A stretch of 64,000 nt of DNA from Candidatus Eiseniibacteriota bacterium. GTDB lineage: Bacteria; Eisenbacteria; RBG-16-71-46; SZUA-252. This document shows, piece after piece, positions 1 to 64,000 of the stretch. The notes beneath the pieces are model-generated. The model saw only the letters and a program-made list of their open reading frames with translations. It was not told the DNA's origin and made no database searches. The DNA lies in assembly GCA_036505295.1 (NCBI GenBank), contig DASXTQ010000042.1, positions 6,769-70,768 on the forward strand, in the 5' to 3' direction. How positions within the stretch are numbered: position 1 is the stretch's first letter; each line of letters begins with the position of its first letter. The position numbers and the translations under genes were made by a program.

Positions 1-1
1 G

Positions 2-1006
2 GGCGCGCGAATCCGACTGCGCGATGGAACTTCGCTCGAGGCGCGCTGCGTGGTCCTCGCGATCGGAAACCCGCCCCCTTCCGATCCCCTGGGAGCCGGG
101 TCTCCTCCCTCGAGCCGCCGCTATGCGGGGGATCCCTGGGACCCGGCGGCGCTGGATGGCCTCGAGCCCGGCGATCCCGTGTTGACCATCGGATCGAATC
201 TGACCATGGTGGACATCGCGCTCGCGCTCGAGCACCGAAGCCACCGCGGGCCGATCATCGCGGTCTCGACGCACGGGCTCTTGCCCCACCCGCACGAGGA
301 GAAGCTCCCCCCGGCCTGGGAGCCACGCGTCGGCGGACCCGCGATGACCCCACGCCATCTCATCCGGGCGATGCGTGAGGAGGTGAGCGCCGCGGCCAAG
401 GCCGGCGTGGGGTGGCGATCGGTCGTGGATTCGATCCGGCCGAGGACGGGACAGATCTGGGCGTCCTGGCCGGAACGTGAGCGGAGGCGATTCCTGAGAC
501 ACGCACGGCCCTACTGGGAGGTCCACCGCCATCGCATGGCACCGGAAAACGCGAGGACGATCGCCGCGCTCCGCCGCTCGGGACAGCTTCGGGTCGAGGC
601 GGGACGCATCGTCGGAGTCCGCGAAGGGCGAAGCTCGATCGAGGTGCGCGTGATGCGGCGCGGCTCGGCGGCCCTGCAAACATTCGACGTGAGCCGGGTC
701 GTGAATTGCACGGGACCGGAGATGCAGTATCGGCTGTCCCGCGATCCTCTGGTTCGCGATCTATTCGCGCGGGGGCTCGCGCGGCCCGGACCGCTCGGGC
801 TGGGCTTCGACGCCGGCGAACGCGGGGCGCTCATCGGCACCGACGGCAGGCCATCCGCGGTGCTGTTCACATTGGGCCCGCCGCTCAAGGGGCTCTTCTG
901 GGAGACCACGGCGGTTCCCGAGATCCGCGAGCAAGCCGCGGCACTCGCCGCGCTGCTTGGGCCGCGGTTCTCCTCACCCGAGCCTCTTTCTCCAAAGCTC
1001 TCATGA
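2..1006 (+). CDS. FAD/NAD(P)-binding oxidoreductase (YdhS-like, PF13454-type), 5' partial at window edge
   Basis: ORF 50..1006 remains open back to position 2. Translation resembles FAD/NAD(P)-binding family proteins. No recognisable upstream start in window. Confidence 0.5.
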   Translation, partial: GARIRLRDGTSLEARCVVLAIGNPPPSDPLGAGSPPSSRRYAGDPWDPAALDGLEPGDPVLTIGSNLTMVDIALALEHRSHRGPIIAVSTHGLLPHPHEEKLPPAWEPRVGGPAMTPRHLIRAMREEVSAAAKAGVGWRSVVDSIRPRTGQIWASWPERERRRFLRHARPYWEVHRHRMAPENARTIAALRRSGQLRVEAGRIVGVREGRSSIEVRVMRRGSAALQTFDVSRVVNCTGPEMQYRLSRDPLVRDLFARGLARPGPLGLGFDAGERGALIGTDGRPSAVLFTLGPPLKGLFWETTAVPEIREQAAALAALLGPRFSSPEPLSPKLS

Positions 1007-1029
1007 AGGTCGCGTGAAACCGGAGGTGC

Positions 1030-2313
1030 ATGGCCAGGGAACCTAGCCGAAGCCGCTTCTTCTGGGGTGCGGGCACCTCCGCACACCAGGTCGAGGGCGG
1101 GAACGACCGGAACGACTGGTGGGATTGGGAGCAGCTACCCGGAAAGATCCGGGATGGGGACCGATCCGGCGCCGCTTGCCTTCATTGGGACCGGTACGAA
1201 GAGGATCTCGATCTTCTCCGCTCGCTCGGCCTCGACGCGTACCGGTTTTCGATCGAATGGAGCCGCATCGAACCGGAACCGGGGCGCTACGACGAAGGAG
1301 CGATCGAGCATTACCGCCGCGTTCTCATCGCGTGCCGCACGCGCGGCATTGCTCCGATGGTCACGCTGCACCATTTCACGAATCCGCGCTGGTTCGCCGC
1401 GCTCGGCGGATGGGAGGTCGCGCGCAATATCCCGCACTTCGTTCGCTTCGCGCGATTGGCCGGCGAGCGATACGGCGATCTCGTGGACGTGTGGGTCACG
1501 ATCAACGAGCCCGAGGTTCTGGCCTTCCACGGATACGACGAGGGCGTGTGGCCCCCCGGCGTGAAGGACCGCTCCCGCGCGCTCGGGGTCATCGCGAATC
1601 TCCTGGAGGCGCATGCCCTGGCCTCCGTCGCCCTGCGCGAGACGGACCGCGTGGACGCGGATGGAGACGGGATACCCGCGCTCATCGGGGTCGCGAAGCA
1701 CTGGGTCTTGCTCGAACCGCTGCACGCATGGTGGCCTTTCGAGTACGTATCCGCGGCGATCCAGCACGGCGTCTTCAACGTGGCCGTCGCGCGCGCGCTA
1801 CGGGGCGACCCGATCCATCTCGCGATCCCAGGTGTCCGCCCCGTTCGCCGGCAGGTCGATGCCCTGCGGGGCTCCTCGGATTTCATCGGCGTGAATTACT
1901 ACACGCGGTGGATGGTGAGTTTGATCGGGAAGGAGCCGCGCCAAGCGCGTCCCGGCGCCCCTCTGAGCGATCTCGGATGGGAGGTTTACCCGGAGGGCCT
2001 CGAGCGTGCGCTCATCGAATGCGCGGCATTCGGCCTCCCGCTCATCGTCACCGAGAACGGCATCGCCGACGCCGGCGACCGAAATCGCCCGGGGTTCATA
2101 CGAGAGAGCCTGGCCGCGCTCGATCGGGCGCGAGCCCGCGGCGTGGACGTGAGGGGATATTTCCACTGGTCGCTCTTCGACAACTTCGAATGGAACGACG
2201 GCTACCACGGACGATTCGGCCTCTTCGCGGTCGATTTCGAGAAGGCGGAGCGGCCCCGTTCTCCCAGGCAAAGCGCCCGGGTCTACGCCGACGAGGTCGC
2301 CCGCCGGCGCTGA
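1030..2313 (+). CDS. bglA: Glycoside hydrolase family 1 beta-glucosidase
   Basis: 427 aa with GH1 signatures: N-terminal FWGAGTSAHQVEGG, acid/base motif TINEP and nucleophile motif TENG. Confidence 0.9.
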   Translation: MAREPSRSRFFWGAGTSAHQVEGGNDRNDWWDWEQLPGKIRDGDRSGAACLHWDRYEEDLDLLRSLGLDAYRFSIEWSRIEPEPGRYDEGAIEHYRRVLIACRTRGIAPMVTLHHFTNPRWFAALGGWEVARNIPHFVRFARLAGERYGDLVDVWVTINEPEVLAFHGYDEGVWPPGVKDRSRALGVIANLLEAHALASVALRETDRVDADGDGIPALIGVAKHWVLLEPLHAWWPFEYVSAAIQHGVFNVAVARALRGDPIHLAIPGVRPVRRQVDALRGSSDFIGVNYYTRWMVSLIGKEPRQARPGAPLSDLGWEVYPEGLERALIECAAFGLPLIVTENGIADAGDRNRPGFIRESLAALDRARARGVDVRGYFHWSLFDNFEWNDGYHGRFGLFAVDFEKAERPRSPRQSARVYADEVARRR

Positions 2314-2387
2314 GCAGGCAATCCACATGCGATGCCCGCCGGGACGGAGGGCTATCGGCTCCTGTTACCCCCAATTACCCTCGCCGA

Positions 2388-2402
2388 TGGCATAGTGGTT
2401 GC
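2388..2402 (+). promoter_or_regulatory. Sigma54 (RpoN) -24/-12 promoter TGGCAT-N5-TTGC, about 80 nt upstream of the 2481 CDS
   Basis: Sequence gaTGGCATagtggTTGCtcctat matches the sigma54 consensus (TGGCAY-N5-TTGC, GG/GC spacing correct). Confidence 0.55.
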
Positions 2403-2480
2403 TCCTATACAGCTCCCGGACGGGGAAGGGCCACACTCAGTGGCTCTCACCAACGGTCGGCAAACTAGGAGGAAAAGACC

Positions 2481-2933
2481 ATGAGGCGATTACCCTTATG
2501 GATCGTGTGCTCCGCCATGGCGGTCTCGCTGACCGCGGCGGCGCCGAATGCGGGCGCGGGCACGAGTGTCTCCATCAACATGCGCGTGGGGGATCCCTAT
2601 CGCGGCCCTAGCCTTGAGTTCCGTCACGAGCCGGACGTCGTCTTGGTACCGGACACGCGCGTCTATTACGTTCGTGACTACGACTACGACATCTATCGGT
2701 ACGGCAACTATTGGTACTACACCTACGACGGAGGTTGGTACCGCGCGCGGCGCTACAATGGCCGCTACGTCTACATCGGCTATGAGTCGGTGCCACGCGC
2801 CGTGGTTATGGTGCCTGTGAAATACCGCAAGCACTGGCGCGAGCCGGGACACGGTAACGCTTACGGGCACTACAAAGATGCCCGCAACGACAAAGGGCAC
2901 GGGCGTGGCCGCGGGCGCGGACACGGGAATTAG
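2481..2933 (+). CDS. Secreted Tyr/Trp/Arg-rich protein of unknown function (paralog 1; VYYVRDYDYDIYRYG..WYY.YDGGWYRAR motif)
   Basis: ATG preceded by AGGAGG RBS. N-terminal signal peptide (MRRLPLWIVCSAMAVSLTAAAP). Shares about 60 aa of near-identical core with the ORF at 3217. Confidence 0.75.
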   Translation: MRRLPLWIVCSAMAVSLTAAAPNAGAGTSVSINMRVGDPYRGPSLEFRHEPDVVLVPDTRVYYVRDYDYDIYRYGNYWYYTYDGGWYRARRYNGRYVYIGYESVPRAVVMVPVKYRKHWREPGHGNAYGHYKDARNDKGHGRGRGRGHGN

Positions 2934-2965
2934 AAACGAGAACCACGCAGGATAGCGAACAACTG

Positions 2966-2990
2966 GGGCCCTCCTGGGGGGGCCCTTTTC
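2966..2990 (+). terminator. Rho-independent terminator (GGGCCC-8 nt loop-GGGCCC followed by TTTTC)
   Basis: GC-rich palindromic stem followed by T-tract 30 nt after the stop codon at 2933. Confidence 0.5.
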
Positions 2991-3139
2991 ATTACCGGGC
3001 GACCCCGGGACCCGGATTCGGCCCCTGTGGCCAATTAGCCACCCTTCGGTACGGTGAGTCTACAGGGGGACAGATACACACACCGGAGAGTCTGATATAA
3101 GTTAAGCGTATTCAATGTCTTACGCGCCAAAGGAGGCCG

Positions 3140-3154
3140 TGGCACAGGCATTGC
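3140..3154 (+). promoter_or_regulatory. Sigma54 (RpoN) -24/-12 promoter TGGCAC-N5-TTGC, about 63 nt upstream of the 3217 CDS
   Basis: Sequence cgTGGCACaggcaTTGCtctat is a perfect consensus match. The extended -12 region is the same as at 2399 and 47521. Confidence 0.6.
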
Positions 3155-3216
3155 TCTATCTATGGCCAGATCGCCCCCAGGGCGATGGTAGCAACCAAAG
3201 GAAAAGGAGGGTCCTC

Positions 3217-3804
3217 ATGAAACGGCTATTCAGTTGGACCGCATGCATGGCGTTCGCGCTCGCGCTGAGCTCCTTGACGTCGAGCGCGCTCGCGAGGACC
3301 AGCGTTTCGGTCGACCTGCATTTTGGTGACCGATACCGTGGCCCAGACGTCGTTTTTTATGATGATCCCGATGTCGTCGTGGTACCCGGCACGCGCGTCT
3401 ACTACGTCCGCGACTACGACTACGACATCTATCGGTGCGGCAGGTTCTGGTACTACAACTACGACGGCGGCTGGTACCGCGCGCGTAGTTACCGGGGCCC
3501 GTGGATCTATGTCGGGTATCGTTCCGTGCCGCGGGAGATAAGCTACGTGCCTCATCGCTATCGCAGGCACTGGAGCGACTTCCGCGCCGAGCCGAGGTAC
3601 ACGTATCGCGACTCACGTTCCCGTGACCGTACCTGGCAGGAACGGGATCGCGGCGTACAGAACCGGGATCGCGGCGTACAGAATCGGGATCGCGGCGGGC
3701 AGAATGATCGCGGCGGGCAGAATCGGGATCGGGGTGGGCAGAATCGGGATCGGCGTGATCGCGATCGCAATGACCGCGGCTGGGATGGAAGGCAAGATCG
3801 GTAA
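3217..3804 (+). CDS. Secreted Tyr/Trp/Arg-rich protein of unknown function (paralog 2) with C-terminal RDRG(V/G)QN heptad-repeat tail
   Basis: ATG with AGGAGG RBS (aaggagggtcctcATG) and signal peptide MKRLFSWTACMAFALALSSLTSSALA. Core VVVPGTRVYYVRDYDYDIYRCGRFWYYNYDGGWYRAR is shared with the 2481 ORF. Confidence 0.75.
   Translation: MKRLFSWTACMAFALALSSLTSSALARTSVSVDLHFGDRYRGPDVVFYDDPDVVVVPGTRVYYVRDYDYDIYRCGRFWYYNYDGGWYRARSYRGPWIYVGYRSVPREISYVPHRYRRHWSDFRAEPRYTYRDSRSRDRTWQERDRGVQNRDRGVQNRDRGGQNDRGGQNRDRGGQNRDRRDRDRNDRGWDGRQDR
3640..3762 (+). repeat. About six tandem copies of a 21-bp unit (aa(c/t)cgggatcgcggcg(t/g)(a/g)cag) encoding a (N)RDRG(V/G)Q low-complexity tail
   Basis: Directly visible tandem repetition in sequence. 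One unit is shortened to 18 bp. Confidence 0.8.
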
Positions 3805-4006
3805 CGACATCTCCGCCTGACCAAGTCACCGATGAGGGGGTCCCGCAATGGGACCCCCCTCTCTTTTTGGATGAGCCGCCCCCTGCCCATAATAAATCCG
3901 GTAGGATCGGTGCGTGGCCGGGCGCGTGGTGGCGGCAACGCGCCGACCCGACACGCTGTGCCGAATGAGTCCGGATACGCCGACCGAAGTACAGGGGGGA
4001 AGCGGC

Positions 4007-4327
4007 ATGACTCAAACGCAGCTATTGAAGAGGATCAAACGCGCGCACTGGCGGTCCCTGGAGCGGCTCCTACGTCGGGCGTATCAAGAGGGATTCAGTG
4101 CCGGGCTCGTTCGCGCACACGGTGCCGGTCGTCGAGGGCGCACGATCCGCGCGGACGCCCGTGTGGAAGGGCTCGTCCGCCAGATCGAGCAGCACTTCGG
4201 CCTCGACCGCTACGGCTTCGAGGTACGGGTGGTGCACCCGGGGTCGGGGAGAAGGATTCCCGCTCGAGATCTCCTCGCGAAATACATCATCGAGGACGGA
4301 ACTTCCCGAGATTCAGCAAGACCGTGA
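4007..4327 (+). CDS. Hypothetical small basic protein
   Basis: ORF from ATG (MTQTQLLKRIKR...) with a G-rich RBS-like stretch. No recognisable domain. Convergently overlaps the 3' end of the FG-GAP gene, so it may not be real. Confidence 0.25.
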   Translation: MTQTQLLKRIKRAHWRSLERLLRRAYQEGFSAGLVRAHGAGRRGRTIRADARVEGLVRQIEQHFGLDRYGFEVRVVHPGSGRRIPARDLLAKYIIEDGTSRDSARP

Positions 4328-5444
4328 CGGTGTTCGAAGCGGTGTTTGCGGTCACGAGATCCGGCCACCCGTCGAGGTTCAAGTCGCCCGCCGCGACCGA
4401 TTGAGGGTTCCGCCCGACTCCGAGAGGAATGGCCCGGCGAAATCCTCCGTCTCCTTTCCCCAGCAGGACCGAACAGGTGCTGGAAGCCAGATCCGACGAC
4501 GCAAAATCGGCTCGGCCGTCCGCGTTCAGGTCCAAGACGGCGAGTGCGTAAGGCTGGCGCCCGGTGGCGATCTCCCGTTTTCCCCGAAAGGAACCATTCC
4601 CGATCCCCAGAAGGACGGAGATGCTATTGGAAACCAGGTTCGTAACCGCCAGGTCCGGCCGGCGGTCCTCATTGAGGAATCCGACCGCGACCGAATAGGG
4701 GGAGACGCCGGTGGAATAGTCCCGCCGGCGGCGGAAGGTGCCGTCGCCGTTCCCGAGCAAGACAGAAACGCAGTTGGAGTTGAAGCACGCGACAACGAGG
4801 TCCGGCGCGTCATCCGCGTTGAGATTTGAGATCGTGACCGACCGCGGCCCATGAGCTGTCTGGTAGGCCGATGCCGTTTGGAATGATCCGTCCCCCCGCC
4901 CGAGAAGCACGGAAACCTTGTTGAGGTTCAGGTTCGCCGTGACGAGGTCCGGAATCCCGTCCGCATTCAAGTCGCCGATCGCGATCGAATAGGCCCCACC
5001 CCCTCCTTCCACATCTCGCCGCCCGCCAAACGTGCCGTCCCCTTCACCCAAGAGCACCGTCACGGTGCCGGTGCCCTCACTCGCCACGGCCAGATCCTCA
5101 CGACCGTCCTGGTTCAGGTCACCGATGGCGAGCGTGTAGGGGAGAAATGGGCCGGGGAATTCCTGCCGGGTCCGAAAGGTCCCGTCACCCTTCCCGAGAA
5201 GGACCGAGACTTTGTTCGAACCGTAGTTCGCGACCGCAAGATCCGGAATCGGATCCCCGTTCAAGCGGCCGATCACGACGGAACAGGGATAGTTGCCCGC
5301 TGGATACTCCACGCCCGCATCGAAATCAATCTCCTGGGACGGTCGTGTCGCCGCGACGGGCACGTCGATTCTTGGGATGGAATCCATGGGGGCCATGGCG
5401 AGGACCGATGCCGTGACGAGGGCGATCTTCATCCCGCTCATCAT
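4287..5444 (-). CDS. Secreted FG-GAP/VCBS-repeat beta-propeller protein
   Basis: Signal peptide followed by about 7 repeats of ...VAV.DLNADG.PDLV..N..S..VSVLLG.GDGTF... typical of FG-GAP repeats. Confidence 0.8.
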   Translation of the reverse strand: MMSGMKIALVTASVLAMAPMDSIPRIDVPVAATRPSQEIDFDAGVEYPAGNYPCSVVIGRLNGDPIPDLAVANYGSNKVSVLLGKGDGTFRTRQEFPGPFLPYTLAIGDLNQDGREDLAVASEGTGTVTVLLGEGDGTFGGRRDVEGGGGAYSIAIGDLNADGIPDLVTANLNLNKVSVLLGRGDGSFQTASAYQTAHGPRSVTISNLNADDAPDLVVACFNSNCVSVLLGNGDGTFRRRRDYSTGVSPYSVAVGFLNEDRRPDLAVTNLVSNSISVLLGIGNGSFRGKREIATGRQPYALAVLDLNADGRADFASSDLASSTCSVLLGKGDGGFRRAIPLGVGRNPQSVAAGDLNLDGWPDLVTANTASNTVTVLLNLGKFRPR

Positions 5445-5457
5445 CCGGCGCCCCGGC

Positions 5458-6126
5458 TCAGCGGATGGGGCGAAGAATTTGGCTGAATCGAGGCCAATTC
5501 CGATCGCCGTCCCAGGAGAAGTACCGGAAGATTGCTCTCCCTTTGACCAGCGCGATCGGCAAGGGACCCCAGAAGCGGCTGTCCAGGCTGTTGTCGCGGT
5601 TGTCCCCCATCATGAAGATGTGGTCTTTCGGCACGACGATCGGCCCGAAGTTGTCGCGCGGGCCGACGTCCCGCGGCAGAACACGATCGTCTTCGTGGAT
5701 GACGTACGGTTCGACCTGCTTCCTGCCGTCCACGTAGAGGGTCTTATCCTTCACCTCGACCGTCTGTCCCTCGACCGCAACGCAGCGCTTGATGAAGTCC
5801 TTCCGGAGATCGACGGGGTAGCGGAAGACGATAATGTCTCCCCGCTCCGGCTTCCTGAAACCCGGAAACCGGTGATGGTAGTACTGGTGGCCGCCCAGTC
5901 CGATGTCGATCTCGGGACCGTAGAGCATCTTGTTGATGTAGATGTAGTCGCCGACGAGAAGCGTCCGCTCCATCGAGCCGCTCGGGATCTGGTAGGCCTG
6001 GGCCACCATGCCGCGGAACACGAGCACGGCCAGGATTCCGATCGTGAGGGTCTTGAGCCACTCGCGAAGGTTGGACTTTTGGTTCTTCTTCGCACTCAAT
6101 TCAGGACTCCATGACCTTGGCCGCAA
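5458..6126 (-). CDS. lepB: Signal peptidase I
   Basis: N-terminal TM segment, catalytic Ser motif SGSMERTL and GDNRDNSLDSR box. Confidence 0.9.
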   Translation of the reverse strand: MRPRSWSPELSAKKNQKSNLREWLKTLTIGILAVLVFRGMVAQAYQIPSGSMERTLLVGDYIYINKMLYGPEIDIGLGGHQYYHHRFPGFRKPERGDIIVFRYPVDLRKDFIKRCVAVEGQTVEVKDKTLYVDGRKQVEPYVIHEDDRVLPRDVGPRDNFGPIVVPKDHIFMMGDNRDNSLDSRFWGPLPIALVKGRAIFRYFSWDGDRNWPRFSQILRPIR

Positions 6127-7114
6127 CCCGGGCCCTCGGCTCGGGCTCTCGAACCGGCTTCGCCGTCCCGGCCGGTTGGGCGAGGTCCGAGGGTAAACCT
6201 CCCGAGGCGTGCCGGGTCCACCAGTCCTCGACTCGGGGCCCGGCCCAGTAGGCCACGAACGTCAGCATGAATCCAGCGAGGATGTCGACGACCCAATGAT
6301 GGCGTAAGTATACCGTGCCGACGACGAGGCCTGTCGCGAAGGGCAGCTGGACCCAGAAGAACCAGCGCTGGTAACGCCATGCCAGGAGAACCGCGAGGAG
6401 CGCGACCGCGCAATGGAGCGACGGAAAGGCGCCATAAGCGGTCAGCGGGACCACGACCGTGGCGGTCCGCGTGAGATCCAGGAGCGGAGTGCCGTGCAGC
6501 GGAACCGAATAAGCGCCCGGCATGAAGAGCCTCGGCGCGGACGCCGGCCATGCGACGTACCCGATATATCCGAGATACAAGCAGAGAACGAGCGTGACCA
6601 TGGTATAGCGGAAGGCCCGGTGGTCTTTCCTGAGATAGAGGAAAAGTCCGAGCATCGGGCCGAGCACGTAGAAGAGCCAGTAGCATACGGTGAAGAAATC
6701 GGTGAGGAGCGGGCGCGCGAAACGCTCGGCCCATATCGTCGGCTCGAGGCCGAAGAGTGAGAGATCCCATTGGTAGAGCGCGCCCGTGATGTCCGGCGCG
6801 TGGAAAAAGCGGATCAGGTCATGAAGGCTGCCGTAGATGTTCGCGCAAAAGACGAACGGCATCGCGTCCCGGAAAAACGTCCACCGGGGTTTGGCCTTGA
6901 TGAGCCACGCGAAAAGGGCCGTCGACGAAAGGAGCAGGAGAAGGCGCGGAAGCGCGCCGGGATAGGACGCCGCCGGTCCGTCCAGGAGATCGGTCCGGGT
7001 GGCGCTCATGCGCGCGAGCGTGTAGGCCATCGGGAGGAAGAGCAGAAGGGTCGCGCACTCCTCCGGCCTGAGCGCGAACAGCGCGCGACGCCACCCTCTC
7101 CCCGACCCGCTCAC
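6101..7114 (-). CDS. PAP2-family (phosphatidic acid phosphatase type 2-like) integral membrane protein
   Basis: Multiple TM helices and PAP2 motifs (PSLH, YLRHHWVVDILAG). Confidence 0.7.
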   Translation of the reverse strand: MSGSGRGWRRALFALRPEECATLLLFLPMAYTLARMSATRTDLLDGPAASYPGALPRLLLLLSSTALFAWLIKAKPRWTFFRDAMPFVFCANIYGSLHDLIRFFHAPDITGALYQWDLSLFGLEPTIWAERFARPLLTDFFTVCYWLFYVLGPMLGLFLYLRKDHRAFRYTMVTLVLCLYLGYIGYVAWPASAPRLFMPGAYSVPLHGTPLLDLTRTATVVVPLTAYGAFPSLHCAVALLAVLLAWRYQRWFFWVQLPFATGLVVGTVYLRHHWVVDILAGFMLTFVAYWAGPRVEDWWTRHASGGLPSDLAQPAGTAKPVREPEPRARVAAKVMES

Positions 7115-9237
7115 GCGCCGCCGTCCGGGGCCAGCCGCACCCTCGCGTCCAGGACGACGCTCGGAGCGTCCCCCTGGAAAACCGCCACAGGATTCAGGTC
7201 GAGCTCCTGGAGGTTGGCCTGCTCCATCGCCATCCGCGAGACCCGGTGCAGGAGGTCGAGGAGGGCGGGCACGTTCGAGCGGGGCGCGCCCCGGTATCCG
7301 TCGAGGAGCGGGAATCCGCGGATCTCGCGCACCATCTCCTCGGCGTCGCGATCGGTGAGCGGCGCCACGCGCATGGAGACGTCCCGCAGGAGCTCGACGG
7401 CGACCCCGCCCAATCCGAAGAGCAAGACCGGCCCGAAGGAAGGGTCGCGGCTCACCCCGACGATCGCCTCGATGCCCCCTTGGATCATTCGTTCCACGGT
7501 GACCCCTTCGAAGCGGGCATTCGGCTTCTCGCGCGCCAGGGCGGTCCGGACCGCGTCGAAGGCGCGGGCCACTTCCTCCTCGCTTCCAAGACGGAGCCTC
7601 ACGCCGTCGACTTCGGTCTTGTGGACGACATCGGGCGAACGCACCTTGACCACGACCGGAAAGCCAATGCTCTTCGCCACCGAAGCGGCCTCGCCGCGGT
7701 TCCCCGCCGGGCGCGAGCGATTCGTAGGCACTCCGTAGGCGGCGAAAAGCTCGTTCATGCTCTCGGCATCCATCCAGCGCGGCCCGGGCTTGCCGGTCGA
7801 GAGCACCCTCGCGATGATCTCACGCCCACGCTCGGTCTCGATTCCGGGGAGCGCCGGCACCTTTCCCGGACCCTTGCTGCGCCAGACGCCATATCCCACG
7901 GCTCGGGCCAGGGTTTGCGCGGCCGATTCGGGGAAGGCATACGAGGGGATGTGCCCCTCCTGGAGGGAGCGAAGACTCTCGGGAACGCCGTGACTTCCCA
8001 TGAAGCAGGACAGGATCGGCTTCTTGCTCCCGGAGGCGCCCGCGAGAATCGCGCGCGCGACCTCCTCCGCGCCGGTAACGAGCGGCGGCACGAAAATCAC
8101 GATCACCGCGTCGACGTTCTTGTCCAGCGTGAGCATGCGAAGCGCCTTCTCGTAGGACGGCGCGTCGGCGGAAGCGATCATGTCGACAGGATTTTTGAAG
8201 CTGGCTTCCGAGGGCAGGAAGGACTTGAGCCCCTTCACCGTCTTCTGCTCGAGCGACGGGAGGGAAAGCCCCGCCGATTCACACGCGTCCGCGGCCATGA
8301 TGCCGGGACCACCGGCGTTCGTCAGGATCGCCACGTTCCGGCCGAGCGGCACGGGCTGTGACGCGAGGAGCATCGCGGTGTCGAACAGCTCCTCGATGGT
8401 GTTGGTTCGGATCACGCCGCTCTGGCGGAAGAGCGCGTCCACCGCCGCGTCCGAGCCGGCGAGCGCTCCGGTGTGCGAGGAAGCGGCCCGCGAGCCGCCG
8501 GGCGTGCGCCCGCTCTTCACCGCGATGATCGGCTTGGTGCGAGCGACCCGGCGGGCGAGCTGGGTGAACTTGTGCGGATTTCCGAATGACTCGAGGTAGA
8601 GAAGGATCAGATCCGTCCCGGGATCCTTCTCCCAGTACTCGATCAGGTCGTTACCGGAGACCTCGGCCTTGTTTCCCACGCTCACGAATTGCGAGATGCC
8701 GAGGTTGAGCTCGCGGGCGTAGTCGAGGATCGCGAGCCCCAACGCGCCGCTCTGGGATGAGAAGGCGACACGTCCCGCCGGAGGCCGCACGGGCGCGAAC
8801 GTCGCGTTCAGCGAGACCTTCGGATCGGTGTTCACGATCCCGAGGCAGTTCGGGCCGACGAGGCGCATATTGTAGCGGCGCGCGACGTCCAAAAGCGCGC
8901 GCTCGCGCTTCCGCCCCTCGTCCCCGGTTTCCTTGAACCCCGCGGAGATGACGATCAAAGCCTTGACGCCTTTCTCCCCGCAAGACGTCGCCGCCTCGAC
9001 CACGTGCTCGGCCGGGATGACGATGACTCCCAGATCGACCGGCCCTGCGATCGCGTTCACGCTCGGGTAGGCGGCGATCGACTGCACGTGGGTCGCGTTG
9101 GGATTGACCGGGTAGACCGGTCCCTGGAAGCCCTGGTCGATCAGGTTATGAAGGATCGCCCCGCCGATCGAGTCACGGCGGCGGGAGGCTCCGATCACCG
9201 CGACCGACCGGGGTTTCAGTAGCGGTTCCAGCGTCAT
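7111..9237 (-). CDS. Acetyl-CoA synthetase (ADP-forming) / acyl-CoA synthetase (NDP-forming), fused alpha-beta
   Basis: 708 aa. N-terminal CoA-binding domain (VAVIGASRRRDSIGG), succinyl-CoA-synthetase-like ligase domain and C-terminal ATP-grasp domain. 4-bp overlap with the upstream PAP2 gene. Confidence 0.8.
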   Translation of the reverse strand: MTLEPLLKPRSVAVIGASRRRDSIGGAILHNLIDQGFQGPVYPVNPNATHVQSIAAYPSVNAIAGPVDLGVIVIPAEHVVEAATSCGEKGVKALIVISAGFKETGDEGRKRERALLDVARRYNMRLVGPNCLGIVNTDPKVSLNATFAPVRPPAGRVAFSSQSGALGLAILDYARELNLGISQFVSVGNKAEVSGNDLIEYWEKDPGTDLILLYLESFGNPHKFTQLARRVARTKPIIAVKSGRTPGGSRAASSHTGALAGSDAAVDALFRQSGVIRTNTIEELFDTAMLLASQPVPLGRNVAILTNAGGPGIMAADACESAGLSLPSLEQKTVKGLKSFLPSEASFKNPVDMIASADAPSYEKALRMLTLDKNVDAVIVIFVPPLVTGAEEVARAILAGASGSKKPILSCFMGSHGVPESLRSLQEGHIPSYAFPESAAQTLARAVGYGVWRSKGPGKVPALPGIETERGREIIARVLSTGKPGPRWMDAESMNELFAAYGVPTNRSRPAGNRGEAASVAKSIGFPVVVKVRSPDVVHKTEVDGVRLRLGSEEEVARAFDAVRTALAREKPNARFEGVTVERMIQGGIEAIVGVSRDPSFGPVLLFGLGGVAVELLRDVSMRVAPLTDRDAEEMVREIRGFPLLDGYRGAPRSNVPALLDLLHRVSRMAMEQANLQELDLNPVAVFQGDAPSVVLDARVRLAPDGGA

Positions 9238-9240
9238 TCG

Positions 9241-9540
9241 CTACGCCGGCACCCCGGCCTTCTTGCGGATCTCCTCGATGCGACGGGCCAGTTCCACATC
9301 CTTGTCGGTGATCCCTCCCTGATCGTGCGTCACGAGGGCGAGCGTGATGTTGGAGTATCGTATGTCGATGTCCGGGTGGTGGTTCGCCAGCTCCGCCAGA
9401 TGCGCCACCGCGTTCACGAACACGATGGCTTCGGGGAAGGAGTCGTGCTTGAACGTCTTCGTGATCGCGCCGTCCTTCACCGTCCAGCCCGGAAGATCAC
9501 GGAGCGCTCGATCCAGCTCGGCCTGGGGCAGCTTGGGCAT
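9241..9540 (-). CDS. phhB: 4a-hydroxytetrahydrobiopterin dehydratase (pterin-4-alpha-carbinolamine dehydratase)
   Basis: Start MPKLPQAEL preceded by AGGAGG. PCD signature ...ELANHHPDIDIRYSNITL. Confidence 0.8.
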   Translation of the reverse strand: MPKLPQAELDRALRDLPGWTVKDGAITKTFKHDSFPEAIVFVNAVAHLAELANHHPDIDIRYSNITLALVTHDQGGITDKDVELARRIEEIRKKAGVPA

Positions 9541-9548
9541 GGTCCCTC

Positions 9549-9836
9549 CTACCAGCGACCCAGGAGACCGGGGTCGGGCATCATTTCCGGGGTCCACTGC
9601 TCGGCCAGGATCTCCACATCCGAGGCCTTCCCCGTCACGGTGCTGACGACTTCCTTCACTTGCTGGATGATCTGGGGAGCGTAGGGGCAGAACGGCGTCG
9701 TCAGCAACATGCGAACCACGAGCGGCTCGGCCGTCTGGTCGATCTCCCGCACCAGCCCCAGCTCGATGATGCTCAGGTTGATCTCTGGATCCATAACCTG
9801 CTCCAAGGCAGTCTTGATTTCCTCTTCGGTCGCCAT
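9549..9836 (-). CDS. sufT: DUF59/MIP18-family Fe-S cluster assembly protein (SufT-like)
   Basis: 95 aa. Conserved TTPFCPYAPQI motif of DUF59/SufT family. Confidence 0.75.
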   Translation of the reverse strand: MATEEEIKTALEQVMDPEINLSIIELGLVREIDQTAEPLVVRMLLTTPFCPYAPQIIQQVKEVVSTVTGKASDVEILAEQWTPEMMPDPGLLGRW

Positions 9837-9871
9837 CAGTTCCTCGCCGGTTGCGGGCCCTCCGGCCCTGG

Positions 9872-10195
9872 CTAGTCCGGAAGCCCGATGAAGAGCTCGT
9901 TTCCTTCCACGCGCACCGGATAGGACTCGACCGGCGTGACCGCGGGAAGCGTGAGCGCGTCTCCCGTCTTGATATTGAATCGCGCGCCGTGACGGGGGCA
10001 GATCACCTGGTCCTCCTCGATCTCTCCCTCTGCGAGAGGCCCGCCGTCGTGCGTGCAGATGTCCTCGATGGCGTAAAAGCCATCCTCGAGCCGGAAGACG
10101 GCGATCTTCCGGTCCTCGACGTCGAAGACCTCCGCGCGCCCGCCGGGTATGTCGCTCGCCTTTCCCACGCGCACGTAACGCGCCGTCCCGGTCAT
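9872..10195 (-). CDS. Rieske [2Fe-2S] domain protein (non-haem iron-sulfur ferredoxin-like)
   Basis: CTHDGGPL...CPRHGARF Rieske ligand boxes. Start taken at MTGTARYVRV, immediately after the sufU stop. Confidence 0.8.
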   Translation of the reverse strand: MTGTARYVRVGKASDIPGGRAEVFDVEDRKIAVFRLEDGFYAIEDICTHDGGPLAEGEIEEDQVICPRHGARFNIKTGDALTLPAVTPVESYPVRVEGNELFIGLPD

Positions 10196-10197
10196 CC

Positions 10198-10596
10198 CTA
10201 GTCTTCCTCGCCGGGCCAATTCTGCTGTACGCCGTAGACGCCCACCTTGAGCGTCTTCAGCGCGAGGAGTGCGCATTTGAGCCGGACGGGACCCAACTCG
10301 ATTCCAAGCATATCTAAAACGTCGTCCCGATTGATCAGTTTTACCTCGTCGAGCGTTTTTCCCTCGATCGCCTCCGTCAGCATGGAAGCGGCCGCGCGGC
10401 TGATCGAGCAGCCTTTGCCGCTGAACCGGACCGCATCGACCTTGTCGTCCTTGATCTTGAGATCGATCCGGATCTCGTCACCGCAGAGGGGATTTGCATC
10501 CTGGGCGGTGATATCCGGCTTCTCGAGGGTGCCCCAATTGCGTGGATTCTGGTAATGGTCGAGGATGGTCTCTCGGTAAAAGTCGTCGAGGCTCAT
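10198..10596 (-). CDS. sufU: SUF-system Fe-S cluster scaffold SufU (NifU/IscU-like)
   Basis: NPLCGDE...GCSIS...LKCALLAL conserved Cys ligands. Confidence 0.85.
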   Translation of the reverse strand: MSLDDFYRETILDHYQNPRNWGTLEKPDITAQDANPLCGDEIRIDLKIKDDKVDAVRFSGKGCSISRAAASMLTEAIEGKTLDEVKLINRDDVLDMLGIELGPVRLKCALLALKTLKVGVYGVQQNWPGEED

Positions 10597-11840
10597 CGGT
10601 GAAAGACTTGCTTCGCCTTCCGGACCCCTTCCACCAGGACCTCGATGTCGCAGGGCAGATTGTACACGTAGAAGCTGGCCCTCGTCGTCGCCGCCACACC
10701 GAGCTTCGCGTGGAGCGGCATGGCGCAGTGATGTCCGGCGCGCACGGCGACCCCCTCGTGATCCAGGACGGTCGCCACGTCGTGCGCGTGGATGTCGTCC
10801 AGAGTGAACGCGACGATGCCCCCTCGCTCAGCGGCGGGGGGGCCATAGATCGTCACGCCCGGAATCTCCCCCAGGGCCCGCATCGTCTCCGTGACCAGCC
10901 CGCGCGAGTGTTCCGCGATCGCGTCGAATCCGATCTTCTCGATGTAATCGATCGCGGTCCCGAACGCAATCGTGTCCGCGATGTTCATCGTGCCGGCCTC
11001 GAACTTCCAGGGGACCTCGTTCCACGTGGATCCCTCGAGCTTCACCTCGCGGATCATCTCACCGCCGCCCAGGAAGGGAGGCATGGATTCCAAATGTTCG
11101 CGCTTGCCGTAGAGCGCGCCGGTCCCGGTGGGGCCGAGCATCTTGTGCGCGGAGAACGCGAGAAAGTCGCAATCGAGCTGTCGCACGTCCACGCCGAGGT
11201 GCGGGAGGCTCTGGGCCGCGTCCACGAACACGAGCGCGCCTCGGGCGTGCGCCCTTCGGGCGATCTCGGCGACCGGGTTCACCGTGCCGAGCACGTTGGA
11301 CATGTGGGTGAGGGAGACGATCTTGACCGGGCCCTCGAGCAGCCGGTCGAGCCCGCTCAGGTCCAGCTTCCCCCTGGCATCGAATGGGATGTACCGAATC
11401 GCCGCGCCGCGCTCCTGGGCGAGCATCTGCCACGGAACAAGATTCGAGTGATGCTCCATCTCGGTGAGCACGATGACGTCGCCCGGGCCCACGTTCTTCC
11501 GGCCCCATGCGTTTGAGACCAGATTCACCGATTCCGTGGTGCCGCGGGTAAAGACGATCTCGTGCGAGGAGCGCGCATGAAGGATTCGCGCCACCTTCTC
11601 GCGGACCTCTTCGTATCGCGCGGTGGCCTCCTCGGCGATCGCGTAGACGCCCCGATGGATGTTGGCGTTATAGGTGCGGTAATAGTGCGCCAGGGCTTCG
11701 ATCACGGCGACAGGCTTTTGGGTCGTCGCCGTGCTGTCGAGGTAGATCAGCGGCTTCCCGTGAGCCTTCTGCTGGAAGATCGGGAAGTCGTTGCGGATCG
11801 CGGCGAAGTCCACGCGCCGCTCGGGGGCCAAGACCCTCAC
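10593..11840 (-). CDS. sufS: Cysteine desulfurase SufS (class V aminotransferase)
   Basis: 415 aa. PLP-dependent cysteine desulfurase family with SufS-type motifs (SAHKMLGPTG; C-terminal HHCAMP). Confidence 0.9.
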   Translation of the reverse strand: MRVLAPERRVDFAAIRNDFPIFQQKAHGKPLIYLDSTATTQKPVAVIEALAHYYRTYNANIHRGVYAIAEEATARYEEVREKVARILHARSSHEIVFTRGTTESVNLVSNAWGRKNVGPGDVIVLTEMEHHSNLVPWQMLAQERGAAIRYIPFDARGKLDLSGLDRLLEGPVKIVSLTHMSNVLGTVNPVAEIARRAHARGALVFVDAAQSLPHLGVDVRQLDCDFLAFSAHKMLGPTGTGALYGKREHLESMPPFLGGGEMIREVKLEGSTWNEVPWKFEAGTMNIADTIAFGTAIDYIEKIGFDAIAEHSRGLVTETMRALGEIPGVTIYGPPAAERGGIVAFTLDDIHAHDVATVLDHEGVAVRAGHHCAMPLHAKLGVAATTRASFYVYNLPCDIEVLVEGVRKAKQVFHR

Positions 11841-11841
11841 G

Positions 11842-13233
11842 TCACGCCGCGGCCTTCCGCTCCACGGCGGCGGTCACGGTCGTGCGGAGCGATTCGGCCG
11901 GAATCCTCTCGAGCACAGGTTCGAAGAACCCCTGGATGATCATCCGTTCCGCCTCCGGCCGCGGGAGGCCCCTCGACCTCAGATAGAAGAGCTGGTCCTC
12001 GTCGACCTGGCCGACGGTGGCCCCGTGCGTACATCGAACGTCGTTTGCCTCGATTTCCAGGCTCGGGATCGAGTCCGCACGCGCTCTCTCGGAGAGAAGG
12101 AGATTCCGGTTCGCCTGGTAGGCGTCCGAGCGCTGGGCATCCTTGTGCACCTTGATCAGGCCCTGGTAGACCATCCGCGCGCGGTCGCGAAGCGCGCCCT
12201 TGAACAGGAGGTCGCTGACCGAGTGACCGACGTTGTGGTTCTGGAAGGTGTGGAAATCGAAGTGCTGCGTCCCATTCCCGAAGTAGCAGCCGGAGAACTT
12301 GGCCTCGGTCCCCTCGCCGTCGAGGTGCATCTCCAGATCCAGCTTGGTGAGCTTTCCGCCCAGCGCGGTGTAGGTCCAATGGAACCGCGCGTCGCGCGCG
12401 ATCCGTACGCGCTCCGTGCCGAAGTGATGGATGTTGCCACCCCAGCGCTGGAAGGTGGCGAGATGGAGGCTCGCGGATTGCCCCACCGTGACCTCGGTCG
12501 CGCCGACGTTCACGCCCGCCCCCGGCTCGCCGTGCGAGACGTACTCCTCGATGACCGCCGCTTCGGACCCGTTCCCCATTGCGATGACCACGTGCGGGAA
12601 CGTCCCGAGCTCGGGCGTCTCGCGGGTGAAGAGAAGCTGGATCGGACGCGGAACCTTGACCCCATCCGGCACGTAAAGAAACGCTCCGCCGCTCTCCAGA
12701 GCGGCCGCGAGCCCCGTGAAGCGGTTCTCGTCGAAGCGGACCGTCCGTCCGAGGAAGCGCTCCACGAGCGCGGGGTGCGCGCGCGCGGCATCCCGGATCG
12801 GCATCAGGACGACGCCGAGCTTCGCAAGCTCCGGCTCCCGGTCGATCAGAATCGCATTCGAGTCGAGCTGGACGAGGAGCGCCGAGCGCTCCTCCGGCGG
12901 CCCGATCTCGGCGCGGACCGCCGCGGGAAGCGCGCTCGTAGAAGCGACGGCGGGGTGCGGCTCCCGCACCGCGAGGATCGACTCCCATTTGAAGGAGCTG
13001 ATGTCGGTCCGCCGCCACAGCTCTTCGGTGCGTGCGGGAAACGGCGTCTTCTCGCAGTACGCCCACGCCGCCGCACGGCGCCGCGCCAGAAATTCAGGCT
13101 CCTCGGCCCGCTTCGAGAGCGAGGCGATCTCGCCTGGGTTCAAAGCGCCGACGCGAACCGAGTCGAGCGTCCGCGGAGGCGCCAGGGTGTCGGATGGATT
13201 CACGCTTGATTCTCCATGGGTTCGGGCTGCCAT
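11842..13233 (-). CDS. sufD: Fe-S cluster assembly protein SufD
   Basis: 463 aa SufB/SufD-fold protein located between sufB and sufS. Confidence 0.8.
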   Translation of the reverse strand: MAARTHGESSVNPSDTLAPPRTLDSVRVGALNPGEIASLSKRAEEPEFLARRRAAAWAYCEKTPFPARTEELWRRTDISSFKWESILAVREPHPAVASTSALPAAVRAEIGPPEERSALLVQLDSNAILIDREPELAKLGVVLMPIRDAARAHPALVERFLGRTVRFDENRFTGLAAALESGGAFLYVPDGVKVPRPIQLLFTRETPELGTFPHVVIAMGNGSEAAVIEEYVSHGEPGAGVNVGATEVTVGQSASLHLATFQRWGGNIHHFGTERVRIARDARFHWTYTALGGKLTKLDLEMHLDGEGTEAKFSGCYFGNGTQHFDFHTFQNHNVGHSVSDLLFKGALRDRARMVYQGLIKVHKDAQRSDAYQANRNLLLSERARADSIPSLEIEANDVRCTHGATVGQVDEDQLFYLRSRGLPRPEAERMIIQGFFEPVLERIPAESLRTTVTAAVERKAAA

Positions 13234-13246
13234 TGAACGGGAGCGG

Positions 13247-14662
13247 TCAGCCGACCGATCCCTCCATTTGGAGTTGGATGAGACGGTTCATCTCGACCGC
13301 GTACTCCATGGGCAGCTCCTTCGTGATCGGTTCGATGAACCCGTTCACGATCATGGCGGATGCTTCCGCCTCCGGGATGCCGCGGCTCATGAGGTAAAAG
13401 ATCTGCTCGTCGCCGATCTTCGAGACCGTCGCCTCGTGTCCGATCGTGACCTGATCCTCCTCGATTTCCATGTACGGATAGGTGTCCGACCGGGAATGCT
13501 CGTCCAGAAGGAGCGCGTCGCAGCGAACGGTGGACTTGCTGCCCTTGGCCCCCTTCGCGACCTTGATGAGCCCGCGGTAGCCCGCGCGGCCGCCGTCCTT
13601 GCTGATCGACTTGGACACGACGCTCGAGGTGGTGTTCGGCGCGGCGTGGACCGCCTTGCCGCCGGCGTCCTGGTGCTGGCCCTTGCCGGCGAACGCGATC
13701 GAAAGGATCTCCGCGTGCGCGCCCGGCTCCATAAGGTAGACGCTCGGATATTTCATCGTGAGCTTGGACCCGAGGTTCGCGTCCACCCACTCCATCCGTG
13801 CGTTGCCGTAGGCCATGGCACGCTTGGTGACCAGGTTGTACACGTTGTTCGACCAGTTCTGGATCGTGGTGTAGCGGCAGTAGGCGCCGCGCTTCACGAT
13901 GATCTCGACCACAGCCGAGTGAAGCGAATCGCTCGCGTAGGTCGGAGCCGTGCAGCCCTCGACGTAATGCACCGAGGCGCCCTCGTCCACGATGATGAGG
14001 GTCCGCTCGAACTGACCCATGTCCTTCGCGTTGATCCGGAAGTACGCCTGAAGCGGGAGATCCACCTTCACGCCCTTCGGCACATAGATGAACGAGCCGC
14101 CGCTCCACACCGCGCTGTTCAGCGCGGCGAACTTATTGTCCGAAGGCGGAATGACCGTCCCGAAGTATTCCCGGAAAAGCTCCGGGTGCTCCTTCAGCGC
14201 GGTGCCCGTGTCGAGGAAGATGACGCCCTTCTCCGATAGGCTCGCCTTGATCTTGTGGTAGACCGTCTCGGAGTCGTACTGGGCGCCCACGCCGGAGAGA
14301 AACTTCTGCTCCGCCTCGGGAATGCCCAGACGATCGAAGGTCTTCTTGATGTCGGCCGGGACCTCGTCCCAGGTCTTGCTCTGCTCCTCGGCCGGCTTCA
14401 GGTAGTAATAGATGTTCTGGAAGTCGATCTCCTCGACCTTGCCCCCCCAGCGGGGCAGAGGCTTCTTCTCGAACTGCTCGAGCGCCTTCAGACGAAACTC
14501 CTTCATCCAGGCGGGCTCGTTCTTGATGTCGGAGATCTGCGAGACGACTTCCTTGTCGAGTCCGCGGCGCGTCTTGAAGACGGACTTCTCCTCGTCGTGG
14601 AAGCCGTACTTTTCCTTGTATCCTTCTCGGATATCCAGCGTCGGCTGCTGTGTCGTTGTCAT
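13247..14662 (-). CDS. sufB: Fe-S cluster assembly protein SufB
   Basis: 471 aa. Strongly conserved SufB sequence throughout. Confidence 0.9.
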
Positions 14663-14680
14663 GGTTGCCTCCCGGCCGCC

Positions 14681-15451
14681 CTAAGCGGCCTGGTCCTCGC
14701 GGATCCAGTCATATCCCTGCTTCTCGAGCTCGAGCGCAAGGTCGGCCCCGCCGGACTTGACGATCCGCCCGTCCACGAGCACGTGGACGAAGTGCGGCTT
14801 AATGTAGTTCAAGATCCTCTGGTAGTGCGTGATCAAGAGCACGCCCAGGTCCGGTCCCGTCAGCGCGTTCACGCCTTCGGAGACGATCCTGAGCGCGTCG
14901 ATGTCGAGTCCCGAATCGGTCTCGTCCAGAATCGCGATCTCGGGCCTTAGCACGGCCATCTGCAAGATTTCCGCGCGCTTCTTCTCACCGCCCGAGAAAC
15001 CGTCGTTCAGGTAACGGCCCGCGAACGACTCGTCCATCCTGAGTAGAGCCATCTTCTCCTTGACGAGCGTCCGGAATTCCTTGGGCGGGATCGGCTTCTC
15101 CTCGCCCAGCTCCTTCCGCCGCACGTTCAGCGCGTTCCGGAGGAAATTCGCGACGCTCACGCCCGGGATGGCCGTCGGGTACTGGAACGCGAGGAAGATG
15201 CCCTTCCGCGCGCGCTCGTCCGGGGAAAGCTCGAGGACGTCCTCGCCCTTGTAGAGGATCGTTCCGTCCGTCACCTCATATTTGGGATTCCCCATCAGCG
15301 CGTTCGCGAGCGTGCTCTTGCCCGATCCGTTCGGTCCCATCAGGGCGTGGATCTCACCCTTGTTCACGGCCAAGGAAAGGCCCTTCAATATGGGCTTCCC
15401 GTCGATCGAGATGTGCAGATTTCGAATCTCCAGCGTCGGTGTAGCGCTCAT
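14681..15451 (-). CDS. sufC: Fe-S cluster assembly ATPase SufC
   Basis: Start at [12 protein letters not shown] with AAGGAGA RBS. ABC ATPase with Walker [10 protein letters not shown] and ABC signature. Confidence 0.9.
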
Positions 15452-15474
15452 GTTCTCCTTCCGTGTGTTCTGGC

Positions 15475-15867
15475 CTAAAGTGTGAAGCTGTCCCCGCATC
15501 CGCACGTCTTCTTGACGCGCGGGTTCTTGAACTGGATCCCGGTCCCTAAGAGCCCGCGTTGGTAGTCGATCTCCGTCCCCGCGAGAACATCCAGCGAGCG
15601 CGGATCCACATAAACGGTCAAGTCCTCGTATTCGAGCACGGTGTCGCTGCCGCGACGTTCCGTCGTGAAACCAAGAAAGTAGCTGTACCCAGAGCAACCC
15701 CCCGCCTTGACCCCGATGCGAAGCGCCTGCCCTTCCTTGCCTTCGTTCCCGCGGATACGCTTCACGTAGTCCACGGCGGCAGGCGTGAGGGAGATGGAGC
15801 TCGTCCCCTGGGGTTCGCGGGTCTCGGTCTCCGTCGTGCGAATGTCGTTTGTTGGCTCTTCGCTCAT
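15475..15867 (-). CDS. sufA: A-type Fe-S carrier (HesB/IscA/SufA family)
   Basis: Conserved C-x(n)-CGCG ligand pattern (GGCSGYSY ... KTCGCGDSF). Confidence 0.85.
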
Positions 15868-16397
15868 GGGTTCTCCGGCGCGATGTGGAGCACGATCCTA
15901 TCGGATCGGCCCGGGTCGGTGTGGAAGCCCGCGACGAGCGCCGGCTCCTCCTTCATGCCATGATCCTCGGGGCAATGCGGGCAGTCCTGCTGCGTCGTTC
16001 GCGGCGGCCGGCATGCTTGGCAGGTACGCAGATACTCGAGCGTTCCTTCCAGCTCGCGCGCGAGCGTCTCGTACCGGATGATCGCCTGGCGCGTCTCCGT
16101 GAGCTTCTCCTGGAACGTTTCGCGCACGACGGCCATCGCCTCGGGGCCGTACCGGCTCCCGTGCCAGGCCTTGAGCAGGCCTTGAATCTGATGGAGCGAA
16201 AGCCCCGTTTCTTGGAGGAGCTCGATCCACCGGATTCGCGTGATGGCGGACTCGTCGTAGAGCCGAAATCCCCCGTTGCTGCGCGCAACCGGATGGAGCA
16301 GGTCGAGCTCCTCGTAGAGCCTGAGCGCCCGGACCGACTTGCCGGTCTGCCTTGCCAAGTCGCCAACCTTGAGGTGTTTTGAAACGACCGCTGCCAT
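15864..16397 (-). CDS. MerR-family transcriptional regulator with C-terminal Cys-rich cluster (C-x2-C-x10-C-x-H-C)
   Basis: N-terminal MerR HTH ([26 protein letters not shown]). Start at M7 (MAAVVSK) with GGGAGGG RBS. The first in-frame ATG at 16415 lies upstream of the predicted transcription start. Confidence 0.75.
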
Positions 16398-16419
16398 ACG
16401 ATCCCTCCCGTACATCTAC

Positions 16420-16450
16420 ATCTTACCCTTACGCGAAGGTTAGAGTCTAA
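16420..16450 (-). promoter_or_regulatory. MerR-type sigma70 promoter: -35 TTAGAC, 19-bp spacer carrying dyad CCTTCGCGTAAGG, -10 TAAGAT
   Basis: Read on minus strand. The 19-bp spacer is the hallmark of MerR-regulated promoters. Positioned about 7 nt before the merR RBS. Confidence 0.55.
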
Positions 16451-16666
16451 CTAAAATTTCGGCCGGGGAGCCTCGGGTGTTGAGCTGATTCAAAGGTTGG
16501 CGAGTGTCTGGGATAACTTGTTTATACGTATTAAGTTAGATGTTTCATTCCCGCATTCGGTTCATGCCGCTGGCCGCGACGGATGCCAACACAACCGGGG
16601 GTCACCGCAGTAGGCTCGGTGGTGTATATTGATGTGAGCCGGAGTCCATCCTTTCTGGAGGTTTTC

Positions 16667-17044
16667 ATGAAGCTGATCCAGGGCGCGCTGCTAGCCATCT
16701 TGATCCTCGTGCTCGGTGTTACAGCACTTTCTTGCAAGAAGAAGTCGAACCCCGTGGCACCCGGCGGTGGGGCCGACGTGACGATCGACATCGTCGCGGA
16801 CATGAACGCCGGGGCGTTCGGCGGCAAGCGTACCGTCGCCGTGGGCAAGACAGTTGCCTGGCGGAACACCCGCGGCACGACGCATACGTCCACCTCTGAA
16901 GGTGGCCCAGCAGGCGGCCAGTGGGACACCCAAGGGATCAGCCCAAGCGCCACGAGCGCGCCCATCCAAATGAACACGGTCGGAACGTACCCGTACGAGT
17001 GCACCATCCACCCGAGCATGAAAGACACGCTCGTGGTCCAGTAG
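16667..17044 (+). CDS. Cupredoxin-fold (plastocyanin/azurin-like) blue-copper lipoprotein
   Basis: GGAGG RBS. Lipoprotein signal (LGVTALSCKKK). C-terminal copper-ligand motif YPYECTIHPSMKD (Cys-x2-His-x2-Met) with upstream His. Confidence 0.7.
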   Translation: MKLIQGALLAILILVLGVTALSCKKKSNPVAPGGGADVTIDIVADMNAGAFGGKRTVAVGKTVAWRNTRGTTHTSTSEGGPAGGQWDTQGISPSATSAPIQMNTVGTYPYECTIHPSMKDTLVVQ

Positions 17045-17045
17045 G

Positions 17046-18527
17046 CTAGCGCGACCGGCCGGGTTTTCGTTTTGGTCGATGTGGCCGAGGGCCCGCGGAG
17101 CGGGGCCCGGTCTCGACAGTCGTCCAGCGCAGGAAGGGCAGGAGCCGGTGCACGCCGCCATGCGTCCCCACCAGGGATGGACTTTGGAGGGCTCCCAGGG
17201 GCGCGATGCGCGGAACCCCCATCGCCGCCAGGGCGGCGGCTAGGGCAGTCCTCTCCCGGCCCTTTGCCTCGAGCCCGATCGCCTCGATGAAGCGCGCGGC
17301 CGGCGCAAGCGCCGCCTCGACCTCCTCCACCCCGTCCACGGCATGGACGCGCACCGTGCGATACGAGGGGGTGGGCTCGAAGCGCGCGCCGTCCTCGTAG
17401 ACCAGCGTCCAGTCGGTCCCCTCGCTCGAGGCTAGAACCTGCGTGCCTCGACTTCCCGTCGCCTCCTCGAAATGCGCCTGCGCACGATAGAGCTGCACGC
17501 GCGCGGCTTGGCTCGCTTCGGGCTCGCTTCGGGGCAGTCCGTCGCGGAGCGACTCGAGCGCCCCGCCCAGAGCCGACGCGAACGCCGCGGGCCCGACGTC
17601 CCCACCGCGCTCGACGTAGAACGCGTGCGGCGAGAGGCAGCCCTGCTGATCGTAGAGCGCGACGTCGAACGCGGCCCGCGCGGCGAGGCTCCCCAGACCC
17701 GCGCGCGTGAGCGACGCACTGGAGATGTACGCGACGCTGACCTTCGAGCCGTGGATCACGACCTTGGCGTCCGGGCGCGTCTCCCGGGCGATGCTCATCG
17801 TCGAGTTCTCTCCTCCGAACGCGAGCACCGCGGGCGCACGCCGGACAGCCGCGCGATCGAGCTCGATGGTTCCCCCCTTCCACCACGCGACGACAATGCA
17901 GGCGCCGAGGTCTTCGTCCTCCTCGGCGATCGTCCTCGCGAGGAGCGGTGCTATGACCGGCTCCTGCGAGGAGGCCTTCGCGAAGAGCGCCGACTTCATG
18001 GCGAGCGCCGAGTAGAAGGGCCAAACCGGGAGTCCGGGCACGTTCCCCGCGTAGATCTGGAGCATCCACTCGGGACCACACGCCTGGCGCGGGATCCCTT
18101 TCCGATCGGGCGTGGGGCGGTCGAGCGCGGCCGCCGATCCCAACTCCGAGGCGACCCAGCGCGACACGCCGCCCGCCGCAAGGGGACCGAAGGTGTCCGT
18201 GAGCGCCCGCTCGATCATCGGGGTCGAGAAACGCCCGGAGCGCGCGAGCCACGCGATGGCGTTCCGGCGCACGGGACTCTGCGGGTCCAGGAACCGCTGC
18301 GCGACGCGCTCGAGCACGCGATGGATCTCGGCCGCGGGCCGGCGCGCAAGACGCTCCGCGCGCGCCGAGCGGATCGCCTCGACCCAGGTCTCGATCGAGG
18401 CCGGGGTGACGGTCGCGAGCCGCAGCTCGATCGCGTCGTGGGGCGGGCCGAACCGTTGGACGCTCGTCTCGGCGTCCCGCTCCACCTCGGGCGGAAGATA
18501 GAAAGCGTCGAAGAGCCCCTGCGTCAT
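17046..18527 (-). CDS. LuxC-like long-chain acyl-CoA reductase (aldehyde-forming)
   Basis: About 494 aa from MTQGLFDAFYLPPE. Resembles the LuxC acyl-CoA reductase family along its length. Start overlaps the upstream LuxE-like stop by 4 bp. Confidence 0.6.
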   Translation of the reverse strand: MTQGLFDAFYLPPEVERDAETSVQRFGPPHDAIELRLATVTPASIETWVEAIRSARAERLARRPAAEIHRVLERVAQRFLDPQSPVRRNAIAWLARSGRFSTPMIERALTDTFGPLAAGGVSRWVASELGSAAALDRPTPDRKGIPRQACGPEWMLQIYAGNVPGLPVWPFYSALAMKSALFAKASSQEPVIAPLLARTIAEEDEDLGACIVVAWWKGGTIELDRAAVRRAPAVLAFGGENSTMSIARETRPDAKVVIHGSKVSVAYISSASLTRAGLGSLAARAAFDVALYDQQGCLSPHAFYVERGGDVGPAAFASALGGALESLRDGLPRSEPEASQAARVQLYRAQAHFEEATGSRGTQVLASSEGTDWTLVYEDGARFEPTPSYRTVRVHAVDGVEEVEAALAPAARFIEAIGLEAKGRERTALAAALAAMGVPRIAPLGALQSPSLVGTHGGVHRLLPFLRWTTVETGPRSAGPRPHRPKRKPGRSR

Positions 18528-19702
18528 CGCGGCACGCCCGGCGCGCGCTCCGCTCGCGCCCCGCGTTCCCGCTCGAGAAATTGCTCGAACGGGAGCGAGC
18601 ACCCGCGCCGCTCCGCCTCGGGGAGGCGACCCTCGAGCGTGAGCCTGTTGCCCGCGGCGGCGCCGACATCCTCGGTCTGAATCGCGAGCGGCACGTCGAG
18701 ATTCGCGAGGTCGTAGTGGACCAGGAGCCCGGGCCTTCCTTCGGGCAGATCGAGCATCGTCTCCGGATCGAGCACGCGGGTGCGCACCCACGGAGGGATC
18801 ACGAACCCGCGCCTCGCCGGGCGCCGCTCGTGCGCGGCCAGGAGCGTGTCTTCATAGAACTGGCTTCCCATTTCCGCCATTCCGTATTCGTTCACAAGGT
18901 GCGTTCGCGGAATCCCGAACACGCGGTGAATGGAAGCGGCCATGTCGTCAGGGCGAAGCTCGACCCGCGTTCCCTTCGCCCCTCCGGTATCCATCGCCCG
19001 GCTTCCTGGGGGGAGCGCGAAACAGAGCCCCCTCCGATCGCACCGCTCGACATAGGCGCGGAGGAGAAGCGTGGTGCCGAGGAGGAGGACCGGCACCCTC
19101 CCGTCGAGGGAACGCGCGAGCTCCGCGTCGGCACGCTCCCATCGTGGTTCTCCGTGTTCGACGATCCATGAGGGGGCGTCACAGAGCCGGGCAGCGACAC
19201 GGTCGGCCATGAACCAGAGCGAGGAGCGCGGCGATTCGGCGCGCGTGGGCCCGAAGATGATCATCTTGAGCCGCGCACCGTCCGGCAGGAGGTGCCGGGT
19301 GAAGCTCTTGAGAAGCGACGTCTCGTAGAGATGGGTCGACGTGAGATGCACACGGCCCGGCCTCGTGATCGTCGTCCCGCTCGTCTCGAACGTGACGGTG
19401 GGGGATGCCGGCGCCGCGCCTCCACTCGTCCCCCCGTCCCCAACCCGCGCCGCGCTCAGACCGTGCTCTTTGAACGCCGAAGAGGGCACCGGCGGAATCT
19501 CGCGCCAATCACCCAACCCGCCGGGCCCGCGCCCGACATGCCGCGCGTACGCCCCGTACTCCGGTATCGTATCGCACTGGATGCGGAAGGACCGAATCGC
19601 GAGGTCCGAGAAGGCAGCCTCCGCCCCGCGCGCTTGCGCCGCCGGCTCCTCCCACCCCGCCGCCGAGATGAAGCGGGCGAGATCCGCCTCCATCTCGCGC
19701 AT
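18524..19702 (-). CDS. LuxE-like acyl-protein synthetase / PaaK-like adenylate-forming enzyme
   Basis: About 392 aa from MREMEADLARF. Adenylate-forming motif ETSGTTITRPG. Genomic pairing with the LuxC-like gene. Confidence 0.55.
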   Translation of the reverse strand: MREMEADLARFISAAGWEEPAAQARGAEAAFSDLAIRSFRIQCDTIPEYGAYARHVGRGPGGLGDWREIPPVPSSAFKEHGLSAARVGDGGTSGGAAPASPTVTFETSGTTITRPGRVHLTSTHLYETSLLKSFTRHLLPDGARLKMIIFGPTRAESPRSSLWFMADRVAARLCDAPSWIVEHGEPRWERADAELARSLDGRVPVLLLGTTLLLRAYVERCDRRGLCFALPPGSRAMDTGGAKGTRVELRPDDMAASIHRVFGIPRTHLVNEYGMAEMGSQFYEDTLLAAHERRPARRGFVIPPWVRTRVLDPETMLDLPEGRPGLLVHYDLANLDVPLAIQTEDVGAAAGNRLTLEGRLPEAERRGCSLPFEQFLERERGARAERAPGVPR

Positions 19703-19731
19703 CGGGCCGGTACCTGGGATGTCGCTGGCGG

Positions 19732-20265
19732 TCACGTTGGCTCCCCGCACGCGAGATCCGCCGCTTGCTCTGCGGTCGCGGCCAGATGCACGAGGGCGCG
19801 GATGCTGGGGTCCACTTCGAAGCTGCGCGATAGGGTGTCCAGCAAGTCCCGCCACGGCTCGCCCATCAGGATGAGCCTCCGGTTCATTCCTTTTCGGTGC
19901 ATGAGAAGGGTCCAGAGCCAGAAGACTTCGCTCAACGTGCCGACACCGCCCGGAAGCGCGATCGCGGCGCTCGTCCCTTCGAGCAGCCGCTCGATTCTGA
20001 CCGCAAGGCTCGGCGAAGGGACCACCTCGTCCAGGTGTGGATTCGGCGTTCTCGTCTCGTCGAACCAATCGAGGGTGCAGCCGACCACCCGGCCGCCCGC
20101 GCCCTTCATGCCCTCTGCAAGCGCCCCCATGACGCCGGCGTAGCCGCCGCACCGGACCTCGGCGCCTCGGCGAGCAAGGGCACGACCCAACTCCTGTGCG
20201 AGATCGTAGTTGGGGTCCCCGGGCGGCGTGCGGCTGCTCCCGAAGACAACGACCGACGTCTTCAT
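19732..20265 (-). CDS. LOG-family (TIGR00730) cytokinin riboside 5'-monophosphate phosphoribohydrolase-like protein
   Basis: Start MKTSVVVFGSS. Motifs GGYAGVMG and PGGVGTLSE characteristic of LOG family. Confidence 0.75.
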   Translation of the reverse strand: MKTSVVVFGSSRTPPGDPNYDLAQELGRALARRGAEVRCGGYAGVMGALAEGMKGAGGRVVGCTLDWFDETRTPNPHLDEVVPSPSLAVRIERLLEGTSAAIALPGGVGTLSEVFWLWTLLMHRKGMNRRLILMGEPWRDLLDTLSRSFEVDPSIRALVHLAATAEQAADLACGEPT

Positions 20266-20352
20266 TCTGCCTCGATCGACGCGGAGCGGCAACCCTTTGG
20301 GCTGCTTCCGTATCGGTGGCGCCGGACGGGCCAGCGTGGTACCATCGTTGCC

Positions 20353-22128
20353 GTGAAACGCCACAGCGATTCGCCCGCCGGCGATCGATCCGAGCGGATC
20401 GTCCGGCTCGCGCTGGCCCAGATCAATCCCACGGTCGGCGATCTCCCCGGAAACGCCAAGAAGGTCATCGAAACCATCGAGCGCGCCCGCGACCAGGGGA
20501 CGGACTTGATCGCCTTCCCCGAGCTTACGCTGACCGGGTATCCGCCCGAGGATCTTCTTTTGCGCCCGGAGTTCCTCGACCAGAACCAGGCGGCCCTGGA
20601 GGAGGTGGCGCGCGGCACCACCGGGATCACCGCGGTCGTGGGCTTCGCGCAGCGCGCGGACGACGTCTACAACGCGGCCGCGATCGCGCACGACGGCGAG
20701 GTGGTGGGAATCTACCAGAAGCGCCACCTGCCGAATTATGGGGTGTTCGACGAAGTGCGCTATTTTCGTCCCGGAAACGAGTGCTTCGTCTGCAAGCGAG
20801 GCGCGCTCACGTTCGGCGTGAACATCTGCGAGGACATCTTCACGCCCGTGGGTCCGACCGCTGCGCTCGCCGTCTACGGAGACGCAGAGGTGGTGATCAA
20901 CCTATCCTCGTCTCCCTTCCACGCCGGCAAATCCGCGGCCCGGGACCGCATGCTCTCCACCCGTGCCCTGGACGGCGTCTCGGTGGTCGCGTTCGTGAAC
21001 ACCGTCGGCGGCCAGGACGAGCTTGTCTTCGACGGCAACAGCCGCGTCTATGGGCCCCAAGGCGAGCTGTTGGCGCAGGCGCGCGCATTCGAGGAAGACC
21101 TGGTGATCGTGGACATCGATCTCGAGAGCGTTTTCCGCGCCCGCCTCCACGACCCCCGTAGCCGGATCGCGGCGCAACGCGACGACGCACCCGAGATGAG
21201 CGTGGTCACGCTGCGCCCGATACCCCGACGGGCACGCCCCAAGATCGGCGCCCGCAAGGTCACGACCCCGAGCGGGGCCGAGGAGATCTACCGGGCGCTC
21301 GTGCTCGGCACGCGCGATTACGTCGGCAAGAATGGATTCGAGCACGTGGTGATCGGACTGAGCGGCGGGATCGATTCCGCCCTCACCGCCTCGATCGCCA
21401 CGGACGCCTTGGGCCCGGGGCACGTGACCGGCGTGTTCATGCCTTCGGGAATCACCTCGCGGGAGAGCAGCGAGGACGCGGCGGCGCTCGCGAAGAACCT
21501 CAAGATCGATCTCCTCGCCGTGCCGATCGAATCGGAGATCGCCGCGTACCGCGAAAGCTTGAAGGAGATCTTCGCCTCGTCGCAGGAGGACGTGACCGAG
21601 GAAAACATCCAATCGAGAATCCGCGGAACCGTTCTGATGGCGCTCTCGAACAAGTTCTCCTGGCTCGTGCTCACCACCGGGAACAAGAGCGAGCTGTCGG
21701 TCGGCTACGCGACTCTCTACGGCGACATGGCCGGCGGCTTCTCGGTATTGAAGGACGTATCGAAGACGCTCGTATACGAGCTGGCCCGGCATCGGAATGG
21801 CGCGGCCCAGACGCCCTGGATCCCGGAACGGACGCTGACACGCGAGCCTACGGCGGAACTGAGGCCGGGGCAGCGCGATACGGACACCCTCCCGCCGTAC
21901 GACACGCTCGACCCCATTCTCAAGGCGTACGTCGAAGAGGACTCCGAGGTAGAGCGGATCGTCGCGATGGGGTACGATCGCGCCCTCGTGCAGCGGGTGA
22001 TCCGAATGGTGGACCGGGCCGAGTACAAGCGCCGCCAGGCGCCTCCCGGAATTCGGATCACACCACGCGCCTTGGGTAAGGACCGCCGACTCCCGATAAC
22101 GAACCGCCACCAACCCTGGCGTGACTGA
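20353..22128 (+). CDS. nadE: Glutamine-dependent NAD+ synthetase (CN-hydrolase + NAD synthetase domains)
   Basis: N-terminal nitrilase-type domain (FPEL...CKRG...ICED). C-terminal SGGIDS PP-loop. GTG start chosen because the 5' ORF extension would overlap the convergent LOG gene. Confidence 0.8.
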   Translation: MKRHSDSPAGDRSERIVRLALAQINPTVGDLPGNAKKVIETIERARDQGTDLIAFPELTLTGYPPEDLLLRPEFLDQNQAALEEVARGTTGITAVVGFAQRADDVYNAAAIAHDGEVVGIYQKRHLPNYGVFDEVRYFRPGNECFVCKRGALTFGVNICEDIFTPVGPTAALAVYGDAEVVINLSSSPFHAGKSAARDRMLSTRALDGVSVVAFVNTVGGQDELVFDGNSRVYGPQGELLAQARAFEEDLVIVDIDLESVFRARLHDPRSRIAAQRDDAPEMSVVTLRPIPRRARPKIGARKVTTPSGAEEIYRALVLGTRDYVGKNGFEHVVIGLSGGIDSALTASIATDALGPGHVTGVFMPSGITSRESSEDAAALAKNLKIDLLAVPIESEIAAYRESLKEIFASSQEDVTEENIQSRIRGTVLMALSNKFSWLVLTTGNKSELSVGYATLYGDMAGGFSVLKDVSKTLVYELARHRNGAAQTPWIPERTLTREPTAELRPGQRDTDTLPPYDTLDPILKAYVEEDSEVERIVAMGYDRALVQRVIRMVDRAEYKRRQAPPGIRITPRALGKDRRLPITNRHQPWRD

Positions 22129-22174
22129 CGTGACCGACGTGACCGACGACTCGAAGACGAAGACGGAGGATCCG

Positions 22175-24370
22175 ATGAAGAAGCTCGCCAGTCCGGCGAC
22201 CGCGAAAGCGGTCAGTCCGGCGGGAGGAGCGTCCCCCGCGTTTCCCGCCACGCCACGCGCCAACACCGAACGTCCCCAAACAAAAGGAATCCAAGTGAGC
22301 GAGCACCCGTACCCGTCCGTCGATCTCGAACCCTATCTGAGCGCTCGGGACCGCAAGGGCGGGAAACGAGTCCTTCGCGACCGCTCGGGCCGGATCGCGC
22401 TCGTCCGGGAGGACGCGCTCAACCAAGACCTGTTTCGCACGAATGGGGTCCCGCTTCACAACGTGGGCCGCCGCTTCCGCGTCGTCGGGGAAGACGGCAT
22501 CACGGAGCAGGAGCGCTGGATCGCCCCCTTCGACGTGATCCACCGCTCCCGCGAAAACCCGAAAAGTTTCGACGGACTCAAGCTCCCTTTGGGCGAGCTC
22601 GTCTACGACCACGGACTTTATCTTAAATTCAGCCCCGGGGTCGCGGAGCTGGGGGTGAACGACCGCGGCGACGTGCTATTGCGGCGCGATTCCTCCAGCG
22701 ATCCCACCATCGGGCCCGTGTGGAACTCCTTCAACACGGTAATCACCGGCCGGGCGAAACGCCTCGTCACCCGGACGACCCTCGACGCGCACCAGGCGGA
22801 TGTGAAGGAGGCGGCCGGCTGGCTCAAGGCGCTCGAAGCCGTCTCGAAGCGGAAGACCTTGATCAGCCGCTTCTCATGCGCGGGTGTGCAGTACACGCAC
22901 CGAGGGAACGTTCCGTATTTGAGGCGCACGTCGCAGACGAACTTCTTCCCGCCGCAAGACGCCGAGATGATGGTCATCGCGAAACAGATCGACCAGCGCT
23001 TCCGCGAGCGCGGCATGAAGAAGGCCCCGCGCGTCACGATCCTGTCGCTCATGGGAGTGCCGCGAAGCGAGGCCGAGCACGCGCAATTCTTGCGGCAGTT
23101 GAAGCGCGCCCGCGTCTCCGCGGAGAGGCTCGGGATTCCGGCGCGGCTCCGGGATTCCCGCTTGTGGGACCCGGATTCGAAAGCGGTCGTGACCTCGAAC
23201 TTCGTCTACTTCTGCCCCCTCTCCGATCTCAAGGACGAGGTCACGATCCTCACGGTGAACACGGACTACCACGGCGAGGTGAAGAGCCGCGGCGTGCTCT
23301 CGCCGCTCATGGCGATACTCTCCAAGGTCGACATCATTTCTGCGCACGCCGGAGCCGCGATCTTGAATCGCGAAGGAACCGCCACCACGTTCACGGGGCC
23401 GACCGGAACGGGCAAGACGACCGCGGGCGCTTTCTGGGCGGAGCGAAACGAGGTCTATCGTCGACTGGAGCTCAAGCGACGCTATCGGATCGACCTCGAG
23501 CGCGAGGGTTTGTCGGGGAACGAGCTGGAGGAGAAGCTCGAGCGGATCTTCCCGGAAATCGGGATCCTGTGCCAGGAAGACTGGATCGAGATCCTGAAGG
23601 ATTCGAAACGCGGGTGGGTGTTCTGGTCGACGGAGCGCTGCCTCTATGCCCGCACCGGGGGATTCCCGGGACTGAGATTCGTGCTCTCCGATAACGAGCC
23701 GATTTTGGAAAACGTCACCGCCGATTTCGGCGGCGGCGGAACGATCGACAAGCTCGGCCGGATCACGCACGACTATTTCCCCGAGCGGATTTTCTACGAT
23801 CCCACGTGGGGTCACCTGTTGTACGACAGAAAATCGCGGCCGATCGCGGCGAATGTCTTTCTGGAGCGGAACCCGAGCTTGGATTTCTGCGTCAAGCGCG
23901 TGGGACCGGACGAGGCGCTCCAGTGGCTCCTGATCGGTCGGACGCCGGGCGGAAAGCACGAGCCCCTGTACAACGCCTACCCCGATTTCAGCGGGCTCTT
24001 GATGACGAACGGGGTCGTGGGAGAAAAGCTCGTCGACGCGGTTCGCGCCGCGGAGCGGGGAGATCTCGGGCCGCTTGGAAACGGGGACGCGACCCTGGGT
24101 CGCGCGATTTACGACAAGCTCAAGATCCAGCTCGATCTCTGGCGCGAGAACTGCTCCCAGGTCCCGACCTACATCGTGAACGGGGCTGCCGGGCTCGAGA
24201 TGACGCAGGACATGAACTGGCTCCTGTCCGAGCATCCGGACGCGTTCGGTGATTGGAAAAAGGTCACGACCGTCGATTTCCAGCGCTACATGAACGAGCG
24301 CTACGGGGTCACGTATAGCGGGCGCGGGGCCTGGACGCACATCTCCCCGGCGCAGCGCATGGCGCGATAG
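22175..24370 (+). CDS. Large hypothetical protein with PEPCK/HprK-like P-loop kinase core
   Basis: GGAGGA RBS before MKKLASP. C-terminal half has FTGPTGTGKTTAGAF ... IGILCQEDW ... RCLYARTGG, resembling PEPCK-ATP kinase-1a/kinase-2 boxes (GLSGTGKTT / LIGDDEHGW / GGCYAKT). N-terminal about 400 aa unrecognised. Confidence 0.6.
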   Translation: MKKLASPATAKAVSPAGGASPAFPATPRANTERPQTKGIQVSEHPYPSVDLEPYLSARDRKGGKRVLRDRSGRIALVREDALNQDLFRTNGVPLHNVGRRFRVVGEDGITEQERWIAPFDVIHRSRENPKSFDGLKLPLGELVYDHGLYLKFSPGVAELGVNDRGDVLLRRDSSSDPTIGPVWNSFNTVITGRAKRLVTRTTLDAHQADVKEAAGWLKALEAVSKRKTLISRFSCAGVQYTHRGNVPYLRRTSQTNFFPPQDAEMMVIAKQIDQRFRERGMKKAPRVTILSLMGVPRSEAEHAQFLRQLKRARVSAERLGIPARLRDSRLWDPDSKAVVTSNFVYFCPLSDLKDEVTILTVNTDYHGEVKSRGVLSPLMAILSKVDIISAHAGAAILNREGTATTFTGPTGTGKTTAGAFWAERNEVYRRLELKRRYRIDLEREGLSGNELEEKLERIFPEIGILCQEDWIEILKDSKRGWVFWSTERCLYARTGGFPGLRFVLSDNEPILENVTADFGGGGTIDKLGRITHDYFPERIFYDPTWGHLLYDRKSRPIAANVFLERNPSLDFCVKRVGPDEALQWLLIGRTPGGKHEPLYNAYPDFSGLLMTNGVVGEKLVDAVRAAERGDLGPLGNGDATLGRAIYDKLKIQLDLWRENCSQVPTYIVNGAAGLEMTQDMNWLLSEHPDAFGDWKKVTTVDFQRYMNERYGVTYSGRGAWTHISPAQRMAR

Positions 24371-24386
24371 GGCGCGGCGCGGCTTA

Positions 24387-26786
24387 CTAACGCAGGATCA
24401 GCACCGGTCGCGCCGCCGTGCGGCTGCCGGCGCGCACGCGGAGCCAATAGCGGCCGGATCCCAGACGCCGGCCGCGGTCGTCCAAGCCGTCCCACGTACA
24501 ACGCACGAGACCCGAGGTCGACGGCTCCGTAGATGAAGGAACGACGGGGAGACTTCGCACCAGCCGTCCCTGAATATCGAACACCCTGGCTTCGATCCCG
24601 CCGACGCTCAAGCCCCCCGATGGATCGAACACGCGGATCTCTGCGCGTTCCGTCATGGGATTCGGCATCACCGAAACGGCGAGCTGCGGCGCCGGCGGAG
24701 GCGTCGGCTCCTCTCCCACCGCCACGATCGTCGCCAGGCCGGGACGCAGCAGCAGCGCCCGGGTACCGTCCGATACCAGAAGATCCGGAATCGGACCCAC
24801 CGTCCCCAAGAACCGAAGGGAGGTCGCGGAGGAGCTGGGCGCCCTATGCAAGGCGACCTCGAGCGCGCGCCCCTCGGTCCATAGTTGACCGCGCGCGAGC
24901 GTAACGGTCGCGGTATAGGGAGGGGACGCCGTGGGCGCGATCCGATCCAGCTCCGCCGCACCGGGGACGCGCATCAACGCGACACCGCCCGCACCCTGCG
25001 CCACGGCCACGTTTCCGGTCCACGTCCCGGCCAATCCAATCGCGGGCGCCGCGGTCTGCTGCGCCAGCACCAAGGCCGGCGCGCCCCCCAGTGGCGCGCG
25101 AACGATCTGCATCCCTCCAGCGGACGCGGCCACTGCGAGGTAGACGCTGTCGCGCGTGTTCGAGATCCAGGCGACGTCGCGGGCGTAGGGCGTGCCCCAC
25201 GCGGAGGAGAGCGCGACCGAACCGAGCGGCGCGAAGGTGACCACGGCCGGCGCGCCGGACCCGACGCTCAAGTGGTACACCGAGACGCCCGCGGCCCCGT
25301 CCGCAAGCGCGAGGTCGGGGGAGCCCGCGCCGGCGCGGCGAAGCTCGAGGTCCAACGCGCTCCCCGGGGTCGGCATTGTGCCCGCGGCATACGGGACGCC
25401 CCCGAGGGAATCGAACGCCGCAGTCACATCGATCGCGACGATGCCGGAGCCCGTGCCCGCGAGAACCGAGGCGGGATTGTAATCCGACGCCGTCGGCACC
25501 GAGCCGGTGTCGGCGTCGGCGACGAGCGCGACGATGCGCCCCGACGCGGCGCGGAACCACGCCACGTCGGTCGCGAACCCGGGAAGGGGAATCGTTCGCA
25601 GAATCCGATCGTCGATCCCGTTCATGTCCTGGTCGAAAAAATCCTCCCAGGTGCCGAACGGTGGATCGATCACGGTGCGCAGATCGAGGAGCATCAGCCC
25701 CGAACGCCCCGCCGCGAGCAGCCCGAGATCGAGCGTGTCCCCGGCGGGGCCCACGAATCCCGGCACGACCGCGACCGACGCGGCGTACGACGGAATGCGC
25801 ACCTGCCCCACCAGGCGGTCGTCCGTCCCATTTCCGTCCGTGTCGACCGCGCCGATTCGAGCGAGCGTCGTGCCCGCGGTCAGGACGCGCACGCCGTCGA
25901 GCCCGGCCGGGAGGAGCCACACGCCGCGCGCCGCAAGCTCCACCGGGCCGTCACGTCCTGCCGCAGGCTCTCCCAGGGGGGTCAAGCCCATAGGAACAAG
26001 CGCGGTTGGTAAGGACTCCGGAAGCGCCGCGGAGGAGAGCGCGTGGCCGATGGAGTTCGAGATGCCGCCGAGGCTCGTGACGCTGCATTGCAGGGCGTTG
26101 GCGTTCCCGCCGTAGGCGCTCCCCGCGATCGTCGTCGGGGCGCTTATCGTGACCGTGGCGCCTCCCGGCAGATCCACGTCCACCGGGGGCTCGGTGCCCG
26201 GGAAGATGCCGTCGGTGTTGTTGGGATCGGGATTGGTGCGGCCGTCCGTGACTTGGACGGACTCGGCGCTCGCCACCAGGCTGTGAATCTGAAACGAGAC
26301 CAGCCCCGAGGTGTTCGACGGAGCGGACCAGGAGAAAGGCGAAGGCCAGACCTCGGGCCTCCCGCCGGTCGCCGCGAAGATCGCCGAGATCGCCTTCGCC
26401 ACGTGCCCGCCGCCGATCTGATCGGTGAGCTCCACGGACAAAGACGCGCCGCCGAAGGCGAGTACCGGGACGGTCACCGAAAACGAAACGCGCCGGACGC
26501 TGTCCGGGGGTACCACGATCGAGCCGTTCAGCGGCGAGACGCCGAGCGCGAAGGCGCCTCCCGGGGTCGCGGCCCAGTTCAGGCTCGCGGGCGCGCCGTT
26601 CGCGCGGAGCGTCATCTCGATGGAATGCGTCGAGCCGGGAGCGAACGTGGCGCTCGGCAGGAGCACCGTGACCGGGCGCGGAGGGATCCAGCCGGTCCCC
26701 GCCCTCGCGGGGGGAGCGTGGATCGCCCCCGCGAGCAGCGGGATGAGGGCGAGCGTCAGCGCAGGATGTGGGGATCGTGCTCGCAT
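24387..26786 (-). CDS. Large secreted beta-propeller-like protein with C-terminal FlgD-Ig/T9SS-type sorting domain
   Basis: Signal peptide. 799 aa rich in Gly/Ala/Thr. C-terminal ...VFDIQGRLVRSLP...GSGRYWLRVRAG resembles FlgD Ig-like/Por C-terminal domains. Confidence 0.6.
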   Translation of the reverse strand: MRARSPHPALTLALIPLLAGAIHAPPARAGTGWIPPRPVTVLLPSATFAPGSTHSIEMTLRANGAPASLNWAATPGGAFALGVSPLNGSIVVPPDSVRRVSFSVTVPVLAFGGASLSVELTDQIGGGHVAKAISAIFAATGGRPEVWPSPFSWSAPSNTSGLVSFQIHSLVASAESVQVTDGRTNPDPNNTDGIFPGTEPPVDVDLPGGATVTISAPTTIAGSAYGGNANALQCSVTSLGGISNSIGHALSSAALPESLPTALVPMGLTPLGEPAAGRDGPVELAARGVWLLPAGLDGVRVLTAGTTLARIGAVDTDGNGTDDRLVGQVRIPSYAASVAVVPGFVGPAGDTLDLGLLAAGRSGLMLLDLRTVIDPPFGTWEDFFDQDMNGIDDRILRTIPLPGFATDVAWFRAASGRIVALVADADTGSVPTASDYNPASVLAGTGSGIVAIDVTAAFDSLGGVPYAAGTMPTPGSALDLELRRAGAGSPDLALADGAAGVSVYHLSVGSGAPAVVTFAPLGSVALSSAWGTPYARDVAWISNTRDSVYLAVAASAGGMQIVRAPLGGAPALVLAQQTAAPAIGLAGTWTGNVAVAQGAGGVALMRVPGAAELDRIAPTASPPYTATVTLARGQLWTEGRALEVALHRAPSSSATSLRFLGTVGPIPDLLVSDGTRALLLRPGLATIVAVGEEPTPPPAPQLAVSVMPNPMTERAEIRVFDPSGGLSVGGIEARVFDIQGRLVRSLPVVPSSTEPSTSGLVRCTWDGLDDRGRRLGSGRYWLRVRAGSRTAARPVLILR

Positions 26787-26861
26787 GTGCCTCGGTTGAA
26801 ACGAAGCGGGGGCCGGTAGAAACTCCGGCCCCCGTCCTCGCGTGCTTCGAACCTAGGGCGC

Positions 26862-29621
26862 TTACTTGAGAATCGTAATGCCCACCTTCTGTGAGAACCC
26901 ACCGGCATCGATCCGGGCGTAGTAGTGACCCGACGCGACACCGCGACCCGAATCATCCGTTCCGTTCCACACAGCGACGTGTGGCCCCGCCGGCTGATCG
27001 CCGTCCACGAGCTTGCGAACGAGACGGCCGTTCACGTCGTAGATCCGGAGCTTCACTCCGTAGCTCGCTCCACCGCTTCTCGGCAGCACATAGAGGAGCT
27101 TGGCTTGCGGGTTCGCCGGATTCGGTCCTGAGTTCGCGAACGCGAATCCATCCTCTCCAACCAAGCCGCCGATCCGGCCGGCCAGCGCGGGCGCCGCGAT
27201 CACGTTCGCGCTCAGGTTGTAGGTTTGTGGCACTCGTACACGGGGCACGCCGGTCGGAATGAAAAGCGACCCCTGGATATCCGTCACTTCCAGGAAGAAT
27301 TTTCTCGCCGTCTTGCTCTTCCCGGGCCCAGGCGGGGCCGTGAAGGAGATTTTCGGATTGAGCCCGCCGTTCGAGTCGTCGTCGAAGGCGACGAGGTCCC
27401 CGTTCTGGTCGAATAGGAACATCACGAGGTCCTGATCGTTCCTGCCGTCGAGACCCGTCGAGACGGCGCTAGCCTGGATCACATCGCCCGGTTTCGCGTT
27501 GAACAGGAAGTAATCCTGATCGCCCGCGGGCGAATAGGTCTCCGGCCGATTCACCGTCGGAAGGGTGAGCAGCTTCGCTTCCGTGGCATTGGCGCGGCCG
27601 TTGGGCTCATCCGCGTCCGGGTTCAGTCCCGTAATCGTCGTGTTGGACGTCAGGGTCTTGTGCCCTGCGTCGTCCACCGCCTGCACGAACCAGAGCTGGG
27701 TTCCACCCGGGAAGGCCGGAATCGTATCGGTCCTCATCGAGATGTGCTCGGAGGTGCCCGCGCTGCCGTCGGTCTCCAAAAGACCGGACGCGAGCCGGCG
27801 CACGAGGTCTACGTGGTCGGTCGAGCCCGGCGCCATCGGGAACCCGTCGAGCCGCTTATCGGCGGGATTGGAGTAGGTGAACTCGTATTTCGTCGCTCTC
27901 TGGTTCGTGCCCAGGTTCGCGACGGCCACGATCGGGGTCAGATCAGGTGACGCGAGTTGCGCGGTCATGCTGACCGCGACGTTCCGATCGATGAGGGTCC
28001 CGCCGGTCCCCGCCGTGCTGAGGCTGTAGTCGTTCGCGAAGAGCCCGCGCTCCATATCCAAGAAATCCATCCGGAGGAACGGGAAATTCGCCGGGAAGCT
28101 GGGGGGCTGGGCCGGGAACTGGATCGCCCAGAAGAGCACCTTGTCGGGGTCGTTGATGGTGACCCCGATGGGAATCTCGTTGGCGCCGTTCGGGCTCCCG
28201 ACAAAAGGCGCGATCTGGAAGAGCGGCGCCGCTAGGTTCGGGAGACCCGTCGCCGTGTTCAGCTCGCACAGCCGCACGCTCGGGAACGTCGCATCGAGCG
28301 GAGGCAGGCCGAGCTGGGCGTTGAACGTGAACGAGGGGAACGTCACCTTCGTGATCGTGTAGGGGGGCGTGAACGGAAGATCGAACCGTTTCGCCAGGAA
28401 TCCCGTGTTGCGGAAGGTCACAATGTTCTCGAACTGGCCGTACTGCGCGACGTCGACCTGGCCCGGGAACGTGTTCGTGATGAAATTGACCCCGCCGGCG
28501 TCGGAGCCGGAGCTCACGTTCACCGGGGTCGATTCGAACGCATGGTCCGTGAAGCCGTTGCCACCTTCGCTTGCACCGTTCCAGTACTCGACCTCGAAGT
28601 TGATGTCGATCCCGTTGAAGATCCCGCCGATGTTCGGATCGGCGGCGATCGTGTGAATCCCATCGAGTGGAACAATGCGGACGTCATAGGTGCCCGGCGG
28701 GAGACCGTGGATCGTGTATTCACCCTGTCCGTTCCGGACCGTCAGCTCGCCTGAGATCGCGCTGATGGAGTTGAGAGGATCCTGCAACGGACCCGGGGTG
28801 CCGGCGACCAGTGCCTCGACGTGCGCGCCGAAGACGGCCGAGGCGTCGAAGCCGCTCACGACCGTGCCGCTGATCGTTCCGGTCGTCGCCGCGAAATCAG
28901 CCGCACCGGGAGAAAGCCCACCTGGCCGGGAGGCGGATTCAGGGTAGATGGTCGAGTTGCCGGCCATATCGTCCAGCTCGAGAGTGCGCTGCCGCGTATC
29001 GCCGATGATGAACGGAATCATCGTCGCGTTCGCAATGCTCGTGTGGTCGAGACCGAAATAGTGGCCGTATTCGTGTGTGACGACCGACTGAAGATCCACG
29101 CTCGACTGGCCGGGAGGAGCCGGCGTGAGGTTCGGCGAGGACGTGGAGCAGAAGAAATCCCGGTCGTTGAACACCATGTCGGCGTCGAGCGTATGGCCGT
29201 CCGCCAGATCGATCGTGGAACGGACGAACGCGATCACCGTGCCGCCCGGCGCGAAATTCACGCCCGCGGTATCGAAGATCATGCTGTTCTGGCCGTCATT
29301 GGCATCGAGCGCGGGGGTGACCTGTCCCGGGGCCCCCGTGTATTCGACAGGGTTCACCGTGAAGAAGGATGTATTGATGTTCTCCCACGTTTCCGCGGAT
29401 GCCTGCACGACCGAAAGCGCTGTCGCCGATGGAATGTCGGCGTTGGTCGGGTTGATGACGCTCAGAAGCGGGAGCGAGGATTCGAGCCAATGAGCCTGGA
29501 CAATGCCGGTGTTCCCCTGGCGGGTCAGGCGGATGAACGCAGAAGCAGGACTGACCAGCGTGAGCGCGAAAACGAAAGCGCCGAGCGCGGCCAGGGCGAT
29601 ACGAATTCGATGCGATTTCAT
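26862..29621 (-). CDS. Secreted metzincin zinc metalloprotease with PPC (pre-peptidase C-terminal) and FlgD-Ig-like C-terminal domains
   Basis: Signal peptide. HEYGHYFGLDH (HExxHxxGxxH) zinc site. DQDYFLFNAKPGDVI PPC-like domain. C-terminal ...DVNGRLVRKLVDG...GHYYARIDAGG sorting-type domain. Confidence 0.8.
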   Translation of the reverse strand: MKSHRIRIALAALGAFVFALTLVSPASAFIRLTRQGNTGIVQAHWLESSLPLLSVINPTNADIPSATALSVVQASAETWENINTSFFTVNPVEYTGAPGQVTPALDANDGQNSMIFDTAGVNFAPGGTVIAFVRSTIDLADGHTLDADMVFNDRDFFCSTSSPNLTPAPPGQSSVDLQSVVTHEYGHYFGLDHTSIANATMIPFIIGDTRQRTLELDDMAGNSTIYPESASRPGGLSPGAADFAATTGTISGTVVSGFDASAVFGAHVEALVAGTPGPLQDPLNSISAISGELTVRNGQGEYTIHGLPPGTYDVRIVPLDGIHTIAADPNIGGIFNGIDINFEVEYWNGASEGGNGFTDHAFESTPVNVSSGSDAGGVNFITNTFPGQVDVAQYGQFENIVTFRNTGFLAKRFDLPFTPPYTITKVTFPSFTFNAQLGLPPLDATFPSVRLCELNTATGLPNLAAPLFQIAPFVGSPNGANEIPIGVTINDPDKVLFWAIQFPAQPPSFPANFPFLRMDFLDMERGLFANDYSLSTAGTGGTLIDRNVAVSMTAQLASPDLTPIVAVANLGTNQRATKYEFTYSNPADKRLDGFPMAPGSTDHVDLVRRLASGLLETDGSAGTSEHISMRTDTIPAFPGGTQLWFVQAVDDAGHKTLTSNTTITGLNPDADEPNGRANATEAKLLTLPTVNRPETYSPAGDQDYFLFNAKPGDVIQASAVSTGLDGRNDQDLVMFLFDQNGDLVAFDDDSNGGLNPKISFTAPPGPGKSKTARKFFLEVTDIQGSLFIPTGVPRVRVPQTYNLSANVIAAPALAGRIGGLVGEDGFAFANSGPNPANPQAKLLYVLPRSGGASYGVKLRIYDVNGRLVRKLVDGDQPAGPHVAVWNGTDDSGRGVASGHYYARIDAGGFSQKVGITILK

Positions 29622-29637
29622 GGTCTATCGTCCTCCG

Positions 29638-30237
29638 CTACTCGGTTGGGGGGTTGGGGTCGACCTGGATCTTCCCATCGGAATCCAGGCTCGTCTTGAT
29701 GCCGTCGAGGAACGCGTTCAACGGCATGTCCGGCGCCGTCGTCGCTTCGACATGGCCGCCGCTCTTCGTGAGGAACTCGGTGCCGGCGAGGTCGTTGCGG
29801 ACCATCTTCACGCCGTTCTTGGCGGTCATGACCGAGTACTTGCCCTGCTGGAGTCCCATCACCCACGGATAGCCCGCCGCATCCTTCTGGGTCAGGAATA
29901 CGACGACTTCCTCGCCCTTGCGGAAGCTCGGCATCCCGGGAACCACGGAGGCGATGTTGCCCACCGTGCCACCGATCTGACGAAGCGTGATCGTCGTGGT
30001 GCCCTTCGAGCCTTTCACGGGCTGGAGCACGCTCAGCGTGAAGTAGGTGTAGATCTCCTTGTGGGCGGCGTCCCAGCTCGAGACCGCGTCATCGACGCGC
30101 GCCATGACGATGGACTCCGATTTCTTGGTGAGTTCTTGGAGGGTGAGCTTCTGGACCGTGGTGGCGAAGGCCACCTGCGCGCCAACGAGCGCCAGCGCGG
30201 CGATTGCAATGACCAGGAAGAGTCCAAATCGATTCAT
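29638..30237 (-). CDS. Secreted hypothetical protein (first gene of protease operon)
   Basis: AGGAGA RBS. Start MNRFGLFLVIAIAALALVGAQVAFA signal peptide. Sits 16 bp upstream of the metalloprotease gene. Confidence 0.6.
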   Translation of the reverse strand: MNRFGLFLVIAIAALALVGAQVAFATTVQKLTLQELTKKSESIVMARVDDAVSSWDAAHKEIYTYFTLSVLQPVKGSKGTTTITLRQIGGTVGNIASVVPGMPSFRKGEEVVVFLTQKDAAGYPWVMGLQQGKYSVMTAKNGVKMVRNDLAGTEFLTKSGGHVEATTAPDMPLNAFLDGIKTSLDSDGKIQVDPNPPTE

Positions 30238-30570
30238 CGCCTGTTCTCCTGACGTGAGGATCTGCTTCGGCGGCCCCGATGGGTCGCGTGACACGTGAGA
30301 TGAGGCGTGACTGCGGCAAAAACGTGGAGTGGGGTCTTATCCGGCGATCACCTCCCCGCGGATCCAAAATGGATCCTGTTGCTGGAACGCCATGAAGTTT
30401 GGAAGCGAAGCGGTGGTCGCGGATCGGCAGGAGCTGCCGTGGGACTCGCGCGCTGTATGCCCCCGAAGTGGGCGGAATTATATCAAATGTCTTGAGTTAT
30501 GTCAACGTAGAGCGACGCGCTTTCCGTCACCTGGTGGGACATTTTGGACAGAAATGTCCCTGACCGACAG

Positions 30571-31503
30571 TCAGAGTGGCCACGATTGCAGACTTAGGTG
30601 TGTGGACTTTTCACCCTGTATCGCGAGGACATCGAGATTGTTGGCAAGGGTTTCGGGCGCGATGTAACCCATCCCCAGCCCTTCGCCGCTCCCCGGCTCC
30701 AAAGCTGTGCTGGTAACGTGGCCCGCGGCGATCCCACCGGACCGAAGCTCCGTCCCTTTCGGGATCGGCTCGCCGGACCATGGGAAGCGGAAGCCGACCC
30801 GCTGCCGTCGCACATGACCCCGATGTGTCGTGCGCGCCACCACTTCCTGCCCCACGTAACAACCTTTCGTGATCGATATGGCTTCCGGCAGGGCGAGCTC
30901 GGTGGCGATGCGATCCAGGTCGAGATCGACTCCTTGGAGCGGGAGGCCGACGCGGATCCGCCACGCCTGGAACGCAGCGGGATCGACCGAAGCCGGAATC
31001 GAGGCTTCGTCCGACTCGGCAGGAACCAACACGAAGGAGAGCGGCTCGGCATGGATCGCCAAAGCACCGGGGATCTTCGAGGCCACCGCATTGGCGAGAG
31101 GATCGCGCTCCGGCCCGGCGACACCGAGGAGTCGCGGCGCACCATCAGGACCCTCGAACTCGACGTCCTCCATGATGCGAAATCGCTCGAGGTGGGGCCT
31201 GAGACCTGCGTGGGCTCCTTCATCCGCGATGATCGTTGCCGAGCTTGAATCCGCGGCGAACGCGATCCATGCGAGCGCGACCGGGCGACCCTTCTCGGTG
31301 AGGAAGAGCGTTTGGGCCGCCGCTGCCGGCTCCGAGGCCGCCGCGAAATCCTGCGTCGCGGTTCCCTGCAAGAATTCGCGGGATTCGGGACCCCTGACCC
31401 GGATCACGGTCCACCGGCCGAGATCGACGACGGCGGCCGCCTCCTTGAGGGCGCGATACTCCTCCGTCAGCCGCTCAACCGAAGATGTGGCCGGACGCGT
31501 CAT
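30571..31503 (-). CDS. ygfZ: YgfZ/GcvT-family folate-binding Fe-S cluster repair protein
   Basis: Signature K-G-C-Y-V-G-Q-E motif (ITKGCYVGQEVVAR). Confidence 0.8.
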   Translation of the reverse strand: MTRPATSSVERLTEEYRALKEAAAVVDLGRWTVIRVRGPESREFLQGTATQDFAAASEPAAAAQTLFLTEKGRPVALAWIAFAADSSSATIIADEGAHAGLRPHLERFRIMEDVEFEGPDGAPRLLGVAGPERDPLANAVASKIPGALAIHAEPLSFVLVPAESDEASIPASVDPAAFQAWRIRVGLPLQGVDLDLDRIATELALPEAISITKGCYVGQEVVARTTHRGHVRRQRVGFRFPWSGEPIPKGTELRSGGIAAGHVTSTALEPGSGEGLGMGYIAPETLANNLDVLAIQGEKSTHLSLQSWPL

Positions 31504-31622
31504 GCTCCGACGATAGCACCACCCAGGGCGGGGCCGAAAAATCTTCTTGACGGCGTGGGCGCTTCTATCGTAGATTGACGATTAACGATTTTGCTGCGGT
31601 TCCTCTCCAGGAGGCGGTTCTT

Positions 31623-31970
31623 ATGGTCGATCGCATTGGTTTTTCGAAACGTCCTGCTTCGCCGCGGGGACGCCGTGTCCCTGCGAAGGGGGACGATGAT
31701 CTCGCGAGCCTCGCGTGGGGGCTCGCGCATCCCGCTCGGGCTGCGATCCTCCGTCTTCTGCTCGAGCGTGGGGAGTGTATCTGCGGAGCGATCGTCGACT
31801 CGATGCCGCTCGCGCAGGCGACGGTCTCGCAGCACCTCAAGGTGCTCAAGGAGACCGGATGGATTGAGGGGGAAATCGACGGGCCGCGGGTTTGCTACTG
31901 CCCGACGGCGGACGCGATGGCGCGGTTCAAGCAGTTACTGCAAAGCCTGGAGTCAGGCGAACGGAGGTAA
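31623..31970 (+). CDS. arsR: ArsR/SmtB-family metalloregulatory transcriptional repressor
   Basis: Winged HTH ([29 protein letters not shown]). Start at MVDRIG with GGAGG RBS. The ORF's TTG at 31575 is an alternative start. Confidence 0.8.
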
Positions 31971-31975
31971 ATGCG

Positions 31976-32749
31976 ATGGAAGCTAGAAGCGATGTTCGAA
32001 CAGCGGTTCGAGGACGATACGGGGCGATCGCGGAGGGTAAGGCGGGATGCTGCGGCTCGAGCGGGTCGGAATGCTGCGGCGGAACGGTCACCAGCGGGCT
32101 TGCCGAGCTGGGATACAGCGCGGCTGACGCGGCCGCGATACCGGAAGGCGCGAACTTGGGCCTGGGATGCGGAAACCCGATCGCGCTGGCGGAGGTAAGG
32201 CACGGCGAGACCGTGCTCGATCTCGGGTCGGGCGCGGGGGTCGACGCCTTCCTGGCGGCACGCGAGGTCGGACCGGAGGGGCACGTCATTGGCGTGGACA
32301 TGACGCCTGCGATGATCGACCGGGCCCGGGAAAACGCGGCCAAGGGAGACTACTCGAACGTCGAGTTCCGTCTCGGCGAAATCGAGCATCTGCCGGTGCC
32401 GGACGCGTCGGTCGATGTCATCGTGTCGAATTGCGTCGTGAACCTCTCCCCCGAGAAAGACCGCGTCTTCCGCGAGGCGTTTCGGGCGTTGAAACCGGGT
32501 GGGCGCATGCTGGTGAGCGACCTCGTTCTGGAGAAACCGCTTCCGGAGGAGACGCGCGAGTCGATCGAGGCCTACGTCGGCTGCATCGCGGGAGCCTCAC
32601 TCAAGGAGGACTATCTGCGTCTCATCCGCGAGGCCGGGTTTCAGGACGTCAAGATCCTGCGCGAGGGACGCTACGGGACTGAGCCGGTCACCTCAGTCCA
32701 GGTGCGCGGGGTGAAGACGCTGGGGCCGGACGCCGCGCCGGCGCGGTGA
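31976..32749 (+). CDS. arsM: Arsenite S-adenosylmethionine methyltransferase
   Basis: GGAGG RBS. SAM motif VLDLGSGAGVD. Conserved ArsM cysteines (GCCG..., CGNP, CV). Confidence 0.8.
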   Translation: MEARSDVRTAVRGRYGAIAEGKAGCCGSSGSECCGGTVTSGLAELGYSAADAAAIPEGANLGLGCGNPIALAEVRHGETVLDLGSGAGVDAFLAAREVGPEGHVIGVDMTPAMIDRARENAAKGDYSNVEFRLGEIEHLPVPDASVDVIVSNCVVNLSPEKDRVFREAFRALKPGGRMLVSDLVLEKPLPEETRESIEAYVGCIAGASLKEDYLRLIREAGFQDVKILREGRYGTEPVTSVQVRGVKTLGPDAAPAR

Positions 32750-32755
32750 GGCCAC

Positions 32756-33340
32756 CTACTCGCGGATGACCGCCTCCCCGGCGGCGTCGTAGCTCAAGAC
32801 GGCATGAATCGGGAGGGTCGAGCCCAACTTGGCCCTCCCGCCCAGGAACGCGATCTCCACGACGAACGCGAATCCGGCCGGCTTGCAGCCCAGCGTTTGG
32901 AGCAGCGCCAGCGAGGCGAGCGCGGTGCCGCCCGTCGCAATCACGTCATCGGCGATCAGGACGCGCGTCCCGGGCGCGAAAAGCCCGTGGTGCGTTTCGA
33001 TCGACGCGTTCCCGTACTCGAGCGTGAACTCCTCGCGCGCGGCCGATCCCGGGAGCTTCCCCGGCTTTCGCGCCAGCATGAGGCCCGCGCGCCACCGCGC
33101 CGCGAGCCCCGCCGCGACGAGAAACCCCCGCGCCTCGATCCCGAGAACGGCTTCGGGTGGAGCCTTGTCGAATGGGCGAGCGAGCGCGTCGAGCGCGCGC
33201 GCCCACGCCGCGCCGTCCGCCCAGAGCGGCGTCAGATCGCGGAAGAGAACGCCGCGCTGCGGGAAATCGGGGACAGCGCGTACCCACGCCGAGAGGGGCG
33301 CGTCGGGTGACGAAGGTTTCCTGAATCGAGACTCGGACGT
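32756..33340 (-). CDS. apt: Adenine phosphoribosyltransferase, lacking a canonical start codon (possible pseudogene or ACG/sequencing-error start)
   Basis: Frame open from anti-sigma stop (33347) with full APRT conservation (VPDFPQRGVLFRDLTP...GIEARGF...RKPGKLPG...VLIADDVIATGGT). Only in-frame ATG is internal (33079). An ACG at 33338-33340 sits where a start is expected. Confidence 0.55.
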   Translation of the reverse strand, partial: TSESRFRKPSSPDAPLSAWVRAVPDFPQRGVLFRDLTPLWADGAAWARALDALARPFDKAPPEAVLGIEARGFLVAAGLAARWRAGLMLARKPGKLPGSAAREEFTLEYGNASIETHHGLFAPGTRVLIADDVIATGGTALASLALLQTLGCKPAGFAFVVEIAFLGGRAKLGSTLPIHAVLSYDAAGEAVIRE

Positions 33341-33346
33341 GGGGGC

Positions 33347-34162
33347 CTATCCTCCCAAGGACCCGATCATGACGATCGGGCCGGTCGGCTCGTTCCGGGT
33401 AGGCGCCCCGCCCTGGGGCTCGAGAGAGATCGCGAACGCGGTCAGACCGGCCGGATCACCGATGTCTTCGATGCGGAGCACGGCGCGTCCGCTCGGATCG
33501 GGGCGAATGAGCCCGAGCGACACCGGCGTATTGCCGCGGAGAGCCCAAAGCTCGTAGTCGCGTCCGCTCGGAGCCTTGAAGTTCTGGAACACAAGGATCG
33601 CGCGGTGCGTTTCGGGATCCACCGTCGCGCGTGCGCGAAGCTCGGCCTCCCCGGCCGGTGTGAGCGAGAAGGAAGCGGTCCGGGCACCGGGCGAGGCCAG
33701 CACCGCGGCCCAACGCCGCTCGGCGTCGAGATCGCGCGTGAGGTTCTGGACCTGGTCGCGGGCGCGGTTCAAATCCTTCCTCAGGCGGGTCGTCGTCGTG
33801 AGAAGGATTCCCGTCGCGAGAAGGAAGCAGGCCGCCAGCGCCCAACCCAACTGGGGCGGCGGCGCCCACCGTTTCTTCGTCGGAAGGATCCGCCCATCCT
33901 TCGAGCGCCCGCCCTCCGCACCCGCATCGGCGCGCACCGCGGCGAGCACCCTCGCTTTGATCGCGGGGCTGGGCAGCGCCGGGGGGGCCGAGGCCGCAAG
34001 GAGCACCGCGCTACCGCCGAAATCGCGGAGCGCGCCCTCGCAGACGGGGCACGCTTCGCCGAGGTGCGCCTCGAGCCGGCTCCGGTCGGCCTCGTCGAGG
34101 CACCCGAGCACGTACGCCGCGCAAAGATCGAGATGCTCGTCGCGATGTTGGCTCACGCCCAC
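33347..34162 (-). CDS. Anti-sigma factor (zinc-finger anti-sigma N-domain + RskA-like C-terminal domain)
   Basis: N-terminal H-x3-C ... C-P-V-C zinc motif. Central TM segment. C-terminal anti-sigma-K/RskA-like domain. Overlaps the ECF sigma gene by 10 bp. Confidence 0.75.
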   Translation of the reverse strand: MGVSQHRDEHLDLCAAYVLGCLDEADRSRLEAHLGEACPVCEGALRDFGGSAVLLAASAPPALPSPAIKARVLAAVRADAGAEGGRSKDGRILPTKKRWAPPPQLGWALAACFLLATGILLTTTTRLRKDLNRARDQVQNLTRDLDAERRWAAVLASPGARTASFSLTPAGEAELRARATVDPETHRAILVFQNFKAPSGRDYELWALRGNTPVSLGLIRPDPSGRAVLRIEDIGDPAGLTAFAISLEPQGGAPTRNEPTGPIVMIGSLGG

Positions 34163-34710
34163 TCCTCGTGCGGTAGAAGCTCACGCAGCCTCGTGAGAGC
34201 CTGCCGCGTCCACGATTTCACGGTGCCGAGCGGCGCGCCGAGCCGCGCGGCGATCTCCATCTGGGAAAGTCCGTCGAAGTAGGCGCTCTCGAGCACGCGG
34301 CGGTGCTGCGGCTCGAGGGAGCCCAGCGCAATCCGGACGCGCTGGCCAATCTCGTTTCGCGCCGGGCGCGAAGAGGGATCCTCCGCCGGTTGAGGAAGAC
34401 TGGTTTCGGCCTGAGCCTCGGCGCGTTTGCGCGAAGCGGCGCTCCGATAGCGGTCGAGCGCCCGCGTGCGCGCCACGGTCAATAGCCAGCCCGCCACGGG
34501 ACCCCGCCGGCCGTCGTATGTCGATGCGGTCCGCCATACCTTGACCCAGGCTTCCTGCAGGGCGTCCTCCGCCTCGGCGCGCGAGCGCAGGATCCGCAGT
34601 ATCACCGGATAGATCAGCGGCGTGTACCGGTCGTAAAGCTCCTCCAGCGCGCGCGAATCGCCGGCGATCAAACGCCTGATGCTTGCGACGTCCTGCTCCT
34701 GCCGAGTCAT
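34153..34710 (-). CDS. ECF-subfamily RNA polymerase sigma-70 factor
   Basis: Region 2 (YDRYTPLIYPVILRIL...DALQEAWVKVW) and region 4 (DGLSQMEIAARLGAPLGTVKSW) motifs. Confidence 0.85.
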   Translation of the reverse strand: MTRQEQDVASIRRLIAGDSRALEELYDRYTPLIYPVILRILRSRAEAEDALQEAWVKVWRTASTYDGRRGPVAGWLLTVARTRALDRYRSAASRKRAEAQAETSLPQPAEDPSSRPARNEIGQRVRIALGSLEPQHRRVLESAYFDGLSQMEIAARLGAPLGTVKSWTRQALTRLRELLPHEEWA

Positions 34711-34842
34711 GGCCGGGGTTGAGCCTCGCGCGGATCGGGTCCCATTCTTCTCTTATACGTAGCTCGTGGGGGGATGGACCAGGGCCGCGGTGAAAGATAA
34801 GCCCCGGGCGGGCTTAGGGCAACGACATGGTATTCTTCTGCC

Positions 34843-36156
34843 ATGCGGAAGAAGCGGCTCCTGATCCTGGGCGGGGGATTCGCCGGCCTCGACATCGCCC
34901 GCTCCATCGGCAAGTCCCGGGCGGCCCGCGACCACTGGGACACGCTGCTCATCGACAAGGAGAACTTCTTTCAGTTCAACCCTCTCCTTCCCGCCGTCGC
35001 CGTGGGAGCCGTGGAGACACGGCACATCGTCTATCCGCTGCGCGACATGGCGCGACATCGTCAAATCCGATTCATCAAGAACAAAGCCACGCACATCGAC
35101 CTCACGCGGCGCGAGGTCCTGCTGCACAACAACCTCGTCATGCCGTACGACACGCTCGTCATCGCGGTCGGGAGCGTCACGAATTACTACAACGTCCCCG
35201 GAGCCCAGGAGCACACTCGCCCGTTCAAGACGATCGTGGACGCGATGTACCTTCGGGCGCGCGTCGTGGAGCTTTTTGAGATGGCCGAGCAGGCGGAGAC
35301 GGCGGAGCAGCGGGGGAAGCTACTATCCTTCGTGATCGTGGGAGGGGGTGTCACCGGCGTCGAGGTCGCGGCCGAGCTGATGGACATGGCACGCGACACC
35401 CTCCTTCCCAAGTACCCGCACCTCCATCGAAACGATCTCTCGGTAACGATCATCGAAGGGGGCGATCGCATCATCCCCGCGGCGCGGCCCGAGCACTCGG
35501 CCTACGTCTATCGCTTTCTCGTGCGCCGTGGGGTGCGGATGCTCATCGGGCGTCCGGCGGCCCGCGTGGAGCCCAAGGGCGTCCACCTCGCCGACGGAAG
35601 CAAGGTCGAGGGGTTCACGATCATCTGGACTGCGGGCGTCCGTCCTCCAGATCTCGTCACCGGCCTGCCGGTCCTCCACATCAAGGATGGCCGCGTTCGT
35701 GTAGACGACTACCTTCGGGCGCTCGATCCGGAGGGAAAACCGATCGAAGATGTGTTCGTGGCGGGGGACTGCGCGGCCTCACTACGCCCCGATGGCACCT
35801 ACCAACCAGCGTTGTCGCAAACGGGGGTTGCAATGGGGACCTACATCGGAGGGTCGCTCGTCAAGCGCGCCAAGGGAACGCCTGTGACGCCCTTCCGGTT
35901 CAAGCCGGCCGGCTACATCATCTCGCTCGGAAAGCACAGCTCCGTGCTGGAGCTGTTCGGGGTGCCGCTCTCGGGGAAGCTCGCATGGCTCATGTGGGCG
36001 GCGGCTTACCTGATCAAAATGGTCGGGTTTCGAAAGCAGCTGGAGGTGGGAATCGATCACCTCACGCATCTGATTTTTGAGCATGACTCGTCCCAGATCT
36101 TGAACCGGAGGCAGATCCTCTCCGATGAGGAGCTGAATCTTTCGCTGGGGCGGTAA
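34843..36156 (+). CDS. ndh: Type II NADH:quinone oxidoreductase (NDH-2) / FAD-dependent pyridine nucleotide-disulfide oxidoreductase
   Basis: Two Rossmann motifs (LILGGGFAG, FVIVGGGVTGVE) and overall NDH-2 architecture. Confidence 0.75.
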   Translation: MRKKRLLILGGGFAGLDIARSIGKSRAARDHWDTLLIDKENFFQFNPLLPAVAVGAVETRHIVYPLRDMARHRQIRFIKNKATHIDLTRREVLLHNNLVMPYDTLVIAVGSVTNYYNVPGAQEHTRPFKTIVDAMYLRARVVELFEMAEQAETAEQRGKLLSFVIVGGGVTGVEVAAELMDMARDTLLPKYPHLHRNDLSVTIIEGGDRIIPAARPEHSAYVYRFLVRRGVRMLIGRPAARVEPKGVHLADGSKVEGFTIIWTAGVRPPDLVTGLPVLHIKDGRVRVDDYLRALDPEGKPIEDVFVAGDCAASLRPDGTYQPALSQTGVAMGTYIGGSLVKRAKGTPVTPFRFKPAGYIISLGKHSSVLELFGVPLSGKLAWLMWAAAYLIKMVGFRKQLEVGIDHLTHLIFEHDSSQILNRRQILSDEELNLSLGR

Positions 36157-36354
36157 AAACCGAGCCGGCTGAGGAAGGAAGGCCTCCAGAAGGAGGCCAG
36201 GTTGTGTCACGACGGTGCGGTTCCAGGCGTATACTGGTAATCGGATACGCTGCCCGAACCGGGGACATGGACCTGGCGCGCGCCCGATGTGTTTGTGGAG
36301 GTAGAGGGTTTTTCGGGCAGCACGTGCGACAACCCATCCAGGAAGGAGTCTTAC

Positions 36355-36732
36355 ATGAAGCGAATTCTCGGAGCGTGTCTGGTTTTGGCCGTGGCACTCT
36401 TCCTTTTCGGCGTTTTGGCCTACGCCGCGGAGAAGCCTGCGGCCGCATCGAAGACCCTGACGGGCGAGGTCGTGGATTTGGGCTGCTATCTCGGGAGCGG
36501 TATGAAGGGCGCCGGCCACAAGGAGTGCGCCTCGACCTGTATCACGAAAGGGGGCCCGATGGGGCTCCTCACCAGCAAGGGCCTTCTCTACGTTCTCACG
36601 ATGAATCACGACAGCGCGGACGCCTTCAACCAGGCGAAGCAGTACGCTGGAGGACAGGTCAAGATCACGGGCCCGGTCACGATGAGGAGCGGGACGAGGT
36701 CTCTGCAAGTAGACACCGTCGCGGCGATGTAA
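36355..36732 (+). CDS. Secreted small Cys/His-containing hypothetical protein
   Basis: AGGAAGGAG RBS. Signal peptide MKRILGACLVLAVALFLFGVLAYAA. Motif GCYLGSGMKGAGHKECASTC. Confidence 0.55.
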   Translation: MKRILGACLVLAVALFLFGVLAYAAEKPAAASKTLTGEVVDLGCYLGSGMKGAGHKECASTCITKGGPMGLLTSKGLLYVLTMNHDSADAFNQAKQYAGGQVKITGPVTMRSGTRSLQVDTVAAM

Positions 36733-36772
36733 CGAGTCGGCCCGCCGGCATGAATCCAAATCGGCGCGTGGG

Positions 36773-37597
36773 GTGCCCTCCGGTATCCCCCGCGCCATTC
36801 TATTTGTGAAGCGATTCCTCCAGCTGCTGGTGCTCTTTTCGCTGGCGGCGCTCGCGCTCTGGACCACGCTGCTCCGACCCAAGCTCACCCCGGTGGAGCG
36901 CGGCCGCCGTCTCGCAGAGGCGACCGGATGCTTCGGGTGCCACGGCCCGGAGGGGATGGAAGGCACGGCGAATCCCGGGCGCGCCGAAAAAACGGTTCCC
37001 TCCTTCAAAGCACTCATGATGTACGCGAAAAGCGAGCAGGAGGTGCGCGAGTGGATCCGCGACGGTGTAACAACTGCGCGATCGAAGAGCCAGAGCTGGC
37101 GGGCGGATCGCGAGGCCGGCGCGCTACGAATGCCAGCCTTTGGAAAACGCCTCAAACCGCGCCAGATCGACGACCTCGTCGCGTTTGTGATGGTGGCCTC
37201 CGGCGAAAACTCCCCCGAGGACTCCCTCGCGCTCGCGGGGCGCGCCCGCATCCAGGCGCTCGGCTGCACGGGTTGCCATGGCCGTGACGGCCGGTACGCG
37301 CGGCCGAATCCGGGCTCGCTCAAGGGATACATTCCACCCTGGGACGGTGAGGACTTCGCCGAGCTGGTGCGGGACCGAAAAGAGTTCGACGAGTGGGTAC
37401 GCCGGGGCAATACCGGTCGATTCGAGACCAATCCGCTGGCGATGTACTTCCTGCGTCGAGCCGCGGTGCATATGCCGGCGTTTGAGCGGTTCCTGGAGCC
37501 CGGCGACCTCGACGCGCTCTGGGCTTACGTGGGCTGGCTCCGCGGACGTTCTAAGGGTGGGACGGCGTCCGACGGGCCACCACCAGAATCTCCGTAA
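36773..37597 (+). CDS. Dihaem c-type cytochrome
   Basis: Two CxxCH motifs (CFGCH, CTGCH). N-terminal TM anchor. Exact start uncertain (ATG 36773 or GTG 36809). Confidence 0.75.
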   Translation: MPSGIPRAILFVKRFLQLLVLFSLAALALWTTLLRPKLTPVERGRRLAEATGCFGCHGPEGMEGTANPGRAEKTVPSFKALMMYAKSEQEVREWIRDGVTTARSKSQSWRADREAGALRMPAFGKRLKPRQIDDLVAFVMVASGENSPEDSLALAGRARIQALGCTGCHGRDGRYARPNPGSLKGYIPPWDGEDFAELVRDRKEFDEWVRRGNTGRFETNPLAMYFLRRAAVHMPAFERFLEPGDLDALWAYVGWLRGRSKGGTASDGPPPESP

Positions 37598-38333
37598 GGT
37601 AAAAGAAGAGCTTTCCTCCACGCCACTCCGGCGCGAGCGCTTCGGCCGCACCGGGCGGCGCTGTCTCGAGCCTTCGCATGAGCTCCGCCTTCACCGGGTC
37701 GCCCACGGTTTGCAATCCCGCCCACGCCTCGAAATCGCGTGCCTTCCGGAACGTTTCGGTCGCCTCGATTTGGAAGCCGGCGTCCTGAAAGAATCGCAGC
37801 CACGCAGTCGCGGTGTACGCCCGGACATGGCTCGGATCGCGGTATTTCTCGAAATCATTGATGTAATCCGCGGTCGGGCGGTCTTCGGGAACGAGGTTGT
37901 CGATCATGGCGGCGATTCCTGCGGGCTTGAGCACGCGCGCCATCTCGCGGACGAATCGGGCGCAATCGGCAAAGTGGTGCGGTGCCACGCGGCAGGTGAC
38001 GAGGTCGAACTCGGCATCTTGGAAGGGTAGGGAGCAGGCGTCGGCTTCACTGAAGCGCACGTTTGTGACACCCTTGCCGCGGATGAACCGCTCCGAGGCA
38101 TCGAGCATCTCCTGCGTGAGGTCGGTCGCGACGACCTCGCTCACGCGCGTGGAGAAGGCAAGCGCCGTGTGGCCGCCCCCGGTCGCGATATCGAGCACGC
38201 GCCAGTCCCGTTTGGGATCGACCAGCTCGAGCATCCGGTCGAGGCTTTCGCCTTTCGAATGGTCGGTGCTCGATACGTAGCGCTCGGCGTTTAAGCCGAA
38301 TTGCCGTTTGACGAGATCGTGGAGATCGGTCAA
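37551..38333 (-). CDS. Class I SAM-dependent methyltransferase (UbiE/COQ5-like)
   Basis: Motif I VLDIATGGGHTALA. Start set at TTG just downstream of the upstream gene stop. The long 5' ORF extension is low-complexity and overlaps the neighbouring gene. Confidence 0.65.
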   Translation of the reverse strand: MTDLHDLVKRQFGLNAERYVSSTDHSKGESLDRMLELVDPKRDWRVLDIATGGGHTALAFSTRVSEVVATDLTQEMLDASERFIRGKGVTNVRFSEADACSLPFQDAEFDLVTCRVAPHHFADCARFVREMARVLKPAGIAAMIDNLVPEDRPTADYINDFEKYRDPSHVRAYTATAWLRFFQDAGFQIEATETFRKARDFEAWAGLQTVGDPVKAELMRRLETAPPGAAEALAPEWRGGKLFFYLTEILVVARRTPSHP

Positions 38334-38338
38334 CCGGG

Positions 38339-38911
38339 TTACTTCTTCTTGGCGGCGCGGCGACGGCCCGCCATCGGGCGGCGACGGCGACTCGCCCTCG
38401 CCGCGACAATGCGGCCCTTGCCCATCCCAGCCGCCGCGCGGCCCCGGCGACCCCGGCGACCGGACTTCGCCGCTCCCGGCAGGGCCTTGAGCTGACGCTT
38501 CCCCATCGAGCGCATGCGCCGCCACGATTCGAGTGCCTTCCGGCGTGGCCTCGTGCGCCCCGTCTCCCATCCAAAAATCGACTGCGCCGAAACCCCGACG
38601 AGCTTTGCGTAGACACGCCGGCTCATACCGAGCTTCTTCCGATGCGCCTTGACCCATTGCGGAGAAAATCGGATCTGGGGATCTTCGGACGGGGCCGCCA
38701 CCGTCTTCCGTGCGGAAGCGATGGAGCGCTTCGCCGCTCGCTCCATTTCGGCCATGAGCCTGCGTTGTTCCGCGATCCGGCGGCGCAGCGCGGTCACGAG
38801 CTTCCGGAGAGGTTTGACGGAAGCTCTAACTTCTTTGCGCGCTAAACGGCGGATCTCGCCTTTCAATACACCTGCCAAATTCGGCACGATGACCTCCGGG
38901 TGAATTTGCAA
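38339..38911 (-). CDS. HTH-domain DNA-binding protein with coiled-coil N-terminus and highly basic Arg/Lys/Ala tail
   Basis: Central HTH-like segment MSRRVYAKLVGVSAQSIFGWETGRTRP. C-terminal RRGRRGRAAAGMGKGR...RRRAAKKK. Confidence 0.45.
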   Translation of the reverse strand: MQIHPEVIVPNLAGVLKGEIRRLARKEVRASVKPLRKLVTALRRRIAEQRRLMAEMERAAKRSIASARKTVAAPSEDPQIRFSPQWVKAHRKKLGMSRRVYAKLVGVSAQSIFGWETGRTRPRRKALESWRRMRSMGKRQLKALPGAAKSGRRGRRGRAAAGMGKGRIVAARASRRRRPMAGRRRAAKKK

Positions 38912-38983
38912 AAACGCCGAAGCATGGTTCGCTCGGTTTGCGGGGTGATTGGAGTATAAATCCTCGCGGCGTTCTTTGCAGAA

Positions 38984-41149
38984 CTAGTCTTTGTAGAACG
39001 ACCGCCCGCTCAGCGCCATTTGCTGCAATCGCCCGCAGGGGCCTGCGGGTGCGCCCTCTTGCTGCCGGCGCGCGAGCCTCTCGACGATCGGTCCAATTCC
39101 CACTGTGTCGGCGTACCGGAGGAGCCCGCCGCGGAATGGTGGAAACCCTGTCCCAAACACCATCGCGAGGTCCACGTCCTCAGGGCGCGCGACGACGTGC
39201 TCTTCGAGCGCGAGCCCAGCCTCGTTCACCATCGTGTCGACCAGTCGATTCGCGATCTGCTGGGGCGTGAGGGGGCCCTCCTCCGGCGTCCCGGACTCGA
39301 TGGCAGGGTTCACGCCCTTGCGCCGGCCGCCTTCATAGCAATAAAAACCAAGCTCCGTTTTCCTCCCAAGCTCCCCCGCAGCCACAAGCCTGTCGATCAA
39401 GGGGATCTGCGATAGACGGTTCCCGAACGAATCGTGTAACACGTGCGCCACCTTGCGGGCGACGTCGAGGCCGATCTCATCGAGCAACTCGAGCGGGCCG
39501 ACCGGCATCCCGAAATCCCGGAGCGCGCGGTCCACGGCGCGCACGGGCTGTCCTCGGTCCACCAGCGCGACGGCTTCGCTCAGATAGGGCATCAGCACAC
39601 GGTTCACGAGAAACCCCGGCGCATCCGCGACCAACACGGGCGTCTTCCCCAGGCGCCGCGCGAGCGCGATCACGGTTTGGACCGCTGTCGGGTCGCTCAA
39701 ATCCGTCCGGATCACCTCGACGAGCGGCATGCGGGTCGCCGGATTGAAGAAATGCATCCCAACGACGCGCCCGGGAACGCGGAGCCCCTTCGACATCGCG
39801 CGCACCGAAAGTGAGGATGTGTTGGTCGCGAACACGCATCCGTCCGGAACCTGCGCTTCCAGCTCGCGGAAAAGCGCCTGCTTCACCGGTTGGTCCTCGA
39901 CTACAGCCTCCAAGACGAGATCGATCCGCTTGAGCCCCGAGAGGTCGAACACGGGCTCGATCCTTCCGAGCGCCCGCTGCAGCTCGGCCCTCGTGAGTCG
40001 ACCGCGCGAGACCTCGCGATCGAAAAGCGACCGCGCGTGGGCAAGCGAGCGAAGGAGCGGCTCGGGCTTGAGATCGCGAAGCCGCACGCGCGCGCCGCGA
40101 CTCGAGAACAGATAGGCAATCTCGCCCCCCATCGTTCCCGCGCCCATGACTGCGACGCGATCCACATTGCGGGCGAGCGGCGTCTCTGGCCTGCGCTTCG
40201 CATCCTCACGCAGGGTGAAGATCCGACGCAGGCTCTTGGATTCGGGGGTGAAGAGTAGCCGCGCGACCGTTTCACGCTCCACCTTGAGACCATCCGCCGA
40301 GGAAGCGCCCCAGGTGGTGCGAAGAACGCCGATGATCTCGAGCGGCGCAGGATAGTAGCCGTGAGTCTCCCGGAGCACGCGCCGGCGCGCCTGCGAGAGG
40401 ATGGCTGCGCGCAGCGGCGCGATCGCCTCGACGACGCGGAGACCGAGCGGCGGACCCCGGCGCTTCACTCCGCGCGGATCTTGGAGCAGCGCCTCGGTCC
40501 ACTGGATCGCTCGCTCCGAGAAACGCTCGTGAGGCAGGACCGCATCGACCAGCCCCACGCGGTAGGCGCGCCGCGAATCGAGCGAGCGGCCCGTGAGAAG
40601 GAGATCGAGCGAAGGCAGGAGACCGATCAGCCGCGGGAGCCTCTGCGTTCCGCCGAATCCGGGAAGGATCCCAAGCTGCACCTCGGGGAGCCCAATCGCC
40701 ACCTTCCGCGCGTTCGATGCGATGCGGTAGCGCATCGCGAGCGCAAGCTCTGTTCCGCCGCCGAGGCAGGGTCCGTTGATCGCGGCAACCGTGGGATACG
40801 GCAGGAGAGAGAACTCTTCGAAGAGTTGCTGGGCCTCGCGGGACTTGGCTTCCGCTTCTTCCGGGCTCGTGAGGCGGTCGAACTCGGCGACGTCTGCGCC
40901 CGCGATGAACTGCTGGTCCTTGCCGCTCAAGAGGATCAGCGCACGGGGATAGGCCTGATCGCTCCGCTGCCTCAGCGCGTCGAGCACCCGCCGGAGCGCG
41001 GTCAGCGATTCGGAATCGAGGAGGTTCACCTTCCGCGCCGGGTCGTCGAACCACACGAGCGCGATCCCGGAAGCGTGCGCTTCGAGCCGGAGCGGTCCGT
41101 GCTCGGTGCGGCCAGTCTCTTCCTCGGGCTCCCGGAAGGCGAGGCTCAC
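38984..41149 (-). CDS. fadJ: Fatty-acid oxidation complex alpha subunit (enoyl-CoA hydratase / 3-hydroxyacyl-CoA dehydrogenase)
   Basis: N-terminal crotonase domain. Central NAD-binding VAVMGAGTMGGEIA and 3HCDH C-terminal domains. Start set at GTG after the upstream thiolase stop. Confidence 0.85.
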   Translation of the reverse strand: MSLAFREPEEETGRTEHGPLRLEAHASGIALVWFDDPARKVNLLDSESLTALRRVLDALRQRSDQAYPRALILLSGKDQQFIAGADVAEFDRLTSPEEAEAKSREAQQLFEEFSLLPYPTVAAINGPCLGGGTELALAMRYRIASNARKVAIGLPEVQLGILPGFGGTQRLPRLIGLLPSLDLLLTGRSLDSRRAYRVGLVDAVLPHERFSERAIQWTEALLQDPRGVKRRGPPLGLRVVEAIAPLRAAILSQARRRVLRETHGYYPAPLEIIGVLRTTWGASSADGLKVERETVARLLFTPESKSLRRIFTLREDAKRRPETPLARNVDRVAVMGAGTMGGEIAYLFSSRGARVRLRDLKPEPLLRSLAHARSLFDREVSRGRLTRAELQRALGRIEPVFDLSGLKRIDLVLEAVVEDQPVKQALFRELEAQVPDGCVFATNTSSLSVRAMSKGLRVPGRVVGMHFFNPATRMPLVEVIRTDLSDPTAVQTVIALARRLGKTPVLVADAPGFLVNRVLMPYLSEAVALVDRGQPVRAVDRALRDFGMPVGPLELLDEIGLDVARKVAHVLHDSFGNRLSQIPLIDRLVAAGELGRKTELGFYCYEGGRRKGVNPAIESGTPEEGPLTPQQIANRLVDTMVNEAGLALEEHVVARPEDVDLAMVFGTGFPPFRGGLLRYADTVGIGPIVERLARRQQEGAPAGPCGRLQQMALSGRSFYKD

Positions 41150-41168
41150 AGGGTCCCCACGGAACCGC

Positions 41169-42455
41169 TCACGCCGCGCGCTCCAGGACGAGGGCCGCTC
41201 CCTGGCCGCCGCCCACGCAGAGCGTCGCGAGCCCCAGCGGCACGTCGCGCTTCCGCATCTCGCGTAAGAGGGTGAGGGTGAGCCGCGTGCCCGAAACTCC
41301 CACTGGGTGACCGAGCGCAATCGCGCCCCCGTTCACGTTCATGATGGAGCGGTCGATCTCGCCGATGGGGCCATCGAGCCCGAGCTTCTCGCGGCAGTAC
41401 TTCGCGGACGCCATCGCAATCTCGTTCGCGATGACCTGCGCCGCGAAGGCCTCGTTCAGCTCGATCAGCCCAATGTCCTTGAACGCAACCCCCGCGCGCT
41501 TGAGCGCGACAGGCGTGGCGTGGGTCGGGCCCAGGCCCATCCGCGCCGGGTCGAGCCCCACGAACGCGTACCCTTTGATGCGTCCCGTGGGCTTCAACCC
41601 AAGCTCGCGCGCCTTCTCGGCGGACGCGACCAGGATCGCCGCCGCGCCGTCTGTAATAGGGCAGGAGTTTCCGACCGTGACGGTTCCGTAGCGGCGGTCG
41701 AAGTAGGGCTTCAACTTCGCGAGCGCCTCAAGCGTCTGGCCCCTGCGCGGGCCCACGTCCTCGGTGACCGCCTGTTTGTAGGGCGGCTCGAACACCGAGA
41801 CAATCTCCTGCGCCATGCGCCCCGATTCCATCGCCGCCACCGTGCGGCGGTGGCTCTGGAGCGCGAAGTCATCCTGCGCCTCGCGCGAGACCCCGAACTC
41901 CTTCGCCAAGATCTCCGCCGTCTCTCCCATGTTGAGGCCCGAGACAGGGTCGGTGAGCCCCTCGGCAAGCGCGATGCGCGGCTTCAAGTCGCGCGGCCGC
42001 ACCGTCGAGAGCGCAGCGAGCTTGTCGCCCGGCGACTTTGCGCGCGCGAGCCGCTCGAACATGTGGGTCAGCCCCTCGCTCATGTAGAGCGGGATCCGGC
42101 TCATCGATTCCGCACCGCCCGCGATAATGAGGTCGGCGTCCCCCGCCGCGATCTTTTGGTGCGCCTGGGCGATCGATTCCAACCCTGAGGCGCAGTTTCG
42201 CTGCACGGTAAAGGCGGGAACGCGCTCGGGGATCCCGGAGAGGAGAGCTACGACGCGTGCGATGTTCGTGGACTCGGAAGGCTGGGCCACGTTCCCCAGC
42301 ACAACTTCGTCGATCTCGGCGGGGTCCACACCCGAGCGGGCGAGAAGCTCGGTGACGGCGACGCGGCCAAGCTCGCGGGCGGAGACATCGGCGAGCGCCG
42401 TGCCTGCCTTGGCGAAGGGGGTCCGGTATCCGTCGATCAGGACGACTTCGCGCAT
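41169..42455 (-). CDS. fadA: Acetyl-CoA C-acyltransferase (3-ketoacyl-CoA thiolase)
   Basis: Thiolase family with Cys/His catalytic regions (VQRNCASGL ... NVNGGAIALGHPVGVSG ... CVGGGQG). Confidence 0.9.
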   Translation of the reverse strand: MREVVLIDGYRTPFAKAGTALADVSARELGRVAVTELLARSGVDPAEIDEVVLGNVAQPSESTNIARVVALLSGIPERVPAFTVQRNCASGLESIAQAHQKIAAGDADLIIAGGAESMSRIPLYMSEGLTHMFERLARAKSPGDKLAALSTVRPRDLKPRIALAEGLTDPVSGLNMGETAEILAKEFGVSREAQDDFALQSHRRTVAAMESGRMAQEIVSVFEPPYKQAVTEDVGPRRGQTLEALAKLKPYFDRRYGTVTVGNSCPITDGAAAILVASAEKARELGLKPTGRIKGYAFVGLDPARMGLGPTHATPVALKRAGVAFKDIGLIELNEAFAAQVIANEIAMASAKYCREKLGLDGPIGEIDRSIMNVNGGAIALGHPVGVSGTRLTLTLLREMRKRDVPLGLATLCVGGGQGAALVLERAA

Positions 42456-42540
42456 GGTCTCTTGCGAGGATCGGGCGGAATACGATCGAGTCTAGCCACG
42501 CTTTCCGTACTGTGTCACAGTGCCGGGAGGAGGTCAACGC

Positions 42541-44211
42541 ATGGACGTTCGCACGGTTCCCGACCTGCTCCGCCACGCTCTCGAAGTACACAGGAAGCCG
42601 GACGCGTTCTTGGTGAAGCGCGAGGGCCTGTGGGTTCCGGTTTCGATCGATTCGTTCGCGAATCAAGTGCGTGCGCGGGCGGCGGATCTCACCAGGCGCG
42701 GCGTCGTACGCGGAGACCGCGTGGCCATCTTCTCCGAGAACCGGATCGATTGGGCGGTTGCGGACCAGGCGGTGCTCTCGATCGGTGCTGTGTGCGTCCC
42801 GATCTATGCGACCTTGCCCGCGGACCACGTGGGCCCCTTGCTCGCCGATTGCGGTGCAGTTGGAGCCTTCGTGTCGAGCGAGGCGCAGCGCGCGAAGGTG
42901 GAGTCGGTGCGCCCGCAAACGCCCGGGCTCAAGTGGGTGGTGAGCTTTGACGTGGACGGGGCACCGCAAGCAGGGTCGCCGGCCGCGCCAGCCGCGACGC
43001 CCCCGGGCCCCGACGACCTCGCGACCATCATCTACACCTCAGGCACGACCGGCGTCCCCAAAGGCGTCATGCTCACGCACGGCAATCTTGTCTCGAACGC
43101 GCTCGCCTCCTTGACCGCGCTCGACCTGGGACCCACCGACGTCCACCTCTCCTTCCTTCCTCTGAACCACATCTTCGAGCGCACCGCGGGCTACAACGTC
43201 ATGGTCTACGCAGGAGCGACGATCGCCTACGCCGAGTCGATTGAAAAGGCTGCGGCCAATCTGATGGAGGTGCGGCCCACGTTGCTGCTCGCGGTTCCGC
43301 GCTTCTACGAGAAGTTGATCGATCGCATCATGGAGGTGGCGAAGGCGGCCGGGTTCCCACGGGACGTGATGGCGGTTTGGGGGCGCAACGTGGCCCAGAA
43401 GTGGGCGGCCCTCAAGCTCGGGGGGCGACCGATCCCGCCTGGCATCGCGCTCCAGCACGCGCTCGCGAACGTCTTGGTCTATCCGGTCCTGCGCCGCCGG
43501 CTCGGTGGTCGCATCCGATATTGCTTCTCCGGCGGCGCTGCACTGCCGCGCGAGATCGGACTTTTCTTCTACGGCGTGGGCATGCCCGTCATGGAGGGCT
43601 ATGGCTTGACCGAGACGTCGCCCGTGATCGCCGTGAACACGGAGAAGCGCTACAAGCTCGGGACGGTCGGGTGTCCCATTCCCGGGGTGGACGTGCGCAT
43701 CGCGGAGGACGGAGAGATCCTCGTGCGCGGCCCGTCCGTAATGAAGGGCTACTGGAATCGGTCCGAAGAAACCGCGACCGCTTTGGAGGGCGGGTGGTTC
43801 CACACCGGCGACATCGGCGAGATCGACGCGGACGGGTTCCTGCGCATCACGGATCGCAAGAAGGACCTCATCGTCACGAGCGGCGGAAAGAAGATCGCGC
43901 CGCAGCCGATCCAGAACGCGCTCAAGAAATCTCCGCGGATCCTGGAAGCGATCGTGGTCGGCGACGGCCGGAAATACGCAACCGCGCTGATCGTCGCGGC
44001 CAACGGAGCGACGCGCGAGGCAATCGCCGCGGACGTGGACAGCGTGAACAAGACGCTTGCTTCCTATGAGACGATCAAGCGCTTCGAGCTCATCCCAAAC
44101 GATCTGACGGTTGAGAACGGCTCGTTGAGCCAAAAGTTGGAAGTGAAGCGCCGCGTGATCTCGGATCGGTACCGAGATCTGATCGAGAAGATGTACCATG
44201 GGGAAGAGTGA
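42541..44211 (+). CDS. fadD: Long-chain-fatty-acid--CoA ligase (AMP-dependent synthetase)
   Basis: AMP-binding motif IIYTSGTTGVPKGV. Typical FadD length. Confidence 0.85.
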   Translation: MDVRTVPDLLRHALEVHRKPDAFLVKREGLWVPVSIDSFANQVRARAADLTRRGVVRGDRVAIFSENRIDWAVADQAVLSIGAVCVPIYATLPADHVGPLLADCGAVGAFVSSEAQRAKVESVRPQTPGLKWVVSFDVDGAPQAGSPAAPAATPPGPDDLATIIYTSGTTGVPKGVMLTHGNLVSNALASLTALDLGPTDVHLSFLPLNHIFERTAGYNVMVYAGATIAYAESIEKAAANLMEVRPTLLLAVPRFYEKLIDRIMEVAKAAGFPRDVMAVWGRNVAQKWAALKLGGRPIPPGIALQHALANVLVYPVLRRRLGGRIRYCFSGGAALPREIGLFFYGVGMPVMEGYGLTETSPVIAVNTEKRYKLGTVGCPIPGVDVRIAEDGEILVRGPSVMKGYWNRSEETATALEGGWFHTGDIGEIDADGFLRITDRKKDLIVTSGGKKIAPQPIQNALKKSPRILEAIVVGDGRKYATALIVAANGATREAIAADVDSVNKTLASYETIKRFELIPNDLTVENGSLSQKLEVKRRVISDRYRDLIEKMYHGEE

Positions 44212-44531
44212 GGCCGCAGCTCTTGGATTGAGGCCGCCGGGCCGCCCACTGAAGTGGGTACCCACTGCCGGCTTGTGTTCGATGCTCTAATCCGCTATAC
44301 TGCCGGCGTTTCCGCTCCAACTCCCACGGAGCAGTCGAACGGGGGTGCGATGGCCCGCTTCTCCTACTACCTCAGCAGGCAGTGCCTCCACGGGATCATA
44401 TCGCGTTCCATTGATTCATCTGGTCCGCTCGGTTACGCGCATCTTGCTTTGACACGCGGGCTCCGGGCCATGGAATGGCCACTGGCCTCCCCCGGCCAGA
44501 GCCCTCGCCGGCAGGAAAGTTGGTTAGTGAT

Positions 44532-44855
44532 ATGAAAAGGGATCGCGGGTTTGCTCTGCTGCTGCGATTGCTCGTTGGCTTCATTTTCGCGGCCGCACTT
44601 GCGTTGGCAGTTGCTTCGGCGTCACCGCCAGGCGCGTGGGCCAGGACTGCGCCCACGACCGTGGCGTCGGGGGATCCAACGGGCGGAGAGGATTCTCCGA
44701 GCCCGGGACCGAAAAAGGCCACAACGCTAAGAATCGGATCTCAGGGAAGCTCGACCTCGAGCGCTATGCCGTCAGCCCGCCGATACTCAATTTGGCACTG
44801 GTTGGATGACTGGAAAGTGATCGTCGACTCGATTCGAGCAAGGTACCCACTCTAG
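44532..44855 (+). CDS. Hypothetical small membrane/secreted protein
   Basis: ATG with hydrophobic N-terminus (MKRDRGFALLLRLLVGFIFAAALALAVASA). Weak RBS. No homology recognised. Confidence 0.3.
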   Translation: MKRDRGFALLLRLLVGFIFAAALALAVASASPPGAWARTAPTTVASGDPTGGEDSPSPGPKKATTLRIGSQGSSTSSAMPSARRYSIWHWLDDWKVIVDSIRARYPL

Positions 44856-44963
44856 GCCGCTCGAGATCAGGAACGAATCCTTGAAAACGCCCTCTTTACA
44901 TCATGCTCTTAGAGAGATCCGCGATGCCCTTGACAAGGGCATGTACAAAGAGGCGTTGGACTA

Positions 44964-47168
44964 TTGCGAGCGCATTGCCCTGAATCTGGTCACGCCCCAG
45001 AGGTAACAGGTCGGATCGGCGCCCTCAAGCTCGATGCATTCGCAGGACTGGGTCGTTGGCGAGAACTGGTTGCGCTCGGCTCCACCTTGATCGCCGGTTT
45101 AACCTCAAACCGAGAAAGCGAGGCCCTGGGTCGCGTTCACGGACTTACGGGCTTCGGCTATCTGAGACTTGGTGAAATGCGTCTGGCCGAACGCCACCTT
45201 CGAGCCGCCATTCACGTCTACACATGGGATTTGGATGACCTGCCTGCGGCGCTTCGTCAACAGCGGCGACTTTCACTTCTGTACCTCAGTTTGGGTCTCC
45301 TACGCCAATCCTGTTCTGAAATGGAGACCGCCATAGAGATTTCCGATAAGAATTCATGCACATCGGAATCTGGCATCCTGCGGGTCAACCTAGCCGTAGC
45401 GATGAGTAAGCTTGGTACCTTGGAGAAGGTACCCAAATACCTCGACGAGGCGGATGAACTCCTCAGGAGCGCTTCCCGCAAGAAATGGCTCTTGCTTTCA
45501 GCCCTCGTTCGGGCGAATTACCTACGCATCACAGGGCACCCCACGAAGGCGCTCGAAATCCTCGTGCCCGCACTTCAGATGACACGTGAGCAGCGTTACT
45601 CGCGTGAAGAGGCAATTGCTCTCGAATACATCGGCGATTGTTACCTCGCGAAGAGAGATTACAAGCAGGCGCTGGAGCAGTATGAAGGCGCGCTCAAGAT
45701 TGCGGAAGTGACCGCTCCTGATGGCGACCTTATACCCGAACTGAGCCACCGGATGGGCGAGACGTTCATCCGCCTCGGCGATCCGAACGCCGCGATTCTA
45801 CTTTGTGAGCGTGGATTCCGCGTGGCCCGAGCTTTGGGCGATCGGTACGAAGAATGTGCGACCCATCGCGTCTACGCCATGGCGCATCGTGCCGCGGGGA
45901 ATCCCAAGAAGGCGCTCCGTATCGTTGATGAAGGAATCGATCTTGGCAGACAGTACGATATTCCATACGAACTCGGCCGGGCGCTCACATGGGCAGGTGA
46001 GACGCGGTTGCAAGAGCTGGGCCCCGATGAGCAAGCACACGGTAGGCAGCAACTCTGGGAAGCGCGCGCGATATTCGAACGCATGGGACTGCTACCTTGG
46101 GTTCGATCGGTAGATCGCCTGCTCGGATTTGAATCCCAGCCCGAGGCTGCTCTCGATCAGCCGAGCATATCCGCGCTGGATAATCTCGGTGACCTTGATC
46201 GGGGTGCGCTTCGCTTCGGCATCGTTACTTGCAATCGTAAGGTTCGCGAAGCCGTGGAAATTCTGCAGAGCGTCGCACCGAGCCAGATTCCTGTCCTTAT
46301 CACGGGCGAGAGCGGAGTGGGTAAAGAGCTACTTGCTCAGGCGCTCCATCAGATGGGTCCTCGTCGAAAGGAACCCTTCGTACCGGTGAACTGTGGGGCC
46401 ATCTCGGTCAATCTTCTCGATAGCGAATTCTTCGGACATGAACGAGGGGCGTTTACCGGTGCCATTTCGTCCCGTGAGGGTCTGCTCGCCTCCTCCGACA
46501 AGGGGACCCTGTTTCTCGACGAGGTCGGGGAGCTTCCCTCACAAGTTCAGGCCGCCCTACTTCGGGTGTTGGAGACCGGCGAGTTGCGTGCGGTCGGACG
46601 GGACGACGTTAGGAAAATCGAGCTTCGAATCGTTGCGGCTACCAACACGAGGCTTGAGGATCTTGTCGATCGCGGGCTCTTCCGCCAGGACCTCTTCTAC
46701 AGACTCAACGGCATTCGCGTCACAATTCCTCCGCTCCGCGAGCGTGAAGAAGACATAAGGGCATTGTTCCGCTACTTCTGGTCCCAAGCGACCACGGCTG
46801 CAAAGAAGCGCCTCACGATCGAGGACGGCGTCGAGACGGTGCTCTGCGCGTATGACTGGCCCGGTAACGTGCGAGAGCTTCGGCACGAGATCGCTCGCGT
46901 CGTCGCGCTCGCACCCGATAGGTCATTGGTTCGAGGTGAGTCGTTCTTGCCCCAAGTCCAGCGAAAGGACATCGCCTCTCTTCGTCGGGATCGCGAACGG
47001 CGTGATGAAGTGGCGGAGGAACGGTTGCAGATTCTATCGGCTTTGCGCGCCCATCGCGGGAACAAGGCTGAGGCCGCCCGGAGCCTGGGAGGGATGAAAC
47101 GCACCACTCTGATCTACAAAATCGAGCGCTTGGGAATCCGACCCGAGGAGTACCAAGTTAAGGAATAG
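44964..47168 (+). CDS. Sigma54-dependent transcriptional activator (bEBP) with N-terminal TPR-like sensor domain instead of a receiver domain
   Basis: AAA+ sigma54-interaction domain (GESGVGKE, GAFTGA, ...VRELR). C-terminal Fis-type HTH. N-terminal about 400 aa of TPR-like repeats. 5' end probably continues upstream in another frame (see findings). Confidence 0.8.
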   Translation: MRAHCPESGHAPEVTGRIGALKLDAFAGLGRWRELVALGSTLIAGLTSNRESEALGRVHGLTGFGYLRLGEMRLAERHLRAAIHVYTWDLDDLPAALRQQRRLSLLYLSLGLLRQSCSEMETAIEISDKNSCTSESGILRVNLAVAMSKLGTLEKVPKYLDEADELLRSASRKKWLLLSALVRANYLRITGHPTKALEILVPALQMTREQRYSREEAIALEYIGDCYLAKRDYKQALEQYEGALKIAEVTAPDGDLIPELSHRMGETFIRLGDPNAAILLCERGFRVARALGDRYEECATHRVYAMAHRAAGNPKKALRIVDEGIDLGRQYDIPYELGRALTWAGETRLQELGPDEQAHGRQQLWEARAIFERMGLLPWVRSVDRLLGFESQPEAALDQPSISALDNLGDLDRGALRFGIVTCNRKVREAVEILQSVAPSQIPVLITGESGVGKELLAQALHQMGPRRKEPFVPVNCGAISVNLLDSEFFGHERGAFTGAISSREGLLASSDKGTLFLDEVGELPSQVQAALLRVLETGELRAVGRDDVRKIELRIVAATNTRLEDLVDRGLFRQDLFYRLNGIRVTIPPLREREEDIRALFRYFWSQATTAAKKRLTIEDGVETVLCAYDWPGNVRELRHEIARVVALAPDRSLVRGESFLPQVQRKDIASLRRDRERRDEVAEERLQILSALRAHRGNKAEAARSLGGMKRTTLIYKIERLGIRPEEYQVKE

Positions 47169-47509
47169 GTCGTCCCGAGAGGGCAGTCGCCACCCGCCTT
47201 TGTCCTCAATCTATTGCCGCTGAATAGATTATCCCCGATTTCTTGGGGTCAATGACCCCGACCGCCGCGTGAGCCAATTCTCGCTTTTTCTGGCTCTCAC
47301 GAGCCAGTCTGCCTAAGCCATTGTTCCGTATCAGGTAAGCCTCGATAACGGAGCCGCATCACGCTGTCCCCCGTTCATGTGGGGGAGATTCCCCCAATCT
47401 TTCCCACGGTCATCAGGCTGGCAGATTTTTGGCCGATTAGGGTGGTCCGTAAGTAACTGACTAGCAGCAAGTTGTGTTTGTCCGCGTCAAACCCGCTTCC
47501 GACGCCCTG

Positions 47510-47524
47510 TGGCACCTGCGTTGC
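47510..47524 (+). promoter_or_regulatory. Sigma54 (RpoN) -24/-12 promoter TGGCAC-N5-TTGC, 58 nt upstream of the lipoprotein ATG
   Basis: ctgTGGCACctgcgTTGCcctat is a perfect consensus match. Located directly downstream of the bEBP gene. Confidence 0.65.
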
Positions 47525-47581
47525 CCTATTGGCTGGCCAGGAATGAGGGCCACGGAGGGCGGTGAAACAAGGAGGCGGGCA

Positions 47582-47785
47582 ATGGAACGGACCAGGAACT
47601 TGAAAAACGGACTCAAGGCAGCGACGGTGGCGTTCTTCCTCGCGGCAGCTCTTCTCTCCACGGGTTGCAGCAACAACGCGCTGATGAACCCGCAGCCAGA
47701 CTTGGGCGCGCAGGGCAGCCAGACGGCGCACCCGACGGGTGGAAACGAACTCAACCCGACTGGCGGTAACGAGCTGAATCCGTAG
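47582..47785 (+). CDS. Small lipoprotein with tandem PTGGNELN repeats
   Basis: AAGGAGG RBS. Lipobox LLSTGC. C-terminal two exact 24-bp/8-aa repeats. Confidence 0.65.
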   Translation: MERTRNLKNGLKAATVAFFLAAALLSTGCSNNALMNPQPDLGAQGSQTAHPTGGNELNPTGGNELNP

Positions 47786-47791
47786 GCCCCG

Positions 47792-50700
47792 TCAAGATAC
47801 GGGCGCCTTTGGAGTGATCGCCGACAGAGTGGAGGACACATGAGGACTCCCGAGGTAGGTCTTGCGGTCGTCAGCATTGAGTCTACCGGCAATCTCTCGG
47901 ATGATCCTCAGAGCATGGGTCGAACGCGATTGCGCGGCCCTTACGTCCCCGCGTTGGGAAGCAAGCCTTCCCAATGCATAGCTCATTTTCCACGCGGCCT
48001 CCAACACTCCAGCAGTTTCCGCGTAGGCGAGAGCGCGCTCCATCGTCGGCACCAAGACGCTGGCACTGTCGATGTAGGGGTTCTCAGTTATGATCTCAGC
48101 CAGGGCTACACCTCCATGGATCTGGATGAGAACGAGACCTTGGGATTCGGCATTCAGAATCAGGCTGATGATCGCCCCTACCGCAGCATTTGGATCAAGT
48201 TTGGAATTCAACCTCTGCATTTCGATCTGGACCCCAGGTAGATCCTCCCAGTCCAACGTTTCGAGCAAGGCTTTCTCGGCCTTCGCGAGGAAACTCCTCG
48301 CTGCTTCTGGATCGCCCTGAATCGACGCAATTCTCCCGAGTAACCAATCCAACCTGGGCTTTACTTCAAGCGAGCCGTAATCATTCACAATTCGCTGAGC
48401 ATCCCGCACCAGCGTCTCCGCTTCGGCATATGAGCCAATGTGAAACAAGGTCAAAGCTTCCAGCTCCATAGCTTTGGCCATTTGGCCGAGGTCGTTCAAC
48501 GCCTCAGCCGTAGCCCTTCCGTGCCGCGCCATGTCGATCGCCTCCATATACTCAGCAAGGAGGATCCGGTTGATGGCAGCCCCTGAACAGGCGGCAACGA
48601 ATTCGAATGCACTTCCCATACGGACCGCCCAACGAGACGACAACGCGTGCTGATCAACCGCTTCGCGGATTCTGCCGAGTGCGTATAGGATTCCGCCACG
48701 ATTGGAGAGGATGCGAGCCTTGAATGAGTCGTAGCCGGACCTCTCCGCGATATCCCATGCTTCTGTGATCCAATCCAGTGATTCTGGCACCTTGCTTGAA
48801 TAGAACGCAGCTGTTGAAAGGGCATTGCAGATACGCATCCGCCAGTAATCGTTACAGTTGAATTCGAGCCCTCTTTCCAGGATCCGTGTGGCTTCTGCAC
48901 GCTCTCCCGTCCGTACCAGCGCTGCCCCAAGCCCATATGTCAGGGAGGCCAACTCATCATCGATGCCGGGCGTGCCCTCGTAAAGCTCCAGGATCTTGCG
49001 AATCCTCTCTATCGCTGCACGCCGAGTCTCACCCCCTCGGTGCCGCCACTCTATCTCTGCGAGTCCCGCGTGGCTGCGCAGAAGCAAGACGGGATCAGGA
49101 TTCCCACGTGCGAGATCTATCGCGCTTGAAAACCGCACGCCGGCCTCATCTAGTCTCCCCAACGATGCGAATATGACGCCCAATTGGTACTCACGTGATG
49201 CCCTTAGCGGCCCGGAATCTGGTTCGGTCTCCCAGGGAAATTGCTCGCGCAGATAAGACTCTGCTCGTTTGTCATCGCCGGCCTTATGGAGAATCTCGGA
49301 AAGCATTAGGGATACTTCGCGCGCCAATTTGATGTCCTTGGTTTCAGTTACGATTCCAAGGCAGCGCTCAAGTCGGGAACCGGCTCGGCGATAATCCCCC
49401 CGCTTCGCAGCCTCCTCTGAGGCCCATAGGCCTTCGCGCAAGGCCCCGGAATCTGGTTGATAGGCCAAAGCGAGGTCCGCTCTTTCCTCCCTACTCAGGG
49501 GTCCATCTCCCAAGGCGAGTAGGGAGAGCGCGCAGCGCTCTCGCAGCACCTCCCCGGCCCTCTCGCGAACGACCACGCGTATACCTTCAGAAGAGATCTT
49601 CACTCGCGATCCAGACAACCTAATCCATCCCTTCGCGTGTAACCCGGCGAGTAGGTCAGGCCCCAGATCACGGTCGAATATCAATTCACTCTGGGTTGAA
49701 GGAACCCCCGAAGGCAGGATCTCTAGAGTTACGAGGGTCCGCTTCTCATTCTCGCTTAGCCGATCCCAGGCCGAAGACCAGGGATCCAGGATCCCAGGAA
49801 TCTGGATTGACTGAATTTGCTGATTCTCCCGGAAGAACCAACAGTTCTCGCGACGTGCAATGAGGTGCTGCTTGATGAGCGAAAGTATCGCGGCGCTAAG
49901 GGCCCGGCCGTTCCCACCTGAGATCTCGTTGATCTTAGAAACAAGAGGCCTTTCAAATCGGGAACCGCCCAGATATCCATTTACAAATCCAGGGATATCG
50001 ACCAGAGAAAACGGTGGCAGTATTAGTTCGCTCTCAAATGATTCGAGCTGGGTGATAGGAATTGTTGTAAGAGCGACGAGCAGTACCCTTCTTCTCTCGG
50101 ATCGCTCAAGAGAAAGGGCCCACAAGTACCGCGCTAGCGGGCGAAATACCCCAACCATCGCATCTGCATCATCGGAAGATGGCGTTGTCCAGACGATGAT
50201 AGAATCATCGCTCGCTGAGGCCCACAGTTCCTCCGCGATGCCAGCAGGGCTCTCACCGCTCTCGGTCACAGCGTTCCCCAATAGCTGACGAATCTGGACC
50301 GCCAGGGTTGAATCCGTAGCGAGAGATAATTGAACAGGCCGAGCACCCCTGGAGATCGCCCGTTGCGCGACCTCCTCCATCAGGGCCCTTTTCCCAATCC
50401 CCGGTTCCCCTGTGACATAGAGCAAAGTCGGCGTGCCGGGCTCCTCCGAGAACAGCAATCTCTCGATCTCCGCAATTTCCTTCTCGCGTCCGACGAGCTT
50501 CCCGCCAAGGATCTCACCAATGCGATCCTCGACGCCGAAGCCCTCCATGAATTCGTCGGCGCTGCCCTGCCTGAGCCCGGGCTGGCGCTCCAGCGCGCGC
50601 ATGACGACACGCTCGAGATCCACGGGCACTCGAACGCCATGCACGCCCGGCGAAGGAACCCAACCCTCGAGTTGCCCCGAGATCACTTCTCGTACGGTAC

Positions 50701-51298
50701 GTCCCTCGAAAGGATGCTTGCCGGTAAGGGCTTCATACGCCATCACGCCGACCGAATACAGATCACTCCGAACATCGGCGGGCGCGCCCTCCCAGACTTC
50801 GGGAGCCGCATACCCGGGCGTCCCGGAGAGTCCAGCCGCGGATCCGCCGCTCCCTCCCATTCCGACGTCGGTGATCTTCACGACCCCACCGGCGCCCAAC
50901 AGAATGTTTCCGGGCTTCAAGTCCCCGTGGATTTCTCCGTGGCAGTGGAGGTGCGCGAGCCCGCGTAGGAGGCTTGTCAAAATGCGCCGGACCTCATCCG
51001 CGGACTGCGGCTCGCCCATTTTCCGTACCCAATCGGCCCCCTCGATGAACTCCATCGTGTAGTAGGCCTCGCCGGAGGGCAGCGCGCCCCAGTCGAAGAC
51101 CTGGATCAGGTTCTCGTGGCGTATTTGGCGGAGGGTGTCGAACTCGCGTCGAAGGAACGCTGATTCGGCGGGTGTGACCAGCTTCAACGCAAGCTCGCGA
51201 TCGCGTATCGAGTCATAAACCCGATACACGCGGCTCGAGCCCCCCTCACCGAGGAGGGAACGGACTTCGTAACGCTTTGGAATCGACGGGGATGTCAT
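47792..51298 (-). CDS. Multidomain Ser/Thr protein kinase - AAA/STAND ATPase - TPR repeat protein
   Basis: Hanks kinase motifs (VYRVYD...ALKLV, HGDLKPGNILL, DVGMGG, GTPGYAAPE). P-loop GEPGIGKR. Extensive C-terminal TPR-like repeats. 1168 aa. Confidence 0.85.
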   Translation of the reverse strand: MTSPSIPKRYEVRSLLGEGGSSRVYRVYDSIRDRELALKLVTPAESAFLRREFDTLRQIRHENLIQVFDWGALPSGEAYYTMEFIEGADWVRKMGEPQSADEVRRILTSLLRGLAHLHCHGEIHGDLKPGNILLGAGGVVKITDVGMGGSGGSAAGLSGTPGYAAPEVWEGAPADVRSDLYSVGVMAYEALTGKHPFEGRTVREVISGQLEGWVPSPGVHGVRVPVDLERVVMRALERQPGLRQGSADEFMEGFGVEDRIGEILGGKLVGREKEIAEIERLLFSEEPGTPTLLYVTGEPGIGKRALMEEVAQRAISRGARPVQLSLATDSTLAVQIRQLLGNAVTESGESPAGIAEELWASASDDSIIVWTTPSSDDADAMVGVFRPLARYLWALSLERSERRRVLLVALTTIPITQLESFESELILPPFSLVDIPGFVNGYLGGSRFERPLVSKINEISGGNGRALSAAILSLIKQHLIARRENCWFFRENQQIQSIQIPGILDPWSSAWDRLSENEKRTLVTLEILPSGVPSTQSELIFDRDLGPDLLAGLHAKGWIRLSGSRVKISSEGIRVVVRERAGEVLRERCALSLLALGDGPLSREERADLALAYQPDSGALREGLWASEEAAKRGDYRRAGSRLERCLGIVTETKDIKLAREVSLMLSEILHKAGDDKRAESYLREQFPWETEPDSGPLRASREYQLGVIFASLGRLDEAGVRFSSAIDLARGNPDPVLLLRSHAGLAEIEWRHRGGETRRAAIERIRKILELYEGTPGIDDELASLTYGLGAALVRTGERAEATRILERGLEFNCNDYWRMRICNALSTAAFYSSKVPESLDWITEAWDIAERSGYDSFKARILSNRGGILYALGRIREAVDQHALSSRWAVRMGSAFEFVAACSGAAINRILLAEYMEAIDMARHGRATAEALNDLGQMAKAMELEALTLFHIGSYAEAETLVRDAQRIVNDYGSLEVKPRLDWLLGRIASIQGDPEAARSFLAKAEKALLETLDWEDLPGVQIEMQRLNSKLDPNAAVGAIISLILNAESQGLVLIQIHGGVALAEIITENPYIDSASVLVPTMERALAYAETAGVLEAAWKMSYALGRLASQRGDVRAAQSRSTHALRIIREIAGRLNADDRKTYLGSPHVSSTLSAITPKAPVS

Positions 51299-51398
51299 GA
51301 GAAAGGGCGCGCCTAGCCGGCCGGACGCGGAGCTAGACCCTACGCCCGGCTCGGCGAGGCGTCAACCAAGGCGCGGGCTGGCGCGGACAAGGGCTCAT

Positions 51399-51989
51399 TC
51401 ACCCGCCCGCCGCTATGGATTCAAGGCGAGCTTTGACCGCGGGCCACTCATCGTCCGTAATGCTGAAATAGACCGTGTCGCGCACGACCCCCCGGTCGCT
51501 GATCGCATGCTTACGAAGGGTACCTTCCTCCTTCGCACCAATTCGGAGAATCGCGTCTCGCGAACGACGGTTGAGCGCGTTCGTCTTGAGCTCGACGCGC
51601 CGGCAGTGCCAAGTGTCAAAGGCGTGGCTCAGCATCAGGTATTTCGCCTCGGAATTCACGTGGGTGCGCTGAAAGGTTCGGCCGACCCAAGTCCATCCGA
51701 TCTCGACCCGGCCGTGGTTGGGCTCGATGCTGCCGAAACGGGTGCACCCGAGAACTCGCCCGGTCACGCGATCCACCGTCGCGAACGGGAGCGCCTTCCT
51801 CTCGGCCTGCGCGCGGAGCGCCTCCTCCAGATACCGCAGAAGATCGTCACGTGTGTCCACAACATTGAGCGTCCAGCGCCATAGCTCGGGATCCAGGCCG
51901 ATTTCAGCCAGCCCCTCGAAATGCCGATCGAGCGTGAGCGGCTCCAGGCGGATGCGGATGCCCTGCAGGGTTACGGGGATGATTTCCAT
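51399..51989 (-). CDS. GNAT-family N-acetyltransferase (RimJ/RimL-like)
   Basis: Start MEIIPVTLQGIRIRLEPL. Acetyltransferase-3-type core (RVELKTNALNRRSRDAILRIGAKEEG). Confidence 0.7.
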   Translation of the reverse strand: MEIIPVTLQGIRIRLEPLTLDRHFEGLAEIGLDPELWRWTLNVVDTRDDLLRYLEEALRAQAERKALPFATVDRVTGRVLGCTRFGSIEPNHGRVEIGWTWVGRTFQRTHVNSEAKYLMLSHAFDTWHCRRVELKTNALNRRSRDAILRIGAKEEGTLRKHAISDRGVVRDTVYFSITDDEWPAVKARLESIAAGG

Positions 51990-52221
51990 GGGTGGCCCGA
52001 TATAGCCAGATGCAAGGGGCAACGTCCCCATCATTTTGCGAGGCCTGGCACGCGGCAAGCCGGAACTCCAAGCCCGACAACGGGGCCGACGGCCTACCCG
52101 TCCGGCACGCGCCATGCGAATTGACCGGTGCGAGTCCCTCCCTGAAGTTGGCCACTCCAACTTCGACGGATTGACGCAAGCGTACCCTAGGCGGCAAGGC
52201 AGAAGGGAATCGGAGGAGATC

Positions 52222-52605
52222 ATGAGGACTGTACTGAGAAGCGAAGGTGGTTTCACCCTGATCGAGCTGGTGATCGTCATCGTAATCCTTGGCATTCTGG
52301 CGTCGGTCGCGATCCCGAGATACGAGGACATGCGCGAGCAGGCGCGGGTGTCCACGCTCAAGGGGCAGCTGGGTTCGATCCGCTCCGCGGTTGCGATTCA
52401 GTACGCCCGCAACGCGCTGACCAGCAGCGCCGGGTTCCCCACGCTCGACGGAACGATTTTCGCGGATGCCCGTGTCCCCAAAGAGCCGGTGATGAACTCG
52501 AACGCGGTAAAGACGACCGCCGGTGTCGACAACGCGGGTGGCTGGCAGTACACCCAGACGAGCGGCATGGTGAAGGCCAACCTGAACGCCTATTCAAGCT
52601 ACTGA
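52222..52605 (+). CDS. Type IV pilin / pseudopilin-like protein with prepilin-type N-terminal methylation motif
   Basis: GGAGG RBS. N-terminal GGFTLIELVIVIVILGILASVAIPRY (class III signal peptide, G-F-T-L-I-E). Confidence 0.75.
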   Translation: MRTVLRSEGGFTLIELVIVIVILGILASVAIPRYEDMREQARVSTLKGQLGSIRSAVAIQYARNALTSSAGFPTLDGTIFADARVPKEPVMNSNAVKTTAGVDNAGGWQYTQTSGMVKANLNAYSSY

Positions 52606-52718
52606 TAAACGCCGTCGAGGGCGCGGGCGAGCGGCGGAGCGCAGCCGTTCGCCCGATTTTTTTGCTCGCCGGACGGGGCAGGGCCACGGCATGTATCGCC
52701 CGAATGCCCCGGTGACTG

Positions 52719-53726
52719 CTACTTCCGCTTGGCGCGTTGCCCGGTGGGCGGGCCCTTGAGCGCTTCGTCCGGTCGCCTCGCGGGCCTTTGAATCACCTTC
52801 GCTACGGCCTTGGCCTCCCGCATCACGGAGAGCTGAAACACATCGGGTCGCGCGTAATGGCCAGCGACGTCGAGCATCCATCGGGCGCCCGCCAGCGTGC
52901 GCGGGTCGACTTCGGCGTAGAGGATGCCTTCCTCTTCGTGGAGTGGGCCGGCGATGAATTTTCCTTCCGGATCGATGATCGCGCTGTCCCCGGCGTTGAT
53001 CCATTGTCGCTCTTCCGGGTAGAAGCGCTTGTGTCCGTACCGGTCGGGGATGTCGTTCCGGTGAAAGGCCTGGCAGGAGTTGACCACCCACACGCCCCCT
53101 TCCCTGGCGATGTGTCGCACGGTGGAGAGCCAGGGCTCGCCGCGGTCCCAAGTCGATGCCACATGGATGCGCGAGCCCCACGCGTACATGGCGTAGCGCG
53201 CGAGCGGCATGTAGTTCTCCCAGCAGATGAGGCCGCTCATCTTGCCGATCGGCGTGTCGTAAACCTGTAACGTGCTCCCGTCCCCTTGGCCCCACATGAG
53301 ACGCTCGCCGCCGGTGGGAACGAGCTTCCGATGGCGGCCGACGAGCTTCCCCTTCGGGTCAACGAAAAGGAGCGTGTTGTAGAGCGACGCGCCGCTCGCC
53401 TCGGTGTTCCGCTCGTTCACGCCGATCACGAGAAAGACGCCGGCATCACGCGCCTCATCGCAGAGACGGCGGGTGGCTTCGCCCGGGATCTCCACCGAGT
53501 TCTCGACCAGCTCTGCGTAGAGCTCATCGATGAGGGGCTCGCGGGCAGGGAGCGTCCAGACCCAATCGGGATAACCGGGGATGAGAGCCTCCGGGAACAC
53601 GACGAGCTTCGCGCCGGCCGCGGCCGCTTCGCGCAGGTAGCGGCAGGCCTTCTCGACGGTACCCTCGCGACTCAGGAAGACGGGTGCGATCTGAACGGCG
53701 GCGATTTTGTAAGGCGCGGATGTCAC
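52719..53726 (-). CDS. Nitrilase/cyanide hydratase-family carbon-nitrogen hydrolase
   Basis: Catalytic triad context FPE ... RHRK ... GLICWEN. GTG start with GGAGG RBS immediately after the upstream gene stop. Confidence 0.75.
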   Translation of the reverse strand: MTSAPYKIAAVQIAPVFLSREGTVEKACRYLREAAAAGAKLVVFPEALIPGYPDWVWTLPAREPLIDELYAELVENSVEIPGEATRRLCDEARDAGVFLVIGVNERNTEASGASLYNTLLFVDPKGKLVGRHRKLVPTGGERLMWGQGDGSTLQVYDTPIGKMSGLICWENYMPLARYAMYAWGSRIHVASTWDRGEPWLSTVRHIAREGGVWVVNSCQAFHRNDIPDRYGHKRFYPEERQWINAGDSAIIDPEGKFIAGPLHEEEGILYAEVDPRTLAGARWMLDVAGHYARPDVFQLSVMREAKAVAKVIQRPARRPDEALKGPPTGQRAKRK

Positions 53727-53739
53727 GAGACCTCCGCCT

Positions 53740-54849
53740 CTAGGAAATCGCGCAGCGGTTCGCGCCGGCCTCGAGCTCCGTGGGATCTCCTTGCGGAAAG
53801 GCGCCCGACTCGTTGAGGCGTACGATCTCGAGGTGATGGGGCGGCGTCGCGGGAATGCGCGACAGAAGGGTCTCGACGAAGCCTTCCTCGGTTGCGCGCA
53901 GCATCTCAACCTGCCGGATCACTTCGGCCAGCGCCGCTCCGCACGGCTTCCCGTCGAACGGGATCGGCTCGCTCGTGTGGCATGGAAGAATCCACGTGTC
54001 GGGCGGCAGCTTGACGATCCGCTGCAGCGTTCCATAGAGCGCGTGTGCCCTCTGCCGCGCCTCGGCCGCGTTCGCCGCCAGGTCGGGGCGCCCCACAGCC
54101 CCGGGGAAGAGCGTGTCGCCGGTCAAGAGCGCCCGCCCATCAACCAGATAGCACGTGCTCTCCAGCGTGTGACCGGGAGTGTGGAGCACCTGGATTGCGG
54201 ATGTGCCGATCGTGATGGTGTCGCCTTCCTTGAGCGGGAGGAACGGATACGTGATGCGGTCCTGAGCGGGGAGATAGATCTTCGCCTGACATCGTTCGGC
54301 GAGCGGCCGCGAGCGCGAGAGATGGTCCGCGTGAACGTGGGTATCGATCACGTGGGTGATGGTGAATCCCCGCTCCTTCGCGATCCGAAGATAGATGTCC
54401 GGATCGACCGATGCATCGACGACCGCGGCTTCGCTTCCGCTGCCGACGATATAGGAGAGACAGCCCTTTCCCGTCCGGCGCACCTGAATGATCTGCGCGT
54501 TCGAGCGAATCGGAGTCACCTCCGCGAGATTCCACGCAAGGCTCCACGCCTTCATTCCACCCTTCAGCGAGAGCGCCTGAACGCCGCGCTCTCGAAGCGC
54601 GCGCACAGCCAGGAGGCTGGTGTTCCCTCTGGCGCAAACCGCAACGACCGGCTGCCCGGGCGGCAGCGACACGCCGGCGAACGGCGAGGCGCTACTCGTG
54701 CGCAGCGCCACGTGCGGATCGAGGTGGAGACTTCCGGGGATGCTCCACTCCTCCCGCTCCACGGCGGGGCGAATATCAAGCACCGTCACCGGGCGGCCGC
54801 TCTCGAGCCAATCCCTGAGCGCATCTACACCGATGTCAATCGACTCCAC
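53740..54849 (-). CDS. Rhodanese domain fused to MBL-fold (persulfide dioxygenase/ETHE1-like) metallo-hydrolase
   Basis: Rhodanese active-site loop CARGNTS. MBL motifs HVHADH and HTPGHT. Confidence 0.7.
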   Translation of the reverse strand: MESIDIGVDALRDWLESGRPVTVLDIRPAVEREEWSIPGSLHLDPHVALRTSSASPFAGVSLPPGQPVVAVCARGNTSLLAVRALRERGVQALSLKGGMKAWSLAWNLAEVTPIRSNAQIIQVRRTGKGCLSYIVGSGSEAAVVDASVDPDIYLRIAKERGFTITHVIDTHVHADHLSRSRPLAERCQAKIYLPAQDRITYPFLPLKEGDTITIGTSAIQVLHTPGHTLESTCYLVDGRALLTGDTLFPGAVGRPDLAANAAEARQRAHALYGTLQRIVKLPPDTWILPCHTSEPIPFDGKPCGAALAEVIRQVEMLRATEEGFVETLLSRIPATPPHHLEIVRLNESGAFPQGDPTELEAGANRCAIS

Positions 54850-55012
54850 AGATGCCTCCGATGGAACAACGCTGGCCTCGTCGGGACGAAGGGTTCGGCC
54901 CGCCTATGATAGGCGACCCGCGGTCCCTGGGGGAAGGTCGATGCTCATGCCCCGATTCGCGGTGGCGGACTGCCCGTAAATAGCCTAGGGTAGCGGTGTT
55001 GGACTCGAAGGA

Positions 55013-56113
55013 ATGGAGCCCCCCAAAGATCATGCGATGACCGGCGCGCGCGCGCGGTTCCTCCCTTACGCTCCCGGTCTCGTTCTCGCCGTAGCCTGCG
55101 CGATCACCGCCCGCCTGCTGCACGGGCTCCTTCCCCCCAAGCCCGCCGCCGTACTCGGCGAGGTCGTGGTCGCGGTGCTCCTCGGCCTCATCATCGGAAA
55201 CGCAATCGCGCTTCCGCGTCTTTTCGCACCGGGAATCCGGTTCTCCTTCCATTCGCTTCTCCGCGTGGCCATCGTGATCCTCGGAGCCCAATTCTCATTC
55301 ATGCAGGTCGTGGCCATCGGCGGGAAAGCCGTGGTCATGATCGTGATCTTGATGACGCTCGCCCTCACCGTCGCCCACGTCCTGGGCCGCGTCGCCGGTG
55401 TTCCTCGCAGGCTGGCCACCTTGATCGGCGTGGGCACCGCGGTCTGCGGCAACACCGCGATCACGGCGACGGCACCGGTCATCCGGGCCGAGGACGAGGA
55501 AGTTTCGTTCGCCGTTGCGACCAACACCCTCTTCGGTACAGCCGCGGTATTCCTTTATCCGATGCTGGGACACTGGATCGGGCTTTCGAGCGCGGCCTTC
55601 GGCACCTGGGCGGGCACCGCGGTCAACGACACCTCCCAGGTAGTCGCGACGGGCTTCGCGTACAGCGACATGGCCGGAAGGGTCGCGACGGCCGTGAAGC
55701 TCACACGGAACGCGCTCATGGGCGCGGTCATTCTGGTGATCGGGCTGATCTACGCCCGGGATGCGGCCGTCGGGGCGAGCGGCGGCTCCACCCAGGGCAC
55801 GTTCGCGACCTGGACCCGCGTCCGACAGTCCATCCCCGGGTTTGTGCTCGGTTTTCTGCTCCTGGCCCTCCTCAACACCGTGGGAGCGATCGCCCGGATG
55901 GGAATGCTCATCGGAAGGGACCTTTCTCACGACCTCCAGACGATCTCGCGGTTTTTGATCCTCGTCGCGCTAGCGGGGGTGGGTCTCAGCACGCGCGTGA
56001 GCGCCATGAAACGGATCGGCGCGACCCCGTTCCTTGTTGGATTCGCCACGGCGGCGACGACCGCCGTCGCAAGCTATCTATTGATTCGTTGGCTGGGTCC
56101 GGCCGGAGGTTGA
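55013..56113 (+). CDS. YeiH/UPF0324-family putative sulfate/sulfite exporter (integral membrane)
   Basis: About 10 TM helices and characteristic YeiH-family sequence. Confidence 0.7.
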   Translation: MEPPKDHAMTGARARFLPYAPGLVLAVACAITARLLHGLLPPKPAAVLGEVVVAVLLGLIIGNAIALPRLFAPGIRFSFHSLLRVAIVILGAQFSFMQVVAIGGKAVVMIVILMTLALTVAHVLGRVAGVPRRLATLIGVGTAVCGNTAITATAPVIRAEDEEVSFAVATNTLFGTAAVFLYPMLGHWIGLSSAAFGTWAGTAVNDTSQVVATGFAYSDMAGRVATAVKLTRNALMGAVILVIGLIYARDAAVGASGGSTQGTFATWTRVRQSIPGFVLGFLLLALLNTVGAIARMGMLIGRDLSHDLQTISRFLILVALAGVGLSTRVSAMKRIGATPFLVGFATAATTAVASYLLIRWLGPAGG

Positions 56114-56739
56114 TCGGGCAGGCCGCCGGCCGAATCTGGAATGGACGACCCTGCCGCAGGGGTGCGCCCTCCACTCCGAAGATACGGCGCAAGCCTTTGG
56201 TGAATTCTCTGAAACGGCTGCATCAGGAGCATTCCGAAAAAAACAATCGCCACGGTAACCGCGAAGGTCCAAACCCAATGACGCAGGCGGAAGCGCCGGG
56301 CGGTCGGGGCTGCGATGATGAGCCCGAGAATGGCCGCAATCAGAACCATCGCGTCGAAGCTCCCGCGCTGCCAGTAGACGTCGTCGAGGTGAAGCCACAT
56401 CCCGAACTCGTCGAACGTCAGGGCGAGCCCGACGCCGTAGAGAATCGCCGCCCGGGCGATACCACGGCTGTCCGGACGGAGGAAGATCAGGTAGGCGCCC
56501 ACCCCAACCAGGATGAAAATCCCGTAGTTCAGGTGATGAACGTGGGTTTGCCCGAAGCGGAGATAGAAGTCACGCATGAACCCGATGGCCATCATGAGGG
56601 CCATGCTACGAGCAATCGCGAATGTGAGGATGAAGGCAACGAACACACGGCGCGCGAGCCGTGTCGGACCCATGGGTTGTTCTTCGGGCGGAAGGTCGTT
56701 CGGCTCGATCTCGCGAGGGGCGTCGGTGATCACGGCCAC
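56074..56739 (-). CDS. Hypothetical integral membrane protein
   Basis: Multiple hydrophobic helices. No assignable family. Confidence 0.45.
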   Translation of the reverse strand: MAVITDAPREIEPNDLPPEEQPMGPTRLARRVFVAFILTFAIARSMALMMAIGFMRDFYLRFGQTHVHHLNYGIFILVGVGAYLIFLRPDSRGIARAAILYGVGLALTFDEFGMWLHLDDVYWQRGSFDAMVLIAAILGLIIAAPTARRFRLRHWVWTFAVTVAIVFFGMLLMQPFQRIHQRLAPYLRSGGRTPAAGSSIPDSAGGLPDQPPAGPSQRINR

Positions 56740-56840
56740 ATGCTAACGGGGCCGGGGGCGAGTGTGAAGGGGGAAGCGGGGCCGATAACTCGGTCGAAAT
56801 CGACGAGACGGCTGGAGAGGGCGATGGTACCTTTTTCCAC

Positions 56841-57437
56841 GTGAGAGCCGCGACGATGGAACACACGAGGGTGCTGAGCCCGGAAGCCATGTGGACGGCG
56901 TTCCGCCGGGGGGATTCGCGGTACGACGGCCGCTTCGTGACCGCCGTGCGCACGACCGGCATCTTCTGCAGGCCGTCCTGTACCTGCCGCAAGCCCCGCC
57001 TGGAGAACGTCCGCTTCTATCGCTCTCCCAACGATGCGGCCCGCGCGGGCTACCGCCCCTGCAAGAGGTGCCGCCCCGAGTTGCGGGGGGGGCCGGCCGA
57101 GGCAGACGGTGCGATGGTCGCGAAGGCGCTCGGGTTCATGCGAGCCCATCTGGAGTCCCAGCTTTACGCGAAGGACATCGCCGCCGCGGTCGCGGTCAGC
57201 CCTTCGCACTTCGCGCGACGGTTCCGCGCAACGGACGGACGAACGCCCATGCGCGCCCTCGCCGATCTCCGCGCCGAAAGAGCTGAAACCTTGCTCCGCC
57301 AGGGAACGATCGGCACCCTCGACGCTGGATTCGCGGCCGGGTTCCAAAGCACGTCCGCATTCACTCGGGCATTTCGAAGAAGGACCGGGCTGCCGCCCGC
57401 CTCGTGGCGGCGATCCTTGAAAGGAGAACGAAGATGA
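56841..57437 (+). CDS. ada: Ada-family methylphosphotriester-DNA methyltransferase/AraC-type transcriptional regulator (N-terminal Ada part)
   Basis: Ada Zn-binding Cys4 motif ([11 protein letters not shown]...YRPCKRCRP) followed by AraC HTH. Confidence 0.8.
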
Positions 57438-58030
57438 CACGCAAGATCTCTGGCACGGGGCACCGAAAGGTGGTTCGCCCCCGCGAAGCACGGATTGACA
57501 TGGCGACGGTGCGCACGCGTTTGGGGACGTTTGCCGTGGCGGCCACGCCTCGCGGCCTCGCGGCCCTATTCCCGCTCCCGCGCGGACCGGTCACCTCCAC
57601 GCGCGCCGGGCGCGATCCCGCGCTCGCCCGCCGAATCCGCGGGGGTGCTCGACTCGTGATTCATCGCGGCCGCGATTCCTACCCTCCCGCGCTCGCCCGC
57701 GCGGCCGCCGCGCTCCACGCCTACGCTTCCGGTAAGGTACGCGCGGTCCGCCCGGTGCTCGACCTGGACGGAACGCCGTTTCAACGGGCGGTGTGGAAGC
57801 GCCTCTGCGCCATTCCCACGGGGAAGACGATCTCCTACGGAGCGCTCGCGGCTTCGATCGGGCGGCCCCGCGCGGCGCGCGCCGTGGGCGCGGCCGTTGG
57901 AGCGAACCCGGTGCCGATTCTCGTGCCATGCCACCGGGTCATCGGCCAGGACGGCTCGCTCACCGGGTTCGGCTTGGGGCTGCCGATGAAACGCGCCCTG
58001 CTGCTCCATGAGGGAAATCGTACGAGGTAA
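57434..58030 (+). CDS. ogt: Methylated-DNA--protein-cysteine methyltransferase
   Basis: Active-site PCHRV motif. 4-bp overlap with ada. Confidence 0.85.
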
Positions 58031-58084
58031 AACTGAGCCGCGCCGTGGCGTGAACCGCGGGAGGCATGGTACCGTTATCGGTCC

Positions 58085-59365
58085 ATGTCTCTCGCGACCA
58101 TCCGCGGCAACCTTCGAAGCAGCTTCCGCGCGTTAGGTCACCGCAATTATCGCCTCTACTGGACCGGCCAGCTCGTCTCACTGATCGGAACCTGGATGCA
58201 GAGCGTCGCGCAAGGCTGGCTCATGCACCGCCTGACCGGCTCGGCGCTCATGCTTGGTTTTCTCGGCTTCGCGCAGTTTCTGCCGGTCCTCCTGCTCTCG
58301 CTCTGGGCGGGCGTGATCGTAGATTCGATGGACAAGCGGCGCCTCCTGCTCGCCACACAGACCGCGTTTCTGATCCAGGCGGCCCTGCTTGCCGCGGCCG
58401 TGAGCACCGGCGTCGTGCAACCGTGGATGGTTCTCGCGCTCGCGTTCGTCTTCGGCACGATCAACGCGCTCGATCTCCCGGCCCGGCAATCCTTCGTTGT
58501 GGAGCTGGCGGGGAAAGAGGATCTCTCGAACGCGATCGCGCTCAACTCCGCGGCGTTCAACACGGCGCGGCTTGTGGGACCCGCGATCGCGGGGATTCTG
58601 CTTGCCACCGTCGGTGAAGCGGCCTGCTTCTGGGTGAACGCTCTCTCCTACGTTGCCGTGATCGTGAGCATCTGGCGCATAGATCTCCCCGCGAGACCAG
58701 GCGTCCGGTTCGCGGCGAGGAGCGCGGTCGAGACGATGATGGAGGGGGTTCGCTACGCGAGGGGCGTCCGGCCGCTTCGAAATCTTCTGACCCTGCTCGG
58801 GGTGACCGCGGGGCTCGGGTTCCAGTACATGATCCTTCTTCCGGTCTACGCGCGGGAGATCCTCCACGCCGGGCCAAAGGGATACGGCCTCCTCGTCTCC
58901 GCGTTCGGACTGGGCTCGCTGGTGTCGGCGGCCTGGATGACTCGAAAGCTCGACCGCTGGACCATGCGTCGCAATCTATTCGTCGGGCTCTTGACGGCGG
59001 CGATCGGCATGGGGACGTTCGCGTGGTCACGCACACTGGAGCTCAGCGTGGCGATGGGATTCCTAGCGGGCTTCGGCCTCATTCTCTACATCGCGACGAC
59101 CAATACCCTGATCCAGGTAACGACCGAGGATCGCTTCCGGGGACGGGTGATGAGCCTCTACACCCTCATGTTCGTGGGGACCGCTCCCATCGGAGCGCTC
59201 GTGTCGGGCACGATCGCGCAGCATTTCTCCGCGCCGGTCGCGACGTCTGTCAGCGCGCTCGTGTTGTTGGGCGGGGCCCTTTGGATGGTGCGGCGGTTGC
59301 GCCTGCTGGCCGCGCGCGAAGCTGTCTCCGCCACGGTCCCCGCGGCCACCGAGAAGGTCGGATAG
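58085..59365 (+). CDS. MFS transporter (EntS/enterobactin-exporter-like)
   Basis: 12 predicted TM helices. MFS motif GxxxDxxxRR-like (VDSMDKRRLL). Confidence 0.75.
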   Translation: MSLATIRGNLRSSFRALGHRNYRLYWTGQLVSLIGTWMQSVAQGWLMHRLTGSALMLGFLGFAQFLPVLLLSLWAGVIVDSMDKRRLLLATQTAFLIQAALLAAAVSTGVVQPWMVLALAFVFGTINALDLPARQSFVVELAGKEDLSNAIALNSAAFNTARLVGPAIAGILLATVGEAACFWVNALSYVAVIVSIWRIDLPARPGVRFAARSAVETMMEGVRYARGVRPLRNLLTLLGVTAGLGFQYMILLPVYAREILHAGPKGYGLLVSAFGLGSLVSAAWMTRKLDRWTMRRNLFVGLLTAAIGMGTFAWSRTLELSVAMGFLAGFGLILYIATTNTLIQVTTEDRFRGRVMSLYTLMFVGTAPIGALVSGTIAQHFSAPVATSVSALVLLGGALWMVRRLRLLAAREAVSATVPAATEKVG

Positions 59366-59385
59366 CGGGCGGGGCGAAGCCGAAG

Positions 59386-59826
59386 CTATCCCGGGTATTT
59401 CCCCGTGATGTAGTCCGTGAGGTACTTGATCTCGTATTTTTGGTCTTGCGAGATCTGCTTCACCAGATCGCCGATCGACACGAGACCTACGAGCTTCCCC
59501 TTTTCGACAACCGGCAGGTGGCGGATCCGCTTTGCCGTCATGATCGCCATGCACTTTTCGACGGCGTAATTCGGGTCGATGCAGATGACCTGGCTCGTCA
59601 TGATCTCGCGGACTTGCGTCGTCTTGGAGGTTCGCCCTTCGAGGACGATGTGGCGCAGGTAGTCTCGCTCGGTGATGATGCCGCAAATCTCGTCCCCCTG
59701 CGTGACGAGAAGCGACCCGGTGTTGCGTTCCACCATCTTCTTCACCGCATCATAAACAGTCGCGGTCCTCTCGATCGTGTAAACCTCGTTGCCTTTCTTT
59801 GCGAGCAGGTCTGCGATCCTTCCCAT
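59386..59826 (-). CDS. CBS-pair domain protein
   Basis: Two CBS motifs (GSLLV...GIITERD; HLPVVEKGKLVGLVSIGDL). Confidence 0.8.
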   Translation of the reverse strand: MGRIADLLAKKGNEVYTIERTATVYDAVKKMVERNTGSLLVTQGDEICGIITERDYLRHIVLEGRTSKTTQVREIMTSQVICIDPNYAVEKCMAIMTAKRIRHLPVVEKGKLVGLVSIGDLVKQISQDQKYEIKYLTDYITGKYPG

Positions 59827-59891
59827 GGCGAACCTCCCGTGGGAATTTCAGCGGAATCCCCACGTCTCGAAGCCTAGCACGGGGCCCGGGC

Positions 59892-61490
59892 TCAGGGAAT
59901 GGGCTTGCCGGCGTGGGGGGAGGGTCTGTAGATGCGCGATCCATCGGGCAATATCTCAGGTCCTGAGAATCCCGCGGGGGCCGCGTTCCGATCCATCGTT
60001 CTCACCCAGGCGGAGTCGGCGTCCGACACGTTTCGCTGTCGCGCCGCCGGCGAGAGCCAGATCGCGGCGACGGGTCTTGTCAAGCTCAACGAGTCGAGCT
60101 GGTTCATGAGCGGCAGGAAGAGCGCGGGGCGATCCAAATGCCAGGCCGCCCAATCGGGCGCGTCGGACAGGATCATGCCCCCGCGGGGCCATTCCCGCGC
60201 ACGCTCGGTGAGGGTGGACTGGGCGGTCGGCCCCACGGGCGGGAAGCGCCGGGACGCGTCGCCGTGCTGGAAGGTCACGTTGGCGCCGCGCTCCAGCACC
60301 ACCGCCGCGAGGACCGCGATCATCAGGCCCCTCCGTTCGATGCGCGCGAGGACCGGCACGGCGGCGATGCCGAGAACGACGCACACAAGCGGGAATACCG
60401 GCACCAGGAACCGCGGGCTCCGCTCGAGGGCCGACATGGCCAGGATCTGCCACGCGATCGCGGCGAGGAGCGGCGCCAGGTTGCGGCGCGTGCGGAGCAC
60501 CGAGCCATTCCGGCCGACCGCGATTCCGGCGACTCCGGCTCCGAGCGCCAGGGGCCCCAGCGCTGCGAATAGATCAAGGAGGTACCCCGCGATGTCCTTC
60601 ATGTAGCGGAGCGCGAATGCTCCCGGATGTTGAAGGACGTATTCTATGACACCCGGCAGGTGCGCGCCGAGCATCCGCGATGACGAATACCCGGGATACT
60701 GCGGCGTGTAGAGGAGCATGGGATTCCCTTGGATTGCGAATCCGTCGCGCGCTTGATGCACGATGACGAGCCAAGGCAGGCAGAGCGCCGCGTACACGGT
60801 GCCGAACGCGACGGCGCGCGTCCAGCGGGGTGCGCCTGCGGAAGCGGCGGGCGCCGCGGGATCGGGACTCGCCGCGATCCAGAGCCAGATCGGGACGAAG
60901 AGAAGGGATTCGCCGCGCAGGTGCCACGCGGCGGCCGCGGCAAGCGCCGCCGCGCCGGCAGCGAGCGCTCCGCGTGAGCCGAGCAGAATGATCCACACCG
61001 CGAGGCCAAGCGCGGCCGCGGGTGCCTGGCTCATCCCGGGGTTGTAGAAATCAAGCAGAAGGGGACTCGCGAGCGCGCATGCGGCGGCCCACGATCCGGC
61101 GCGGTCCGAATGAAGCCTTGCGCCGAGCCAGTAAGTCATCGCGACAAGAAGCGCATGGGCCACCGCGCCCATGTAGAGGAAACCGCCGGGAAGCGGGATC
61201 CCGAGCTTGAGTAGGAGCGCGCCGAGCGCGGCGTATAGCGGCATGCGCCAGGGCACGGGAAACGGCGCGACTTCGTGGCCGAGGAAAACGGGATAGGTGT
61301 AAAGCGATGTGAAGCCTTCGCCGCGCGCGATCTGGCGGGACTCCTGAGAATAATCCCAGAGATCGCTCGCGGGCGCGATTCCCGGGATCACCGCCCGGGT
61401 CAAGAGCGCCGCAGCGGCCAACGCGAGAATTCCCCAGAGAAGCGCGGTTCGCCATCGTGCTCCGCCCTCGGCCGTTTCCTGGGATTGCAT
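59892..61490 (-). CDS. Polytopic membrane protein, possibly PMT/ArnT-like (GT-C) glycosyltransferase
   Basis: Many TM helices with Ala/Leu-rich composition. Assignment to GT-C fold is tentative. Confidence 0.35.
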   Translation of the reverse strand: MQSQETAEGGARWRTALLWGILALAAAALLTRAVIPGIAPASDLWDYSQESRQIARGEGFTSLYTYPVFLGHEVAPFPVPWRMPLYAALGALLLKLGIPLPGGFLYMGAVAHALLVAMTYWLGARLHSDRAGSWAAACALASPLLLDFYNPGMSQAPAAALGLAVWIILLGSRGALAAGAAALAAAAAWHLRGESLLFVPIWLWIAASPDPAAPAASAGAPRWTRAVAFGTVYAALCLPWLVIVHQARDGFAIQGNPMLLYTPQYPGYSSSRMLGAHLPGVIEYVLQHPGAFALRYMKDIAGYLLDLFAALGPLALGAGVAGIAVGRNGSVLRTRRNLAPLLAAIAWQILAMSALERSPRFLVPVFPLVCVVLGIAAVPVLARIERRGLMIAVLAAVVLERGANVTFQHGDASRRFPPVGPTAQSTLTERAREWPRGGMILSDAPDWAAWHLDRPALFLPLMNQLDSLSLTRPVAAIWLSPAARQRNVSDADSAWVRTMDRNAAPAGFSGPEILPDGSRIYRPSPHAGKPIP

Positions 61491-61564
61491 CAGGGCAGAA
61501 TACAGCAGAAAGCCCCGCCGACGTTCGCCGGCGGGGCATCGTGCAACCCAGTGGACTGAAGCGG

Positions 61565-62605
61565 CTACGGCCTCTCGGACGACGCCAGGAAGCTAGGGTA
61601 GGAAGCGAAAGGGATTCCCCATGTCGTGGAATTGTAGTCGTCGTCCGTTTCGTTCTGCAGGCAGCGCGAGTTGAGGACGTCGACCGCGATGTGGTTTCGA
61701 CCTTGATTGCGAACCGTCCAGGTCGCCGTAAAGGTCCCATCTCCCGGCGTCACGTCACCGTGCGTCCCGTCGTCGTACATGAGTACCCGGATCCAGTCCA
61801 GGGGACCCGGAAACGCCCGGTCTGAGGTAGGCGCGTGCAGGTAGACAAAGGTGGGGGGGACGAGACCTTGATCCGTATTCGTTATGGACGCCTCGACCTT
61901 GACACTTTCTCCAGCACGAAAGATCGGGAGCAGTCCCGTCGAATGCCCGAGCGAAAGGAGCGCGGCCGGATCCGTGATCGTCACGTGGGTCCGCTCACCG
62001 GTCAATGTGACCGAGTGGATGTTCACGGTCTGACGTGCGGGATCGATCATCGTGAACTCGGCGGGCGAGACCGCGACGAGCCGCCAACCGAAAACCGAAT
62101 CGGTTGAGGTGCTGTCGGGGTGAAACCAGATCTTCTTGAATAGCGCGTAGCGGGTCTTTTGATCGCGCAGCGGCTTCTTGCCGGGGTTTCGCATTCCGTC
62201 GTCGGTCAGATCCACGAAGAACCAGCCGTCATACTTGACGTTGACCTTCACGAGCGCCCGGTCGCCGTCCGGCGGGGTCAGAAACGTGATCGTGCGGACC
62301 GGGGGATGGTTGGGCGGCACCCGCCAGCGTCCCCAATGGACGGGAAGGACCGCGGTGCTCTCCGCCTGCGCGGATTGAGTCCCGGCGGCTACCGGGGCGA
62401 TCCCGTCTCCGAGCAGCTCGCCACCATCATCGAACGAGACCTCGAACTCGGGGGCGGCCGCAACCAGATTATCGATCGCGGTCCGATCGGCGTTTTGCCG
62501 AGCTTCTTGGGGCTTGGTCACTCCTTGCGTGCTGCAACCGGACAGGCAAATGGCAGAGATCAGGGGGAGCACGGCCGTAAGGCATCGGTGTGGTGTCATA
62601 GGCAT
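61565..62605 (-). CDS. Hypothetical lipoprotein
   Basis: Lipobox LSGC after signal peptide. 346 aa. No recognised domain. Confidence 0.55.
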   Translation of the reverse strand: MPMTPHRCLTAVLPLISAICLSGCSTQGVTKPQEARQNADRTAIDNLVAAAPEFEVSFDDGGELLGDGIAPVAAGTQSAQAESTAVLPVHWGRWRVPPNHPPVRTITFLTPPDGDRALVKVNVKYDGWFFVDLTDDGMRNPGKKPLRDQKTRYALFKKIWFHPDSTSTDSVFGWRLVAVSPAEFTMIDPARQTVNIHSVTLTGERTHVTITDPAALLSLGHSTGLLPIFRAGESVKVEASITNTDQGLVPPTFVYLHAPTSDRAFPGPLDWIRVLMYDDGTHGDVTPGDGTFTATWTVRNQGRNHIAVDVLNSRCLQNETDDDYNSTTWGIPFASYPSFLASSERP

Positions 62606-62784
62606 TCTCCTTTGGGCTGTCTACAATCTCCCGACGCGAAGAGGTTGGGGTTCCACCCCAAGGCACGCAGGCGCTTGCACCGGGCATGCCACGATCAGCC
62701 GTCCGGCACTCTGCGTCCGTATCCTTCTGGTATCCGATTCCTTACCGGTTTGCCGGCTTCCAAAGAGCCCTGCCCGCTCCGGCG

Positions 62785-64000
62785 TCAGAGACCGCCTGGT
62801 GTCAACTTTGGGGCGACGGTGTCCCCTGTTCGCCACACTCGATCGAATGCCCAAAACAGTGCGCTCACGATGAGCCCCGCATAGATCGGCTCCAAAGCGA
62901 GGAAATATGCCCCACTCGAGCCGGGCCGGTATCGCGACAGCAGCCAGGCCAAGGACACCGCTCCGCTTGCCGCGATGCACCACGTCGCTACGGCCGGGCG
63001 CATCCTCCATCGCGGGTGGTAGGAGCTTGCGAGAGGGACGAGGAGTGCCGGGACTCCAACCGAGCCCACGTCGTGCCATAGGTCCACGGCGGAGCGGAAA
63101 AACAGGGCGAGCACGACCGCGACGACCGCAGTCACCAGAAACCCGACTTGGGCGTAGCGGTTCACTCGCGATTCATCCGCCTCCCGGCGCCAACGCCAGA
63201 TCAAGTCCCTTCCGAAATTCACGCCGCCGATAAACGTATAGCCGTCCACCGTCGACATCACGGTCGCAAGAAGGCCGAGGTAAAAAATGCCCTGCACCAC
63301 CGGAGGGAGATAGGTGATCGCGAGCGCCGGGTAGGAGGCGGTCGGGTTTGACAGCGCCGGCATGAGCGCGCGTGCGTACATACCGGTGAACGTGGTGAGA
63401 AAATCAAAAAGCATCCAGAAGCCGATCGAGACGAGCACGCCGCGTTGGGCGGTCCTTTCATCCTTCGCCGCGAAGCAGCGTTGATAGAACGCGGGCTCGA
63501 CCAAGGTCTGGAGGGCGATGAAATACCAGACGAATATGTACTGGGGCGCGTTCCCCCCGTGCCAGACGAAATGCGTCGCGGGGAGATGCCCCCGCAAGAA
63601 GTCGAGCCCCCCGAAACGAGCGGCCAATAGCGGCAGCGCCACCAGAAATCCCAGGTACATGAGAATGAATTGGACGTTGTCGGCGTTCACCACCGAGCGC
63701 ATTCCGCCCCGGAAGGAGTAGGCCGTGGAGAAGAATGTCCCCACGAGCACAGCCGGCAGGAGGGCCCAACCGAAGATCATCTGGATCAGGATGCCGAGCA
63801 TGAGGACGTACGGTGCCGGCGACGAAAGGACCTGGATGATTCCCGCCCCGAGGAGCGCCGCGGGACGGCCGTACGCGCGGTCCAGCTGGTCGGGGACCGT
63901 GAAAAGCTCCGAGCGCCTGGCGCGGCGGGCGAAGAAGATCGCAAAAAGGGCGGCGCCCAGGTAATACGGCACGCCGAAGACGAGCCAGTTTGAGATCCCG
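62785..64000 (-). CDS. Sodium:solute symporter (SSF) family transporter, N-terminus beyond window edge
   Basis: SSF-like TM pattern. Frame remains open to position 64000. The first start candidate inside the window is GTG at 63972. Confidence 0.6.
   Translation of the reverse strand, partial: GISNWLVFGVPYYLGAALFAIFFARRARRSELFTVPDQLDRAYGRPAALLGAGIIQVLSSPAPYVLMLGILIQMIFGWALLPAVLVGTFFSTAYSFRGGMRSVVNADNVQFILMYLGFLVALPLLAARFGGLDFLRGHLPATHFVWHGGNAPQYIFVWYFIALQTLVEPAFYQRCFAAKDERTAQRGVLVSIGFWMLFDFLTTFTGMYARALMPALSNPTASYPALAITYLPPVVQGIFYLGLLATVMSTVDGYTFIGGVNFGRDLIWRWRREADESRVNRYAQVGFLVTAVVAVVLALFFRSAVDLWHDVGSVGVPALLVPLASSYHPRWRMRPAVATWCIAASGAVSLAWLLSRYRPGSSGAYFLALEPIYAGLIVSALFWAFDRVWRTGDTVAPKLTPGGL

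What the first reader, a model, noticed from the sequence alone, without database searches (positions are those of the whole stretch)
47510..47524. Three sigma54 promoters share an extended TTGCyCTAT -12 region
The elements at 2388-2402 (TGGCATagtggTTGCTCCTAT), 3140-3154 (TGGCACaggcaTTGCTCTAT) and 47510-47524 (TGGCACctgcgTTGCCCTAT) agree on the canonical GG/GC positions. They also agree on the seven bases following TTGC. That degree of agreement across two distant loci argues for functional conservation, i.e. a common regulon of small secreted repeat proteins, rather than chance.
Basis: seen in the sequence. Interest (0 to 1): 0.7.

Follow-up and report, generated by a model that had tools for sequence, protein, structure and literature searches.

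The report
Three sigma-54 promoters, separate enhancers
The three sites look like genuine sigma-54 promoters in front of small exported proteins of a soil Candidatus Eisenbacteria genome, but the extra shared 'CTAT' is only a soft preference and the promoters sit under different enhancers, so this is a well-conserved but ordinary example of a known kind of gene control.

Summary
The three TGGCAY-N5-TTGC elements at 2388, 3140 and 47510 are real. They are the only exact matches in the window (3 found, 0.12 expected). Each is intergenic, correctly oriented and 72-93 bp upstream of a gene for a small exported protein.

Comparative data support them as sigma-54 promoters. Sites 1 and 2 precede tandem paralogs of an uncharacterised secreted family of Ca. 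Eisenbacteria. In that family, 33 of 37 genes from 23 loci have their own strong -24/-12 element 58-94 bp upstream of the ATG. Site 3 lies in a conserved cassette: a TPR sigma-54 activator gene, the promoter, a mini-lipoprotein gene, then a convergent Ser/Thr kinase gene.

The claim that seven bases after TTGC agree is overstated. Only CTAT is shared, and site 1 needs a 1-nt shift. In orthologs of sites 1 and 2 these bases drift even at 91-95% protein identity. In six lineages of site 3, TTGCCCTAT is invariant. The family logo shows only a weak Y-T-A preference at -10 to -8.

The upstream enhancer-like dyads differ: TGTGGC-N6-GCCAC at -115 for site 2, none for site 1, and other dyads for site 3. 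All three belong to the sigma-54 regulon, but nothing points to a dedicated common regulon. This is a new member of a known kind.

The parts
2388..2403 (+). Site 1: sigma-54 -24/-12 promoter of gene 1 (TGGCATagtggTTGCT; CTAT at 2405-2408)
   Evidence: The orthologous element is kept in L003 and L031-L041, but the bases after TTGC vary.
2481..2933 (+). Gene 1: 150-aa secreted Tyr/Trp-rich protein with a GHGRGRGRGHGN tail; family without a Pfam, NCBIfam or PDB match
2965..2986 (+). Intrinsic terminator after gene 1
3026..3064 (.). Enhancer-like dyads upstream of site 2: TGTGGC-N6-GCCAC (3026-3042, centred near -115), followed by a weaker GTAC-N8-TAC
   Evidence: Block conserved in the alignment of 10 family promoters. 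A TGTG[AGC]C or GTGCAC core lies at -99 to -134 in 18 of the 31 family promoters scanned.
3110..3122 (.). A/T-rich ATTCAATGTCTTA between enhancer and promoter, possibly an IHF-type bend site (inferred)
   Evidence: Conserved TTA and CTAAC blocks. The match to WATCAANNNNTTR has one mismatch, judged by eye.
3140..3155 (+). Site 2: sigma-54 promoter of gene 2 (TGGCACaggcaTTGCT; CTAT at 3156-3159)
   Evidence: Conserved in L003, L031-L041 and L014.
3217..3804 (+). Gene 2: 195-aa paralog of gene 1 (51% identity) with a 21-bp tandem repeat at 3635-3752
3836..3858 (+). Intrinsic terminator after gene 2
44964..47168 (+). Sigma-54 activator (bEBP): TPR N-terminus, AAA+ Sigma54_activat domain with GAFTGA, HTH_8. 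The true start codon is uncertain.
47290..47307 (.). Dyad CTGGCTC-N4-GAGCCAG, about 211 bp upstream of site 3; candidate activator site
   Evidence: The arms are kept with symmetric changes in L043 (TGGCCAG/CTGGCCA) and L049 (TGGTCAG/CTGACCA).
47380..47396 (.). Dyad TGGGGGA-N3-TCCCCCA, about 122 bp upstream of site 3; best-placed candidate enhancer
   Evidence: CCCCCA is invariant in six lineages; the left arm is kept in four.
47510..47529 (+). Site 3: sigma-54 promoter with conserved extension (TGGCACctgcgTTGCCCTAT)
   Evidence: TTGCCCTAT is invariant in the window, L025, L043, L044, L047 and L049, while spacer positions -19, -18 and -16 vary.
47582..47785 (+). 67-aa mini-lipoprotein (lipobox LSTGC; C-terminal TGGNELNP x2)
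   Evidence: Orthologs of 49-77 aa with other duplicated C-terminal heptads.
47792..51298 (-). Ser/Thr protein kinase with AAA_16 and TPR domains, convergent with the lipoprotein gene; syntenic partner of the activator
62676..62691 (-). Possible fourth sigma-54 promoter (TGGCATgcccgGTGCA), 86 bp upstream of a 346-aa lipoprotein gene; no CTAT
   Evidence: Not tested in relatives.

Best explanation
All three elements are sigma-54 (RpoN) promoters. RNA polymerase carrying sigma-54 binds the GG at -24 and the GC at -12 and forms a closed complex. An AAA+ enhancer-binding activator, bound at an upstream dyad, must then remodel it by DNA looping. The products are short monocistronic mRNAs for small exported proteins. 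The promoters belong to two separate control units. Sites 1 and 2 head tandem paralogs of a secreted Tyr/Trp-rich family specific to Ca. Eisenbacteria. In that family almost every gene copy carries its own -24/-12 element. Usually only one copy per cluster (site 2 here) has the conserved TGTGrC...GyCAC dyad about 115-123 bp upstream. Its activator is encoded elsewhere. Site 3 belongs to a conserved cassette of a TPR activator gene, the promoter, a mini-lipoprotein gene and a convergent Ser/Thr kinase gene. It has its own, different dyads and is most likely fired by the adjacent activator. The shared CTAT just after -12 reflects a soft pyrimidine-T-A preference at -10 to -8, the A/T-rich stretch where melting starts. 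That stretch is fixed in the site 3 lineage and drifts in the lineages of sites 1 and 2. It is not a signature of a dedicated common regulon. Shown: the motifs, their conservation, the gene context and the differing upstream dyads. Inferred: transcription starts, which activator acts where, and the role of positions -10 to -7.
For: Motif statistics: 3 exact matches against 0.12 expected, and the top three consensus scores in the window. No sigma-70-like promoter is found in these intergenic regions, and terminators follow genes 1 and 2. Family-wide conservation: 22 of 22 genome loci have a strong site upstream of the homolog. Of 37 family genes, 33 have a site scoring at least 20 of 22, located 58-94 bp from the ATG, and tandem paralogs each have their own. 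Every exact TGGCAY-N5-TTGC match in the 49 fetched loci lies at a family-type or site-3-type promoter position on the gene strand. The logo carries information only at -26..-20 and -15..-11, with 0.31-0.37 bit at -10..-8. TTGCT-type promoters have Y at -10 in 17/17, T at -9 in 12/17 and A at -8 in 9/17. Close relatives change the bases after TTGC: cctatac / cctttac / ttaattc for gene 1, and ctatc / tttac / cttac / ctaat for gene 2. Site 3: an activator with a Sigma54_activat domain and GAFTGA lies immediately upstream. The synteny and promoter are kept in L043, L044, L047 and L049, with TTGCCCTAT invariant. Enhancers differ: the family dyad is present at site 2 and absent at sites 1 and 3, and an nhmmer profile of the family upstream region does not hit sites 1 or 3. 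The architecture and distances fit published sigma-54 rules: an enhancer 70-150 bp upstream, sometimes far downstream, with no common enhancer consensus (PMC3844500). Sigma-54 control of envelope and lipoprotein functions is a known theme (PMC3162934).
Against: There are no transcription start or expression data. rpoN itself is not in the window and was not looked for in the source genome. Site 1 has no recognisable enhancer within its 74-bp intergenic region, so activation from the site 2 enhancer about 640 bp downstream is only an inference. The CTAT coincidence is nominally unlikely (about 1e-3 in a test defined after the fact). TTGCCCTAT is strictly invariant in the site 3 lineages, so some specific function of these bases cannot be excluded. 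No sigma-54 promoter set independent of these two gene groups was available to establish a lineage-wide consensus.
Confidence: 0.8

Rival explanations
1. One reading: TTGCyCTAT is a functional extended -12 element that marks a dedicated common regulon of small secreted repeat proteins, controlled through one shared factor.
For: CTAT lies at nearly the same offset in all three promoters of this genome, about 1e-3 in a test defined after the fact. TTGCCCTAT is invariant in six lineages of site 3. All three products are small exported proteins with C-terminal repeats.
Against: Orthologs of sites 1 and 2 at 91-95% protein identity do not keep CTAT. The family logo has under 0.4 bit per position there. 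There is no shared upstream dyad. Site 3 has its own adjacent activator. The possible fourth promoter at 62691 lacks CTAT. Gapped similarity downstream of TTGC between sites 2 and 3 is at chance level.
Confidence: 0.08
2. For site 3 only: the invariant CCTAT is part of a larger conserved block running from -15 to the start codon. That block would serve something other than sigma-54 contact, for example an operator for a second regulator overlapping the promoter, or a 5' leader element.
For: The whole segment from TTGC to the ATG is much more conserved than the upstream intergenic DNA. An imperfect palindrome spans 47515-47558.
Against: No base pair of the predicted leader structure shows compensatory change; the covariation term is +0.22 kcal/mol. 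No Rfam family matches. The palindrome is only 75% complementary and needs indels. The conserved segment also contains the ribosome-binding site and the start region, which explains part of the conservation.
Confidence: 0.15
3. The matches are chance occurrences of the consensus and not promoters.
For: No experimental data. Consensus scans alone are weak evidence.
Against: 3 exact matches against 0.12 expected. All are intergenic, on the gene strand and at promoter distance. They are conserved across dozens of diverged loci while the flanking DNA changes. An activator gene is adjacent to site 3.
Confidence: 0.03

Closest known systems
Enhancer-dependent sigma-54 (RpoN) promoters, consensus TGGCACG-N4-TTGCW (e.g. 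glnA, pspA and zraP in enterobacteria)
   Same: GG/GC elements with the canonical spacing, W mostly at -11, and an A/T-rich stretch after -12. Upstream dyads lie about 100-125 bp away, with an A/T-rich region between them and the promoter. An AAA+ activator with GAFTGA is present. Salmonella promoters also show TTGCTTT, TTGCTCT and TTGCAAT (PMC3844500).
   Different: The host is an uncultured phylum (Ca. Eisenbacteria). The -10..-8 preference reads Y-T-A rather than W-W-T. Site 3 has C at -11. In tandem clusters, several core promoters appear to share one recognisable enhancer.
zraP and pspA-type sigma-54-controlled small envelope proteins
   Same: Small exported or envelope-associated proteins, some with His/Gly-rich tails, each transcribed from its own sigma-54 promoter. 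This comparison rests on my own knowledge and is an analogy only.
   Different: No sequence or fold similarity was found. The function of the Eisenbacteria family is unknown.
NtrC-family activators with non-receiver N-terminal domains, paired with Ser/Thr kinases (as in myxobacteria)
   Same: AAA+ sigma-54 interaction domain plus a Fis-type HTH, and a conserved neighbourhood with a Ser/Thr kinase.
   Different: The N-terminus is TPR, not a receiver or FHA domain. The kinase carries AAA_16 and TPR domains. The apparent target is a 49-77 aa lipoprotein.

Membership tests
Sigma-54-dependent promoter | GG at -24 and GC at -12 with a fixed 10-nt spacing and flanking consensus TGGCAY / TTGC | tested here: met
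   all three are exact matches; 3 found against 0.12 expected.
Sigma-54-dependent promoter | Intergenic, on the gene strand, at promoter distance from a start codon with a ribosome-binding site | tested here: met
   93, 77 and 72 bp from the element start to the ATG, with AGGAGG-type sites upstream of each ATG.
Sigma-54-dependent promoter | Element conserved upstream of orthologs while neighbouring DNA diverges | tested here: met
   33 of 37 family genes; six lineages of site 3.
Sigma-54-dependent promoter | Organism encodes sigma-54 and AAA+ activators with GAFTGA | tested here: inconclusive
   An activator with Sigma54_activat, GAFTGA and HTH_8 lies at 44964-47168. rpoN itself is not in the window and was not searched for.
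Sigma-54-dependent promoter | Upstream activator (enhancer) site, typically 70-150 bp upstream | tested here: inconclusive
   Site 2: conserved dyad at -115. Site 3: candidate dyads at -122 and -211. Site 1: none found.
Sigma-54-dependent promoter | Transcription starts about 12 nt after the GC and depends on rpoN and an activator | not testable with these tools
   Needs TSS mapping or genetics.
   the family dyad is present only at site 2, and the site 3 dyads differ. The GGCCRATTAG resemblance between sites 2 and 3 is not kept in L025, L028 or L029.
   Invariant for site 3, but variable for sites 1 and 2 even in 91-95% relatives. The logo carries 0.3-0.4 bit there.
Bacterial enhancer-binding protein (NtrC family) | Sigma54_activat AAA+ domain with GAFTGA, plus a C-terminal HTH_8 | tested here: met
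   E 3.4e-62; HTH_8 6.4e-07; ERGAFTGA in the sequence.
BcpO-related WXXGXW repeat protein (UniRef label carried by P0065, a family member) | Match to the curated family or repeat model | tested here: not met
   No Pfam or NCBIfam hit for genes 1 or 2, or for 43 family members.

The most novel reading that the evidence does not exclude
In Ca. Eisenbacteria a phylum-specific, uncharacterised family of secreted Tyr/Trp-rich proteins is organised as tandem arrays in which every copy has its own sigma-54 core promoter, but only one copy carries a recognisable enhancer. A single enhancer would then fire two to three promoters up to about 1.5 kb away, including from downstream. In addition, the sigma-54 of this lineage may read an extended -12 element (TTGC-Y-C/T-T-A-T), which is fixed in the activator/mini-lipoprotein/kinase cassette.
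Probability: 0.2. Interest if true: 0.45.

Novelty: new member of a known kind. Interest (0 to 1): 0.3.

Why it matters
It gives a first, purely computational, view of sigma-54 control in an uncultured soil phylum. One view is of a multi-copy secreted protein family that is almost universally sigma-54 dependent. The other is of a conserved cassette of activator, mini-lipoprotein and kinase. It also shows why a short similarity next to a core promoter should not be read as a regulon signature: in sigma-54 systems specificity lies in the enhancer and its activator. Nothing here changes what is known about sigma-54 itself.

Tried and rejected
(1) GGCCRATTAG is shared upstream of sites 2 and 3 (3030-3039 and 47440-47449). 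I estimate a 9-of-10 match between two 200-bp regions is expected about twice by chance. In L025, L028 and L029 the site 3 copy reads GGTCGATTGG. Rejected as a shared enhancer.

(2) An nhmmer profile of the family upstream region, searched against the window and all loci, hits only its own training sequences and nothing at sites 1 or 3.

(3) TGGCCAG lies 9-10 nt after TTGC in both site 2 and site 3. Gapped alignment of the 25-nt tails is not an outlier (P about 0.09), and relatives of site 2 have TGGTCAG, TGGGTGG or TGGGCAG. Rejected.

(4) An RNA structure in the conserved site 3 leader: the consensus fold is weak (-8.4 kcal/mol) and no pair shows compensatory change. Rfam gives no match in the window.

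(6) No activator gene lies within 3-10 kb of any family locus, so the family's activator could not be identified.

(7) More distant activator orthologs (L045, L046, L048; 55-58% identity) have a different gene arrangement and no site-3-type promoter.

Full report
**Observation**

The three elements are present exactly where stated:
- 2388: TGGCATagtggTTGCTcctat
- 3140: TGGCACaggcaTTGCTctat
- 47510: TGGCACctgcgTTGCCctat

The exact pattern TGGCAY-N5-TTGC occurs three times on both strands of the 64-kb window. Dinucleotide-preserving shuffles give 0.12 on average, and none of 100 reaches three. With one mismatch allowed there are five matches against 1.6 expected. On a weighted consensus score the three sites rank first to third in the window, at 21.5, 21 and 20.5 of 22.

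Each site is intergenic and on the strand of the next gene. The distances from the element start to an ATG preceded by an AGGAGG-type ribosome-binding site are 93, 77 and 72 bp. No sigma-70-like promoter is detected in these intergenic regions. Genes 1 and 2 each end with an intrinsic terminator, so they are separate transcription units.

Without gaps, the ten bases after TTGC agree at only 3/10, 2/10 and 4/10 positions in the three pairs. The shared feature is the 4-mer CTAT, at offset 2 in sites 2 and 3 and at offset 3 in site 1.

**What the genes are**

GC content is about 65% and the homologs come from soil MAGs labelled Candidatus Eisenbacteria.

- Gene 1 (2481-2933, 150 aa) and gene 2 (3217-3804, 195 aa) are 51% identical paralogs. 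Both have signal peptides, a Tyr/Trp-rich core (YYVRDYDYDIYRYG.YWYY.YDGGWYRAR) and charged or His-Gly-rich tails. Gene 2 carries a 21-bp tandem repeat.
- Gene 3 (47582-47785) is a 67-aa lipoprotein with a duplicated C-terminal heptad.
- Immediately upstream of site 3 lies a sigma-54 activator gene (44964-47168). It has a TPR N-terminus, a Sigma54_activat domain (E 3.4e-62), a GAFTGA motif and an HTH_8 domain.
- Convergent downstream lies a Ser/Thr kinase with AAA_16 and TPR domains.
- This is the only activator gene found in the window.

**Sites 1 and 2 belong to a family-wide system**

A search of one genome per species found 22 loci encoding family members, most of them labelled Ca. Eisenbacteria. 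All 22 have a strong -24/-12 element upstream of the gene.

A profile search of all ORFs in these loci plus the window found 37 family genes. Of these, 33 have an element scoring at least 20 of 22, located 58-94 bp upstream of the ATG. Tandem paralogs each have their own element: three each in L010 and L011, and one in front of a 484-aa four-domain fusion in L005. Every exact TGGCAY-N5-TTGC match in the 49 loci fetched lies at such a promoter position on the gene strand. This is strong comparative evidence that sites 1 and 2 are functional sigma-54 promoters.

**Is the extension conserved?**

The logo of 32 family promoters carries information only at two stretches: -26 to -20 (TGGCAYG) and -15 to -11 (TTGCW). 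Positions -10, -9 and -8 carry 0.34, 0.37 and 0.31 bit, with T/C, T and A favoured.

The preference sits in the TTGCT-type promoters:
- pyrimidine at -10 in 17/17
- T at -9 in 12/17
- A at -8 in 9/17

TTGCA-type promoters show no such preference. Y-T-A at -10..-8 occurs in 8 of 34 promoters against 0.5 expected, but these promoters are related by descent, so this is not an independent count.

Syntenic close relatives show the bases drifting:

| Promoter | Window | Relatives |
|---|---|---|
| Gene 1 | TTGCTcctatac | TTGCAcctatac, TTGCTcctttac, TTGCTttaattc, TTGCTccgttaa (protein identity 95-80%) |
| Gene 2 | TTGCTctatctatgg | TTGCTtttacctatgg, TTGCTcttacctatgg, TTGCTctaatgtg |

CTAT directly after -12 is therefore a state specific to the window lineage at sites 1 and 2, within a soft pyrimidine-T-A preference.

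**Site 3 is different**

Orthologs of the activator's N-terminal domain were found at 64-73% identity (L043, L044, L047, L049), together with close relatives (L025, L028, L029). All keep the order activator, small lipoprotein, convergent kinase. L043, L044, L047 and L049 also show the thiolase and AMP-ligase genes upstream.

In the six lineages, GTGGC and TTGCCCTAT are invariant, while spacer positions -19, -18 and -16 vary. L044 even has TGGCCC. The nine-base run is the longest invariant run between -31 and +13.

The whole segment from -15 to the ATG is far better conserved than the upstream intergenic DNA. The constraint on CCTAT therefore cannot be assigned to sigma-54 contact alone. The leader shows no covarying RNA structure, and nothing in the window matches Rfam.

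**Enhancers**

An alignment of ten family promoters shows conserved upstream blocks:
- a dyad TGTGrC-N6-7-GyCAC followed by GTGC-N8-GCAC at about -125 to -85
- GGACAGA at about -75
- CTAAC at about -60
- cTAc-N4-TTAg at about -30

A TGTG[AGC]C or GTGCAC core lies at -99 to -134, mostly -115 to -123, in 18 of the 31 family promoters scanned. Site 2 has it at -115, as TGTGGC-N6-GCCAC at 3026-3042.

The first copies in a cluster, directly after the glycoside hydrolase gene (site 1, L003a, L010a, L011a, L013a, L015a), lack the dyad, as do the second copies in L010 and L011. In 95%-identical relatives the site 1 element starts only 10 bp after the hydrolase stop codon.

Site 3 and two of its orthologs (L043, L047) also lack the family dyad. 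They have two other dyads: CTGGCTC-N4-GAGCCAG at about -211, with symmetric changes in L043 and L049, and TGGGGGA-N3-TCCCCCA at about -122. A profile of the family upstream region does not hit site 1 or site 3. No activator gene lies near any family locus.

Published work states three relevant points (PMC3844500):
- Enhancers usually lie 70-150 bp upstream.
- Enhancers can also act from 1.5 kb downstream.
- Enhancers have no common consensus.

Specificity therefore resides in the enhancer and its activator.

**How likely is the CTAT coincidence?**

I defined a test after the fact: any 4-mer shared by three promoters at about the same offset. It gives about 9e-4 under background or family position-specific models, and 2e-3 among real triples of family promoters. 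Given the TTGCT-type preference, CTAT at -10..-7 has a probability of about 0.07 per promoter (my calculation from the counts). The joint coincidence is then of the order of a few percent. A gapped comparison of the 25 nt after TTGC of site 3 with site 2 is unremarkable (P about 0.09), and two other family promoters score higher.

**Conclusion**

The three sites are best read as genuine sigma-54 promoters belonging to two independent control units. They share membership of the RpoN regulon and a soft A/T-rich extension of the -12 element. They do not share a dedicated regulator.

Sigma-54 control of exported and envelope components, including lipoproteins, is an established theme (PMC3162934). 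The finding is therefore a new member of a known kind. Two points deserve follow-up:
- the near-universal sigma-54 dependence of an uncharacterised, multi-copy secreted family with apparently one enhancer per cluster
- the strictly conserved TTGCCCTAT in the activator/mini-lipoprotein/kinase cassette

A search of the literature library found no paper mentioning both Eisenbacteria and sigma-54.

Noticed in passing
window 62676-62691 (-): TGGCATgcccgGTGCA lies in the intergenic region 86 bp upstream of the ATG (62605) of a 346-aa lipoprotein with a choice-of-anchor X domain. It may be a fourth sigma-54 promoter, and it has no CTAT after -12.
   Followed up: partly
window 3170-3186; L003, L039, L041: The gene 2 leader has a hairpin ATCGCCC-cca-GGGCGAT. 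L003 and L039 have ACCGCCC/GGGCGGT, a compensatory double change that suggests a conserved 5' stem-loop in the mRNA. The gene 1 leader keeps CCCGGACGGGG in the window, L003, L031, L032 and L007.
   Followed up: partly
window 3635-3752: A 21-bp tandem repeat (5.8 copies) encodes RDRGGQN heptads in gene 2. The gene 2 homologs called in related loci are 175-197 aa, so the tail length varies.
   Followed up: partly
L010, L011, L013, L015 (tandem arrays); L005 1217 onward: Family genes form arrays of up to four copies, each with its own sigma-54 element. Only one copy per array shows the upstream dyad. L005 encodes a 484-aa protein made of four family domains behind a single promoter.
   Followed up: partly
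L010 3579, L011 3593, L013 3625: The last paralog in three arrays has a conserved variant element (TGGCAAgagtgTGGC or GGGTAAgagtgTGGC) instead of TGGCAY-N5-TTGC. This could be a degenerate sigma-54 promoter or something else.
   Followed up: no
L041 1339-3456: In an 80%-identity relative, a Pel9A-like beta-helix gene sits between the gene 1 promoter and gene 1. The sigma-54 promoter there apparently drives a two-gene unit.
   Followed up: no
window 44000-50000: GC content drops to 0.56-0.59 over the activator/lipoprotein/kinase cassette, against 0.62-0.70 elsewhere. The cassette nevertheless keeps the same flanking thiolase and AMP-ligase genes in L043, L044, L047 and L049.
   Followed up: partly
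window 47169-47509; L025, L028, L029: L028's activator N-terminus is only 67% identical to the window's. Even so, its intergenic region and lipoprotein gene are about 93% identical at the DNA level, which hints at recombination within the cassette.
   Followed up: no
window 16843-16859 (both strands): The palindrome GGGCAAGACAGTTGCCC scores as a weak -24/-12 match on both strands, inside or next to ORFs. It is probably unrelated to sigma-54.
   Followed up: no
window 9241-16415 (-) and 33347-34710 (-): Housekeeping context: a suf Fe-S assembly cluster (SufB/D, cysteine desulfurase, Rieske protein, ABC ATPase) with a MerR-family regulator, and an ECF sigma factor with an RskA-type anti-sigma factor.
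   Followed up: no

What the first reader, a model, noticed from the sequence alone, without database searches (positions are those of the whole stretch)
52719..56113. Sulfur/cyanide detoxification-like module: rhodanese-persulfide dioxygenase fusion, nitrilase-family hydrolase and YeiH exporter
A rhodanese (CARGNTS) fused to an ETHE1-like MBL domain (HVHADH, HTPGHT) is followed 14 bp later by a nitrilase/cyanide-hydratase family enzyme (E-K-C triad, CWEN). Opposite them is a YeiH-family putative sulfite/sulfate exporter. Rhodanese and cyanide-hydrolysing nitrilases both act on cyanide, and PDO-rhodanese fusions oxidise persulfides to sulfite/thiosulfate that YeiH-type proteins are proposed to export. 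The co-location suggests a coupled CN-/reactive-sulfur pathway.
Basis: partly seen in the sequence, partly recalled or inferred. Interest (0 to 1): 0.5.

Follow-up and report, generated by a model that had tools for sequence, protein, structure and literature searches.

The report
Sulfur-oxidation gene pair beside unrelated nitrilase
The three genes are real, but only the rhodanese-persulfide dioxygenase fusion and the YeiH-type membrane protein plausibly work together (oxidising reactive sulfur and exporting sulfite); the nitrilase sits next to them because of gene loss in this lineage, and the closest relative lacks it.

Summary
All three genes exist as described. They are a 369-aa rhodanese + metallo-beta-lactamase (MBL) fusion (53740-54849, -), a 335-aa branch-1 nitrilase starting 13 nt downstream (52719-53726, -), and a divergent YeiH-family membrane protein (55013-56113, +).

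The MBL domain is of the persulfide dioxygenase (PDO) type. Its best sequence and fold matches are CstB, 3tp9, bacterial and human ETHE1 and BpPRF, all ahead of glyoxalase II. Across 40 genomes, its relatives sit next to ArsR-rhodanese regulators, MFS, YeeE/YedE and DsrE genes.

The nitrilase link fails the conservation test.
- None of 80 fusion loci carries a nitrilase.
- None of 79 nitrilase loci outside the immediate lineage carries a fusion or YeiH.
- In the sister contigs that carry both genes, one to four glycosyl-transfer genes separate them.
- Two contigs about 92% identical to the window lack exactly the 1,063 bp that hold the nitrilase, yet keep the fusion and YeiH.

The nitrilase is not a cyanide dihydratase. 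It is sister to plant NIT4 at 42% identity, and its recurring partner is a GNAT acetyltransferase.

YeiH pairing is also confined to this lineage, but it is biochemically sensible, because YeiH confers sulfite resistance.

Verdict: an ordinary sulfur-detoxification pair of an uncharacterised architectural variant. The coupled cyanide pathway is not supported.

The parts
53740..54849 (-). Rhodanese (N-terminal, Cys72 in a CARGNT loop) fused to a CstB-type persulfide dioxygenase domain (HVHADH 171-176, His227, Asp245, GRPDL 253-257), ending in a conserved C-terminal tail LEAGANRCAIS with Cys366
   Evidence: Pfam. PDB sequence matches: 3tp9 2e-28, CstB 3r2u 8.5e-26, M. xanthus PDO 4ysb 8e-21. AF2 model pLDDT 89.5. 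The top 22 Foldseek hits are all PDOs. Family invariants from A1/A5. Tail motif conserved out to Halobacteria.
55013..56113 (+). YeiH-family (PF03601, putative sulfite/sulfate exporter family) membrane protein, divergent from the fusion
   Evidence: Pfam 232.7 bits. TIGR00698 148 bits, below its 232.6 cutoff. Present next to the fusion in the window, L169, L081, L083, L084 and L087/88; absent in L082 and L171.
54850..55012 (.). 163-bp divergent intergenic region. It holds a conserved TATGAT/TATCAT box about 50 nt upstream of the fusion start and a conserved CGGAGG ribosome-binding site. No conserved operator palindrome was found.
   Evidence: Alignment A4 of five lineage members. The 13-bp palindrome GCCTATGATAGGC occurs only in the window. 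The promoter scan gave nothing above background.
52719..53726 (-). Branch-1 nitrilase (E46-K134-C168). It is co-transcribed with the fusion in this genome but is not part of a conserved module with it.
   Evidence: Pfam and NCBIfam. PDB matches: NIT4 5.7e-66, Nit6803 2.7e-57, CynD 2e-52. NJ tree. Presence/absence polymorphism against L169/L170.
53727..53739 (-). 13-nt spacer between the fusion stop codon and the nitrilase GTG start, with a GGAGG Shine-Dalgarno sequence and no terminator
   Evidence: Sequence read directly.
52624..52655 (.). GC-rich hairpin with a flanking A/T run, lying between the convergent nitrilase and pilin-like genes. In L169/L170 it follows the fusion stop codon directly.
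   Evidence: Terminator scan: 12-bp stem with 10 GC pairs. Junction sequences.
51399..51989 (-). GNAT (Acetyltransf_3) acetyltransferase, 196 aa. It is the recurrent partner of this nitrilase clade rather than of the fusion.
   Evidence: Pfam. It is 61-62% identical to the GNATs next to nitrilase homologues in L085/L086. GNATs also lie near the nitrilase in L090, L108, L131, L171 and L172.
52222..52605 (+). Prepilin-type (N_methyl) 127-aa protein on the opposite strand, between the nitrilase and the GNAT. It is a syntenic landmark only.
   Evidence: Pfam N_methyl. Same position in L169, L170, L171 and L172.
56074..56739 (-). 221-aa membrane protein with no family match, convergent with YeiH and overlapping its 3' end. 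It is gained and lost together with YeiH in the lineage.
   Evidence: No Pfam or NCBIfam hit. Co-occurrence pattern.

Best explanation
Two independent units lie side by side.

Unit 1 is the rhodanese-PDO fusion plus the divergent yeiH gene, and it is a reactive-sulfur detoxification pair. Its proposed steps are inferred from characterised homologues.
- The rhodanese Cys72 takes sulfane sulfur from low-molecular-weight persulfides or thiosulfate.
- The non-haem-iron PDO domain oxidises persulfide sulfur with O2 to sulfite, or to thiosulfate as CstB does.
- The YeiH-family membrane protein removes the toxic sulfite.

Unit 2 is the nitrilase, a NIT4-related enzyme whose natural substrate is unknown. 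Its more deeply conserved neighbour is the GNAT acetyltransferase 0.7 kb downstream. It became the gene immediately after the fusion, and so co-transcribed with it, because a GT2/LAB_N/PMT_2 glycosylation cassette that separates the two genes in sister genomes was lost. A still closer sister has lost the nitrilase as well.

Shown here: gene identities, PDO-type fold, family-wide sulfur gene context, the lineage-restricted and interrupted synteny, and the precise nitrilase presence/absence polymorphism.
Inferred: enzyme activities, the exported species, and co-regulation of the fusion and yeiH.
For: PDO identity. The best solved homologues are CstB/3tp9 and bacterial PDOs, ahead of GloB. The AF2 model is confident (pLDDT 89.5). 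Foldseek ranks 1-22 are all PDOs, and glyoxalase II appears only from rank 23. The protein shares the GRPDL motif with CstB/3tp9.

Sulfur context. Among 143 flanking ORFs from 40 genome loci, the commonest families are MFS_1 (13), Rhodanese (10) with ArsR HTH_5 (10), DsrE_2 (9), Sulf_transp/YeeE (8) and DUF6691 (7). There are no CN_hydrolase and no PF03601 hits among the 25 most frequent families listed. In five loci of L001-L009 tested by Pfam (L001, L002, L003, L005, L009), an MFS gene follows the fusion, and three of them (L002, L003, L005) also carry an ArsR-rhodanese gene.

YeiH function. A Salmonella yeiH deletion mutant is sulfite-sensitive (PMC12880088). The H. denitrificans YeiH gene is induced 526-fold by thiosulfate and is treated as the sulfite exporter (PMC12423496).

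Precedent. The bigR operon combines a DUF442-ETHE1 fusion (Blh) with a TauE sulfite exporter (PMC5823870).

Nitrilase independence.
- tblastn found no nitrilase, YeiH or other window neighbour in the 80 fusion loci.
- Of 80 nitrilase loci, only L089 (78% identity) resembles the lineage arrangement. None of the others has the fusion or YeiH, including 0 of the 30 with at least 1.5 kb of flank on each side.
- Sister contigs carry GT2-LAB_N-PMT_2 (L081, L082, L083, L084, L087/88) or PMT_2 alone (L171) between the fusion and the nitrilase.
- L169 and L170 align to window 50000-52671 and 53735-55975 at about 92% identity and lack 52672-53734, while keeping a 95%-identical fusion and a 94%-identical YeiH.
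- GNAT and PNPOx genes recur next to nitrilase homologues of 56-67% identity.
Against: In this genome the nitrilase is almost certainly co-transcribed with the fusion, since there is a 13-nt spacer and no terminator, so the two are co-expressed here whatever their history. The fusion...nitrilase order persists across contigs whose fusion proteins are 65-75% identical, which could reflect weak selection rather than inertia.

The YeiH-fusion link is also lineage-restricted. It appears among none of the 25 most frequent neighbour families of 40 outside loci, and YeiH is absent in L082 and L171. No regulator, SQR or sulfite-sensing YeiE homologue lies nearby. No activity has been measured for any of the three proteins.
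Confidence: 0.65

Rival explanations
1. One reading: one coupled cyanide/reactive-sulfur pathway. The rhodanese converts CN- plus sulfane sulfur to thiocyanate. The nitrilase hydrolyses cyanide or beta-cyanoalanine, whose synthesis from cysteine + HCN releases H2S. The PDO oxidises the resulting persulfide, and YeiH exports the sulfite.
For: The fusion and nitrilase are co-transcribed in the window. Both genes lie on the same strand within 1-6 kb in eight related contigs. The closest characterised relative of the nitrilase is the beta-cyanoalanine enzyme NIT4 (E 5.7e-66, 41.8% identity, sister in the NJ tree). Rhodanese domains fused to PDOs do show thiosulfate:cyanide sulfurtransferase activity in vitro (Blh, PMC5823870).
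Against: L169/L170 keep the fusion and YeiH but lack precisely the nitrilase. Unrelated glycosyl-transfer genes intervene in all other lineage members that have both genes. No co-location was found in the 80 fusion loci or in any of the 79 nitrilase loci outside the lineage arrangement. Unrelated flanking genes are just as syntenic, so the linkage does not exceed background synteny. The nitrilase lies outside the CynD group, and 42% identity to NIT4 does not fix its substrate. No cysteine synthase/beta-cyanoalanine synthase was identified among the window genes examined with family searches.
Confidence: 0.08
2. The MBL domain is a hydrolase (glyoxalase II or thioesterase type) rather than a dioxygenase, and the protein has no role in persulfide oxidation.
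For: The best NCBIfam model is GSH_gloB (TIGR03413, 91 bits). The full HxHxDH motif, including the last His, is retained, as it is in binuclear-zinc hydrolases.
Against: The TIGR03413 score is far below its 200.8 cutoff. Sequence and fold searches both rank PDOs above every glyoxalase II. ETHE1-type PDOs also keep HxHxDH: the characterised M. xanthus PDO has DTHVHADH, identical to the window. The fused rhodanese has an active Cys, and the family-wide neighbourhood is sulfur-related.
Confidence: 0.1
3. The fusion serves sulfur assimilation from thiosulfate (as proposed for BpPRF) rather than detoxification, and YeiH is an unrelated neighbour.
For: BpPRF precedent, as cited in PMC9163753. Relatives neighbour YeeE/YedE-type thiosulfate importers and DsrE_2. 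YeiH is missing in L082 and L171.
Against: YeiH is divergently adjacent in six of eight lineage contigs. The ArsR-rhodanese regulator and MFS efflux-type partners in L002, L003 and L005 fit an inducible detoxification unit.
Confidence: 0.15

Closest known systems
Staphylococcus aureus CstB (PDO-Rhod-Rhod; PDB 3r2u) and the Alicyclobacillus homologue 3tp9
   Same: It is the closest PDO domain by sequence (E 1e-25 to 1e-28) and by fold (Foldseek E 1e-19). It shares the VGRPDL motif and the helical region after the MBL core, and the PDO is fused to a catalytic rhodanese.
   Different: The domain order is reversed: a single N-terminal rhodanese, with no C-terminal rhodanese domains. The last His of HxHxDH is kept, whereas CstB has Phe. 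CstB's C201-G202 'glutathione-mimic' loop (PMC12934615) has only an offset Cys303-Gly304 in the window, and this is not conserved in the family. Instead the family has an invariant Cys130 and a C-terminal ExGxNxCA tail.
Blh / bigR operon of Xylella fastidiosa and Agrobacterium tumefaciens (DUF442-ETHE1 fusion + TauE sulfite exporter + ArsR-type BigR)
   Same: An N-terminal sulfurtransferase is fused to a C-terminal PDO, next to a membrane protein for sulfite removal. More distant relatives of the window fusion also have an ArsR-type regulator (PMC5823870).
   Different: The sulfurtransferase is a PF00581 rhodanese, not DUF442. NCBIfam Blh model NF040641 scores 61.8 bits against a 625 cutoff. 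The exporter candidate is YeiH rather than TauE. There is no regulator in the window.
Burkholderia phytofirmans PRF (PDB 5ve3-5) and ETHE1-type PDOs (4ysb, 4chl, 8zbd, 9g8t)
   Same: The same PDO fold and metal-binding motifs. DTHVHADH is identical to M. xanthus PDO.
   Different: Lower similarity (E 1e-15 to 1e-21). ETHE1-type enzymes have GRTDF where the window has GRPDL. In PRF the rhodanese is C-terminal.
Plant NIT4 beta-cyanoalanine nitrilase/hydratase (PDB 6i00)
   Same: It is the best-scoring solved homologue of the nitrilase (226 bits, 41.8% identity). The catalytic triad and CWEN motif are shared. The environmental clade that holds the window enzyme is sister to NIT4 in the NJ tree.
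   Different: The identity is too low to transfer substrate specificity. No beta-cyanoalanine synthase context was seen. The bacterial clade's recurrent neighbours are GNAT and PNPOx genes.
YeiH of Salmonella/E. coli and Hden_0834 of Hyphomicrobium denitrificans
   Same: Same Pfam family PF03601, matched over the full length. Family members are needed for sulfite tolerance or are induced during thiosulfate oxidation (PMC12880088, PMC12423496).
   Different: The score is below the TIGR00698 subfamily cutoff (148 against 232.6). There is no adjacent LysR-type YeiE regulator; the divergent partner is the PDO fusion instead.

Membership tests
Persulfide dioxygenase (ETHE1/CstB branch of the MBL superfamily) | MBL fold with an HxHxDH motif and the His/His/Asp iron ligands | tested here: met
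   H171-V-H173-A-D175-H176, H227 (PGHT) and D245 (GDTLF) are invariant in 49 homologues and align to the same motifs of CstB, 3tp9 and M. xanthus PDO.
Persulfide dioxygenase (ETHE1/CstB branch of the MBL superfamily) | Closer to characterised PDOs than to glyoxalase II or other MBL hydrolases | tested here: met
   phmmer gives PDOs 2e-28 to 2e-15 against GloB 2e-13 to 1e-9. Foldseek ranks 1-22 are PDOs, and GloB appears from rank 23.
Persulfide dioxygenase (ETHE1/CstB branch of the MBL superfamily) | Fe(II)- and O2-dependent oxidation of persulfide to sulfite or thiosulfate | not testable with these tools
   This needs an enzyme assay.
Persulfide dioxygenase (ETHE1/CstB branch of the MBL superfamily) | Genomic association with sulfur-handling genes | tested here: met
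   ArsR-rhodanese, MFS, DsrE_2, YeeE/YedE and DUF6691 genes dominate the neighbours in 40 loci.
CstB-type PDO-rhodanese fusion | C-terminal rhodanese domain(s) after the PDO | tested here: not met
   The rhodanese is N-terminal (residues 9-103). The protein ends 20 residues after the region that aligns to CstB.
CstB-type PDO-rhodanese fusion | Cys-Gly (C201-G202) active-site loop used for self-S-sulfonation | tested here: inconclusive
   The window has C303-G304, three residues from the aligned position. That Cys is replaced by R, I, L or V in family members.
Blh bifunctional sulfur transferase/dioxygenase (NF040641) | Score above the curated cutoff; DUF442-type ST domain | tested here: not met
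   61.8 bits against a 625 cutoff, with only the MBL part matching. The ST domain is a PF00581 rhodanese.
Catalytic rhodanese | Active-site Cys at the head of a six-residue loop | tested here: met
   C72-A-R-G-N-T. Cys72, Gly75 and Ser78 are invariant.
Branch-1 nitrilase (true nitrilases) | Glu-Lys-Cys triad and CWEN motif; closest to nitrilases rather than to amidase, NAD-synthase or Nit branches | tested here: met
   E46, K134 and C168 are invariant. Nitrilases and cyanide dihydratases/hydratase score 1e-41 to 6e-66, while other branches score 1e-14 or worse.
Nit1C / Nit6803 family nitrilase (TIGR04048) | Score above the cutoff and the seven-gene Nit1C cluster | tested here: not met
   234.9 bits against a 502.6 cutoff. 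No radical-SAM or AIR-synthase neighbours are present.
Cyanide dihydratase / cyanide hydratase | Groups with CynD/CHT | tested here: not met
   35.9% identity to CynD. The NJ tree puts CynD with the Rhodococcus, NitA and Nit6803 enzymes, apart from the window clade. CHT is the weakest nitrilase hit (1e-41).
NIT4-type beta-cyanoalanine nitrilase | Orthology to NIT4 and beta-cyanoalanine activity | tested here: inconclusive
   It is sister in a midpoint-rooted NJ tree at 41.8% identity. No bootstrap was done, no bacterial NIT4 references were available, and activity is untestable here.
YeiH / putative sulfate(sulfite) exporter family | Full-length PF03601 match | tested here: met
   232.7 bits, residues 21-342 matching model positions 1-303 of 304.
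YeiH / putative sulfate(sulfite) exporter family | TIGR00698 subfamily cutoff; adjacent YeiE LysR regulator | tested here: not met
   148 bits against a 232.6 cutoff. No LysR gene lies next to it.
   No co-location was found in the 80 fusion loci or in any of the 79 nitrilase loci outside the lineage arrangement. The arrangement is interrupted by 1-4 genes in sister contigs. The nitrilase is absent in the closest relatives.

The most novel reading that the evidence does not exclude
The fusion represents an uncharacterised, widespread PDO architecture, found in bacteria and Halobacteria. In this reading it does not need a low-molecular-weight thiol co-substrate and carries its own substrate cysteines.

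The evidence for built-in cysteines:
- Cys130 is invariant. By extending the CstB alignment, it sits at the position of CstB Gln13, which is the Thr of the canonical PDO Thr-Asp-water network.
- Cys366 is invariant and lies in a flexible C-terminal ExGxNxCA tail (pLDDT about 57).

The tail would act as a swinging arm. It would pick up sulfane sulfur from rhodanese Cys72, present it to the iron site and release sulfite or thiosulfate. This is analogous to the self-S-sulfonating Cys201 loop just described for CstB, but built differently.
Probability: 0.25. Interest if true: 0.5.

Novelty: new variant of a known kind. Interest (0 to 1): 0.25.

Why it matters
The value is mostly corrective. Tight adjacency, even likely co-transcription, would tempt an annotator to infer a cyanide/sulfur pathway. 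Comparison with sister genomes shows the adjacency results from stepwise gene loss.

What remains useful is a family-level observation. N-terminal-rhodanese PDO fusions with an invariant C-terminal cysteine tail are common in soil bacteria and haloarchaea, are annotated only as 'MBL fold metallo-hydrolase', and pair with different exporters or importers in different lineages (MFS, YeeE/DsrE, YeiH). They are a ready test case for whether the built-in-cysteine mechanism recently proposed for CstB is general. They also add a genomic hint that YeiH proteins handle PDO-derived sulfite.

Tried and rejected
1. An SQR partner. The only Pyr_redox_2 gene examined with family searches (34843-36156) is a type II NADH dehydrogenase: it matches NDH-2 structures at 5e-46 and SQR at 1e-13 over the N-terminal third only.
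2. A shared operator in the fusion/yeiH intergenic region. Only a -10-like box and the ribosome-binding site are conserved. The 13-bp palindrome is specific to the window.
3. The promoter scan gave nothing above the shuffled background.
4. The Rfam scan of 43.5-56.5 kb gave no hits.
5. A look-up of the window's own nitrilase (P0121) in the contig index found it was not on record.
6. Filing the fusion under Blh and the nitrilase under Nit1C was rejected, because both score below the curated cutoffs.
7. I considered whether the nitrilase works with the GT2/LAB_N/PMT_2 cassette, for example as a deformylase. This was rejected because nitrilase relatives at 67% identity or less never have those genes and the window lacks the cassette entirely.
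8. A literature search for haloarchaeal rhodanese-PDO fusions found no papers. Podar 2005 gives no context for this nitrilase clade.
9. The AF2 model could not be used to measure Cys-to-iron distances, because coordinates are not returned.

Full report
**Observation**

- The fusion ORF is 53740-54849 on the minus strand and encodes 369 aa. It has a Pfam Rhodanese domain (residues 9-103) and a Lactamase_B domain (126-291). The quoted motifs CARGNTS, HVHADH and HTPGHT start at residues 72, 171 and 223.
- The nitrilase ORF runs mechanically from 53909. Its real start is the GTG at 53726, which gives 335 aa. That is identical in length and sequence to an NCBI-annotated protein from a 'Candidatus Eisenbacteria' MAG contig of 84.7 kb (P0121).
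- The spacer between the fusion's TAG and that GTG is 13 nt. It contains GGAGG and no hairpin, so in this genome the two genes are almost certainly co-transcribed.
- YeiH (55013-56113, plus strand, 366 aa) matches PF03601 over its full length at 233 bits. It is divergent from the fusion across 163 bp.

**What the fusion is**

The best solved homologues of the MBL domain are persulfide dioxygenases.
- Alicyclobacillus 3tp9 scores 2e-28, S. aureus CstB (3r2u) 8.5e-26, Myxococcus PDO (4ysb) 8e-21 and BpPRF 2e-15.
- Glyoxalases II score 2e-13 or worse.
- An AlphaFold2 model built on 49 homologues is confident, with pLDDT 89.5 and pTM 0.89.
- Its first 22 Foldseek hits in the PDB are all PDOs (CstB, 3tp9, bacterial and human ETHE1, BpPRF, SdoA, Beggiatoa and Pseudomonas PDOs). 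Glyoxalase II starts at rank 23.
- The HxHxDH motif, His227 and Asp245 are invariant. The VGRPDL segment is of the CstB type.
- The rhodanese has the catalytic Cys72 in a six-residue loop.

NCBIfam places the protein in no curated equivalog. GSH_gloB scores 91 bits against a 200.8 cutoff, and Blh scores 62 against 625.

The family is large. One search found 7,475 proteins with E at or below 0.001, and nearly all of the 120 best have the same two-domain architecture. It has two further invariant cysteines.
- Cys130 lies in RRTGKGCLSY.
- Cys366 lies in a C-terminal tail. A tail motif of the form LE-x-G-x-N-x-C-A recurs in nearly all full-length relatives I extracted, including Halobacteria that are only 30-35% identical overall. 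In the model the tail is the least confident part (pLDDT about 57), which fits a mobile segment.

**Context of the fusion family**

A scan of one genome per species with the family alignment returned 80 loci, 30-56% identical to the window protein.
- tblastn with the window's nitrilase, YeiH and six other neighbours found none of them within ±8 kb in any locus.
- A Pfam census covered 143 flanking ORFs from 40 loci with full-length fusions. It gave MFS_1 (13), Rhodanese (10) together with ArsR HTH_5 (10), DsrE_2 (9), Sulf_transp/YeeE-YedE (8) and DUF6691 (7). No CN_hydrolase and no PF03601 hit appeared among the 25 most frequent families listed.
- In five of the nearest bacterial relatives tested by Pfam (L001, L002, L003, L005, L009), an MFS gene follows the fusion. 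Three of them (L002, L003, L005) also carry an ArsR-rhodanese gene.

The family therefore belongs to sulfur metabolism. It typically sits beside a membrane transporter and a sulfane-sulfur-type regulator, but the transporter differs between lineages.

**Context of the nitrilase**

The enzyme is a true branch-1 nitrilase.
- E46, K134 and C168 are invariant.
- Nitrilases and cyanide dihydratases/hydratase score 1e-41 to 6e-66, while other CN-hydrolase branches score 1e-14 or worse.
- It is below the Nit6803/Nit1C cutoff (235 against 503 bits).
- I built an NJ tree with five solved reference enzymes. The window protein falls in a large environmental clade that is sister to plant NIT4 (41.8% identity). 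That clade includes Q6RWG2 from a nitrilase discovery screen. It is separate from CynD (35.9%), the Rhodococcus/NitA enzymes and Nit6803.

So it is not in the cyanide dihydratase group, and it is too far from NIT4 to assign a substrate.

A metagenome scan returned 80 nitrilase loci at 45-78% identity.
- Only the closest (L089, 78%) shows the lineage arrangement.
- None of the other 79 has the fusion or YeiH. This includes 0 of the 30 with at least 1.5 kb of flank on both sides.
- What recurs beside homologues of 56-67% identity is an Acetyltransf_3 GNAT and a PNPOx-like gene (L085, L086, L090, L108, L117, L131).
- The window's own GNAT (51399-51989, minus strand) is 61-62% identical to those GNATs.

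**The lineage itself**

Contigs whose fusion is 65-75% identical share extended synteny with the window. The shared order is MFS - Ogt - Ada/AraC - 221-aa membrane protein - YeiH, then divergently the fusion, with the Ser/Thr kinase and TPR-sigma54 activator on the far side.

Between the fusion and the nitrilase these contigs carry extra genes.
- L081, L082, L083, L084 and L087/88 carry GT2, LAB_N and PMT_2 (ArnT-like) genes, and L081 has one more.
- L171 carries PMT_2 alone.

The window has no homologue of these three genes anywhere.

Most telling are two contigs from different soil samples, L169 and L170. They align at about 92% nucleotide identity to window 50000-52671 and 53735-55975 and lack exactly 52672-53734, which is the nitrilase gene. 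Their fusion (95% identical) ends in a stop codon followed directly by the hairpin and pilin-like gene that follow the nitrilase in the window. The YeiH of L169, cut by the contig end, is 94% identical over 321 residues.

The window nitrilase clusters with those of the sister contigs. The simplest history is therefore an ancestral order fusion - glycosylation cassette - nitrilase - pilin - GNAT - kinase, followed by loss of the cassette in the window's line and further loss of the nitrilase in L169/L170. The fusion-YeiH pair thus persists without the nitrilase, and the direct adjacency is a derived accident.

YeiH and the 221-aa membrane protein are also absent together from L082 and L171. The YeiH link is therefore not obligatory either.

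**Mechanism proposed**

- Shown: gene identities, PDO fold, sulfur context of the family, and the history of the locus.
- Inferred from characterised homologues: the rhodanese Cys72 accepts sulfane sulfur from persulfides or thiosulfate. The iron centre oxidises persulfide sulfur with O2 to sulfite or, as in CstB, thiosulfate. A YeiH-family protein disposes of sulfite.
  - Salmonella yeiH deletion mutants are sulfite-sensitive (PMC12880088).
  - The H. denitrificans YeiH gene is induced 526-fold by thiosulfate and is regarded as the sulfite exporter (PMC12423496).
- The nitrilase most likely acts, perhaps with the GNAT, on an unidentified nitrile. Its co-expression with the fusion in this one genome is incidental.

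**Comparison with known systems**

The pair works like the bigR operon (Blh, a DUF442-ETHE1 fusion, plus a TauE sulfite exporter; PMC5823870) and like the cst operon. It is a member of neither.
- The sulfurtransferase is a PF00581 rhodanese rather than DUF442.
- The PDO is CstB-like, but the rhodanese is at the opposite end.
- The exporter candidate is YeiH.
- CstB's catalytic Cys201-Gly202 loop (PMC12934615) is not a family feature here. The window has an offset Cys303-Gly304, which is replaced in relatives.
- Extending the CstB alignment by one residue places the invariant Cys130 at the position of CstB Gln13, the residue that replaces the Thr of the canonical PDO hydrogen-bond network. This is an inference, not a structural measurement.

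Together with the invariant tail Cys366, this suggests a built-in-cysteine mechanism that could be tested.

**Novelty and score**

The finding as proposed, a coupled cyanide/sulfur module, is not supported. What is present is an ordinary kind of system (PDO-sulfurtransferase plus exporter) in an uncharacterised architectural variant, next to an unrelated nitrilase. Interest is low to moderate (0.25). The most novel reading still open is the swinging-arm cysteine mechanism for this fusion family (probability about 0.25).

**Dead ends**

- The candidate SQR is an NDH-2.
- No conserved operator was found.
- There were no Rfam hits.
- The window nitrilase is not in the contig index.
- No literature was found on haloarchaeal rhodanese-PDO fusions.

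Noticed in passing
window 56074-56739 (-): A 221-aa multi-pass membrane protein with no Pfam or NCBIfam match overlaps the 3' end of yeiH convergently. In sister contigs it is present whenever YeiH is present (L081, L083, L084, L087/88) and absent when YeiH is absent (L082, L171), which suggests a two-gene unit.
   Followed up: partly
window 53740-54849 (-), residues 130 and 360-367; L001-L049: The fusion family has an invariant Cys130 (RRTGKGCLSY) and a C-terminal ExGxNxCA tail. The tail is conserved from Bacteroidota, Chloroflexota and Gemmatimonadota to Halobacteria at 30-35% overall identity, and it has low pLDDT (about 57) in an otherwise confident model.
   Followed up: partly
L081, L082, L083, L084, L087/88, L089, L171 (between fusion and nitrilase): A GT2 - LAB_N - PMT_2 (ArnC/ArnT-like lipid-linked glycosylation) cassette, often with overlapping start and stop codons, separates the fusion and the nitrilase in sister genomes. 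It is completely absent from the 64-kb window.
   Followed up: yes
window 51399-51989 (-); L085, L086, L090, L108, L117, L131: An Acetyltransf_3 GNAT, and often a PNPOx-like flavoprotein, recur beside nitrilases of this environmental clade. This hints at a nitrilase-GNAT detoxification pair with an unknown substrate.
   Followed up: partly
window 19897-22128 (+): A second CN_hydrolase domain in the window belongs to a 743-aa glutamine-dependent NAD synthetase (NadE). It is unrelated to the finding.
   Followed up: no
window 10593-15697 (-): Suf Fe-S assembly genes: a class-V aminotransferase/SufS-like gene, two SufB/D genes and an ABC ATPase.
   Followed up: no
window 17046-20152 (-): Adjacent LuxC-like acyl-CoA reductase and LuxE-like acyl-protein synthetase genes, whose mechanical ORFs overlap by about 270 bp.
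   Followed up: no
window 34843-37597 (+): A type II NADH dehydrogenase (not SQR), followed by a 147-aa unknown protein and a cytochrome c protein, downstream of a divergent ECF sigma/anti-sigma pair (33347-34710).
   Followed up: partly
window 44964-51298: A TPR-sigma54 activator (44964-47168, +) and an 1,168-aa Ser/Thr kinase-AAA-TPR protein (47792-51298, -) form a pair that is syntenic in L082 and L171; L172 shows the kinase. The region has distinctly lower GC (0.56-0.59) than the rest of the window (about 0.65).
   Followed up: no
window 56841-58030 (+): Overlapping Ada (Zn-binding + AraC HTH) and Ogt methyltransferase genes, followed by an MFS_3 transporter. The block is syntenic with the fusion locus in all sister contigs that extend far enough.
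   Followed up: no
L083 11583-12635: The nitrilase gene call on this ENA contig aligns to all other nitrilases in two reading frames, so it is frame-shifted around residue 190. This is probably a long-read assembly error or a pseudogene.
   Followed up: no
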